Source of the DNA: Campylobacterota bacterium
GTDB taxonomy: Bacteria; Campylobacterota; Campylobacteria; Campylobacterales; JAJVLF01
Assembly (NCBI GenBank): GCA_029255845.1
Contig: JAJVLF010000015.1
Coordinates: forward strand, 1 to 45,567
Direction of reading: 5' to 3'
DNA length: 45,567 nucleotides
Both the position numbers and the translations under genes were made by a program. Below, one piece after another: positions 1 to 45,567 of this stretch (the first letter of the stretch is position 1; each line of letters begins with the position of its first letter). A model generated the notes under the pieces. It was not told the DNA's origin. It ran no database searches and saw only the letters and a list, made by a program, of their open reading frames with translations.

Positions 1-12
1 GTTCATTTATTG

Positions 13-876
13 TTAGTTTCTCCTTTTAAATTTATTTATCATTAAGTGCACAACTAATACAGCAATTAATGCTATGCCAACTCTAATTAAGAAAATACTT
101 AAAACATCTGCTCCAAAAAAAGCAAATATTAAAGTTTCTTCTACTAATCCGTGTGCCAACATTAAGAATACTAATAATAGTATTTTTTCTTTTGGTTTAA
201 CTTGTTTTATCTCTTGCAATAATATTCCTGCACCATAAGTAACTCCCAATAACCCACCTACACTTAGACTTGATACATATGAGTGTTTTTCTAAAAATAC
301 TTTAAACCATTTTAATGTTTTAAAGTATTCAAAAAAGAGAATTAAGCTTACAACCAAGAGTATAACTTTACTTGCTAATATTAAAGAATTATAAATTGAA
401 TTAAATACATAAGGTATAAACTCTTTTATTTGCTCTTGTGCTATAATTTCATTTTGTATTAAATGTAAATCAGATGAAGCAATATGCATAGCAATAAATG
501 CCCCAAAATAACCTAATATAAGTCTACTAATCCAGTGAATATGTATATTCATACCAACTTTTTTTAGCACAGCTACTTCTAGTGGCAAAGAATGACATAT
601 TGCCATAAATGTCCCCACTATAGTCCATTCATAAGCACTTAATCCAAGAGTAGACGCAACAGCAATTCCTGCATAAAGATTAAAGAAAATAACACTTGCA
701 AAACTTAATGCTACTCCAGTAGGTAAATCTAGACTACTTGTAAATGGCTCAAAAATAAATGATACTGACTCAATTAATCCAAAATATTGCAATAAATCAC
801 TCACAATACTAAAAGGTATTACAAGTTTTGCTATCATCCAAGAAGAATTCAATGCTTTTTTTAGGATTTTTTTCAT
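13..876 (-). CDS. Nucleoside-recognition (Gate) domain inner membrane protein
   Basis: Multi-TM hydrophobic ORF with CHSLPLE and AHGLVEET motifs and GxTYGAG, typical of Gate-domain proteins. Start placed at ATG 876, 7 bp after the upstream stop; the track start is GTG 900. Confidence 0.7.
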   Translation of the reverse strand: MKKILKKALNSSWMIAKLVIPFSIVSDLLQYFGLIESVSFIFEPFTSSLDLPTGVALSFASVIFFNLYAGIAVASTLGLSAYEWTIVGTFMAICHSLPLEVAVLKKVGMNIHIHWISRLILGYFGAFIAMHIASSDLHLIQNEIIAQEQIKEFIPYVFNSIYNSLILASKVILLVVSLILFFEYFKTLKWFKVFLEKHSYVSSLSVGGLLGVTYGAGILLQEIKQVKPKEKILLLVFLMLAHGLVEETLIFAFFGADVLSIFLIRVGIALIAVLVVHLMINKFKRRN

Positions 877-883
877 TTTGTAT

Positions 884-1108
884 CTAATTCCATAATTCAC
901 AATTTAATATTGGCATATTTAGTATTGCACTTTTTCCAAAACTTATACATTGTATCGGTGGCACATCGTGCATTACCATTTCACCCTCAATATAGCAACT
1001 ATCCATAAAGTTATTAAATGTAAAAGAAATAATTTTTTCTTTATTAATTATCTGTGATATAAGAAAGTAATTCTCAATTCCATCATTTATTTGAATTAAT
1101 TGATTCAT
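884..1108 (-). CDS. Small hypothetical protein (74 aa)
   Basis: ATG with AAGGA RBS; packed in the same direction between the AraC gene and the Gate protein. Confidence 0.6.
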   Translation of the reverse strand: MNQLIQINDGIENYFLISQIINKEKIISFTFNNFMDSCYIEGEMVMHDVPPIQCISFGKSAILNMPILNCELWN

Positions 1109-1161
1109 AGTTATTATTCCTTTAATTTTAAAATTAATGAAATAATAACTATTTTTAAAAC

Positions 1162-1959
1162 TTAATTATTGTATGATATTGACTTTTTGTGAATTTTAGG
1201 AGTAGTTGCAAATATTTTTTTAAAGTTTCTATTAAAATGACTTTGGTCATAAAATCCATTGTCATATGCAATAGTTGTTAAGTTTGTTTGTTCAAATTTA
1301 CTTAATTGTTTTTTTGCCATATTGATTCTTTTGTTAATAATAAAATTTTGAGGTGTCATTCCAGTTTCTTTTTTAAATAGCCTTATTAAATATGACTTAT
1401 TGTATCCCAAATCATTGGCTATATCATTGATGGATATTTTTAAATTTATATTAATATCAATATAATGCTTTATTTGATTGCATAAATTACAAATTTTATT
1501 TTTTTCTAAATTATTATATGAATAACTTAGAAAAATATTCTTAATTATGTCTATTAATTGTTCAGTGTATTGATACTCATTATCCGCATTTAGTATGTCT
1601 TTACATAATTTTAATATTTTATTATTATTTACTTTTGATGTTGATAAGGGAATAAAATTACTTGAATTTAAAAATAATTCAGATTGAATTTTTTTACACC
1701 AATCTATGTCTAAATATATGGTATAGTAGCCAGTAGCATTAATATTTCTTGTTTGATGAGGTTGGTATGGATTGAAAACAGCAATTGAATTAGGAGATAA
1801 TACTGCATTATCATTTTTATGTCTTATATTTAAAGAGCCTTTTTCAATAATCCCAAAACTTAACATATAATGAAAATGCATTTTATAATCAGTGAATATA
1901 TGTTTAACATATTTTATTTCACCAAATATTTCATTTTCTTTTGTGTATAAAATTTTCAT
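1162..1959 (-). CDS. AraC family transcriptional regulator
   Basis: N-terminal cupin (HFH...H) and C-terminal double HTH (YLIRLFKKETGMTP; GFYDQSHFNRNFKK). Confidence 0.95.
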   Translation of the reverse strand: MKILYTKENEIFGEIKYVKHIFTDYKMHFHYMLSFGIIEKGSLNIRHKNDNAVLSPNSIAVFNPYQPHQTRNINATGYYTIYLDIDWCKKIQSELFLNSSNFIPLSTSKVNNNKILKLCKDILNADNEYQYTEQLIDIIKNIFLSYSYNNLEKNKICNLCNQIKHYIDININLKISINDIANDLGYNKSYLIRLFKKETGMTPQNFIINKRINMAKKQLSKFEQTNLTTIAYDNGFYDQSHFNRNFKKIFATTPKIHKKSISYNN

Positions 1960-2173
1960 AATTTTTTTATACCCCTTTAGTAACTTTAAGGTTTAGCAAC
2001 ATATTGTAACTATTATTATATTATTTTTCTCATCAAAAATAAACATAAATTGCAGATTAGGGGTTTACCATTTAATGCAAAATTTACTTAACTTATTCTT
2101 TACTATACTTACTTGCCCTAGTTATAAATCATTAGCTAATATGTTAAATTAATATGAGAAAATCCATAATAAC

Positions 2174-3778
2174 CTAATACATCTTCTCTTTAGCCTCTAT
2201 CCCCATCATAGACAACCCTATCTTAATACTATTAGCAACTATAATTGATACCTTTAAATAATCTTTCTCATTTTCATTATCTATAAACTTATTAGCATTA
2301 TAAAAGCTATGAAATAGGGATGATAATTCGTATAAATAATCTGTTAGTTTATTTGGTGCTTTTTGATTAAAAGAATTTTCTATTGTTTCTGAAAGCATTA
2401 AGGCGAAAAGTAATAGATTTGATGATTCTTGGCTTAGGTTTTGGAAATTGTGGTTTTCTATGTCTTTTTTGCTAAATTGGCTTTTTTCTAGCAGTGAATT
2501 AATTCTTGCGTGGGCATAGTTTATGTAAAAAATAGGGTTTGATGAATTTTGCTCTTTTAGTTTGGATATGTCAAATTCTAAATGGGTGTCGAATTTCTTA
2601 GTTAAGAAAATGAATTTTAAGGCATCATTTCCTATTTCTTCCCTGACTTCCTCCATTAAGATAAAATTACCTTTTCTTTTACTCATCTTGTATGGTTTGC
2701 CGTCTTTAAGTAATGCCACCATTTGAGAAAGTAATATTTCTAATTTTTCTTCATTAAAGCCTAAAAATTTGATGGCGGATTTCACTCTATTTATATATCC
2801 GTGATGATCAGCACCCCATATATTTATATATGTGTCATAGTCTCTTTCAAATTTGTTTTTATGATATAGTATATCTCCAGCTAGATATGTCGGCACTCCA
2901 TCTTCTCTCACTACTACTCTATCTTTTTCATCACTTGCTTTTGTTGTCTCTAGCCATAATTTGCCGTCTTTTTTGTAGCAATAGTCTTTTATTATTTTTT
3001 CCGTGTCGTCCCATTTAGCATATAGGGATTTTTCACTTACAAAATAATCAAAATGAATGTCTATTTTTGATAAGTCATTTTTAATTAAATCTAATACTTT
3101 GCTTTTTGCTATATCTGCTATTTTTTTTAAGTCTTTATTAATTATAATATTTTTATCTTGCTCGTAAATATCATTAGCTATATCAAGGATATAATCCCCT
3201 CTATAATAATCCTCAGGAAATTCTACTTCCCTAGATAAGATACTCTCACAAGCTCGTAGCCATACAGATAATCCAAGCAAATCCATTTGTTTTCCCGCAT
3301 CATTTACATAATACTCTGTATCTATTTCATAACCTAAAAAACTTCCACATTTTTGTATATAATACCCACCAATAGCACCTCTAGCATGACCTATATGTAA
3401 TGGTCCTGTTGGGTTGGCTGATATATATTCTAAAAGTATTTTTTTGTTTTTCTTCTCTGCTTGGAAGCCATTTTTTAAATAATCATCACTAATTTCATTT
3501 AAAAATTCTTGTTTTAGAAATATATTTACAAAACCAGAAACAGCATTAGCTGATTCAATAAAATCTAGTTTTGAAATTATATCTGCATACTCAGTAGCGA
3601 TATGGACGGGGGATTTTTTCATTTCTTTTGCTAAAGAAAAGCAGAAATTAGTCGCAAAATGACCAAATTCTGGTTTTTTAGGTTTTTGAAGGATGATTTT
3701 ATTAAAAACAATACCATCAATATCGTTTAGTTTTTCGCTCACCATATCGGCGACTATATTACTTAAATGATTAAGCAT
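2174..3778 (-). CDS. argS: Arginine--tRNA ligase
   Basis: SANPTGPLHIGH (HIGH), WGADHHGY, KMSKRKG, YAHARI and the C-terminal anticodon-binding domain. Confidence 0.99.
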   Translation of the reverse strand: MLNHLSNIVADMVSEKLNDIDGIVFNKIILQKPKKPEFGHFATNFCFSLAKEMKKSPVHIATEYADIISKLDFIESANAVSGFVNIFLKQEFLNEISDDYLKNGFQAEKKNKKILLEYISANPTGPLHIGHARGAIGGYYIQKCGSFLGYEIDTEYYVNDAGKQMDLLGLSVWLRACESILSREVEFPEDYYRGDYILDIANDIYEQDKNIIINKDLKKIADIAKSKVLDLIKNDLSKIDIHFDYFVSEKSLYAKWDDTEKIIKDYCYKKDGKLWLETTKASDEKDRVVVREDGVPTYLAGDILYHKNKFERDYDTYINIWGADHHGYINRVKSAIKFLGFNEEKLEILLSQMVALLKDGKPYKMSKRKGNFILMEEVREEIGNDALKFIFLTKKFDTHLEFDISKLKEQNSSNPIFYINYAHARINSLLEKSQFSKKDIENHNFQNLSQESSNLLLFALMLSETIENSFNQKAPNKLTDYLYELSSLFHSFYNANKFIDNENEKDYLKVSIIVANSIKIGLSMMGIEAKEKMY

Positions 3779-4029
3779 TAAGCTTTATTTGTGCTTTTAT
3801 CTGCCTCAATATTTTCGCTAGACTTTGTATCTTCTTTTTTAGTTTCACTACTAGCGACTTTTGTCTCTTCTTCTTTATTTTCTATTTTATCATCTTCTTT
3901 GACGGCTTTTTTAAAGTTTTTTATACCTTTACCAATACCACTTGCTAAATCTGGAATCTTTTTCGCACCAAATAATAAAACTACAATAGATAAAATAATC
4001 AATAATTCTGGCATACTAGGAACACCCAT
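3778..4029 (-). CDS. tatA: Twin-arginine translocase subunit TatA/E
   Basis: TM helix + [24 protein letters not shown]; AAGGAG RBS; 1-bp overlap with argS. Confidence 0.97.
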
Positions 4030-4057
4030 AAATTCTCCTTTGAATTAAAAGTGTGGA

Positions 4058-4066
4058 ATTATACCA
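4058..4066 (-). promoter_or_regulatory. Extended -10 promoter (TGGTATAAT) for tatA-argS
   Basis: TGnTATAAT about 30 bp upstream of the tatA start, the typical Campylobacterota RpoD form. Confidence 0.6.
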
Positions 4067-4141
4067 TCTTATGTTGAAAAACTATGATGGTTGCCTTAAG
4101 AAAATGTGGAAATATTTTTATATGTTTTCCTAAGTGATATT

Positions 4142-4150
4142 TGATATAAT
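4142..4150 (+). promoter_or_regulatory. Extended -10 promoter (TGATATAAT) for the defence island
   Basis: TGnTATAAT upstream of the ORF at 4321. Confidence 0.45.
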
Positions 4151-4229
4151 AAAAATAAAAGAGAAGACTTGTTAAAAATATTTAATAACAAAAATAATCT
4201 TGTAGGTGATGATTTAAAGAAGCCTATTG

Positions 4230-4257
4230 AAAACAATATTAAGCTTAGTATTGTTTT
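4230..4257. repeat. 28-bp near-perfect palindrome upstream of the RloC-like gene
   Basis: AAAACAATATT-AAGCTT-AGTATTGTTTT, one mismatch. Confidence 0.7.
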
Positions 4258-4320
4258 TTCTATATTCTTAAGATATGTATTTTCGCCTCAATCTATGAGT
4301 AATAAAACAAGGATAAAAGG

Positions 4321-6489
4321 ATGATTAATTCCATTAAAATCAATAATATTGCAAGCTACAAGTCAGCAACATCGTTAAAAACAGAGAAAAAGATAAATTT
4401 ACTATATGGGCTTAATGGAACAGGAAAAACTACATTATCTAATTTTTTACAAGATAAAGATAAAGTAGAATTTAAAGATTGCAGTATTATAGGTGGAGAG
4501 TCATCTAAAATACTTGTATATAATCAAAAATTTATTAATGATAATTTTTATGTAAAAGATAATTTGAAAGGTATATTTACAATATCTGAATCTAATGGGG
4601 CAGCTGAAGAAAATATTAAAAATGCAAAAACTGAAATTGAAGAAATAGATAATCAGAAACGAATAAAAGAAGATAAATTAAAAAAAATAGATGGTAGTAT
4701 AGAGAAGAAACTATTAACAGCCACTAATGAAATATGGAAAATAAAAACTATCTTTAGTGGTGGAGATAGAATTTTAGATTATTGTTTAGAAGGCATAAAG
4801 AGCAGCAAATCTTTATTATTTAAACATATCAAATCATTAGAAAAATCATCAATAAAACCTGCTAAAACAGTAGATGAACTAAAAAAGGAAATTTCACAAA
4901 TTGAAGGAGATAAGGCTATTGAAATCCCGATTTTACCAAAAGTAGAATTAAGTGGATTATCTGAAATTGAAATTGACACTATTTTTAATGAAGTTATTGT
5001 TGGAAATAAAGACAGTACAGTTTCTAATTTAATTGATAAATTTGAAAATTCAGATTGGGTAAAACTTGGGGTAACTTATTTACCAACTGAAATTGCTGGA
5101 ACTGAAATTTGCCCATTTTGTCAACAAAAAACAATTAATATGGATTTGGCTAATGAGTTAAAAAATTATTTTGATAAAACATATGAAGATAAACTTAGTA
5201 GATTAAGGCAATTAAAAGATATGTACCTTAACATAAAAAATAATATTCCCAATATGGATACCTTTTTAACAAATGAGTTTTCAAAAGCTAAAAAAATAGA
5301 ACTTGAAAATTCACATACTAAATTAATTAATATTTTAAATAAAAATATTAATGCTATAGATAGTAAAATAAAACTGCCAAGCAGTACAATTAATTTTAAA
5401 GATTATACTCAAGAAATTAGCAATTTCAATGAACTTATAGAAAGTATCAATCATTTAATTATTGGACATAATGAAAAAATAAAAAATAAACAAGCTGTCA
5501 AGGACATTATAAAAAAAGAATTTTGGGAAATAATGAGATGGGAATATGATAGCTATATATTAAGTTATGAAAAAGATTTAAAAGATTTAGAAAAAGACAA
5601 ATCAAGACTAAAAGAATCAATTAAAAAATTACTTGATGATATAAAAGCACAAAATGACATCATAAAAAAAAATCAGGGAAAAACAGCACATATTGAAGAA
5701 GCAATAAGAGCAATAAATTATCAGTTGATTTTGCTTGGATTGCATGGATTTGAAATCAAACAACATGAAAATAATTTTTATAGAATAATTAGAGAAAATG
5801 AAGATGAATCGCAATTTAAGTCATTAAGTGAAGGCGAAAAAATGATAATAAGCTTTCTTTATTTTATTGAATTATGTAAAGGTAAAGAAGATAAAGATGA
5901 AACTATTTTAAGCAAGATTATTGTTATTGATGACCCAATATCAAGCTTATCTCATAATTATATTTTTAATATTGCACAATTGATAAAAAGTTATTTTTTT
6001 GATAATTCAGACTATTCTCAAGTGTTTGTATTAACACATAGTATGTATTTTTTTCATGAACTTTGTAAATTGAAAAAACCTAAAACTAGAAAACTATTTA
6101 GAATTATTAAAAAATCAGATAAATCATCTAGTTTTTTAGAAATGAAAGAAGATGAAATTTTAAATGACTATCAAGCTTATTGGAAAATTATTAAAGACTA
6201 TGAAAATGGTAATGCTCCTGATAATATTATGGCAAATGCGATGAGAAATATTTTAGAGCATTTTTTTGCTTTTGTCTATAATGAGAAAATGAAAGAAGCT
6301 ATAAAAACAATCGATTCAAATAAATATGGTGCATTTTTAAGATATGTTGATAGAGAGTCACATTCTGACCAAACAAACATATCCGACATTAAAGAAATTG
6401 ATATAAGACTTTTTAAGAATGCTTTTAAAAAGGTTTTTGAAGATACAAAAAATATAAAACATTACAATAAAATGATGGATTTAGAATGA
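4321..6489 (+). CDS. RloC-like AAA_13 ABC ATPase with zinc hook and C-terminal HEPN nuclease (wobble-nucleotide-excising tRNase family)
   Basis: Walker A GLNGTGKTT, coiled coil with CPFC zinc hook, signature LSEGEK, Walker B IIVIDDPISSL, H-loop LTH, C-terminal NAMRNILE...RYVDRESH (RxxxxxxH HEPN-type). Confidence 0.85.
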   Translation: MINSIKINNIASYKSATSLKTEKKINLLYGLNGTGKTTLSNFLQDKDKVEFKDCSIIGGESSKILVYNQKFINDNFYVKDNLKGIFTISESNGAAEENIKNAKTEIEEIDNQKRIKEDKLKKIDGSIEKKLLTATNEIWKIKTIFSGGDRILDYCLEGIKSSKSLLFKHIKSLEKSSIKPAKTVDELKKEISQIEGDKAIEIPILPKVELSGLSEIEIDTIFNEVIVGNKDSTVSNLIDKFENSDWVKLGVTYLPTEIAGTEICPFCQQKTINMDLANELKNYFDKTYEDKLSRLRQLKDMYLNIKNNIPNMDTFLTNEFSKAKKIELENSHTKLINILNKNINAIDSKIKLPSSTINFKDYTQEISNFNELIESINHLIIGHNEKIKNKQAVKDIIKKEFWEIMRWEYDSYILSYEKDLKDLEKDKSRLKESIKKLLDDIKAQNDIIKKNQGKTAHIEEAIRAINYQLILLGLHGFEIKQHENNFYRIIRENEDESQFKSLSEGEKMIISFLYFIELCKGKEDKDETILSKIIVIDDPISSLSHNYIFNIAQLIKSYFFDNSDYSQVFVLTHSMYFFHELCKLKKPKTRKLFRIIKKSDKSSSFLEMKEDEILNDYQAYWKIIKDYENGNAPDNIMANAMRNILEHFFAFVYNEKMKEAIKTIDSNKYGAFLRYVDRESHSDQTNISDIKEIDIRLFKNAFKKVFEDTKNIKHYNKMMDLE

Positions 6490-6535
6490 ATAAAATAGAA
6501 TTTTTACTTAATTATATAAAAATTAAAAACTAAGT

Positions 6536-7234
6536 ATGAGGCTTATAAAAAAAGATTTTGTAGATAAAAATGTTAAATCTATACTTGGATATCCACTGCC
6601 ATCAGGTAAAGCTTACTATATAGAAAATGATGTAGGTTTAATTGAATATGGGAGCGATTATTATATTAACAACAATAATTTTTCTAATGAAAAAAAAGAC
6701 ATTATAGATCTTACAAAAGGCCTACCTTCTAGCTTTAAATATAATACAACAGATAACAAGCAGTCTAATAATTTTAATAAACAATCTTTATTAAGTTCTA
6801 ATGAAAGAAATTATCAAAAAGCTTTACTTTATTTAACATTTAGCGAAGAAAAGATGAAGCCATTTGTTGGATATAAAAAATATAATAATAAGTTTTTATC
6901 AAGCATATATTCTTTTTATTTAAAAGAAGACTTTTTGTCTCTAAAACAAATAGAGACTATACTTAAAATAGAAAAAAATAGTCATAAAGATATTATTAAT
7001 AAATATGGTTATCATAGTATTTCATTGAAAAATTTAGAAACCTGTTATGCTTACGAATACAAAATAAAAAGAGCCATTGATAAATTAGAGGATAAGAAGT
7101 TTATGCAAGAAATACTGAAAACTTTATATCAATATTTATACCTAACTGATAAACAAATTGAAGCGATTAGAAAATGGTTTCAGTATTTACCAAAAGATTT
7201 ACAAGAAGCCAAATTAAGGTCTTTTGATGTATAA
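6536..7234 (+). CDS. Hypothetical protein (232 aa) in the defence island
   Basis: Long ORF co-oriented between the RloC-like gene and rhuM; no recognisable motif. Confidence 0.65.
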   Translation: MRLIKKDFVDKNVKSILGYPLPSGKAYYIENDVGLIEYGSDYYINNNNFSNEKKDIIDLTKGLPSSFKYNTTDNKQSNNFNKQSLLSSNERNYQKALLYLTFSEEKMKPFVGYKKYNNKFLSSIYSFYLKEDFLSLKQIETILKIEKNSHKDIINKYGYHSISLKNLETCYAYEYKIKRAIDKLEDKKFMQEILKTLYQYLYLTDKQIEAIRKWFQYLPKDLQEAKLRSFDV

Positions 7235-7368
7235 AAATAAGCAAAATTTAAAAGTATTAAAAATACCACAAAGGCAAGTAATAACTAAGCTAGATATGAA
7301 AATAGTAAATTTCACTAATAAAAATATAGAGCAAACATTTAAGCACTCAAATAAGGAGCATGTAGATA

Positions 7369-8364
7369 ATGAGCGATATTGCAATATATGAAAATACTAA
7401 TGGAGACATAAAAGTAGATGTTACTTTTGAAGATGATAGTATTTGGCTTAATCAATCACAGATTTGTGAAGTGTTTGCTAAATCAAAATCTACTATAAGT
7501 GAGCATATAAGTAATATATTTGATGAAGAGGAATTAGAGCAATATTTAACTGTTCGGAAATTCCGAACAGTTCAAATGGAAGGAAATAGAGAAGTAGCAA
7601 GAGATGTTGATGTTTATAATCTTGATATGATAATCGCTATTGGCTTTAGAGTAAAATCTACTCAAGGGACAAAATTTAGACAATGGGCTACAAAAAAATT
7701 AAATGAATATATCACAAAAGGTTTTATGCTAGATGATGATAGATTTAAAAGTGGTAATTCTATGGAGTATTTTGATGAGTTGCAAGATAGGCTTAGAGAT
7801 ATACGGCTTTCAGAGCGATTTTTTTATCAAAAAATAAAAGATATTTACACTACAAGCTATGATTATAATCCTAAAAACATAAAAACAATAGAATTTTTTA
7901 AGATTGTTCAAAATAAATTATTATGGGCTATATCAGAGCAGACAGCCTCACAATTGGCTTATGAGAGGATAGACATAAATCTACCAAACCTTGGAATGAA
8001 CTCACTTGATAAAAAAGGTAAAAATATCACAAAAGCAGATGTAAGAATAGGTAAAAATTATTTAGATGAAAATGAGATAAAGCAATTAGCTCTTATAGTA
8101 GAGCAATATCTTGCATTTGCTGAGTCTATGGCTACACAAAAAACTAAAATGTTTATGGATGATTGGATTAAAAGACTTGATAGTATTATAAGTCTTAATG
8201 GAAAAGAGATATTAAATAGTGCTGGTAAAATTAGCCATAGTTCGATGATGGAAAAAACTTCAAAAATTTATGAAGAATATAAAAATCAAAAAAAACAAGA
8301 GGAAAAAAAGCAGAGCTTGAAAGAGCTTGAAGATGATATAAAAAATTTAGGGGTTTTAAAATGA
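7369..8364 (+). CDS. rhuM: RhuM family protein
   Basis: WLNQSQI, TVRKFRTVQ.EGNREV.R, YNLDMIIAIGFRVKS, FRQWAT, GFMLDDDRFK, IRLSERFFYQKI; AAGGAG RBS. Confidence 0.93.
   Translation: MSDIAIYENTNGDIKVDVTFEDDSIWLNQSQICEVFAKSKSTISEHISNIFDEEELEQYLTVRKFRTVQMEGNREVARDVDVYNLDMIIAIGFRVKSTQGTKFRQWATKKLNEYITKGFMLDDDRFKSGNSMEYFDELQDRLRDIRLSERFFYQKIKDIYTTSYDYNPKNIKTIEFFKIVQNKLLWAISEQTASQLAYERIDINLPNLGMNSLDKKGKNITKADVRIGKNYLDENEIKQLALIVEQYLAFAESMATQKTKMFMDDWIKRLDSIISLNGKEILNSAGKISHSSMMEKTSKIYEEYKNQKKQEEKKQSLKELEDDIKNLGVLK
7548..7572. repeat. Perfect intragenic palindrome in rhuM
   Basis: AACTGTTCGGAA-A-TTCCGAACAGTT (12-bp arms). Confidence 0.9.
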
Positions 8365-8878
8365 ATATAAGATTTAAAATTCAAGAGTATCAAAGTAAGG
8401 CGGTAAATTCAAGTAGGCTAATCAATGAGCAAAAAGCAGTAACTTGACTTATGATAGTCTAAATGACACTCATAATATAGAAGATATTTTTACAATAAAT
8501 CAATAAAATATACATTTTAAAAATGCAAAAAAGTGTTAAGCATATATATTTTATAGCAGAAACAAAAGGAAGTATGTCTAGTATGGAATTAAGAGATACG
8601 GAAAAAGTAAAAATAAAATGTGCTGAAAAGTTTTTTAATAGACTTCTTTCAAAACCTATCAAATTGGATATATGAATTATAGTGCATTAATTTGTGAAAA
8701 TAAAAACTAAGTAATAGCCGTAGCTATTGCGAAGGTTTTATTTTTGCAAAGTGATGTGCTATAATTTATATAGCCTTTTGATAGGTTTTGAAAGAAGTCT
8801 AATACTATTAGCAATCGTGAAGTTGTTTATAAAAAAATTGATGGTTATGATGAGCTTATGAATATTGTAAGTTTGTAA
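8361..8878 (+). pseudogene. res: Type III restriction endonuclease Res subunit remnant
   Basis: Starts with an ATGA overlap on the rhuM stop: MNIRFKIQEYQSKAVNS (Res N-terminus) joined directly to RLINEQKA. Frameshifted TYDSLNDTHNIEDIFT follows (8447-8506), then [34 protein letters not shown] (to 8639) and TISNREVVYKKIDGYDELMNIVSL* (8804-8878). These later blocks match the Res C-terminus. Confidence 0.85.
8640..8800. mobile_element. 161-bp MITE with 24-bp perfect terminal inverted repeats and 3-bp target duplication
   Basis: AGACTTCTTTCAAAACCTATCAAA (8640-8663) and its exact reverse complement (8777-8800); AAT on both flanks; removing it restores the res reading frame. Confidence 0.9.
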
Positions 8879-8932
8879 CCATTATGGGAATAGGGGTTGA
8901 GACAAATTAATTTAATTTATCGTAACATCTAT

Positions 8933-9448
8933 TTATAAATTAGCCACACATCGAATAAATGATTTTCTACTTTCTCTAATCCATATTTTAAAACCAGCTC
9001 TAAAATGAACTCCCCATATAGAAGATGTATTTCCAGAAAACTTAGTGCTTGAGAAATAAAATGCACCTCTGGTGTTTTTAAATGTCATATTAGTATGAGA
9101 ATTTTTTGATGAGTCTAAAATGATTGATGAAAGCTCCGTAATCGTAGGCAATCTCCAGTTTAGATTTAATGTATCTAAAGAGCTACAATATTCTTGTGAT
9201 TCTTGAAATGTTTTTGGTAGAGATATTACATCTTTATTATCTTGCCAAACTATCTTGCTATTATTATCTACAACTAGATTATTAATTTCATCTCTTGAAA
9301 ATCTAATGCTATCATCTACGATATAAGAATTTTGATTTATTATAATATCCGTATCTGTAAAACTAGCTGTATTTTCTAATTCCCCACAGCTATTAATAAG
9401 CATAATGACCGATACAGCCAATATTAACTTTAGTGAAATATGTCTCAT
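8933..9448 (-). CDS. DUF1566 (Lcl C-terminal, C-type-lectin-fold) lipoprotein
   Basis: Lipobox-like INSC; VVDNNSKIVWQ, YCSSL, WRLPTITEL, YFSST, terminal FIRCV. Confidence 0.85.
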   Translation of the reverse strand: MRHISLKLILAVSVIMLINSCGELENTASFTDTDIIINQNSYIVDDSIRFSRDEINNLVVDNNSKIVWQDNKDVISLPKTFQESQEYCSSLDTLNLNWRLPTITELSSIILDSSKNSHTNMTFKNTRGAFYFSSTKFSGNTSSIWGVHFRAGFKIWIRESRKSFIRCVANL

Positions 9449-9528
9449 CTAACCCTCCTTAGTTAAAACTTGCTTCCTGCAAATATATTACTAAATTCGG
9501 CAATTAGGCTCTTTTTTGTAGGGAAATA

Positions 9529-10932
9529 TTACCTTTTATTTACTTTTAGTTTTATGGCTATTATGAAATGGTATATAAAATACAAAGATATTATCCTTGA
9601 AATAAATGTTTGCACATAATAATCTATATGGAGATTATACTCTAAAATAAGCTCAAATGGATTAATCAAATGTATAAATACATCTACCCCTATATCCACA
9701 GGATAAAAAGCAGTAAATATGCTAGCACTTAATATAAGCCATACTAGTGGAAGTATATAGCTTTGCGAATAATGAGAAGTAAATTTATATGCTTTTAAAA
9801 CTATCCAATCTGTAATCTTACTGTAATCTTTTTTGCTTATTAAGGTTTTTTCTATTTTTTCTAATTCTATTGCATAGAATTTATTAATATCGCTTATATT
9901 ATTATTTTTCATTGCACAATTTTTAATAATTCTTGCTGTTTCTTTATTGGCTATATGAGATGAATCTAGGGGGATACTTTTCATAGCTTTAAATCCATAA
10001 AGACTATTAAATGTAGCATCTTTAAATATGCTTTTGTGAAAACTAAGGCTATAAAATGAGCTTTCTACAAAAGAGCCTCTTATAAATAAGACATAAGAAA
10101 AATCTGCTTCTTTTTTAAAAACACTAGAAGAAAATGACACATCTTCAAATTTGCTATTTTTAAAACTCGCCTTATCTGAAAATACAGCATTATTATAATT
10201 ACTAGTCCCAGAAAAGTGAATATCCCAAAAAAAGGCTTCTTGATTAAATTTAGTAGATGTAAATTCTGCCTTACCTTCACATATCGCACCCCAAAAATCT
10301 ACCTTTACTTTAAAGCTACTCGCCCAAAAATATAAATCCTGATTACATATCATCCTTCTAAAAGAAGCCTGAGCATAAAAAATTGAATTTCTAAAAGATG
10401 CTTGTTTTTTAAAATGTGTTCGATTAAAGTCTGACATTTTATGAAATTTACTAAATTGAAAATAAGAGTCTTCATTAAAAGTAGAGTTTTTAAAAGAGAC
10501 CTCTTCATAAAATTCTGATTTAATAAAGTTTGCTTCGCCTTTGAATTTGGCATTATCAAAAATAGCTTTTTCTTTAAATATGATATTAGAAAAATTAGCT
10601 TCCCCATAAAAGGTAGCTTCTATAAAAGATACATCATGCTCAAACATATTTTCATCAATTTTAAAAAAGAAATTATAATCTTTTAAATAGCGACCTTTTG
10701 AAAAATGTATTTCTTCAAATTTAGGAAATTCAACATAATCTAAATTTATATAAGCACTATGTTTTGAATCATAAGCGATAATTTTTCTTACTGCTTTCCA
10801 AAATAAAGTAATATTGCCATAGCTTTTAGCCCAATCTTGCTCACCATCTCTAATCATAAACCAATCTTGCTTAGAAGAATACAAAATATCTGTTTCTTCA
10901 ACTGAAAGTATTTTATTTACATCATCTCTCAT
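9529..10932 (-). CDS. Pentapeptide repeat protein with C-terminal membrane segments
   Basis: Long run of 11-aa A.F..S.F repeats (Pentapeptide_3 type), then S..SQS..LP..W and TM helices. Confidence 0.85.
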   Translation of the reverse strand: MRDDVNKILSVEETDILYSSKQDWFMIRDGEQDWAKSYGNITLFWKAVRKIIAYDSKHSAYINLDYVEFPKFEEIHFSKGRYLKDYNFFFKIDENMFEHDVSFIEATFYGEANFSNIIFKEKAIFDNAKFKGEANFIKSEFYEEVSFKNSTFNEDSYFQFSKFHKMSDFNRTHFKKQASFRNSIFYAQASFRRMICNQDLYFWASSFKVKVDFWGAICEGKAEFTSTKFNQEAFFWDIHFSGTSNYNNAVFSDKASFKNSKFEDVSFSSSVFKKEADFSYVLFIRGSFVESSFYSLSFHKSIFKDATFNSLYGFKAMKSIPLDSSHIANKETARIIKNCAMKNNNISDINKFYAIELEKIEKTLISKKDYSKITDWIVLKAYKFTSHYSQSYILPLVWLILSASIFTAFYPVDIGVDVFIHLINPFELILEYNLHIDYYVQTFISRIISLYFIYHFIIAIKLKVNKR

Positions 10933-11131
10933 ATAATCACCTTAATAATGAATTAAACAATTTAACATTTAATGGTATTATATCTTATATAACCAAAAAA
11001 ACTTGTCAAGTTGCATAAAATTATAATAAACTGTATTATAAATATATATCTATCATTATTTTTATTTAAAAAGTTAATTTTAAGTAGATTAAAGATAAAA
11101 TAATAGCTTATCAAAATTAAAAAGGTTTAAA

Positions 11132-11707
11132 ATGTTTAAAAAATTATCTGTATTTACAGCTGTTTTCTTTTCTCTATTGTTTTTCGTTTCTTGTTCTTCT
11201 ACTCCTGGTATAGAAAATCCTAAAGGTGAATTATCTGATGCCCCTAAGTGGGTTCTTATGCCTTTTGTTGAGGGTTCTATGAGTGATATAGGTTCTGCTC
11301 CTGCTAATGCTGGTGGCGATGTTTCATTTCAAAGAAATCAAGCTATGGGCGATGCTAGAGATAATCTAGCTAGACAAATGGGCACAAAAGTAGGAAATAT
11401 GCTTAAAAGCTTTAAGGCTTCTACAGGAGCAAAATCTGATGCTACATTTGATCAATCTAGTGAGCAAGTAAGCAAGCAAATTGCTAGTCAAACTCTTATA
11501 GGTAGTAAAATAAAAGATATGTGGATTAGTGATAGTGGGACTATGTATGTGTTAGTTGTTTTAGATACTGAGGCTGTGATTGCTCAAATGGATAAAAATA
11601 TTAAAACATCTATGGGGAATGAAAAAGCTATGTATCAAAAGTTTTTAGCTAAAAAAGGTCAAGATGAGTTAGCTAAAGAGCTTGAAGCTTTTAAAAAAGA
11701 TAACTAG
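11132..11707 (+). CDS. LPP20 family lipoprotein
   Basis: Lipobox FVSC; APKWV, QRNQAMGDARDNLARQ, TLIGSKI, MYVLV. Confidence 0.85.
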   Translation: MFKKLSVFTAVFFSLLFFVSCSSTPGIENPKGELSDAPKWVLMPFVEGSMSDIGSAPANAGGDVSFQRNQAMGDARDNLARQMGTKVGNMLKSFKASTGAKSDATFDQSSEQVSKQIASQTLIGSKIKDMWISDSGTMYVLVVLDTEAVIAQMDKNIKTSMGNEKAMYQKFLAKKGQDELAKELEAFKKDN

Positions 11708-11719
11708 ACTTATAATAAA

Positions 11720-12127
11720 TTGATTTTAAAGATAGTATCATTTATATTGGTGTTTTTATTTATTATCGCTTCTTGTGCTACTAGCCTTAAAATGCCTAGT
11801 TCAGACAAGCCATCTTGGTTGATTAATCTTGGTGATTATGCTAATGGTGGTTTGGTTGCTACGGGATGTTCTGGTATGCACATTAAAGGTCTTGATGCCC
11901 AAAAAAAGCTAGCTGTTCAAAGAGCCGTTAGTTCTTTATCTATGCAAAAAAGCACTAAAGTGCAAACCATATCCAATACTAATGAGAAAAGAAATAGAGG
12001 TGTATTACAAAGCTCTAAATATAGTAGCTCATCGCAGTATCAAACAAATACTAATATTAGTTTTGAGATTAAAAAAGAATATTATGATAAATTAAATAAA
12101 GAATATTGTGTTCTTATTAAGGAATGA
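11720..12127 (+). CDS. Putative lipoprotein (LPP20-like)
   Basis: TTG start, lipobox IASC, KPSW, QKKLAVQRA..SL. Confidence 0.7.
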   Translation: MILKIVSFILVFLFIIASCATSLKMPSSDKPSWLINLGDYANGGLVATGCSGMHIKGLDAQKKLAVQRAVSSLSMQKSTKVQTISNTNEKRNRGVLQSSKYSSSSQYQTNTNISFEIKKEYYDKLNKEYCVLIKE

Positions 12128-13491
12128 TTATGAAAATATCTTTATTTATTTTATTTGCTTTTTCTTTTATTTATCCACAAAGCTTTGATGATTATCTAAA
12201 AGAACAACAACAAGATTTTAATTCTTATAAAACGGCTTTAGATAAAGAATGGAAACAATACAAATCTTTCATTAATGACTCTCCTTATAAAGTAAAAAAA
12301 CCTAAAAAGATACCTAAAGCTAAAAAGAAAGCACCTAAAAAAGACATTTCTAAAAAAGCTAAGATTTCTAAACCCATAAAAAAAAGAATTGAAAAAATAA
12401 AGATTGACACCCTTATTTTAGGCACAAGTATTGATTTTTCTTTTTTAAACTCAAAAGTTAATATCCCTTATGATAAAAGCATAAAAAAAAGTATCTCTAT
12501 CTTTAATAATAAATCAATTTCTAAATATCATAAATCAATGCAAAAAGCTAAATATAAAATGAGCATAGATTATATTAAAAAATACAAAAAAGCCAGAAGA
12601 CTAAGTGATTGGATGGCTGTATTGCTAGTAAGTGAATTTAGCGAAAACATCCATAAAAACAAAAACAAACAAAAACTATTGACTTGGTTTTTGCTCCTTG
12701 AATTAGGATATGATGTAAAAGTAGCAATTGCCAATAATGCCATCGTCCTTTTAGCAAATATGAAACATAGCCTTTATTCGACTTTATTTTTAAAAATCAA
12801 CAACAAAAACTACTATGCCATCTTCGGAGACAAAGCTAAAAAGCTAAAAACCTATTCTAGCAATATGAAAAACCTAAATGCTATGGACTTCACAAGCAAA
12901 AGAGCAGTCCTTGGCATAAATGACCATAAAAAGAAAAAACTAAGTTTTAAATATAAAAATAAACCCTATAATATAAATACCTTTTATAGCCCATCACTTA
13001 TAAAGACTTATAAAGATATGCCCCAATCTGACTATATATCATATTTCAATTCATTAATGGACAATAAAACAGAATATAATATGCTTAATGATTTATCTAA
13101 AATATTAAAAAATAAAAGTGAAATAGAAGCCATAAACATCTTACTTAGATTCGTGCAAAAATCTTTTAAATATAAAACAGATGATGATAATTTCGGATAC
13201 GAAAAAGTCTTATTTCCTGAAGAAACTATTTATTATAAATACTCTGATTGTGAAGATAGAAGCTTATTATTTGCATATTTAACAAGAAAATTATTAAAAA
13301 AAGATGTCATCTTATTAAAATACTCTGACCATCTAGCAACAGCAGTTAGGCTTGATACTCGTAATTCAAATGGGGATAGTATTAGATATAATGGTAAAGT
13401 GTATGCTATAGCTGACCCTACTTATATAAATGCTAATGTTTTTATGGCTATGCCAAAATATAAAAATGCTTCTTATAAAGTGATTAAATAA
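12124..13491 (+). CDS. Secreted transglutaminase-like (Cys-His-Asp) protein
   Basis: Signal peptide; FKYKTD...YSDCEDRSLL, SDHLATAV, IADPTY; overlaps the upstream stop. Confidence 0.75.
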   Translation: MIMKISLFILFAFSFIYPQSFDDYLKEQQQDFNSYKTALDKEWKQYKSFINDSPYKVKKPKKIPKAKKKAPKKDISKKAKISKPIKKRIEKIKIDTLILGTSIDFSFLNSKVNIPYDKSIKKSISIFNNKSISKYHKSMQKAKYKMSIDYIKKYKKARRLSDWMAVLLVSEFSENIHKNKNKQKLLTWFLLLELGYDVKVAIANNAIVLLANMKHSLYSTLFLKINNKNYYAIFGDKAKKLKTYSSNMKNLNAMDFTSKRAVLGINDHKKKKLSFKYKNKPYNINTFYSPSLIKTYKDMPQSDYISYFNSLMDNKTEYNMLNDLSKILKNKSEIEAINILLRFVQKSFKYKTDDDNFGYEKVLFPEETIYYKYSDCEDRSLLFAYLTRKLLKKDVILLKYSDHLATAVRLDTRNSNGDSIRYNGKVYAIADPTYINANVFMAMPKYKNASYKVIK

Positions 13492-13641
13492 AAAAAATAC
13501 CATTTTTTAATGGAGACTCTTTTAATGTGTAGTTTCATCTCTTCTATCTAGTTCCCATCTTGCATATTTATTTAGCATATTTAGTTTTATTGTAACCTAG
13601 CAAGATATATTCTCATCAGGAATAATTATGGAGGGAAGCAA

Positions 13642-13720
13642 TGCCATTAAGACACTTAAACTCTTTTTTTCTGTAATCCGTAATCCGTAATCTGCCATTA
13701 AGTCTTAACTTAATGGCAAT
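13642..13720 (-). repeat. Dispersed repeat copy 1: hairpin + heptamer tandem repeat, possible terminator downstream of lspA
   Basis: 10-bp stem TGCCATTAAG-N6-CTTAATGGCA (13693-13718), followed on the minus strand by GATTACG-GATTACG-GATTACA; extra arm copy at 13642-13651. Confidence 0.7.
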
Positions 13721-13738
13721 AGTGGGAGATATGATAAA

Positions 13739-14194
13739 TTAAATTTTATCTAATAAGCCCTTGTTTCTTAAAATAATAATAATAGCAAAAAATATCCCCA
13801 TATTAATAAATATATCCGCCATATTAAATACAGCAAAATCAAAATAACATCTCCAAGCTATGAAATCTACAACTCCAATTCTATGAAATCTATCTATAAT
13901 GTTGCCTACTCCTCCAGCAAATATGAAGACTAGAGGTAGCTTAAAGTATATTTTTAATGCTTCATTTTTCCATACATAAATAGCTAAAAATATTAATACA
14001 GACATTTGTATGTATTTTAAATATTCTCCTAAAAACTCAAACATTGAGAATGCTATGCCTGTGTTATATACTAAATAAAAATAAATACAACCTATGTTAA
14101 AAGTTAATCCTTGAACAAAAATCCATTTTGTGTATTGGTCTATTAGGACTAAAAGGACGAAGATTGCTATATATATATAGTTTTTTTTAGCCAT
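13739..14194 (-). CDS. lspA: Lipoprotein signal peptidase
   Basis: DQYTK, NTGIAFS, GGVGNIIDR, VVDFI, FAVFNMAD. Confidence 0.98.
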   Translation of the reverse strand: MAKKNYIYIAIFVLLVLIDQYTKWIFVQGLTFNIGCIYFYLVYNTGIAFSMFEFLGEYLKYIQMSVLIFLAIYVWKNEALKIYFKLPLVFIFAGGVGNIIDRFHRIGVVDFIAWRCYFDFAVFNMADIFINMGIFFAIIIILRNKGLLDKI

Positions 14195-15527
14195 TTAATT
14201 TTTCTTTAAAAAATTCTTTTGCTTGTTCTAGTGATTTTATTAACACGGTTTCATTTTTGCTTTCTAAGAATACTCTTAAAAGTTTCTCTGTGCCTGAATA
14301 TCTTATAAGATGTCTCACTTTCGCTTTGTCTAATGAGGAGATTAAATCATCATATCCATTAAGTGATTTTAGAGGTATTTTTTTCTTTATTGGGATATTT
14401 AGGGTTTTGCTAGGGTATAATTTGAAGTTTCTTAGAGATTCACTTGCTGTTTTTTTGCTTTTTACTATGAGTGCCATTATTTGTAATGCGGATAAAATGC
14501 CATCTCCTGTTTTAGCAAATTCATTAAAGATTATATGACCACTTTCTTCACCGCCAAAATGGACATCTTTTTTTCTCATTAAGGCTGTTACTTTTTTATC
14601 TCCTATATCACTTTTGTAATTATTGATATTATTTTTCTTGCAAAATTCTTCTAAGGCACCATTGCTCATCTCTGTGCTTACTATGGCATTATTATTTAGC
14701 TTATTTTCACTTTTTAGGTATTTGGCTATAGAGGCTAGAGTGTTATCTCCATCTATCTTTTCTCCATTTTCATCTACTACAACTAATCTATCCGCATCTC
14801 CATCAAATGCAAAGCCTATATCGGCTCTTGATTCTACTACTTTTTTCGCTAAATCACTTATGTTTAATGCTCCACAATTATCATTTATATTATATCCATT
14901 TGGGTTATTGTGGATTGTAATCACTTCAGCGTCAAGCTCATCAAAAATAGTGGGAGCTACTTTATATGATGCTCCATTGGCTGTATCAAGCACTATCCTA
15001 TATCCTGTTAATGTATATTTTGAAGGAAATGAATTTTTTATTTGGACTATATATCTTCCTATTACATCATCTATTCTTTTTGAAGAGCCTATATTTTTAT
15101 TTGTTTGCATATATTTTGTAAAATCTTCATTAATATATATTTCTTCTATTTTCTTTTCTGCTTCATCTCTAAGCTTTCCACCATCATTATTGAAAAATTT
15201 AATGCCATTATCTTCATAAGGATTATGGCTAGCACTTATCATAATTCCCGCATCACATCTCATACTTTGAGTTAAAAATGCTACAGCAGGAGAGGGCATA
15301 GGACCAATTTGTATTACATTATATCCTATACTTGTGAGACCTGAAACTATGGCATTTTCTATCATATAGCCACTTTTTCTGGTGTCTTTTCCTATTAAGA
15401 TTTTATTGGTTTTAGAAATGCTCTTAAAGTATATCCCCATAGATAGAGCTACCTTTAAAGAAGTAAAAACATCTATCGTTTCTCCCGCCTTTCCTCTCAC
15501 ACCATCTGTGCCAAATAAATTGCCCAT
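14187..15527 (-). CDS. glmM: Phosphoglucosamine mutase
   Basis: LFGTDGVRG, MISASHNP, FDGDADR, GGEESGH, RYSGTE. Confidence 0.98.
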   Translation of the reverse strand: MGNLFGTDGVRGKAGETIDVFTSLKVALSMGIYFKSISKTNKILIGKDTRKSGYMIENAIVSGLTSIGYNVIQIGPMPSPAVAFLTQSMRCDAGIMISASHNPYEDNGIKFFNNDGGKLRDEAEKKIEEIYINEDFTKYMQTNKNIGSSKRIDDVIGRYIVQIKNSFPSKYTLTGYRIVLDTANGASYKVAPTIFDELDAEVITIHNNPNGYNINDNCGALNISDLAKKVVESRADIGFAFDGDADRLVVVDENGEKIDGDNTLASIAKYLKSENKLNNNAIVSTEMSNGALEEFCKKNNINNYKSDIGDKKVTALMRKKDVHFGGEESGHIIFNEFAKTGDGILSALQIMALIVKSKKTASESLRNFKLYPSKTLNIPIKKKIPLKSLNGYDDLISSLDKAKVRHLIRYSGTEKLLRVFLESKNETVLIKSLEQAKEFFKEKLNG

Positions 15528-15558
15528 TGTTTTCCTTGTTTTTGCCCGTATTATATAA

Positions 15559-16602
15559 TTATTGTGTTATATAAAGAAGAGTTCTATGGCTTAAAGCATT
15601 TTCTTTTGCATGAAGAAAGTCTGTGGCTGTTTCTATTTTAATAGCAAATACATTCACTATGATTACCTTTTTCCCTACTGGAGGTTGCTCGAATTCTTTT
15701 TCATAAAAATCATTATCTAAAACCATAGCAGGTGCTGTTAATGTAGCACTAGAAATAGATGATGTGTTTTCATCCATAGGGATATTTATAGCCCTATATA
15801 ACACATTACTATATTTATCGTCTGAAGTATTTACTATTTCTACTGCGAGAGATCTCGTATGTAAAGGTAGATTAGCCCACCTTATATGAGGGAATCCTCC
15901 TGTAAATTCTGTGCCATCTTTAAAGTTTTTAGAATACAAAGCAAAAGATGGATAAATATTATCTCCTTTTGGCAAACTAGGGTCATTTGATGGTGTAGGA
16001 ATATCATAAGCATTTTTTATTATATCTATCGTATATCCATCATCACTTATTGTTACTTCATCAAAAACCTGACTAGCTCCAGGGAATCCATCAAAAGCAG
16101 ATGCATTATGGATTGGTCTCCATTTTCCTCCAGATGTGAATTGCCATATCCTCATACCTGTATCTTTACCTCTTCCTGATGCTAAAAATGGATATGAATT
16201 ACTTTCCCAAAAATACCAAACAATCTTAAATGTTTTATTTTTTAAGGTTTCTAAGAAATAATCAATAGCTATATTAGTGCTAATAGATTTACTTCCAAAA
16301 GTAATTTTATCTCCTGTTAAAGAAAAACTTATATTAGTAAAGTTCTTATTTGCTTTAACAAAACCATCAAAAGATGGTGCATTATGTATTGGTTTCCATT
16401 TTTTTTGTGCTGTAAAATTCCACACTCTGATATTATTAGTTTTTCGACCATTAGCAAGGTAATATAATGTATTATTACCTTCTTGAACTTCCCAAAAGTA
16501 CCAACCTATTTTATGAACCTTATTAACTAATGCTTGAGATGTAACATCTAAAGAAAAAGAAAAAGTTATTAAAGTAAATAAAAAAATTATAATTTTAAAC
16601 AT
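15559..16602 (-). CDS. Secreted protein with two Trp-rich repeats and a degenerate PEBP (YbhB/YbcL-like) domain
   Basis: Signal peptide; 2x WYFW...WxFT...KWxPIHNA..FDGF; C-terminal PHIRWANLP..TRSLAV..INIP..NDF..PP..VFAI. Confidence 0.75.
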   Translation of the reverse strand: MFKIIIFLFTLITFSFSLDVTSQALVNKVHKIGWYFWEVQEGNNTLYYLANGRKTNNIRVWNFTAQKKWKPIHNAPSFDGFVKANKNFTNISFSLTGDKITFGSKSISTNIAIDYFLETLKNKTFKIVWYFWESNSYPFLASGRGKDTGMRIWQFTSGGKWRPIHNASAFDGFPGASQVFDEVTISDDGYTIDIIKNAYDIPTPSNDPSLPKGDNIYPSFALYSKNFKDGTEFTGGFPHIRWANLPLHTRSLAVEIVNTSDDKYSNVLYRAINIPMDENTSSISSATLTAPAMVLDNDFYEKEFEQPPVGKKVIIVNVFAIKIETATDFLHAKENALSHRTLLYITQ

Positions 16603-17694
16603 TTATTTTCCTGTGTATTTAACTGTTATTGAAGATTTATAAATAGCATTATTATAGTCATTAGTCCCACTTATTTGGGAGGTAGCAAAAGCATAAACAG
16701 TAAATTTGTAGTTATGAGTTTCTCCAGCAGGAGGAAAAGGAGCTAAATAAGATGGAGTGCCAAAATCATTAGGTATATTTCTACTATTTTCATAATTAGA
16801 CAAAGGCCCTTTAGGAAGAGATGTAATACTCTTAGGTATATTTATAATATTCCAATGATATTTATCTACATCTAAATCTTTTAAAGATATTGCATAACTT
16901 TTGATAATATCTTTATCTTTAATATCACTCTGGACATCCCACGAAAAAGCAGGAGATAATGAAGAATATGCTTCGCTTAAAAACTCTCCTTCTTGCACAT
17001 CATTTGATTTTAATGTAATCCCTTTGGGTAAATCTGGTTTATTTTCTTTTGGTTGATTTCCATCTGATGTATCATTTGTATCTAATATAGATTTACCTAT
17101 CGTAAGCACCCCTGAAGATGCTTCAAATGATACATTTTCTAATGTGTTGTCAGCTTTATCAAAACCATCAAAAGCACCAGCATTATGGATTGGTTGCCAT
17201 TTTTTATCAGGAGTAAAATACCATATTGAAATTCCTTTACTTTTACTCTCACTAAATAAAAAAGCATCTCCAGTATTAACCCAAAAATACCAACCTATAT
17301 TAAAATCTTTACTTTCTAATAAGACAGCTTTTTGATTAGCTGTATCATCTGTGGGATTGTTTGTGATAGCACCAAAAGTGATAGCTTCTTTTATTTTATC
17401 TAGGCTTATATCATCAAAAACATTTTCTGCTTTAGGGAAGCCATCAAATGCATTTGCACTATGAATGGGTTGCCATTTTTTATCAAGAGTGAAATGCCAA
17501 ACTGCAAAACCACCACCTTCCTTGCTTTGAGTGAGATATGGGACATTTTTTGAGCTACTATCTTTAGCTACCCAAAATAGATATTGCATAGTAGGAGTTG
17601 AATTAGATATTTTTTCTACTAACTCATTAAAAGTTTTTGCATATAAATTATTAAAAATAAATGTATGCAAAAAAGCAATAAAAATCCATTTCAC
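16603..17694 (-). CDS. Secreted protein with two Trp-rich repeats and an intact PEBP (YbhB/YbcL) domain
   Basis: GTG start, signal peptide, the same two repeats; C-terminal SP.FSW, KSYAI, D.D..YHW.I.NIP, NDFG..SY.APFPP.GETHNY.FTVYA. Confidence 0.82.
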   Translation of the reverse strand: MKWIFIAFLHTFIFNNLYAKTFNELVEKISNSTPTMQYLFWVAKDSSSKNVPYLTQSKEGGGFAVWHFTLDKKWQPIHSANAFDGFPKAENVFDDISLDKIKEAITFGAITNNPTDDTANQKAVLLESKDFNIGWYFWVNTGDAFLFSESKSKGISIWYFTPDKKWQPIHNAGAFDGFDKADNTLENVSFEASSGVLTIGKSILDTNDTSDGNQPKENKPDLPKGITLKSNDVQEGEFLSEAYSSLSPAFSWDVQSDIKDKDIIKSYAISLKDLDVDKYHWNIINIPKSITSLPKGPLSNYENSRNIPNDFGTPSYLAPFPPAGETHNYKFTVYAFATSQISGTNDYNNAIYKSSITVKYTGK

Positions 17695-17706
17695 ATTAAA
17701 CCTTTA

Positions 17707-18495
17707 CTATCTCTTTAATTGATTAACAGTCTGAAGCATTTCATCAGATGTGATGATGGCTTTAGAGTTTGCCTCATAAGCTCTTTGCCCTGCTATTAAA
17801 TCGGTCATTTCATTTACTAGCTTTACATTTGAAAGCTCAATAAACCCTTGTCTAGTTTGTCCTAATCCATTAATCCCTGCAATCCCTGCAATAGGAGCCC
17901 CACTAGATGCAGATTCTTGAAACATAGTTCCACCCATAGCATGTAGTCCTGCTTGATTTACAAAACTAGTAAGCAAAATCTGACCTACTTGTGCTGGAGC
18001 TCTATTATTGCCTTCAAGCACACTAACCATACCATCTTCACTAATATTAACATCTGTTACATTAGCAGGTATAGTTATTTGTGGGTTAAGCAAATATCCC
18101 TCAGATGTGGTAATATTACCATCTCCATTAATCTTAAAATTACCATTTTTAGTATAAGCTTCACTTCCATCAGGAAGAATAACAGAAAAAAATCCCTCTC
18201 CTGTAATAGCAATATCTAAATCATTTCCAGTTTCTTTTAAGCTACCAATTTCAAATATCTTAGCCGTAGAAGATAGCTTACTACCTAAACCAATTTGTAT
18301 CCCTGTAGGAGATATAGTTGTAGCAGAAGTAGAAGTTCCTGCATACTTCATAGTCTGATATATTAAATCTGTAAATTCTGCTCTGTTTTTCTTAAAACCA
18401 GAAGTATTTGCATTGGCGATATTATTGGAAATAGTATCAATATTTTTTTGCTGGGAAATCATCCCTGTGGCTGCCGAATAAAGAGATCGTATCAT
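17707..18495 (-). CDS. flgG: Flagellar basal-body rod protein FlgG
   Basis: MIRSLYSAATGM, SNNIANANTSGFKK, ELSNV.LV.EM..LI.GQRAYEANSK. Confidence 0.98.
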   Translation of the reverse strand: MIRSLYSAATGMISQQKNIDTISNNIANANTSGFKKNRAEFTDLIYQTMKYAGTSTSATTISPTGIQIGLGSKLSSTAKIFEIGSLKETGNDLDIAITGEGFFSVILPDGSEAYTKNGNFKINGDGNITTSEGYLLNPQITIPANVTDVNISEDGMVSVLEGNNRAPAQVGQILLTSFVNQAGLHAMGGTMFQESASSGAPIAGIAGINGLGQTRQGFIELSNVKLVNEMTDLIAGQRAYEANSKAIITSDEMLQTVNQLKR

Positions 18496-18509
18496 TTATT
18501 TACCTTTTA

Positions 18510-19304
18510 TTAATTTTTTACAACAGCTATTTTATTAATAGCTTCATTATTCATATCATCCATTTGTGTGGTCATAGCTTTTTGATTAAACTCTATTGAG
18601 CGATTTACGATTATTAAATTTGTCATAGCTATCACAGGGTTTACATTACTTCCCTCTAAAAATCCTTGCTGTAAGGCATTTGGATTATTTACAAGTGAAT
18701 ATATACCATTTTTTAATGGTTTATAAATCCCATCAGATTTTTTTTCTAAATATTTTAAATTATTAACTTCATATATTTGTATTTTATTTACAATCTCATT
18801 ACCTTGATATATATTTCCATCTGAGTCTATATGTGGAGATTGTCCAGTTAATATGATAGGTTTATCATTGGCACCCATTATAGGATTACCATTACTTTTA
18901 TTAACAAGCCTACTTTGAGAATCTATTGCTAAATTACCTTTTTTGCTTAAAAGCATATTGCCTTTCGCATCTTTTGTAGAAAAAAATAAATTATCTTTAT
19001 TTAAAACCAAATCTAGCTTATTATCAGTTTTTCTAAGAGTCCCCATAGAAAAATCAGTATATTCTTCAACTACTTGAGGAACCCTGTCCATAGTCCTATG
19101 TAAAAATTTAGCCCCTTCTTTAGTGTGATTACCTAAAGGAAGCTCTTTTCTTTTTTCATCATGGATTCTAATATAATCCCCAACAATAAGATTATCTTTT
19201 TTGAAAGAAGTAGTATTAACATTAGCGAGATTATTGGTAACCACATCAAGCCTATTAAAGCTAGTAACCATACCCCCTACTGCATTATAATAACCATTTT
19301 GCAT
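18510..19304 (-). CDS. flgF: Flagellar basal-body rod protein FlgF (FlgG2 type)
   Basis: MQNGYYNAVGGMVT, NNLANVNT..FKKD, LEGSNVNPV; lies upstream of flgG. Confidence 0.92.
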   Translation of the reverse strand: MQNGYYNAVGGMVTSFNRLDVVTNNLANVNTTSFKKDNLIVGDYIRIHDEKRKELPLGNHTKEGAKFLHRTMDRVPQVVEEYTDFSMGTLRKTDNKLDLVLNKDNLFFSTKDAKGNMLLSKKGNLAIDSQSRLVNKSNGNPIMGANDKPIILTGQSPHIDSDGNIYQGNEIVNKIQIYEVNNLKYLEKKSDGIYKPLKNGIYSLVNNPNALQQGFLEGSNVNPVIAMTNLIIVNRSIEFNQKAMTTQMDDMNNEAINKIAVVKN

Positions 19305-19338
19305 ATCAAACCTTACTCTTTTTTATATCAAACTAAGG

Positions 19339-19356
19339 AAGCAATTAATATTCCAA
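19339..19356 (-). promoter_or_regulatory. Sigma54 (-24/-12) promoter of flgF-flgG
   Basis: TTGGAATATTAATTGCTT = GG-N10-GC, 35 bp upstream of the flgF ATG; rod genes are RpoN-dependent in Campylobacterota. Confidence 0.85.
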
Positions 19357-19382
19357 TAAGTTAAATTAGGTAATATATGGGC

Positions 19383-19459
19383 GACCTTATCGTCTAGCTG
19401 GCCAAGGACATTAGAGTTTCATTCTAAAAACGGAGGTTCAAATCCTTCTAGGGTCGCCA
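19383..19459 (+). tRNA. tRNA-Glu (anticodon TTC), atypical anticodon arm
   Basis: Acceptor GACCTTA/TAGGGTC, D arm GTCT..GGAC, anticodon arm TTAGA-GTTTCAT-TCTAA (anticodon 19418-19420), T arm GGAGG-TTCAAAT-CCTTC, encoded CCA. Confidence 0.9.
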
Positions 19460-19461
19460 AT

Positions 19462-19532
19462 ATTGGCATTAAGCTTTGGCTTAATGACGATTACAGAGAA
19501 CGGATTACGGAGTACGGAGTAAAGCATTTAAG
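19462..19532 (+). repeat. Dispersed repeat copy 2: hairpin + heptamer repeats downstream of the tRNA
   Basis: CATTAAGC-TTTG-GCTTAATG, then GATTACAGA..ACGGATT-ACGGAGT-ACGGAGT; similar to the reverse complement of 13650-13720. Confidence 0.7.
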
Positions 19533-19578
19533 TTTATTTTTAATTTATATTTTTATTAAAAAAAACGATTGTAGTATT

Positions 19579-19926
19579 ATGGAATACAAAACAAAAATAG
19601 AACAATTATCAAACAAATTAGATATAAATCTTCAAAGTTTATTATATGAAAACTCTAACTACCTTCCTACTATAACATCAACCTTTAAATGCATAGAAAA
19701 TAGTTCTGAGCCTTTTAAGAGGCTATTAAGACATGATCTTGAGTTAGAGCATAATGTAAAATTAAAAATAGGCAAAGCATTACATTTTCATTATAATTTA
19801 GACAAATCTCTTAAGCCACCATATACGAAGTATTTTAACTATATATTAATATCTTTACTTGAAGAAAAATCTAATAATACTTTTGAAGAATTAGAAGAAA
19901 AGAGTCCTTACATCAATCACCATTAA
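19579..19926 (+). CDS. Hypothetical protein (115 aa)
   Basis: ORF downstream of the tRNA; no clear RBS or motif. Confidence 0.5.
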   Translation: MEYKTKIEQLSNKLDINLQSLLYENSNYLPTITSTFKCIENSSEPFKRLLRHDLELEHNVKLKIGKALHFHYNLDKSLKPPYTKYFNYILISLLEEKSNNTFEELEEKSPYINHH

Positions 19927-19947
19927 AACTATTAATAGTTAGTATTA

Positions 19948-20679
19948 TTAGAGATTTTCTTGGGCTTTTAGCTCTTCATTTTTTACATCTTCAACTTGCT
20001 GTAAATAAAAATCAAAATTATCTGGTGCATTAGAATTGACTTTATCTATTAAAGTTGCGAAATTATTTCCACTTAGGACTATATATCTCGTATCATTAAG
20101 CTCAAATACTATTAATTTTGTTTTTAAGTCAATTTGTCGGACAAATATTAATTTATAACCTTTTAAGTTATTTAGCTTTAGTGATTCATTTGTTTTTCTT
20201 TTTATCATGAAATAAAATATTAATAGTATAGATATAATTGAGAGCATTAAAATATAAGAGCCTATACCGATAGTTGGTGCTGGATTGCTCCTTAAAGGCT
20301 CACTACTAGCAAATAAAGAACCTGCTATATTTTTTCTAATAGATATTTTTATATTTTTACCATCAAAGCTTTTTTCTACTTCTATTAAAAAATTTTTTGC
20401 TTTTAATATTTTTATTTGTGAGTGATTTTTATAATATGCAAATTCTATAGCAGGGATTATACTATTTTGGATATTTATTATTTTATCTTTTATGGATAAT
20501 TTATCATCAATTCTAATAATGATGTCTTCATTAATTGCACTTTTAGAGATATTTCCATCAAAGGATTTATTTAAATATAATGATAAGGTTATCTTATTAA
20601 GATTTTTTATTAACTTATAAGAAGTAATTTGAGAATATAAAGAAGAAGCTAAAATAAAAATAAAAAATAAAAATTTCAT
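19948..20679 (-). CDS. fliO: Flagellar biogenesis protein FliO-like (Campylobacterota type with periplasmic domain)
   Basis: Signal peptide, periplasmic domain, one TM helix, cytoplasmic RQIDLKTKLIVFE...YIVL; directly after fliN. Confidence 0.7.
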   Translation of the reverse strand: MKFLFFIFILASSLYSQITSYKLIKNLNKITLSLYLNKSFDGNISKSAINEDIIIRIDDKLSIKDKIINIQNSIIPAIEFAYYKNHSQIKILKAKNFLIEVEKSFDGKNIKISIRKNIAGSLFASSEPLRSNPAPTIGIGSYILMLSIISILLIFYFMIKRKTNESLKLNNLKGYKLIFVRQIDLKTKLIVFELNDTRYIVLSGNNFATLIDKVNSNAPDNFDFYLQQVEDVKNEELKAQENL

Positions 20680-21009
20680 TTAATCATAATTACTAACAAC
20701 ATTTTTAGAATCTAAGATTTCATTAACCCTTATCGCTAGATTTTTTTCATAAACCATAACATCACCTTTGCCAAACATTTTATTATTTATATATAAAGCT
20801 ACACTTTCTCCTGCGGCTTTATTTAAATCAATAACATATTCTTTTTTCATTTTAATAAATTCAAGCAATGGTAAAACGGTTTGCCCTAAATCAGCATGAA
20901 TACTGATTTCCATATCAAGCATACTTCCATAATCTACTTTTGTCGATGATATGGTTGATTCTAGCTCACCTATAATTTTTTTTAAATTTTCAATATTAAC
21001 ATCATCCAT
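20680..21009 (-). CDS. fliN: Flagellar motor switch protein FliN
   Basis: SpoA domain: ADLG.T, IDLNKAAGESV, GKGDVMVYEKNLAIRVNEI. Confidence 0.93.
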   Translation of the reverse strand: MDDVNIENLKKIIGELESTISSTKVDYGSMLDMEISIHADLGQTVLPLLEFIKMKKEYVIDLNKAAGESVALYINNKMFGKGDVMVYEKNLAIRVNEILDSKNVVSNYD

Positions 21010-21022
21010 CTCAATCCTTTAA

Positions 21023-21433
21023 TTAATATGCGAGCAAAATATAAGTTTCTTCAACTTTAAAGTATTTTTTTATGTAATTATCCATATTTTTGGGTTGTAT
21101 TATCTCTGGCACCTTCAATTTGGCATCTTTATTTGAATCTGATAAAGCCCATTTTAATTTCCCTACAATTAAATTTGATAATTCTTTGATAAAATCCTCT
21201 AGTTCTTCATCTTCTAAGTCTTCTTTAAGCCCAGAATATATGCCACTAAGAAAAACTAATCCTTCTTTTGACATTCCTATAATTATTTCTTTATTTTTAT
21301 TATTATCTATAATATTTATTTTAGCATAAAGCAATGAGCTTTTATTTTCTGGCGGTTTAGCTATGGCTTGAATGGTGATATCAAAAGCTTCTTGAAAAAC
21401 TTTATATATGGATTGCAATAAATAATGTGTCAT
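21023..21433 (-). CDS. cheX: CheX-like chemotaxis phosphatase
   Basis: DFIKELSNLIVG (ExxN motif), L.VPEI; upstream of fliN. Confidence 0.78.
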   Translation of the reverse strand: MTHYLLQSIYKVFQEAFDITIQAIAKPPENKSSLLYAKINIIDNNKNKEIIIGMSKEGLVFLSGIYSGLKEDLEDEELEDFIKELSNLIVGKLKWALSDSNKDAKLKVPEIIQPKNMDNYIKKYFKVEETYILLAY

Positions 21434-21446
21434 AATTACCTTGTTT

Positions 21447-22466
21447 TTAAAATTCTTCGCTCATATCAAGACCACCTTTTTTATAATTAGTGACATTTCC
21501 TTCAAAAAAATTAACCTTTTGTGCATTAAAATCATTATAGGTATCAATCCAAGTAATAGGGTTCTTTGAGTTATAAATCGGTTTTAATCCACAAGTTCTC
21601 AATCTTTTATCGCATAAATACTGGATATATTCTTTTATTATATTATTGGTTAGCCCTAATATCTGACCACTAGTAATATATTGACCCCAAGATACTTCAA
21701 GCTCACATGCTTTTTTAAACATCCCATATACTTTTTCATCTAATTCTTTAGTGAAAAGCTCAGGTCTTTCAACTCTCATAGTTTTAATCATATGCTGATA
21801 TAAGCTTAGATGAGTATTTTCATCTCTTTGTATAAATTTAATCATCTGTGTGGTGCCTCGCATTTTTCCAGATCTACTAAGAGCATAAAAATAAGTAAAA
21901 CCACTATAAAAATATATCCCCTCAAGCATTACATTTGCAAACATAGATAATAATATATTCTCATCTGTAGGATTATCTGCAAGTTCTGTATATACTTGAG
22001 CTATTTCATCATTTTTTGCTTTTAGTTTATCATCTTTTCTCCATAATTCATATATATCATCTGAATTATCAGCAATACCATCCACTAAAACAGCATAACT
22101 TTGTGAATGCAAGGCCTCTTCAAAAGCTTGTCTTGCTAAAAGAATATTAACTTCAGGGGCTGTAATATATGGATTTAGATTATCCATAATTTGATTTGTT
22201 TGCACTGAATCCATAAAAATTAATTGACTAAGAGCCTTATCATAAGCATATCTTTCATTATAGCTAAGAGTTTTATATTCTTTAATATCATCATTTAATG
22301 TAACTTCACTAACCATCCAAGTATTAGCAAGCATTACATCCCAAAGCTTATATGCCCATTCATATTTGATATTATTCATATTAATAATACCTGATGGTTT
22401 TCCTCCAATTAGCTTAGTGCTATTTCCATCCGAGCCTTCTGGGTCATATATTTTTTTCCTACTCAT
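21447..22466 (-). CDS. nrdB: Ribonucleoside-diphosphate reductase beta subunit (class Ia)
   Basis: FMDSVQ, EEALHSQSY (radical Tyr), LEGIYFYSGF, RDENTH, NFFEGNVTNY. Confidence 0.97.
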   Translation of the reverse strand: MSRKKIYDPEGSDGNSTKLIGGKPSGIINMNNIKYEWAYKLWDVMLANTWMVSEVTLNDDIKEYKTLSYNERYAYDKALSQLIFMDSVQTNQIMDNLNPYITAPEVNILLARQAFEEALHSQSYAVLVDGIADNSDDIYELWRKDDKLKAKNDEIAQVYTELADNPTDENILLSMFANVMLEGIYFYSGFTYFYALSRSGKMRGTTQMIKFIQRDENTHLSLYQHMIKTMRVERPELFTKELDEKVYGMFKKACELEVSWGQYITSGQILGLTNNIIKEYIQYLCDKRLRTCGLKPIYNSKNPITWIDTYNDFNAQKVNFFEGNVTNYKKGGLDMSEEF

Positions 22467-22502
22467 TTCTTTCCTTGCTTTTATCTTTTCGATATTCTAG
22501 CA

Positions 22503-24200
22503 TTACTTTCTTTCATTTACAATTTCACCATTTTCTAATTTATATATTGTCTCACATCTATCAAGTGTGCTAAGTCTATGGGCAATCATAATTAAAGTTT
22601 TATCATTGCTTAAATCATATATTTCATTCATAATTTGCTTTTCTGTTTCATCATCTAAAGCTGATGTGGCTTCATCTAAAACTAGTATTTCAGGGTCTAT
22701 ATATAATGCTCTTGCAATAGCTATTCTTTGTTTTTGTCCACCACTAAGCATGACTCCACCTTCTCCTACTTTTGTCTTTTGACCTTGCTTGGTTGATAAG
22801 AAGTCGTATATCTTAGCTTTTTTTAGCACATCATCAATTTTTTCCTCATCATAAGGAGAGCTAAATGCTACATTTTCTCCCACAGTTCCATCGAAAAGAT
22901 ATACATCTTGAGGTATGTATCCTACTTTTGACCTCCATGATTTTATATTTGAATCACTTATTTCTTTTTCATCTGAATGTATAGTGCCTTCTTTTGGCTT
23001 ATAAAGACCTATAATAATATCTACGATGGTAGATTTACCGCTACCACTTTCTCCTATAAATGCTATGCTTGAGCCTTTTTTTATAGTTAGATTTATATTT
23101 TTTAGGACTTTGTCTCCCTCATTATATTCAAAATCTAAGTTTTTTATATAAATATTATTTTTAAACTCTATTGGCTCATTGCCTAAATCTTCATTATCAT
23201 ACATCAAATCATTATGCACTATATTTAATGATGCATAATTAAACATTATTGTATTATATCCACTCATAACTCTATTAGCTGATGGCATTAAACGATAAAG
23301 AGCAAGAACAAACATAGTTATAGTAGGTAAAAAACTAGATACATCTCCATTGTATTTCCATATCAAATATGTAATCAAAGAAACAATAACACTAAATCCA
23401 ACTGCTTCTAAGAATAATCTTGGAATGCTATTTAAAGTTGCATTAGTGGTACTTGCTTGTGCAAGAGCTTGGCTGGATTCTCCAAATGTAGTTAATATGT
23501 CTTTATCATTTGATTGCAATTTTATAAGCTTGAAATTCCCAAAACTTTTATTGATAATTTCATAAAATTTTTCTTGCACTTTAGCTCTTATTGCACCTAC
23601 TTTTTTGATTTTAGCAGATATAGTTTTTATCATTAAAATGGCATTTATCACTAAAAAACAAGTTAAGGCAATCGTAATTTTCCAATTTACAAGTATCATC
23701 ATAATATATATAAATATAATTATAAAAACTTCACTCATCATAAACAAAGTAGCAGACATTAATAATGTCATATTTGATGCCTCAGTAATGATAGACTTTG
23801 TCATATTCGATGAATTTCGATTAATAAATTCTTTATAAGGCAAACCCATATAATTCTCAAAAAGCCTATAAGCAAGTAAATGATACCTACTATTAGAAAA
23901 TCTATTTAGCATATAAGTATAAAATAAATTTATAGCACTTCTAAATATATAAAAAAACACCAGCAATACACCAAATGCAACAATAAAAGAAACTTCATCT
24001 TTAAAACCAAATAAATTAAATACTTTACTATAATATTCATTTGAATGTATCACAGTAAAATCCGTAGATACAGCGATAAAAGGCATAATTGCCGAAATAC
24101 CAACAACCTCTATGATGGATATAATTATGGAAAAAAAGAATAATCCTAAAAGAAATTGCCTATCTCTTCTTGTAAGAATTGAGTTAAGTTTTTGTATCAA
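22503..24200 (-). CDS. ABC transporter ATP-binding/permease, PglK/WlaB-like lipid-linked glycan flippase
   Basis: TM domain with PRLFLEAVGF and LYRLMPSANR, GESGSGKST, LSGGQKQR, LVLDEATSALD; TTG start. Confidence 0.85.
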   Translation of the reverse strand: MIQKLNSILTRRDRQFLLGLFFFSIIISIIEVVGISAIMPFIAVSTDFTVIHSNEYYSKVFNLFGFKDEVSFIVAFGVLLVFFYIFRSAINLFYTYMLNRFSNSRYHLLAYRLFENYMGLPYKEFINRNSSNMTKSIITEASNMTLLMSATLFMMSEVFIIIFIYIMMILVNWKITIALTCFLVINAILMIKTISAKIKKVGAIRAKVQEKFYEIINKSFGNFKLIKLQSNDKDILTTFGESSQALAQASTTNATLNSIPRLFLEAVGFSVIVSLITYLIWKYNGDVSSFLPTITMFVLALYRLMPSANRVMSGYNTIMFNYASLNIVHNDLMYDNEDLGNEPIEFKNNIYIKNLDFEYNEGDKVLKNINLTIKKGSSIAFIGESGSGKSTIVDIIIGLYKPKEGTIHSDEKEISDSNIKSWRSKVGYIPQDVYLFDGTVGENVAFSSPYDEEKIDDVLKKAKIYDFLSTKQGQKTKVGEGGVMLSGGQKQRIAIARALYIDPEILVLDEATSALDDETEKQIMNEIYDLSNDKTLIMIAHRLSTLDRCETIYKLENGEIVNERK

Positions 24201-24293
24201 TGCAGTTTCCTAATGACGAATTGAAAGTATTTTATTGTTTTTTTGATTAAAGTTTGATTATTCTAATAATATATTAATATAATAATGGCTTAT

Positions 24294-24355
24294 GGGAACT
24301 TCTATTAATACAAAATAAATAGCTAATATTATATTTTGTATTAATAGAGGTTCCC
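24294..24355. mobile_element. 62-bp inverted-repeat element (mini-MITE / IS-end scar)
   Basis: 24-bp arms GGGAAC(T/C)TCTATTAATACAAAATA, one mismatch, 14-bp spacer, flanked by direct TTAT. Confidence 0.7.
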
Positions 24356-24379
24356 TTATCTAAATTTAAGGACAAATTA

Positions 24380-24514
24380 GTGAAACGAACTTATCAACCA
24401 CATAATACACCAAGAAAAAGAACTCATGGTTTTAGACTTAGAATGAAGACTAAAAATGGTAGAAGATTAATTAATAGAAGAAGAGCTAAGGGCAGAGCAA
24501 GATTGGCAGTTTAA
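24380..24514 (+). CDS. rpmH: 50S ribosomal protein L34 (not in the ORF track)
   Basis: GTG start, AAGGA RBS; [44 protein letters not shown]. Confidence 0.98.
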
Positions 24515-24855
24515 AGGACTTTGATAGCATTAAAACTCATAATGAGTTTGGTGTTGTTTATAAAAAAGGTGTTAAGCTAAATACGAAAACAGTTATTGTG
24601 TATTATCTAAATGGAAATATCAAAAATGTTGGCTTTACTGCTAGTAAAAAAATAGGCATAGCAGTTGTAAGAAACAGGGCTAAAAGACTTTTAAGAGCTG
24701 TATTTTTACAAAATATAGATAGGCTTCAAATTGGCAGTTTTGTTTTTGTGGCTAAACATAATCTTGTAGAATGTGGATTTCATCAAGTGAATAAAGATAT
24801 ATATTGGGCATTAAATAAATTAAATGTTATCAAAAAAAAGCCCAATAAAATATAA
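24511..24855 (+). CDS. rnpA: Ribonuclease P protein component (start uncertain, non-canonical)
   Basis: [22 protein letters not shown]. The frame is open upstream of GTG 24598 and encodes the RnpA-like [19 protein letters not shown]; only TTA/ATT codons are available as starts. Confidence 0.93.
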
Positions 24856-25189
24856 TATTTTTATTTTTTTAATAAAATTTTATCAAAAATATCTATCTAT
24901 ACTATTTGGCTATGGGTGCTGTAGGTATTATCCTACTTGCTCTGAATATGCCTTGATGAATTTTAAGCATAATAATATATTTGTAGCTAGTTTTAAAACT
25001 ATTATTAGGATATTAAAATGCAATCCCATTTTTGATAGTGGGTTTGATTATCCCATAGTGAATCATAAACAAAAAAGTATTTTAAATACATATAAAAGAA
25101 ATAAAAAAATTATTTTTTTTCTAGTCCCTATAAATGACAATATAAGTGGCAATAAAAGAAATAAATTTTACATAATAAAGGGAATATAA
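24824..25189 (+). CDS. yidD: Membrane protein insertion efficiency factor
   Basis: FYQKYLS, CRYYPTCSEYA, RILKCNP..GFDYP. Confidence 0.95.
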   Translation: MLSKKSPIKYNIFIFLIKFYQKYLSILFGYGCCRYYPTCSEYALMNFKHNNIFVASFKTIIRILKCNPIFDSGFDYPIVNHKQKSILNTYKRNKKIIFFLVPINDNISGNKRNKFYIIKGI

Positions 25190-26769
25190 TGGATAATCTA
25201 TCAATGCAAACGAGAGTTATGATAGCTGCTATTTTATCATTTGGATTTTTTATTTTGTTTGATACATATTATGTCCAAGACATAAGAAAACAACAAAAAA
25301 AAGAGCAAATAGAGAAAAAAATAAACACAGAAAACCAAGCACCCTCTATGGCAGAAAGCTCTCTAGTTGCCCCAGAAGATGATGAAAGCATTGATTTATC
25401 TGTAAGTATTGAAAATGATAAAAACATCATTAGCACTATTTATTCAAAAGATTTTAATGTTTATATAGATGACAAAGGAAGAATAGGAAATGTTAAGCTA
25501 AAAGGCGATAAATTTGGTCAAGATGGTTTAAATATGTTTTCTGATGATGTAGTAAAACCTTTAGAGATTAGATTTTCTGATAAAGCTATCAATCAAGAAG
25601 CATTTAATACGAAATATACTAGCAAAAAAAAGACTCATAATTTAGACAATAAAACAATAATTACTCTAACTCAAAAACTTAAAGATTTAACAATCACAAA
25701 ATACATCACATTTTTCCCAAATGGCTCTTATCTTTTTAAAGTAGTTACTAGTAAAGATGTTAAAATGTTTGTTACTTTAGGATATAGACCTAGCGGGGAA
25801 GTTGATGGATTTGTATTTAATGGTGCTATTGTTAAAGAATTTGATAATACATTAAGCCTATATGAGGATGGTGATGTAGTTAGTAATACTAATTTTTCTA
25901 AAGCAAGCATAGTATCATCTTCTGATAAATACTATGTCCATTTATTGTATGATATGGATAATAATTTAAAAGGAGTTGTATCAAAATATAAAGATGATGA
26001 CCCTTTGCTTTTTGTGAATATATTAAATAAGCAAACTCTTAATGGATATGTAGGCGAGAAAAATTTCAAAAAACTACAAGACATAGATCCTGCATTAACA
26101 GACATAGTAGAGTATGGATTTATTACATTTTTCGCAAAACCTCTTTTTGCTTTTTTAATTTATATTAATTCTTATTTTGATAATTGGGGATGGTCTATTA
26201 TAATTTTAACTATTATAATTAAAATTCTTGTGTTTCCTTTGACTTACAAAGGAATGATGTCTATGGGAAGATTAAAAGAATTAACCCCTCAAGTAAAAGA
26301 GCTACAAGCCAAACACAAAGGTGATCCTGCCAAATCAGGAGCTGCGATGATGGCTCTATATAAAAAACACAACGCCTCTCCTATGGGTGGGTGCTTGCCT
26401 ATATTGCTTCAAATACCTGTATTTTTTGCAATATATAGAGTTTTACTAAATGCTGTCGAGCTTAAAGGAGCTGAATGGACTTTATGGATAAATGATTTAT
26501 CATTGCATGACCCTTATTTTGTCTTACCAATCTTAATGGGTGGAAGTATGTTTGTGCAACAATTAATAACTCCTACTACTGTAACAGACCCAACTCAGCA
26601 AAAGATATTTAAGTTTTTGCCTGTTGTATTTACTATATTTTTCTTGACATTTCCTGCTGGATTAGTTCTTTATTGGATTGTTAATAATGTCCTTTCTATT
26701 GTGCAACAATACTATATAAATAAAAAACTAGAATGGAAAAGAATGGAAAAAGAAAGTCATCAAAAATGA
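25189..26769 (+). CDS. yidC: Membrane protein insertase
   Basis: EYGFITF, NWGWSII, GGCLPILLQIPVFFA, DPYFVLP, FPAGLVLYW. Confidence 0.98.
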   Translation: MDNLSMQTRVMIAAILSFGFFILFDTYYVQDIRKQQKKEQIEKKINTENQAPSMAESSLVAPEDDESIDLSVSIENDKNIISTIYSKDFNVYIDDKGRIGNVKLKGDKFGQDGLNMFSDDVVKPLEIRFSDKAINQEAFNTKYTSKKKTHNLDNKTIITLTQKLKDLTITKYITFFPNGSYLFKVVTSKDVKMFVTLGYRPSGEVDGFVFNGAIVKEFDNTLSLYEDGDVVSNTNFSKASIVSSSDKYYVHLLYDMDNNLKGVVSKYKDDDPLLFVNILNKQTLNGYVGEKNFKKLQDIDPALTDIVEYGFITFFAKPLFAFLIYINSYFDNWGWSIIILTIIIKILVFPLTYKGMMSMGRLKELTPQVKELQAKHKGDPAKSGAAMMALYKKHNASPMGGCLPILLQIPVFFAIYRVLLNAVELKGAEWTLWINDLSLHDPYFVLPILMGGSMFVQQLITPTTVTDPTQQKIFKFLPVVFTIFFLTFPAGLVLYWIVNNVLSIVQQYYINKKLEWKRMEKESHQK

Positions 26770-27566
26770 TTAAAATAGAAGCAGATACTTTAGAAGAATT
26801 ATATGAAAAATCATCCAAAGAACTTGCTTGTTCTGTTGTTGATTTAGATATTGACATTATACAACAACCATCTAGCTTTATAGGTCTTTTTAAGAAAAAA
26901 GCAATAGCTATTGTGGGCATTAAAGAAGGTGCTACGATTGATAAAAGATATATAGAAGAGGATGTCAAGGAAACGGTAGAAAAAAAAGAAATCATAAAAC
27001 CAATAAAGAAAAACAAAGCCCCTAAGATAAATAAGAAAGATAGCAATTCTCCAGAAGCAAAAACTGAAAAATATGCTTTAAAAAATGGAGTAAAAAAGAA
27101 TGAAGATGATACTAATGACACAATAGAAGAAATTTATTATTCTATAAAAAAGCTCATCGATGAAACACCTTTTGATATTGATATAATAGAAATTAAAATG
27201 GTCGAGAAAAAAGTAATTTACATCAAGCTAGATGGAGATGACTCATCTTTACTTATAGGCAAGGACGCTTACAGATATAAAGCATTCTCTTATATGCTTT
27301 ATACTTGGATTCATACTAGATATGATTTTCTTATCAAGCTTGAGATTTCTAATTTCCTAGCAAATCAAGAAAAAAATATTACAACTTATTTAGATGGCAT
27401 AGCAGAAAAAATAAATGAAGATGGAGCAGGCACTACAAAGCCTTTTGATGGTGTGTTTATGCATATAGCAGTATCTTATTTAAGAGATTTATTTCCAAAT
27501 AAAAATGTAGCAATCCTCTCTAATAAAAACGGAGATAAATACATAAAAGTTCATCGCGATAGATAG
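26766..27566 (+). CDS. jag: Jag/EloR (KhpB) RNA-binding protein
   Basis: Jag_N (IEADTLEE..IIQQPS.FIGLFKKKA), KH (LLIGKDAYRYKA), R3H-like end; ATG 26766 overlaps the yidC stop. Confidence 0.88.
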   Translation: MIKIEADTLEELYEKSSKELACSVVDLDIDIIQQPSSFIGLFKKKAIAIVGIKEGATIDKRYIEEDVKETVEKKEIIKPIKKNKAPKINKKDSNSPEAKTEKYALKNGVKKNEDDTNDTIEEIYYSIKKLIDETPFDIDIIEIKMVEKKVIYIKLDGDDSSLLIGKDAYRYKAFSYMLYTWIHTRYDFLIKLEISNFLANQEKNITTYLDGIAEKINEDGAGTTKPFDGVFMHIAVSYLRDLFPNKNVAILSNKNGDKYIKVHRDR

Positions 27567-28899
27567 CATAGTAGCCATAAGCACCGCTTATGGAATAGGA
27601 GCCATAAGCATAGTGCGAGTAAGTGGCGATCTTGCTTTAAGCATAGCGAAAAAAATAACAAAACAAAACAACTTCACCCCAAGATATGCTAATCTACACA
27701 AGCTTTATTTTAAAGATGGGCAAATCATAGATGAAGCCATAGTGATATATTTCAAATCCCCAAAAAGCTTCACAGGAGAAGATATAGTAGAGTTCCAATC
27801 CCACGGTGGAATAGCCATAGCAAATATCATATTAGAAGAATGCATTAATAACGGAGCAAGAATAGCCAATGGCGGAGAATTTTCAAAAAGAGCTTTATTA
27901 AATAATAAAATGCCAATAGAGAAAATAGAAACCATAGCTAAAATGATAGAAAGTAAAAATAAAAAAAGCATTCAAATATTAACAAAAAACCTAAGTGGTC
28001 ATTTGCAAAATTTTTTAAATGAGATAAGACAATCACTAGTTTTATTATTAGCCCATAGTGAGGTCAGCATAGATTATGGCGAAGAAGATTTACCTAGCAA
28101 TTTAATAAGCGATATTTCAAATAAAATAGACGAAATAATACATAAATTCAATCAGGTATTAAAAAACACATCTTACTCAAAAAAAATAATAGAAGGAAAC
28201 TCCATAAGCATAATAGGCAAACCAAATGTAGGAAAAAGCTCCCTATTAAACACAATCCTAGGCACAAACAGAGCCATCATAAGCCCTACAGCAGGAACCA
28301 CAAGAGACACCATAGAAGAATTAATAGAAATAAAAAACCATTTAGTAAAAATAATAGACACCGCAGGAATAAGAGACACAAATAACGACATAGAATCCAT
28401 AGGCATAGAAAAAAGCCTAGAATCCATAAAAAAAGCAGACACAATCCTAGCCCTTTTTGACATATCCAAGCCATTAGATGAAGATGATTTCAAAGTTTTA
28501 AATGCAATAAAAGATAAAAATAAACAAAGCATTATTATATTAAACAAACAAGATTTAGGAAAAAACATAAACATAAAAGAATTTGAAAACTTCCCCCATC
28601 AAGTAACCATATCCGCTAAAAATAAAGAAATAGATAATTTAATAAACTCCTTAGTAAAAATACTCAATCAAAACACTTTAACAAATGATTTATCTTTAAG
28701 CTCGAAAAGGCAAGAGGATTTAATAGAGAAAACAAAAGAAAATCTTTTATTAGCAAAAGAAAATATAAAAAATGAGGATTTGGAAATATTTTCTTATAAC
28801 ATTACGGAGTCTTTGGAATTAATATCACAGGTAACTAGTAATTATGATTATAGTGAGCTTTTAGATACTATGTTTGAGGGGTTTTGTTTGGGCAAATGA
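27559..28899 (+). CDS. mnmE: tRNA modification GTPase MnmE (start uncertain, probably ATA)
   Basis: In-frame DSIVAISTAYGIGAISIVRVSG upstream of the track start; SFTGED, GKPNVGKSS, GTTRD, DTAG, NKQD, FCLGK. Confidence 0.97.
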   Translation: MDSIVAISTAYGIGAISIVRVSGDLALSIAKKITKQNNFTPRYANLHKLYFKDGQIIDEAIVIYFKSPKSFTGEDIVEFQSHGGIAIANIILEECINNGARIANGGEFSKRALLNNKMPIEKIETIAKMIESKNKKSIQILTKNLSGHLQNFLNEIRQSLVLLLAHSEVSIDYGEEDLPSNLISDISNKIDEIIHKFNQVLKNTSYSKKIIEGNSISIIGKPNVGKSSLLNTILGTNRAIISPTAGTTRDTIEELIEIKNHLVKIIDTAGIRDTNNDIESIGIEKSLESIKKADTILALFDISKPLDEDDFKVLNAIKDKNKQSIIILNKQDLGKNINIKEFENFPHQVTISAKNKEIDNLINSLVKILNQNTLTNDLSLSSKRQEDLIEKTKENLLLAKENIKNEDLEIFSYNITESLELISQVTSNYDYSELLDTMFEGFCLGK

Positions 28900-29224
28900 T
28901 ACTAACACCTACTTTGCAAGATTGTAAAATATCTGGTTTAGTGATTTGAATATTTATATTTTTAATAGTTTTATATTTTTTTTGCATTTTATTTTTAATG
29001 TCCATTAAGGCATCTTCGATTAAAAAGTATTTATTCTTTTTAATCATTTTTTTAATCTTTTTAGCTACATATCCATAATCAATAAACTCTATATTTTTAT
29101 CATAAGTAGATGAAAAATCCACAATGATTTTTTGTTTTTTAACTCGCTCAAAATCTAAAATGCCAATAATGGCTTTAAAAGATAAGCTATTTATATGTAT
29201 ATTATATAACTGCTTTTTCTTCAT
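28868..29224 (-). CDS. folB: Dihydroneopterin aldolase
   Basis: IIGILDFER..KQKI, FIDY, LIE, ITKPDIL; downstream of plsY. Confidence 0.88.
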   Translation of the reverse strand: MKKKQLYNIHINSLSFKAIIGILDFERVKKQKIIVDFSSTYDKNIEFIDYGYVAKKIKKMIKKNKYFLIEDALMDIKNKMQKKYKTIKNINIQITKPDILQSCKVGVSIICPNKTPQT

Positions 29225-29822
29225 TATTAAATAATCTCATAATATTTGGAATATGCTTGCCAAATATAATAGCATAGATTAAAACCATAGGAACTAAACT
29301 AGAAATATTTGAAAAATTAAAAAAGTATAAAAGCAATAAAATAGAGCCTACACTAAGCAAAGAAGATATAGAAGATATTTTAAGAGTTTTCGCTAATACT
29401 CCCCATACTACAAGACCTACAATAGTTTCTATTGGCATCATAAAGATAGAAATTCCAAAAAAAGTAGCAACTCCTTTTCCACCCTCAAAAGATAAAAATA
29501 TAGAATAACAATGCCCTAAGATAGCTATAAAAGACATAAACCATAAAGCATTTTCACCAAGATTAAAGCCATATTTAGCTACTATTAGCAATATAAGAAT
29601 TTTTAGTAAATCAGAAGCTAGAGTTAAAGCTCCTAACTTTTTAGCTAAGGGGTGATTATCTTGCTTTAAAACACGAAGCACATTAGTAGCCCCAATGCTT
29701 CCGCTTCCAAGAGAAAGCAAATCCACATCGGTAAAAGCTTTTGTGTAAACAAGCCCAAAAGGGATAGAGCAAATTAGATAAGTTATAATATAGAAAATTA
29801 TATTAGTGTGTTCGATAAACAT
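29202..29822 (-). CDS. plsY: Glycerol-3-phosphate acyltransferase
   Basis: SIPFG, GSGSIGATNVLR, GHCYS..F.GGKGVAT, HIPNI.RL. Confidence 0.97.
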   Translation of the reverse strand: MFIEHTNIIFYIITYLICSIPFGLVYTKAFTDVDLLSLGSGSIGATNVLRVLKQDNHPLAKKLGALTLASDLLKILILLIVAKYGFNLGENALWFMSFIAILGHCYSIFLSFEGGKGVATFFGISIFMMPIETIVGLVVWGVLAKTLKISSISSLLSVGSILLLLYFFNFSNISSLVPMVLIYAIIFGKHIPNIMRLFNNEEKAVI

Positions 29823-29872
29823 TTATATAAGACCTTTTTTTAAATATAGCCATATTATATCTTTTGCACTCT

Positions 29873-29899
29873 TAAGAAAACCTCTATTAATCCAAAATA
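29873..29899 (+). repeat. Single copy of the TAAGGGAACCTCTATTAAT motif upstream of aceA
   Basis: TAAGAAAACCTCTATTAATCCAAAATA matches the arm of the 24294-24355 element. Confidence 0.65.
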
Positions 29900-29964
29900 A
29901 TACCAATCCTAATAGTTAAGAAGCAACAAGCTTAATATTTTTATAATAATTTTATGTTATGTTA

Positions 29965-29973
29965 TGTTATAAT
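29965..29973 (+). promoter_or_regulatory. Extended -10 promoter (TGTTATAAT) of aceA-rraA
   Basis: TGnTATAAT 43 bp upstream of the aceA ATG, at the end of a (TTATG)3 run. Confidence 0.55.
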
Positions 29974-30016
29974 TATGCACCATTAAAGAAGATGAGAATA
30001 TATAATAAGGTGCAAA

Positions 30017-31336
30017 ATGAGTATCAATGAAGATGTAGCAAGTAGAATTAAAGCATTAGAAAATGATTGGAAGACCAACCCAAGATGGGTAGATGTTAAA
30101 AGAACATATAGTGCAAAAGATGTTGTGAAATTACAAGGCTCTATTAAAATAGAACATACCTTAGCGACAAGAGGGGCTAATAGATTATGGGACCTTATAA
30201 GAGGTGGTGCTTCTAAAAAAGGATATGTTAATTGTCTTGGAGCTCTTACAGGTGGTCAAGCAATGCAACAAGTAAAGGCTGGTATTGAAGCTATTTATTT
30301 ATCAGGATGGCAAATAGCAGCAGATGGAAATACATCTAAGACTATGTATCCAGATCAATCTTTATATGCTTATGATTCTGTTCCTACTATGGTGCAGAGA
30401 ATTAATAATTCACTTAAAAGAGCTGATGAAATTCAGCATACAAAGGGAATATATAAAGGAGATAAAGGATTTATAGATTTTTTTGCTCCCATTGTAGCTG
30501 ATGCTGAAGCTGGTTTTGGCGGAGTTTTAAATTCTTATGAATTAACAAAAAATATGATAGAAGCAGGAGCTGCTGGTATTCATTTAGAAGATCAATTAGC
30601 TGCTGTAAAAAAATGTGGTCATATGGGTGGAAAAGTTTTAGTTCCAACACAAGAAGCGATACAAAAGCTAATCTCTGCTAGACTAGCATCAGATGTCATG
30701 GGAGTTCCTACTTTTGTATTAGCTAGAACAGATGCCGAAGCTGCCAATTTATTAACTAGCGATGTTGATGAATATGATAAGCCTTTTTTAACAGGAAAAA
30801 GAACATCTGAAGGTTTTTATGAAGTAAAAGCTGGAAAAGAACAAGCAATAGCAAGAGGTTTAGCTTATGCTCCTTATGCTGATTTAGTATGGTGTGAAAC
30901 TGCTACTCCTGATTTAGGTTTTGCTAAAGAATTTGCAGATGAGCTTAAAAAACAAAACCCTAATCAATTACTAGCATATAATTGTTCTCCATCATTTAAT
31001 TGGAAGAAAAATTTAGATGATGCAACAATTGCAAAGTTTCAAGATAAATTAAGTGAATATGGATTTAAGTATCAGTTTGTTACTTTAGCTGGTATTCATA
31101 GTATGTGGTATAATATGTTTGATTTAGCTAATGAATATGCTAATGGAGAAGGTATGAAGCATTATGTAAATAAAGTTCAAGAAGAAGAATTTAAAGCCGT
31201 ATCAAAAGGATATACTTTTGCTTCTCATCAGCAAGAAGTTGGAGCTGGATATTTTGATGATGTTACAACAATTATACAAGGTGAAAAATCTTCTGTAACT
31301 GCTCTTACAGGCTCCACCGAAGAAGATCAATTCTAA
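30017..31336 (+). CDS. aceA: Isocitrate lyase
   Basis: [21 protein letters not shown], catalytic [26 protein letters not shown]. Confidence 0.99.
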
Positions 31337-31809
31337 TGATAGCTACTGCTGATTTAATGGATGACTACCCAGATTTACAAGTAGTTTCGCCAATTTTTAA
31401 AAGCTTTGGCAAGAAAGATAGTTTTTATGGCAAAATAAAAACTATCTCTTGCTTTGAAGATAATACAAAAGTTAGAGAAAGACTAGAAAGTGAAAATGGA
31501 AAAAATTGTGTTTTAGTAGTAGATGGGGCATCTTCTTTAAGATGTGCCTTACTTGGAGATAATTTAGCTCAATTAGCTATTGATAATAATTGGGAAGGTA
31601 TCATCATTAATGGCTGTATTAGAGATAGCTCAATTATAAACACAATGGATATAGGAGTAAAAGCCTTAGCAACTAATCCTAGAAAAAGCCTTAAAGAAAA
31701 TAAAGGTATTCTTGATGTCCAAGTATCTTTTGGAGATGCAAAATTTATCCCTGATGAATATATTTATTGTGATGGTGATGGGATAGTTATTGCTCCATCT
31801 AAAGTTTAG
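31336..31809 (+). CDS. rraA: RraA family protein (regulator of RNase E activity / HMG aldolase-like)
   Basis: TADLMD, CFEDN, VLVVDG, ALLGD, GCIRD, DGDGIV; TAATG coupling to aceA. Confidence 0.92.
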   Translation: MIATADLMDDYPDLQVVSPIFKSFGKKDSFYGKIKTISCFEDNTKVRERLESENGKNCVLVVDGASSLRCALLGDNLAQLAIDNNWEGIIINGCIRDSSIINTMDIGVKALATNPRKSLKENKGILDVQVSFGDAKFIPDEYIYCDGDGIVIAPSKV

Positions 31810-31851
31810 CTCATTTGATTACTAAGTAAAAGTATTAAGATGTCTAAGCCT

Positions 31852-33345
31852 TTAAATAATACCAATTTTTTTCCATATAGGTAGGACTTCTTTATTCCAT
31901 AACTCAAATCTTTGTTCTAAGTATTCTTTAGTGCTACCTACTGAATTATTTTGTATTTCCATATTGGTTTCTTTTTTTAAGTGGTCATCTATCTTATCAA
32001 CCATCTTAGACATATTTTTTTCATCATAAAATTTATAAAATAATCTATCAAAAAAATCTGCTATAAAAGCACTCTTTATATTAAAAGCACTAAGATATTC
32101 TGATTTATTAGATGACATATATTCATTACAAAAGGCTTTATTTAGATTATGTTTTTTATTAGTTTCATCATTTGCTATTATAGCAACTAGTGAAGATGAG
32201 ACAAAAAGAGATATGTAAAAAAGTGTTGTTCTTGTGTCGTTGTTATATATTAATTCATCAAAAAAACTTCCCTTAGAGAGCTTTTTCGTAAAATGCTTAA
32301 TTACATCATCGCTTATTTTTATATTTACTGATTCATAATCAATACTCTCATTTATTTGTTGATTAGGACTTATAAATAAAAATTTGTATTTGCTTAGTAT
32401 TTTTTTTATTTCATATAATGAATGTTTTTTAATCCCTTTAATGTATAAATCTTTCCTAAAAGAAGTGCCTAAAAAATGGTCTTTAAAATGCTCAAATATA
32501 GGAGTTCCAGCAGTGAAGTATTTGGTTAAAAATGTATTAATTTCTGCTGGTAATGTAAATGAGCTAAATGCATTAGTAGGTGAGCAAGTGCCTACAAAAT
32601 CAAATCCTTTTTTAGAGAATTTTTTTTCAATATCTATAAAATAACAAGATTTCCATCCTATATTTAGATACTCATGAGGCAAATAATTTCTATCTTGTTT
32701 TTTAGCTAAATCTAGGCTTTTTTTTAAATTTTTATGTCCAGCCATAAGGGGTTGTTCTAAAAATTCGTCTACGATTTTTATACTATGATCCATCCTAATA
32801 TCACTTCGACTAGTGCTAGTATGAGATGCTTCTAAAAGAAGTTTTTGTAATTGGCTTCTATATAATGAGCCAGGTAAGGCATTATAGCTATTATACACGA
32901 CTCCACCATTTTTAATCATTTTATCACAAAACTTTATCATATCTTTTCTGACTTGACTAGAAACCCATGAATAAACACCATGAAAGATGATATAATCAAA
33001 TTTAGGAAATTGCTTTTTCTCTTTAAGTGCTTGAGAAAAGGGCATATTATAAAAATGAATATTAGTTAAATTCCCTTTTTTTGCCATATACTCACCATAT
33101 TTCACATGAGCAGGATTAAAATCAATCCCATAAAACTCCCCATCTGGGAAATTTTCAGCCATAGAAAGTAAAGTCGTCCCTTTCCCAAAACCAAGCTCAC
33201 AATAAGTAAATTTACCCTCAATAGATGGAGGCTCAATCAGATTTGATAATAAACAGAAATTTATAAATAAAGGAGATAAATCACTATAATATTGATTTGT
33301 GTATTCTATATCAACTACATATTTGTCTTTGTATTGTTCGCTCAT
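31852..33345 (-). CDS. Class I SAM-dependent methyltransferase with methyltransferase regulatory domain
   Basis: CELGFGKG, GIDFNPAH, FDYI.FHGVYSWVS, SYNALPG, YLPHEYLN, FRKDLY. Confidence 0.88.
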   Translation of the reverse strand: MSEQYKDKYVVDIEYTNQYYSDLSPLFINFCLLSNLIEPPSIEGKFTYCELGFGKGTTLLSMAENFPDGEFYGIDFNPAHVKYGEYMAKKGNLTNIHFYNMPFSQALKEKKQFPKFDYIIFHGVYSWVSSQVRKDMIKFCDKMIKNGGVVYNSYNALPGSLYRSQLQKLLLEASHTSTSRSDIRMDHSIKIVDEFLEQPLMAGHKNLKKSLDLAKKQDRNYLPHEYLNIGWKSCYFIDIEKKFSKKGFDFVGTCSPTNAFSSFTLPAEINTFLTKYFTAGTPIFEHFKDHFLGTSFRKDLYIKGIKKHSLYEIKKILSKYKFLFISPNQQINESIDYESVNIKISDDVIKHFTKKLSKGSFFDELIYNNDTRTTLFYISLFVSSSLVAIIANDETNKKHNLNKAFCNEYMSSNKSEYLSAFNIKSAFIADFFDRLFYKFYDEKNMSKMVDKIDDHLKKETNMEIQNNSVGSTKEYLEQRFELWNKEVLPIWKKIGII

Positions 33346-33523
33346 TGTTTTTGCCTATATTAAAAGATGTAATGTTAGTGTATTTTTATAAAAGTGAGGT
33401 TAAAGTTGGAAAAACACTCATCACTTTTAAAGTTTCTTAAGTTATGTTCGTTAAAATAAAAGAAGTAAATATTTTTATTTTTAAGAACTACAGACAATAT
33501 TATAAACTCAAGGCTAATTATTA

Positions 33524-36052
33524 ATGAATATTAGAAAAGATTTCATCGAATTTTTCACATCAAAAAAACATCAATTATATAAATCATCGCCACTTATACC
33601 AGATGATGAAAGCTTAATGTTTATTAATGCAGGAATGGTTCCTTTTAAGGATATTTTTACAGGAAAAATACCTACTCCAAACCCTGATATGGCTACTAGC
33701 TGTCAGTTATGCTTAAGAACTGGTGGTAAGCATAATGACTTAGAAAATGTGGGTTATACTAATAGACATCATACTTTATTTGAAATGCTTGGGAATTTTT
33801 CTTTTGGTTCTTATTTTAAAAAAGAAGCTATTGAATACTCTTATGAGTTTTTAACTCAAACATTAAAGCTTGATTTAGATAAATTATGGTTTACTGTGTA
33901 TGATGATGATGATGAAGCATTTAATTTATGGGCAGATATAGTTCCTAAGGATAGAATAAAAAGACTTGGGAAAAAAGATAATTTTTGGCAAATGGGTAAT
34001 AGTGGTCCTTGTGGTCCTTGTAGTGAGATTTTTTATGATCAAGGGGATAAATTTAATTCTAGTGAAGACTATCTTGGAGGAGAGGGAGATAGGTTTTTAG
34101 AGATTTGGAATTTGGTTTTTATGCAATACGAAATGCACCCAAATGGGGGTTTGACACCATTAAAGAAGCCTTATATAGATACGGGTATGGGACTAGAGAG
34201 AGTTTATGCTATTATGGAAAATGTCCATAGTAATTTTGAGTCTTCTTTATTTATGCCAATTATCAAGCATATTGAAAAACTATCTAATGTCGAATATATT
34301 TATGATAAAGGAAGTAGTTTTCGTGTTATAGCTGACCATATAAGGGCTATTTGCTTTATGCTTAGTGAGGGTATTACTTTTGATAAAGACGGGCGAGGGT
34401 ATGTTTTAAGAAGACTTCTAAGAAGAGCCGTTCGGCATGGGTATTTGCTTGGATTTAGAGAAAGTTTTTTATTTTTATTGGTGGATGATGTCATAGCTAT
34501 TATGGGTGATACTTATGAGTCTTTAGAAGAAAAAGAAAAGTTTTTAAAAGAGAATATTAAGCTAGAAGAAGAAAGATTTTTTGCTACTATTGAAAATGGA
34601 ATGAAGCTTTTTAATAAAGAGCTAGAAACAACAAAAGATATTTTCTCTGGAGAAGTCGCATTTAAGCTGTATGACACTTATGGTTTCCCTCTTGATTTGA
34701 CTGAAGATATGCTAATTAAAAATAATATCAAAATAGATATAGAAGCTTATGATAAAGCTATGCAAAATCAAAAAGAAAAAGCTAGAGCTAATTGGAGTGG
34801 CAGTGGTGAGGCTTCTAAGAGTGCTAATTTTAAAGAAATAATTGATAGTTTTGGCATAAATGAATTTATAGGTTATGAAAATAATACAAGCACTTCAAAA
34901 ATCATATCTCTATATGATAATGAATTTAATTCTGTAAATTCTCTAGCTATCGATGGATGGGTGCTTTTAGATAAAACACCATTTTATGCTGAAAGTGGTG
35001 GTCAAGTTGGTGATAAGGGAAGCATTAATGATATTGAAGTGATAGATACAAAAAAGTTTTTTGAATTAAATTTATCGCAAGTTAGAATAAATAATGCGAA
35101 ATTAGAGCTTCAAGATACTGCAATATGCAAAGTGGAACAAAGAGATGAAGTTAAAAAACATCACTCTGCAACTCATTTATTACAAAGTGCATTAAGAGAA
35201 ATTTTAGGAGATGGAGTCCATCAAGCAGGAAGCTATAATGATGCGAATAGATTAAGATTTGATTTTACTTATCCAAAAGCTATCGAAAATCAAGAATTGC
35301 AACAAATAGAAAATATAGTAAATGAAAATATCTTCAAGTCCATTGATTTATCGACAGAAGAGCTTAGTATAGACGAAGCAAAGAAAAAAGGTGCCATTGC
35401 TATGTTTGGCGAAAAGTATGGAGATATGGTGCGAGTTGTTTCTTTTGATAAAGAAAGCATAGAATTTTGTGGAGGAACTCATATAGAAAATACTTCAAAA
35501 ATAGGAAGTTTTATCATCACAAAACAATCATCAGTAAGTAGTGGAGTGAGAAGAATTGAGGCTATTTGTGGCAAAAGTGCTAATGCATATATGAAAGATG
35601 TTTTAAATAAATACCAAGAAGCAAAATTTGAATTAAAAAATGAAAATATCATCGAGGGCATTTTAAAATTAAAAGAAAATATCAAAGAACTTAAAACAAA
35701 ACTAAAAAATAACAACAGCACTAAAGAATTAAAAGTATCTAAAATAAAAGACTTAAATATAATAATAGAACAAATAGATGATGGCAATATAAAAGAAATA
35801 ATAGACATTCAAAAAAATAAATACGAAAATATAGTCATAGTGATATTTCAAGTAGAAAAAGAAAAAGCAAAAATATTTTGCTCATGCAAAAACACAAATA
35901 TAAAAGCAAACTCCCTAGTGAAAGAAATATCCCCAATCCTAAATGCAAGAGGCGGAGGAAAAGATAGTTTTGCTACTGCTGGTGGAGGAGATGTGGATAA
36001 GATAAATGATGCTAAAATGGAAGTGATTAAGTATATAGAAAGTAATAGCTAA
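33524..36052 (+). CDS. alaS: Alanine--tRNA ligase
   Basis: NAGMVPFK, HHTLFEMLGNFSFG, DTGMGLER, editing HSATH and CGGTH, GGGK C-Ala domain. Confidence 0.99.
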   Translation: MNIRKDFIEFFTSKKHQLYKSSPLIPDDESLMFINAGMVPFKDIFTGKIPTPNPDMATSCQLCLRTGGKHNDLENVGYTNRHHTLFEMLGNFSFGSYFKKEAIEYSYEFLTQTLKLDLDKLWFTVYDDDDEAFNLWADIVPKDRIKRLGKKDNFWQMGNSGPCGPCSEIFYDQGDKFNSSEDYLGGEGDRFLEIWNLVFMQYEMHPNGGLTPLKKPYIDTGMGLERVYAIMENVHSNFESSLFMPIIKHIEKLSNVEYIYDKGSSFRVIADHIRAICFMLSEGITFDKDGRGYVLRRLLRRAVRHGYLLGFRESFLFLLVDDVIAIMGDTYESLEEKEKFLKENIKLEEERFFATIENGMKLFNKELETTKDIFSGEVAFKLYDTYGFPLDLTEDMLIKNNIKIDIEAYDKAMQNQKEKARANWSGSGEASKSANFKEIIDSFGINEFIGYENNTSTSKIISLYDNEFNSVNSLAIDGWVLLDKTPFYAESGGQVGDKGSINDIEVIDTKKFFELNLSQVRINNAKLELQDTAICKVEQRDEVKKHHSATHLLQSALREILGDGVHQAGSYNDANRLRFDFTYPKAIENQELQQIENIVNENIFKSIDLSTEELSIDEAKKKGAIAMFGEKYGDMVRVVSFDKESIEFCGGTHIENTSKIGSFIITKQSSVSSGVRRIEAICGKSANAYMKDVLNKYQEAKFELKNENIIEGILKLKENIKELKTKLKNNNSTKELKVSKIKDLNIIIEQIDDGNIKEIIDIQKNKYENIVIVIFQVEKEKAKIFCSCKNTNIKANSLVKEISPILNARGGGKDSFATAGGGDVDKINDAKMEVIKYIESNS

Positions 36053-36131
36053 ATGTATAAGCTAGTCTTTTTAGTTTTATATATCCCATTTATGGAGAAA
36101 ATAAGAGCGAAAAAGACATAAGGAAGCTTCT

Positions 36132-37283
36132 ATTAATAAAACAAAACCTCTCAAACTACTAATAGCACCTGATTCTTTTAAAGAGAGCTTGAGTGCCTCA
36201 CAAGTTTGCGATATTATAAGTAATGCCTTTATAGATAAGCTAGGCAAAGAAAATGTTGAAATCACTACTATGCCTTTATCAGATGGAGGAGAGGGCATAG
36301 TAGAAGTGCTTGAAAAATCTATTAATAAAAATATCATTCGTAAGTATGCAGTAGTAAGTGATGTTTTTGGAAATAAGATTAAAGCTAAATATTTGATTGT
36401 TGATAACAAGATAGCTATTTTAGAAATGGCTAATGTAGTCGGATTGCATTTATTAAATGAAAATCAAAAAAATCCTATGAAGACATCTACCCTAGGAATG
36501 GGGGAATTAATAAAAAATGCCTTAGATAATAATATAAAAGATTTTATCATAGGAGTTGGTGGGACTTCCACAAATGAGGCTGGTTTTGGAATGCTTCAAG
36601 CATTAGGAGTTTTATTTTTTGATAAACAAGGTAATTTAATCACTAAAAGCACTCCTAAAGACTTGATGAATTTAAACAGTATAGATATTAGTAATATTGA
36701 CTCTAGGTTAAAAAAATGTAGCTTTACAATAGCATGTGATGTCAGTAATCCTCTTTGTGGCTTAAATGGAGCTAGTCATATTTTTGCACCTCAAAAAGGT
36801 GCTAATAAAGATATGGTTTTAAAGCTTGATGAGATTATTTCTAATTTCGCTAAAGTAGTTGAAACTTCTTTAAATATAAACGAACAAGAAAAAGAAGGGG
36901 CTGGAGCAGGTGGAGGAATTGGTTTTGCATTTTTATCCTTTTTAAATGCAAATCTAAAATCAGGTATTAATATCATTATGGATATGAGTAATTTTTCAAA
37001 AGAAGTAAAAAAAACAGACATAATCATAACAGGAGAGGGGCGAACAGACTCTCAAAGCCTAAATGGAAAAGTAGTCTCTGGCATTGGAAAGATTGCTAAA
37101 AAACATAACAAAAAAGCAATCATCATAAGTGGCTCTTTACAATCAGGCTTTGAGCCACTCTATGATAATGGCATTACTTCTATATTTAGCACCATATCAG
37201 AGATAGGGACTTTGGAAAATGCTTTAAATAATGCGGATAAGAATTTATATAATGTATCTTATTCTGTGGCTAGTTTGATTTGA
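36132..37283 (+). CDS. glxK: Glycerate kinase (GlxK/GarK family), probable ATT start
   Basis: In-frame LLIAPDSFKESLSA upstream of the track TTG; SDGGEG, GAGAGGG, TGEGRTD. ATT 36132 lies 7 nt after AAGGA; in-frame stop at 36102. Confidence 0.93.
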   Translation: MNKTKPLKLLIAPDSFKESLSASQVCDIISNAFIDKLGKENVEITTMPLSDGGEGIVEVLEKSINKNIIRKYAVVSDVFGNKIKAKYLIVDNKIAILEMANVVGLHLLNENQKNPMKTSTLGMGELIKNALDNNIKDFIIGVGGTSTNEAGFGMLQALGVLFFDKQGNLITKSTPKDLMNLNSIDISNIDSRLKKCSFTIACDVSNPLCGLNGASHIFAPQKGANKDMVLKLDEIISNFAKVVETSLNINEQEKEGAGAGGGIGFAFLSFLNANLKSGINIIMDMSNFSKEVKKTDIIITGEGRTDSQSLNGKVVSGIGKIAKKHNKKAIIISGSLQSGFEPLYDNGITSIFSTISEIGTLENALNNADKNLYNVSYSVASLI

Positions 37284-37448
37284 TTGAGTAGGAAATTGTA
37301 ATTATTTAAAGAAGTCTACTAGATAATTTCTATATTGGTATCGAAAATAAAGCAATATTTTAGAGCAAAAGAATATAATGCTATATTTACTTTCTTTTAA
37401 TGTGCATTTTAAGAAAGATAGTTTAGTAAAAAACACAAGGATTTATCA

Positions 37449-38558
37449 TTGAGTGAAAATAATCATTTTATAAAAGACATAGAAATTAAAAAATTTAAAT
37501 GTTTTAATTCTTTTAAAACTGGTAAATTTAAAAGAGTTAATCTTATTGGAGGAAAAAATAATATAGGGAAGACAGCCTTTATGGAGGCTATATATTTATA
37601 TACTTCAACAAGTATGACAATGGCATATCAAAGACTATTGATTTTAAAAACATATAGAAATATGCAAGAAATGCTTCTTTCAAATGATTCAGATGAAGAT
37701 ATTTTAAAGTCTTTAATTTTGGAAAATCAAGATATCAATATTGGGATTGAGAAACAGGGGGATCGTACAAATGATGATGTTGGTGAAGAATATATATCAG
37801 AAGGTATATTCAATATAGAAAAAGATAAAGATGATGGGTTATTTTCTATTAGGGTTAAAAGTGAATTTGTGACTATAAATGAAGGTGTGTATATGCATAG
37901 GGATTCAGATGGTGACATAGAAGAAGAAGAAGAATATTATAAAACAAGTTCTCATAAATACTCATTATCTAAATTAATAACTTTCCTACATTCAAATATG
38001 TCTAATGCTAAATATAGCACAAGTAAAATATTTATAGGAACAAATCTAAATGACAATAATTTACTAGAAGAAATCATCGGAAACCTAAAACTAAACAATA
38101 AATATAATTCTTTCAATCAACACTTAAATAAATTATTTAAAATTGAAAATATTGACTTCATAAATAGAAAACCTATGGTCAAAATAAATAATCAATATCA
38201 AAATATAACTACTTTAGGAGATGGAATAAGGTCTATAATATTTTATCTTGGCTCATTACTAACCTTAAATGATGATTACATATTCATAGATGAAATAGAA
38301 AATGGAATTCATTATTCAAAACTAGATGATGTGTGGAAATTAATATTAACTATCTCAAAAGAGCAAAATGTTCAGGTTTTTGCTACTACTCACTCAAAAG
38401 AATGTATAGAATCTTATGCTAGAGTAGCTAAAAAATTAGAAGATGACAATATAGGTTTTATCAGTATGTATAAAAATAAAGAAAATGAATTAAAATCTAT
38501 TACATTTGATTATGAAAGTATCCAAAATAGAGGAGAGCTTGAATTGGATAATAGATAA
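37449..38558 (+). CDS. AAA_15/AAA_21 ABC-type ATPase (abortive-infection-like)
   Basis: GKNNIGKT, LGDGI, IFIDEIENGIHY, QVFATTHS. Confidence 0.88.
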   Translation: MSENNHFIKDIEIKKFKCFNSFKTGKFKRVNLIGGKNNIGKTAFMEAIYLYTSTSMTMAYQRLLILKTYRNMQEMLLSNDSDEDILKSLILENQDINIGIEKQGDRTNDDVGEEYISEGIFNIEKDKDDGLFSIRVKSEFVTINEGVYMHRDSDGDIEEEEEYYKTSSHKYSLSKLITFLHSNMSNAKYSTSKIFIGTNLNDNNLLEEIIGNLKLNNKYNSFNQHLNKLFKIENIDFINRKPMVKINNQYQNITTLGDGIRSIIFYLGSLLTLNDDYIFIDEIENGIHYSKLDDVWKLILTISKEQNVQVFATTHSKECIESYARVAKKLEDDNIGFISMYKNKENELKSITFDYESIQNRGELELDNR

Positions 38559-39109
38559 TGATTTATTTTATAGTCGAGGGACAAACTGACAAAGCACTTA
38601 TTGAAAATATTTTACATACTTTAGGAATAGATAATGACTTTAAATTTGCAGGACTTAAAGGTGATGGAAGTGTTAAAAGATATATTGAAAACCTAACAGA
38701 CCATGAATTATCTGAAAATACATATTTTGCGATTATTGATGCTGATAATTCATTTTCTGATAGTGAAAAGAAATTACAAAAATGTATAGGAGATAAAAAA
38801 ATTTATTTTTTTATCTTTCCAGACCATAAAAATAGTGGAGAACTAGAAGACTTGATTTTATCTAGTATTGATATTGATAATAAAGATGAAGTTATAAAAT
38901 GTTTTAATAACTATAAACAATGTATCAAAGATAGTATCAATAAAGATATTGAAAATAAGCACAAGCTATATGCATACACAACATTGCAACATAATCAAAA
39001 ACCAGAAGAGTATATAAAAACCTTAGATATTAAAGATAATTTTGAAGAATTAAAACAAAAAATAAAAGAATTATTTGAAAACCTTTTATACCGTGAAGAC
39101 CCCACTTAA
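38558..39109 (+). CDS. DUF3226 / TOPRIM-like nuclease partner
   Basis: IVEGQTD, IIDAD, FIFPD..SGELEDL, K...YAY; coupled to the ATPase. Confidence 0.8.
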   Translation: MIYFIVEGQTDKALIENILHTLGIDNDFKFAGLKGDGSVKRYIENLTDHELSENTYFAIIDADNSFSDSEKKLQKCIGDKKIYFFIFPDHKNSGELEDLILSSIDIDNKDEVIKCFNNYKQCIKDSINKDIENKHKLYAYTTLQHNQKPEEYIKTLDIKDNFEELKQKIKELFENLLYREDPT

Positions 39110-39517
39110 AGCATTAATGCCAGCTTGAGATACTTCTGTGTCCTGCTCAGGTGAGCCAGAGCTACAGCCTATGCCTCCTAATATTTGATTGTCATTAGTA
39201 AATATTGGTAAGCCTCCTCCCACTACACAAAATCTTCCTTGATTAGATGTGTGTATCCCAAAAACTGGTCCATTATTTTTGATTAAATCTCCATAAAACT
39301 TGGTTGATCTTCTTGCTCCACCTGCTGTGAATGCTTTATCTATCGCTATGCTTATGCTTGTTATTCTTGCATTATCCATTCTTTGGAAAAGCATTAGGTT
39401 TCCGCCGTCATCTACTATGGCTATATCCATATCTATGCCGATTTCTTTTGCTTTTGCTTCAGCTCCTGCCATCATTGTTTTGGCATCTTCTAATGTTAAT
39501 TTTGCTACTTGTTTCAC
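39086..39517 (-). CDS. glcG: GlcG/HbpS family heme-binding protein
   Basis: IAIVDDGGNL..F.RMD, KAFTA, GGLPI, GGIGCS...EQD; follows glcB. Confidence 0.9.
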   Translation of the reverse strand: MKQVAKLTLEDAKTMMAGAEAKAKEIGIDMDIAIVDDGGNLMLFQRMDNARITSISIAIDKAFTAGGARRSTKFYGDLIKNNGPVFGIHTSNQGRFCVVGGGLPIFTNDNQILGGIGCSSGSPEQDTEVSQAGINALSGVFTV

Positions 39518-41658
39518 TTCATTTCACTTTTTTTATTATTTCTTTGCTTGTGTAAAATTGGCTCTGTGTATCCATTAGGACATTCTTTGCCTGATGTTAC
39601 TAATTCACATGCTGTTTTAAATGCAATATTGTCAAAATTATCTGATATATTCTCATATTCGTTATCATTTTTATTTTGCTCATCCACTATCTTTGCCATT
39701 TTTTTCATAGCATTCATAAATTGCTCATTCGTTATGACTTTATGCTCTAGCCAATTACATAAATGCTGAGATGATATTCTTAATGTAGCCCTATCTTCCA
39801 TTAATGCTACATCACTAATATCAGGGACTTTAGAGCAACCTATCCCTTGGTTAATCCACCTTGATACATAACCCAAAATTCCTTGAGCATTATTTTCTAT
39901 CTCTTTTGTGATTATCTCATCGCTCCAATTAGGGTCTCTAATTATAGGAACTTCTAAAATATCCTCTTTTTTAGTTCTATCTCTATTTTTTAATGTTTTA
40001 TGCAAATCAAGGACATCTACTTGATGATAATGCATTGAGTGAAGTGTCCCAGCGGTAGGAGAAGGAACCCATGCACAATTACCCCCTGCTTTTAGGTGGG
40101 CAATCTTAGTTTCCATCATACTTTTCATATCATCAGGCTGAGCATACATACCTTTGCCTATTTGTGCTTTTCCACTAAAGCCACATAAAAGAGCTACATC
40201 CACATTGTAGTTTTCATAAGAAAGTAGCCATTTTTTTGTCTTCATATTTGCTTTTAAGTCCATTATCCCAGCTTGCATAGAAGTATGCATTTCATCACCT
40301 GTTCTATCTAAAAACCCTGTATTTACAAAAAATACTCTGTCCTCAGCTGACCTTATACATTCTTTTAGATTAAGAGTCGTTCTTCTCTCTTCATCCATAA
40401 TCCCCATTTTAAATGTCAAATTATCTAAACCTAAAGTCTTTTCTATTTGAGCAAACATATCAGAAGCAAAAGCTACTTCTTGTGATCCATGCATTTTAGG
40501 TTTTACTATATAAATGCTTTTCTTTTTAGAATTTTGATAAACAACTTTATTTTGTTTTTCATATACAGCTATAATACCCATCATCATACCATCAAGCATA
40601 TTTTCAAATACTTCTTCGCCTTTATATAAAACGGCTGAATTTTTCATCAAAAGCCCCACATTTCTACATAAGAGCAATGAGCGACCACTTAAGCTAAATT
40701 CATCACCATCTAAGCCTTTATACACTCTATTAGCATTTAGTTTCCTTTCAATTATTTTGCCATTTTTATTCAATGAAGCACTTAAGCTACCATTAGCAAG
40801 ATTAAACCAATTACTATATACTAATGTCTTATCTTCACCATCCACAGCCGTTACCGAATCTTCAAAATCCACAATAGTGCTAATAGCTGATTCTAAAATA
40901 ATATCTTTAATGCCAGCCTTATTTAGCTTACCAGCAGGAGAGTTTGGATTAATAACAATCTCTATATGAAGATTATTATTTTCAAATAAAATACTATTTA
41001 GATTAGTCTTATCTCCTACATATCCCTTAAGTTGCCCATTATTTTTTAAGTTTATTTTTTTACCATTAATCATTGCTTCAAAAATTTTATCACTAATACT
41101 AAAACTCTCCACATCATTATAAGAGCCACTTTCAAGGGGGATAGACTTATCTAAAAAATAATTCGCATATTTGATAACTTCTTTCGCTCTAATAGGACAA
41201 AGACCACCTTGTTCTGCTTTAGTATCTATAATATTTGAGCCATATAAAGCATCATACAAGCTCCCCCATCTAGCATTAGCTGCATTTAGAGCATATCTAG
41301 CATTATTTGCAGGAACCACTAGCTGAGGACCACAAATTTTGGATATTTCATCATCTATATTAGATGTAGATATATTAAAATCTTCTTTTTCTTCTACTAA
41401 ATATCCTATTTCATTTAAAAATGATTTATATTTTTCTATATCTAAAACATCATTGTTTTTTGAGTATGTATCTATCTTCTCTTGAAGCTCATCTCTTATT
41501 GAAAGTAATTTTTCATTTTCATCACTATTATTTGCTACAAATTCTTCAAACTTTCCCCAAAATACATCATTTTCCATATCGATATTTTTAATGATTTTAT
41601 TTTGAACAAAATCATATAAATGATTATCAATCTCTAAATTACCAACTTTTTTATACAT
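39514..41658 (-). CDS. glcB: Malate synthase G
   Basis: GPQLVVP, NARYALNAANARWGSLYDALYG, RNVG, VKPKMHG, MDEERRT, NTGFLDRTGDE, GCSKVPDI, MEDRATLRISSQH. Confidence 0.98.
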   Translation of the reverse strand: MYKKVGNLEIDNHLYDFVQNKIIKNIDMENDVFWGKFEEFVANNSDENEKLLSIRDELQEKIDTYSKNNDVLDIEKYKSFLNEIGYLVEEKEDFNISTSNIDDEISKICGPQLVVPANNARYALNAANARWGSLYDALYGSNIIDTKAEQGGLCPIRAKEVIKYANYFLDKSIPLESGSYNDVESFSISDKIFEAMINGKKINLKNNGQLKGYVGDKTNLNSILFENNNLHIEIVINPNSPAGKLNKAGIKDIILESAISTIVDFEDSVTAVDGEDKTLVYSNWFNLANGSLSASLNKNGKIIERKLNANRVYKGLDGDEFSLSGRSLLLCRNVGLLMKNSAVLYKGEEVFENMLDGMMMGIIAVYEKQNKVVYQNSKKKSIYIVKPKMHGSQEVAFASDMFAQIEKTLGLDNLTFKMGIMDEERRTTLNLKECIRSAEDRVFFVNTGFLDRTGDEMHTSMQAGIMDLKANMKTKKWLLSYENYNVDVALLCGFSGKAQIGKGMYAQPDDMKSMMETKIAHLKAGGNCAWVPSPTAGTLHSMHYHQVDVLDLHKTLKNRDRTKKEDILEVPIIRDPNWSDEIITKEIENNAQGILGYVSRWINQGIGCSKVPDISDVALMEDRATLRISSQHLCNWLEHKVITNEQFMNAMKKMAKIVDEQNKNDNEYENISDNFDNIAFKTACELVTSGKECPNGYTEPILHKQRNNKKSEMK

Positions 41659-44479
41659 ATTCTTCCTTTACTTTTGAGCATTTATCTAATAAATAAAAGA
41701 TAGAACTATAATTTTTCTTAGAATACTCACTAAGCCCTATCTCACAAGTGATACTAGTGCAATACCCACTATCACAGCCATTAGTTTGATTTTCTAATGT
41801 TTTTAAAGCAGATTCATTAAGCTCAGGATAAGTAAATCCCCTATCCCCAGCAAAACCACAACAAGCAATTTGGCTAGGAGAGACTACATCATCACTTAGC
41901 TTATTAGCAATTTCAATAAAATCACTACCTAGACCCATTTTAGATGAGCTACAAGTAGTATGTATCGCGATTTTATCATTACTTTTTTCAAGCTCTAATT
42001 TATCCAATAAAAACTTTTTAATAAATGTAATAGGCTCATAAATCTCCATATCCATATTAGATTTAATTTCTTCATGTATTTTACTCACACAAGGAGAAGT
42101 GTCTATTAATATAGGATATTTCCCATTTCCACTTGCCTTTAAAAGCTCATCTTTAAGCTCTTGATGTTTTAATTCAGATTCTTTATTAAAGCCTTTAGAT
42201 GAAAACGGCATACCACAACAAAGTCCTCCTATATTCTCTGGATAAATCACATCATAATCTGCTTTTTCTAAGACATTCGTAATAACCTCAAAAAGTGCTT
42301 TATCTTCACCTAAACTAGACATATTTCTTGATATACAGCTTGGAAAATATACTACCCTATTTTTAGATGTTTTTGTTTTGACTGCTTTGAAAGATACTCT
42401 TTTTGGAAAACTTTTTTGCATTATAGGAGTATTTAATTTTTTATTTAGCCATATCGAGCCTTTTCGCATTATATTTTTGCCTATAACTTTCTCTAATACT
42501 TCTTTACTTAAAAGCATAATAGAAGAGCTTTTCATAGCAAATGAAAAATTATTAGCCACAAAACTAGCAATCTTATTTTGGAAATAGCTTTTATTTTCAG
42601 CTCTTAAATATTTAGTCAATTTACCAGTATCTATCGACACAGGACAAGCTAAAGAACACATCGAGCAAGTGGCACAAGTATTATTTCCATCATATTCATA
42701 AATCTTACTAAGCTCTTTTAATCTCTCATCATCACTTTTGCTTCTTTGTAATTCACTAATCTCACGACTAATCACAATCCTTTGTCTAGGAGTAATGCTT
42801 AAATCTCTTGATGGACATTCACTTTCACAAAACCCACATTCTATACATTTATCTACAAGAGGATTAGTAGCAGGTATTTTTTTAAGATTTTTAATATGTA
42901 TCTTTTTATCATCATTTATCAAAACACCTGGATTTAAGATATTATGAGGGTCAAAGACATTTTTAACTCTTTTCATTAATAAAAATGCCTCATTGCCCCA
43001 CTCTGCCTCCACAAAAGGAGCTACATTTCTTCCTGTTCCATGCTCTGCTTTTAGAGAGCCATTATATAGACGGATTGTTTTATCGCAAATCTCTTGCATA
43101 AGTAAATCATATGTTTTAACATCTTCCTCGCTATCAAATGTCTGCGAAAAAACCAAATGCAAATTCCCCTCTAATGCATGACCCATAATAATTATATCTT
43201 CATAATTATATTTTTTAAATATCTCCTGCATATCCACGGTAGCTTTAGCTAAATGCTCGATAGGAAATGCCACATCTTCGATAATCACAGTGCTTCCTGT
43301 CTCTCTAAGCTCCCCTAAAGATGGAATAAGACCTTTTCGCAAATTCCAATAAACAGAATAAATAGCCTCATCATCAAAAAACTCTATAGGTTTTATAGTG
43401 GCGATAGACTTAATTCCATCGCTAATAATTTTGATATTTTCCTTTAGCTCATCATCATCAAACCCTCTAGTCTCCACCAAAATAGAACAAGCATTTTCAT
43501 CTAATGTCTTCATAATTTCTGGAGCGATTTCTTTATTTTCCACTGATTTAATAGCAGCTCTATCAAAAAGCTCCGCAGCAAAAATATATTTAGTTAAAGT
43601 AGTCTTCATAATCTCCACAGCCGTGCAAGCAGAATATATATCATCATAATAAATCATAGCACTAGCTTTTTTAGGATGCTCCACCACAGTTTTTAAAATC
43701 ACATCCAAAAGAATAGCCAAAGTCCCCTCACTACCTATAATAATATGAGAAAGTATATCTATAGGGTCATCATAATCACTAAAAGCATTAAGGCTATATC
43801 CCGTAGTATTTTTAATTTTATATTTTTCTTTTATTTTATCGCTAAGAGCCTTATTATTTTTAATACTAGTTGAAATATCACTAAGCTCATCTAATAAATC
43901 CTTATGAGTTTTCTTAAAAGAGATTATACTATCCTTATCACCCGTATCAAGAATAGTCCCATCATAAAGCATAATTCGCATAGAATCCATAGTCTGATAA
44001 GAATTTTCACTAATCCCACAACACATCCCACTAGAATTATTATTAATAATCCCACCAATCATAGCAGACTCAATAGAAGCAGGGTCAGGACCTATTTTTT
44101 TATCAAAAGGTTTTAATTGTTGATTTATAAAACCAGCAATCAACCCTGGCTGAAGCTTAATCTTCTGAGCATTATCCAATATCTCAAATTCCCTAAACCC
44201 CCAATTAAGAGCCACCAAAATAGAATCACTAGAGGATTGCCCACTAAGAGAAGTCCCCGCCGTCCTAAATGTAATAGGAAGCTTAAGCCTATAAGCAAGA
44301 GCCATACAATCAGAAAGCTCCCCCTCACTCAAAGCCTTAATAACAATCTTAGGATTAAGCCTATACAAAGAAGCATCTGTCCCATAAGCCAATGTATGCA
44401 AAGCATCAGTAAAGACTCTATTTTCAGGGATTTTAGTAATTATTTGATTATAAAAATTTTGGTACTTAGTATCTAGCAT
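41651..44479 (-). CDS. FAD-binding / Fe-S 2-hydroxyacid dehydrogenase (Dld-II-type D-lactate or glycolate dehydrogenase)
   Basis: AGTSLSGQ, GPDPAS, GSEGTL, GHALEGNLH, KAEHGTGRN, CIECGFCESECP, C.TCSMC...CP, two CCG domains. Confidence 0.92.
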   Translation of the reverse strand: MLDTKYQNFYNQIITKIPENRVFTDALHTLAYGTDASLYRLNPKIVIKALSEGELSDCMALAYRLKLPITFRTAGTSLSGQSSSDSILVALNWGFREFEILDNAQKIKLQPGLIAGFINQQLKPFDKKIGPDPASIESAMIGGIINNNSSGMCCGISENSYQTMDSMRIMLYDGTILDTGDKDSIISFKKTHKDLLDELSDISTSIKNNKALSDKIKEKYKIKNTTGYSLNAFSDYDDPIDILSHIIIGSEGTLAILLDVILKTVVEHPKKASAMIYYDDIYSACTAVEIMKTTLTKYIFAAELFDRAAIKSVENKEIAPEIMKTLDENACSILVETRGFDDDELKENIKIISDGIKSIATIKPIEFFDDEAIYSVYWNLRKGLIPSLGELRETGSTVIIEDVAFPIEHLAKATVDMQEIFKKYNYEDIIIMGHALEGNLHLVFSQTFDSEEDVKTYDLLMQEICDKTIRLYNGSLKAEHGTGRNVAPFVEAEWGNEAFLLMKRVKNVFDPHNILNPGVLINDDKKIHIKNLKKIPATNPLVDKCIECGFCESECPSRDLSITPRQRIVISREISELQRSKSDDERLKELSKIYEYDGNNTCATCSMCSLACPVSIDTGKLTKYLRAENKSYFQNKIASFVANNFSFAMKSSSIMLLSKEVLEKVIGKNIMRKGSIWLNKKLNTPIMQKSFPKRVSFKAVKTKTSKNRVVYFPSCISRNMSSLGEDKALFEVITNVLEKADYDVIYPENIGGLCCGMPFSSKGFNKESELKHQELKDELLKASGNGKYPILIDTSPCVSKIHEEIKSNMDMEIYEPITFIKKFLLDKLELEKSNDKIAIHTTCSSSKMGLGSDFIEIANKLSDDVVSPSQIACCGFAGDRGFTYPELNESALKTLENQTNGCDSGYCTSITCEIGLSEYSKKNYSSIFYLLDKCSKVKEEYV

Positions 44480-44497
44480 ATTTCACCTTTTGTAGTT

Positions 44498-44713
44498 TTA
44501 AAATATAAAGCATATTTTTAGAGGTTCCCTTAATTGTTGATTATCTATTCTAATAGATTTTAATTCATCTAAAATATATCTTTCTACAAGTGGAATGTAA
44601 AGTGGCTTTTTAGCTTGTTTGATACTTTTTTCTGCCTTTTGATGTTTAATATCATCTTGCAATGCAAAAAGCACACCTATAAATAAGACATTTACCACAA
44701 TTTTTTTAAACAT
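44498..44713 (-). pseudogene. Truncated secreted protein, broken at an IS-end-like motif
   Basis: Signal peptide + LY.PLVERYILDELK; the last codons (REPLKICFIF) are read from the AGGGAACCTCTAAAAAT motif. Confidence 0.55.
44514..44532 (-). repeat. Copy of the IS-end-like motif
   Basis: TAAGGGAACCTCTAAAAAT, 17/19 to the copy at 24340-24358. Confidence 0.7.
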
Positions 44714-44935
44714 TTCACTACCTAATATACTTCTTCGTAGTATATCATTTTAATTAAAAAGATATACTACAATAATAACTAAGAATTTTTCATATGAATT
44801 GATAAGTTTTTGATGGATATAATATCAAATCTTTCCCGATTATAATTGCTTGTTCATTTTGCATATAATGTTATCATATGGATAAATTATAAATCTTAAT
44901 TAGAACGATAGATATTTCAAAAAAAGGAGATTTAT

Positions 44936-45526
44936 ATTATAAAAAAAGAAATACTTTTAGTAGGTGGTGGTGGGCATTGTAATTCTGTAATTGATGTTGT
45001 TGAATTAGAAAATAAATATAGTATTGCTGGCATTATTGATGATGATAAAAACTTAATAAATCAAGAAATATTAGGTTATGAGGTAATTGGGTGTGGAGAT
45101 GACTTAGAAAAATTATTTTCAAAATACAAGTATGCATTAATTACTATAGGGCAAATAAAATCTAATAAACCAAGGGTCAAGTTTTATAATTTATTGAAAA
45201 AAATAGGATATATTTTACCAACTATAATATCTCCATTATCTTATGTGTCTAAGCATTCTAAAATAGATGAAGCAACTATTATAATGCATCATGCTTTAGT
45301 AAATACTAATGCAATAATTGGTAAAAACTGTATAATAAACTCAAAAGCTTTAATAGAGCATGATGCTATTATAGAAGATAATTGCCATATAAGCACAAGC
45401 TCTATAATTAATGGTGGGGTAATAGTGAGAGAAAATACATTTTTTGGAAGTAATGCTATGAGTAAAGAATGTATAGAAATTAAAGCTAACTCTATTATAG
45501 GTGGAGGTGAGAATATATTAAGCTAA
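44936..45526 (+). CDS. NeuD/PglD-family sugar acetyltransferase (probable ATT/ATA start)
   Basis: Frame open from ATT 44936/ATA 44939: KKEILLVGGGGHC.SVIDV, ITIGQI, hexapeptide repeats with EHD; AGGAG RBS at 44925-44929. Confidence 0.9.
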   Translation: MIKKEILLVGGGGHCNSVIDVVELENKYSIAGIIDDDKNLINQEILGYEVIGCGDDLEKLFSKYKYALITIGQIKSNKPRVKFYNLLKKIGYILPTIISPLSYVSKHSKIDEATIIMHHALVNTNAIIGKNCIINSKALIEHDAIIEDNCHISTSSIINGGVIVRENTFFGSNAMSKECIEIKANSIIGGGENILS

Positions 45527-45567
45527 TTGCCAAAAATGCTTAACAATCAACATAACTCCCCCAAATG

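Follow-up and report, generated by a model that had tools for sequence, protein, structure and literature searches.

The gene pair described here lies in a 45,567-nt stretch of a Campylobacterota contig, hereafter referred to as the window, within a run of genes that are all encoded on the minus strand. Upstream in this run are a flgF-like proximal rod gene (18510..19304; 264 amino acids), whose product contains Flg_bbr_C and Flg_bb_rod domains and scores 135 bits against TIGR02490, under the cut-off of 178.5, and the distal rod gene flgG (17707..18495; 262 amino acids), which is recognized by TIGR02488 with 348.9 bits (cut-off 252.75). They are followed by gene A (16603..17694; 363 amino acids; GTG start) and gene B (15559..16602; 347 amino acids). 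Each of the two encodes a signal peptide, two Trp-rich repeats, a linker and a C-terminal domain, which in A is a PEBP domain with intact pocket motifs and in B a remodelled PEBP-like domain. A glmM gene of the phosphoglucosamine mutase type (14187..15527; PGM_PMM domains I-IV) starts 31 nt after B, and its end is overlapped by lspA encoding signal peptidase II (13739..14194; PF01252, 92.9 bits).

Spacing within the run is tight. The ORF coordinates bear out the gaps given in an earlier sequence-only reading of this DNA, namely 12 nt between flgG and A and 0 nt between A and B (TAA followed by ATG), and an AGG-type ribosome site precedes both A and B. A terminator scan of the window, which as a whole performed no better than on shuffled sequence (3 terminator-like sites versus 3.1 expected), located no such site between flgG, A and B nor between B and glmM, and the run without terminator extends past B into glmM and lspA. 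The element TTGGAA-N6-TTGCTT at 19339..19356 on the minus strand, 35 nt upstream of the flgF ATG, is presumably of the sigma54-type -24/-12 class as judged from the consensus, and it is the sole exact match to this sequence in the window. By comparison, the loose pattern TGG-N9-TGC is not enriched in the window (13 versus 10.2), and a generic sigma70 promoter scan did no better than shuffles (38 sites versus 37.4 expected). The element 5' of flgF is a putative promoter; an rpoN gene is present in the same genome. This lends support to the earlier view that the pair is embedded behind flgF-flgG downstream of a sigma54-type element. Two contigs from RNA libraries bridge the junctions in question: X7 (15373-18804) spans the region from the 5' part of glmM through B, A and flgG to the 3' part of flgF, and X8 (17567-18584) crosses the A/flgG junction, with the proviso that these contigs show neither strand nor a single transcript and may reflect DNA carry-over. 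In this lineage, the A/B pair would be part of the flgF-flgG transcription unit behind the putative sigma54-type promoter, and because of this position its products are probably synthesised along with those of the rod genes.

A and B are Sec-exported paralogues that form an old and conserved pair. Their predicted architecture of signal peptide, two repeats, Pro-containing linker and C-terminal PEBP domain was confirmed for each protein. As read from the sequences, both N-termini are hydrophobic, signal-peptide-like and devoid of a lipobox cysteine; in A the signal peptide, likewise read from the sequence, comprises residues 1-20 (MKWIFIAFLHTFIFNNLYA/K; 17635..17694, minus strand), and homologues also begin with MK. 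An HMM built from the four A/B copies themselves places the repeats of A at 17356..17634 (i-E 1.1e-41; pLDDT ~92-97) and 17080..17343 (i-E 1.5e-38; modelled), and those of B at 16279..16554 (i-E 1e-42) and 16003..16269 (i-E 1.6e-39), all on the minus strand. The linker of A (residues 205-246; 16957..17082, minus strand) is rich in Pro, Asp and Asn and modelled as disordered, with pLDDT values below 50 at residues 205-224 and 232-246. A and B share 30% identity in a BLASTP alignment (E 3e-33), and a second, out-of-register alignment (E 2e-13) agrees with the four-copy HMM in placing the internal repeats far above chance. The repeat noticed earlier is therefore real in both proteins, although its unit measures about 88-92 amino acids instead of about 80. 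Conservation is stronger in B than in A; compared with the closest relative, module identity amounts to 85% in B versus 73% in A. For the heterodimer proposed in the earlier reading, a complex prediction for mature A (residues 21-363) and mature B (residues 18-347), run with purpose-made alignments, returned scores of 0.01 and 0.00 relative to a mark of 0.32; this outcome gave no verdict on whether the two may bind each other.

The C-terminal domain of A (16606..16956, minus strand) is of the YbhB/YbcL type. Residues 244-342 match PF01161 (PBP) with 61.1 bits, above the cut-off of 24, and the 48 bits obtained with TIGR00481 fall under the subfamily cut-off of 57.75. The model of A matches the structures 4beg, 1vi3, 1fjj and 1fux at Foldseek E values of 3e-8 to 3e-7, which shows the PEBP fold; with 3n08 and 2evv included, the matches range from 3e-8 to 7.5e-5 at a target TM of 0.52-0.62, and pLDDT in this part of the model is ~75-85. 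The pocket of PEBPs is lined by the motifs D..D, HW and PP.GETH.Y, and all three are kept in a phmmer alignment of A to E. coli YbhB, where kDlDv..yHW and fPPaGETHnYkF of A are paired with dPDa..wHW and aPPkGETHrYiF of YbhB. The domain thus resembles E. coli YbhB (1fjj/1vi3), YbcL (1fux) and Rv2140c of Mycobacterium tuberculosis (4beg) in sequence, fold and pocket motifs, and A has an export signal in common with E. coli YbcL.

The corresponding domain of B (15562..15906, minus strand) is without HW and G..H.Y. LY or HY takes the place of HW, and in 11 of 11 B-type sequences a non-conserved segment takes that of G..H.Y; PHxxW is retained; P238, H239, W242, E255, A332, K333 and H339 are invariant. 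The contrast drawn from the sequence alone, with A keeping HW and PP.G..H.Y and B having lost both, is therefore borne out by the YbhB alignment and by that of the B-type proteins. Pfam reports no PBP match in B at E<=0.1, and TIGR00481 gives 20.8 bits (E 2.7e-4), under its cut-off of 57.75. PEBP ancestry is suggested by the A-B BLASTP alignment, which runs through the domain, by precomputed PF01161 in the B orthologue P0113, and by language-model features of the C-terminal part of B (0.92/0.91 to PBP clusters). The domain would be derived from a PEBP and carry, in place of the pocket, another surface that is strongly conserved. The former description of B as the inactive partner is too simple: its conservation exceeds that of A, and it possesses invariant motifs of its own.

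The pair departs from the YbhB/YbcL family in several respects. According to PMC8793217, bacterial YbhB homologues mostly stand alone and are rarely fused, whereas A and B carry their PEBP domains behind a new tandem domain; in addition, B lacks the pocket histidines and stays under the family cut-offs, and A and B form a conserved tandem pair. The same paper reports actinobacterial YbhB homologues as C-terminal fusions to carbohydrate-related modules. Literature searched for PEBPs in a flagellar or periplasmic Campylobacter context and for bacterial YbhB/YbcL yielded no account of the Trp-rich repeat or of a flagellar PEBP. An exported, conserved pair with one intact and one remodelled pocket, tethered to a candidate targeting module and encoded in a rod-gene operon, represents a new setting for bacterial PEBPs, whose biochemical role is unsettled.

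The Trp-rich repeat is a domain not catalogued before, without a clear counterpart in the structures solved so far. It is a beta-rich module of ~88 residues with the core KW-x-P-[IVL]-[HY]-N-A-x-A-F-D-G-[FY]; over 121 repeats, W49 is conserved in 98%, P51 in 95%, N54 in 94% and G60 in 80%. No match was found in Pfam, NCBIfam or PDB sequences (best profile match in the latter, Lis1 at E 0.1), and in a test against the WD40 families of Pfam the best hit, PF24807 on B, reached 12.6 bits (E 0.084) relative to a cut-off of 200. The earlier claim that the repeat is unrecognised held true at the level of both sequence and structure. The AlphaFold2 model is confident (pLDDT 94.7, pTM 0.85) and shows the tandem to be compact as a monomer. 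Foldseek searches with this model gave no match at E<=1e-3 in the PDB or among the BFVD viral structures, and the ESM Atlas provided no usable match.

In a wide VIA search over 48161 chains, the best Z score was 4.0 (68-69 residues, rmsd 3.1-3.3). The chains at Z 4.0, a trypanosome microtubule-inner protein and a DL-peptidase, are not matches that we would regard as sharing the fold; a PliC-like inhibitor fold (PliC/PhiA lysozyme inhibitors) and a PH-like fold (PH/FERM-F3), both with Z within 2.6-3.6, were dismissed as background-level. Lipocalin-like lipoproteins and GID4 also scored within that range. Strands one to four of every repeat can be superposed on individual blades of beta-propellers over ~40 residues (rmsd 1.2-3.3, Z 2.2-3.1), including those of WD40 Lis1, LGI1 EPTP, GH43, and PLL and fucose lectins, and positions ~22-50 of the module profile weakly match WD40 proteins. 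The four strands form a meander that resembles single blades of WD40 and RSL/PLL-type fucose lectin propellers. By contrast with a propeller, only two units are present per protein, the repeat adds an N-terminal helix, an extended segment and a hairpin, and only single-blade superpositions were found.

The module is by no means confined to the four copies of the A/B pair that the earlier reading counted. At least eight exported proteins of this genome carry it according to the four-repeat HMM, as an N-terminal tandem in seven ORFs and as a single copy in the eighth, which makes at least six further proteins beyond the pair. Its partners here are PBP, Spond_N, Peptidase_S8, Pro_isomerase, and F5/8C together with He_PIG in a discoidin-type giant; one protein consists of the module only. 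Among 11 ORFs flanking the paralogues, seven had a Pfam match and none belonged to a flagellar family. When a 14-repeat profile was searched against 1.84 billion representatives, 100 proteins were retrieved at E<=1e-3 and 62 at E<=1e-10. A Pfam scan that covered 88 of the 100 proteins identified PBP and Peptidase_S8 in six each, Laminin_G_3 in five, Pro_isomerase in three, and Spond_N and M23 in two each, besides single cases of SNase, Trypsin, CBM_5_12, DUF2202, Rv2525c-like, M8, RHS and F5/8C; many of the 88 have no other Pfam domain. Occurrence on at least eight proteins in this genome and in ~80 clusters elsewhere, with varied cargo, means that the module is neither a flagellar- nor a PEBP-specific invention. 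It is a promiscuous module, which weakens the earlier interpretation, and is also found on proteases, a nuclease, a cyclophilin, Spondin_N and LamG proteins.

In 82 representatives with a near-complete repeat, the module is N-terminal in 56, C-terminal in 21 and internal in five. Placement at either end is in keeping with a module that binds, but not with a sorting signal whose position matters. We propose that the Trp-rich tandem serves as a portable module for binding or targeting, that its ligand is probably a glycan or a component of the cell envelope, and that it delivers the PEBP pair; we give this reading an even chance of being right. The earlier suggestion of a ligand-binding repeat is plausible as a predicted function. 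The tandem would act as a non-catalytic module. In this genome and in rare relatives it mostly follows the signal peptide immediately and is joined to exported cargo of unrelated kinds (proteases of the S8 and trypsin-like types, an M23 peptidase, a nuclease, a cyclophilin, and Spondin_N, LamG, discoidin and CBM5/12 domains); it also occurs alone. As the most likely mechanism, the module would bind one target shared by all these proteins outside the cytoplasm, probably a glycan or a polymer of the cell envelope, with its conserved aromatic and polar motif as the putative contact, and would thereby localise whatever cargo is fused to it. The cargo delivered would be, in A, a PEBP domain whose anion/ligand pocket is intact, and in B a PEBP-derived domain with a different, conserved surface in place of that pocket. 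In its manner of use the module is reminiscent of carbohydrate-binding modules and of SLH- or LysM-type anchors, which are likewise small, beta- and aromatic-rich, often arranged in tandem, placed at either end and also found alone. However, it has no sequence or structural match to any of these modules and is extremely rare (~100 clusters in 1.84 billion), and a relation, if any, may be distant; no similarity to characterised CBMs or lectins was found, and structural matches were weak (Z<=4.0).

The tandem might also be no ligand binder at all, but a recognition domain for export or surface display, or an oligomerisation element that builds propeller-like rings from blade-like units. In line with such roles, 56 of the 82 representatives have the module immediately behind their signal peptide, its four-strand part superposes on single propeller blades (Z 2.2-3.1), and its profile gives weak matches to WD40 proteins. 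These roles are nevertheless very unlikely in our judgement: C-terminal placement in 21 of the 82 and the many module-only proteins do not suit a sorting tag defined by its position, the tandem is confidently modelled as a compact monomer (pTM 0.85), and blade likeness at Z ~3 is common background.

The identity of the cargo raises a further alternative, namely that PEBP domains inhibit or regulate exported proteases, that the module co-localises inhibitor and protease, and that A and B control module-bearing S8 and other proteases. S8 proteases and PEBP domains are the commonest module partners (six each among the 88 scanned proteins), and the genome's module-bearing S8 protease on contig C238 (776 amino acids) contains a PEBP-like stretch immediately behind its module portion (hhalign probability 89%, E 2.1e-6, 72 columns); this match, however, spans the N-terminal half of the PEBP domain only. 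A second candidate, the paralogue C219, was unmatched, and the idea of a PEBP-like domain in its middle region was given up at an hhalign probability of 1.6% against the A family. A and B are without genomic linkage to a protease, and we know of no bacterial PEBP that acts as a protease inhibitor. The yeast PEBP Tfs1 does inhibit carboxypeptidase Y in vitro, as stated in PMC8793217. On balance, we see only a faint chance for protease control.

The Trp-rich repeat defines an uncatalogued domain family that has a clear signature, a structure predicted with confidence and ~80 representatives of clusters. It behaves as a portable unit, its exported partners being proteases, a nuclease, a PPIase, domains of the adhesion type and PEBP. 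These properties recommend it as a concrete object for curating the family, solving its structure and screening for ligands.

Genes of relatives were inspected for the flagellar association of the pair. Five of the ten closest FlgG homologues (80-95% identity) have as their longest contig one of the same size and source as that of A or B homologues, the shared sizes being 1918, 30652, 5171, 5020 and 5235 nt. The 1918-nt contig would hold a complete flgG and a complete 267-amino-acid A-type gene, and the two must then adjoin. As inferred from matching contig sizes and sources, the flgG-A-B linkage appears to be conserved in five related metagenome contigs, so that true orthologues probably occur near flagellar genes. 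Linkage was not seen beyond these. More distant A- or B-like proteins, whose contigs measure 5432, 5961 and 7051 nt, have no FlgG match of equal contig size, and none of 29 PEBP loci elsewhere in the order is located beside flgF or flgG. The flgF-flgG pairing is kept in at least 25 of the loci of 29 relatives; the gene 3' of flgG varies among them and is A, B or glmM in none. A search with the A/B alignment recovered only two loci in genome contigs and two in metagenome contigs, all of them encoding other module proteins rather than A/B orthologues and lacking flgF, flgG, glmM and lspA within 6 kb. Gene context thus leans towards a flagellar association for the orthologues that appear to lie on the five contigs and shows none for the 29 PEBP loci, the 29 flgG relatives and the paralogues. 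Taken as a whole, the sequence-only reading stood with regard to the new domain, the pocket contrast and the position in the flgF-flgG gene run, but not with regard to flagellar specificity.

The linkage on five contigs and the bridging RNA contigs are left unexplained by a general targeting module. They would be accounted for if A and B were lineage-specific periplasmic accessories of the basal body (rod, disk or scaffold), with the module as an anchor to peptidoglycan or a motor ring and B being structural after loss of its pocket. The 12-nt flgG-A gap with its ribosome site, the 0-nt A-B gap, the lack of a terminator-like site between these genes and the unique sigma54-type element before flgF in a genome with rpoN are all compatible with this idea, as are contigs X7 and X8 and the five FlgG homologues that appear to share a contig with A or B homologues. 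A precedent is provided by Campylobacter jejuni PflC, described in PMC12222027 as an HtrA-family protein that lacks the catalytic triad and has been recruited as a disk of the motor; the word PEBP does not occur in that paper. Moreover, reduced motility of an E. coli ybcL mutant in a fitness database is noted in PMC8793217. Yet, the module resides on at least six other exported proteins with enzymatic cargo and non-flagellar neighbours, the gene run proceeds into glmM and lspA, and the absence of flgF/flgG at 29 of 29 PEBP loci of the order, the variable gene 3' of flgG in 29 relatives and the three distant A- or B-like contigs unmatched by FlgG all speak against an accessory. Same-contig linkage is inferred from sizes, and the RNA contigs, with DNA carry-over possible, cannot prove a single transcript. 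We therefore regard an accessory function as unlikely, if worth keeping in mind.

Like the motor scaffolds of Campylobacterota (PflA/PflB, FlgP, PflC/PflD), A and B are exported and encoded with flagellar genes, and the atrophied ancestral site of PflC relative to HtrA (PMC12222027) has a counterpart in B. Unlike these scaffolds, to which they show no homology, A and B share their module with non-flagellar cargo. The flagellar link is real but thin, and beyond gene position nothing ties the pair to the motor. Quite unlikely in our view is the most far-reaching version, in which flgG-A-B would encode a new lineage-specific periplasmic basal-body component in an uncultured cold-seep Campylobacterales family. 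This would be a heteromeric PEBP-derived scaffold with A supplying a ligand pocket and B being structural, and a Trp-rich tandem of new fold would fix it to the cell wall or the basal disk; the same lineage would reuse this tandem to attach proteases and further cargo to that envelope polymer. Should the flagellar link be functional, a new kind of co-opted periplasmic protein would be added to the diverse motors of the Campylobacterota.

As a minor observation, the genome also holds three secretin-domain ORFs.

The Trp-rich repeat shared by the neighbouring proteins A and B represents an uncatalogued, structurally isolated and portable domain family, one conserved use of which is seen in the A/B pair. 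It had been regarded as unrecognised in the sequence-only reading, and this proved correct. An HMM built from the four copies recovered each of them with an i-E of 1e-39 to 1e-42; the repeat has no match in Pfam or NCBIfam, and the best hits of its profile among PDB sequences were WD40 proteins (E 0.1). Over 121 units the signature comprises W49 (98%), P51 (95%), N54 (94%) and G60 (80%), with KW-x-P-[IVL]-[HY]-N-A-x-A-F-D-G-[FY] as core motif. The tandem (A residues 21–206) was modelled by AlphaFold2 from a 17-sequence alignment with a mean pLDDT of 94.7 and a pTM of 0.85, each unit consisting of an N-terminal helix, a four-stranded meander, an extended segment with the conserved motif, and a hairpin. 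Foldseek retrieved no match at E≤1e-3 for this model from the PDB (best E 2.3e-2, TM 0.17) or from BFVD. The wide VIA search (48161 chains) yielded 292 matches at Z≥2 with a best Z of 4.0, so that none reached Z≥5, and the repeat look at 981 Foldseek chains again gave none at Z≥5. Since models without a clear match usually obtain a best Z of 7–8 according to the VIA guidance, the module appears to be unusually isolated, and the absence of a structural match for a model would not by itself prove a new fold. The sole recurrent local similarity is that of the meander to single beta-propeller blades (about 40 residues, Z 2.2–3.1).

The repeat is promiscuous and specific neither to PEBP proteins nor to flagella. 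Within the genome that the window comes from (265 contigs, 2.2 Mb in all), an HMM search detected it in eight ORFs, seven with an N-terminal tandem and one with a single copy. Besides A and B (363 and 347 aa), whose partner is PEBP, these encode proteins with Spondin_N (contig C203, 409 aa), Peptidase_S8 (C238, 776 aa) or He_PIG and F5/8 type C domains (C43, 1059 aa), one without recognised partner (C219, 498 aa), a module-only protein (C124, 234 aa) and the single-repeat protein, which carries a cyclophilin domain (C30, 277 aa). By hhalign, a PEBP-like stretch directly follows the module in the C238 protein (probability 89%, E 2.1e-6); none was found in that of C219. Of the 11 ORFs tested that flank the module paralogues, seven have a Pfam match, none of them to a flagellar family; these seven belong to the lipid A acyltransferase, DAG kinase, EamA, MoCF, pentapeptide and DUF234 families. 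The C43 protein (locus L005, C43:399–3575, minus strand) additionally has a His-rich, HExxH-like stretch near its C-terminus and is possibly a large exported metalloprotease or adhesin. Pentapeptide_3 repeat proteins are encoded in the window (9529–10932, minus strand) and at L001:3133–3996 (minus strand), the latter adjoining the module–Spondin_N paralogue.

A 14-repeat profile retrieved 100 proteins at E≤1e-3 from 1.84 billion representatives (62 at E≤1e-10; 32 at E≤1e-30). Pfam was run on 88 of them; the 12 omitted comprise the six weakest, four very short ones and two that were known before. In these 88, the partners were PBP and Peptidase_S8 (six each), Laminin_G_3 (five), cyclophilin (three), Spond_N and M23 (two each), and SNase, trypsin, CBM5/12, DUF2202, an Rv2525c-like hydrolase, leishmanolysin, RHS and F5/8C (one each); in two more, WD40 comes after a true module. 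Several of the profile's weak matches over multiple stretches proved to be conventional WD40 proteins. Of the 82 representatives whose units are near-complete, 43 have two and 39 have one, placed N-terminally in 56, C-terminally in 21 and internally in five. Many of the representatives are exported proteins that consist of the module alone and are about 200 aa long. Even in relatives the module is rare: it occurs in three of 40 other genomes of the order, and its fusion to PEBP was confined to the window's genome in an even sample of 400, where 78 other genomes matched nearly always over the PEBP part alone (ORFs of about 180 aa). The window stretch is present in 17 public runs from six studies, 12 of the runs having at least half of its words; the labels name cold-seep metagenomes and a single coded organism.

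Small, duplicated, aromatic-rich domains at either end of proteins are typical of CBMs and wall anchors. The module is a small aromatic-rich beta domain, often in tandem, which is found at either end of unrelated exported enzymes and adhesion-type domains as well as in stand-alone forms, and whose polar-aromatic motif is nearly invariant. Based on this pattern, we read it as a non-catalytic binding or targeting domain. By analogy, there is about an even chance that it binds a common extracytoplasmic target, with a glycan or envelope polymer as the probable candidate, and delivers the PEBP cargo of A and B to it; A would contribute a pocket of the canonical anion/ligand type, and B a conserved surface of another kind. 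According to a review, bacterial YbhB homologues are mostly stand-alone, but actinobacterial ones lie behind carbohydrate-related modules (PMC8793217), the latter being a partial precedent for the fusion in A and B. The genome contains three secretin-domain ORFs.

The paralogues A and B (30% identity across 334 residues, E 3e-33) each have a signal-peptide-like N-terminus that lacks a lipobox, then two repeats, a linker that the model shows as disordered, and a C-terminal domain. That of A is a YbhB/YbcL-type PEBP (PF01161, 61.1 bits) whose D..D, HW and PP.GETH.Y motifs align with YbhB (phmmer, E 2.5e-7), and the full-length model matches Rv2140c, YbhB and YbcL (Foldseek, E 3e-8 to 3e-7). The C-terminal domain of B stays under all curated cut-offs of Pfam and NCBIfam and lacks HW and G..H.Y; it is homologous to A by alignment, and language-model features indicate PBP clusters (0.92/0.91). 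The described secreted pair, with pocket motifs kept in A and lost in B, was thereby confirmed. B is not decaying: P238, H239, W242, E255, A332, K333 and H339 are invariant in 11 B-type sequences, and B is more conserved than A towards the closest relative (85% versus 73% identity in the module, 72% versus 70% in the C-terminal domain). A-type and B-type proteins form separate orthologue series, so that the duplication must be old and both copies are maintained. The metagenome protein P0006 (267 aa) is a natural A-type variant with one repeat before the PEBP domain. Elsewhere in the order, outside the family, the closest PEBP domain (36% identity; genome G001, L036:1162–1932, plus strand) belongs to an exported protein with a different N-terminal domain of about 85 aa; its gene is flanked by those for a two-component system on one side and a solute-binding protein on the other. 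Swapping of the N-terminal module may thus recur among exported PEBPs.

On the minus strand of the window, a flgF-like rod gene (18510–19304), flgG (17707–18495; TIGR02488, 348.9 bits), A (16603–17694, GTG start), B (15559–16602), glmM (14187–15527) and lspA (13739–14194) form a compact same-direction run. The spacing down to glmM is 14, 12, 0 and 31 nt, in agreement with the gaps reported around A, and glmM and lspA overlap by 8 nt. A and B are each preceded by an AGG-type ribosome site. A terminator scan found no terminator-like sites between flgG, A, B and glmM; two matches on the minus strand fall within B, the total count being that of shuffled sequence. Searching with the sigma54-type consensus revealed TTGGAATATTAATTGCTT 5' of flgF (19339–19356, minus strand), which has GG-N10-GC spacing; nowhere else in the window is TTGGAA-N6-TTGCTT matched exactly. 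RpoN is encoded in the genome, and the element probably acts as promoter. The loose GG-N10-GC-type pattern is not enriched in the window; a further such element, TGGGGCTCCTATTGC, within flgG (17888–17902, minus strand), about 195 nt 5' of the A start, could be an internal RpoN-type start for A–B or a chance match. A tRNA-Glu(UUC) gene (19383–19459, plus strand) lies 27 nt past TTGGAATATTAATTGCTT on the opposite strand.

The operon-like layout of flgF-flgG-A-B and the sigma54-type element speak for the proposed co-expression and would suit A and B as flagellar motor accessories, but the run carries on into glmM-lspA. In metatranscriptomes X7 and X8, two runs of one sample, contigs bridge the junctions, with one in X7 (15373–18804) and two in X8 (16128–17436 and 17567–18584); these contigs, however, give neither strand nor single transcript and may stem from DNA carry-over. 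RNA depth is flat at about 4–14, apart from the tRNA-Glu region in X8, where it reaches 61–110 against 3–14 over the genes. For five of the ten closest FlgG homologues (80–95% identity), the longest contig equals that of an A or B homologue in size and source (1918, 30652, 5171, 5020 and 5235 nt), from which we infer conserved linkage on five metagenome contigs. A complete flgG, its product 95% identical, and the complete P0006 gene would leave no room between them on the 1918-nt contig. By contrast, the other five homologues reside on contigs of 1232–3052 nt, none matched, and no FlgG is size-matched to the 5432-, 5961- and 7051-nt contigs that encode more distant A-/B-like proteins. None of 29 PEBP loci of the order has flgF, flgG, glmM or lspA within 1.5 kb; flgF-flgG is kept in at least 25 of 29 relatives, but across these 29 different genes lie 3' of flgG, and neither A nor B nor glmM is among them. 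Moreover, close relatives can keep gene order without a functional link. There is a precedent for co-option of a periplasmic enzyme with an atrophied site: the Campylobacterota motor protein PflC, derived from HtrA (PMC12222027). In the light of this precedent we still consider a motor-accessory role, as an unlikely one. The original interpretation is partly supported. In their own lineage, A and B lie inside a rod-gene unit, as one use of the portable domain family.

A second flagellar group is located upstream (19948–21433, minus strand), with genes for a CheX-like protein (21023–21433), FliN (20680–21009) and a 243-aa ORF (19948–20679) with a hydrophobic segment and no Pfam family, possibly an unrecognised flagellar gene. 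A low-GC stretch (0.23; 4321–8364, plus strand) has the look of a small island of mobile or defence type; it encodes an AAA_13 ATPase (722 aa), a RhuM-family protein and a 232-aa ORF without family. At 37449–39109 (plus strand), the stop codon of an AAA_15/AAA_21 ATPase gene overlaps the start codon of a DUF3226 gene, and the two may form a defence-like pair. The grouped genes for isocitrate lyase, glycerate kinase, malate synthase G and a glycolate-oxidase-like FAD/Fe-S protein (30017–31336 and 36189–37283, plus strand; 39514–44479, minus strand) constitute a glyoxylate/glycolate set.
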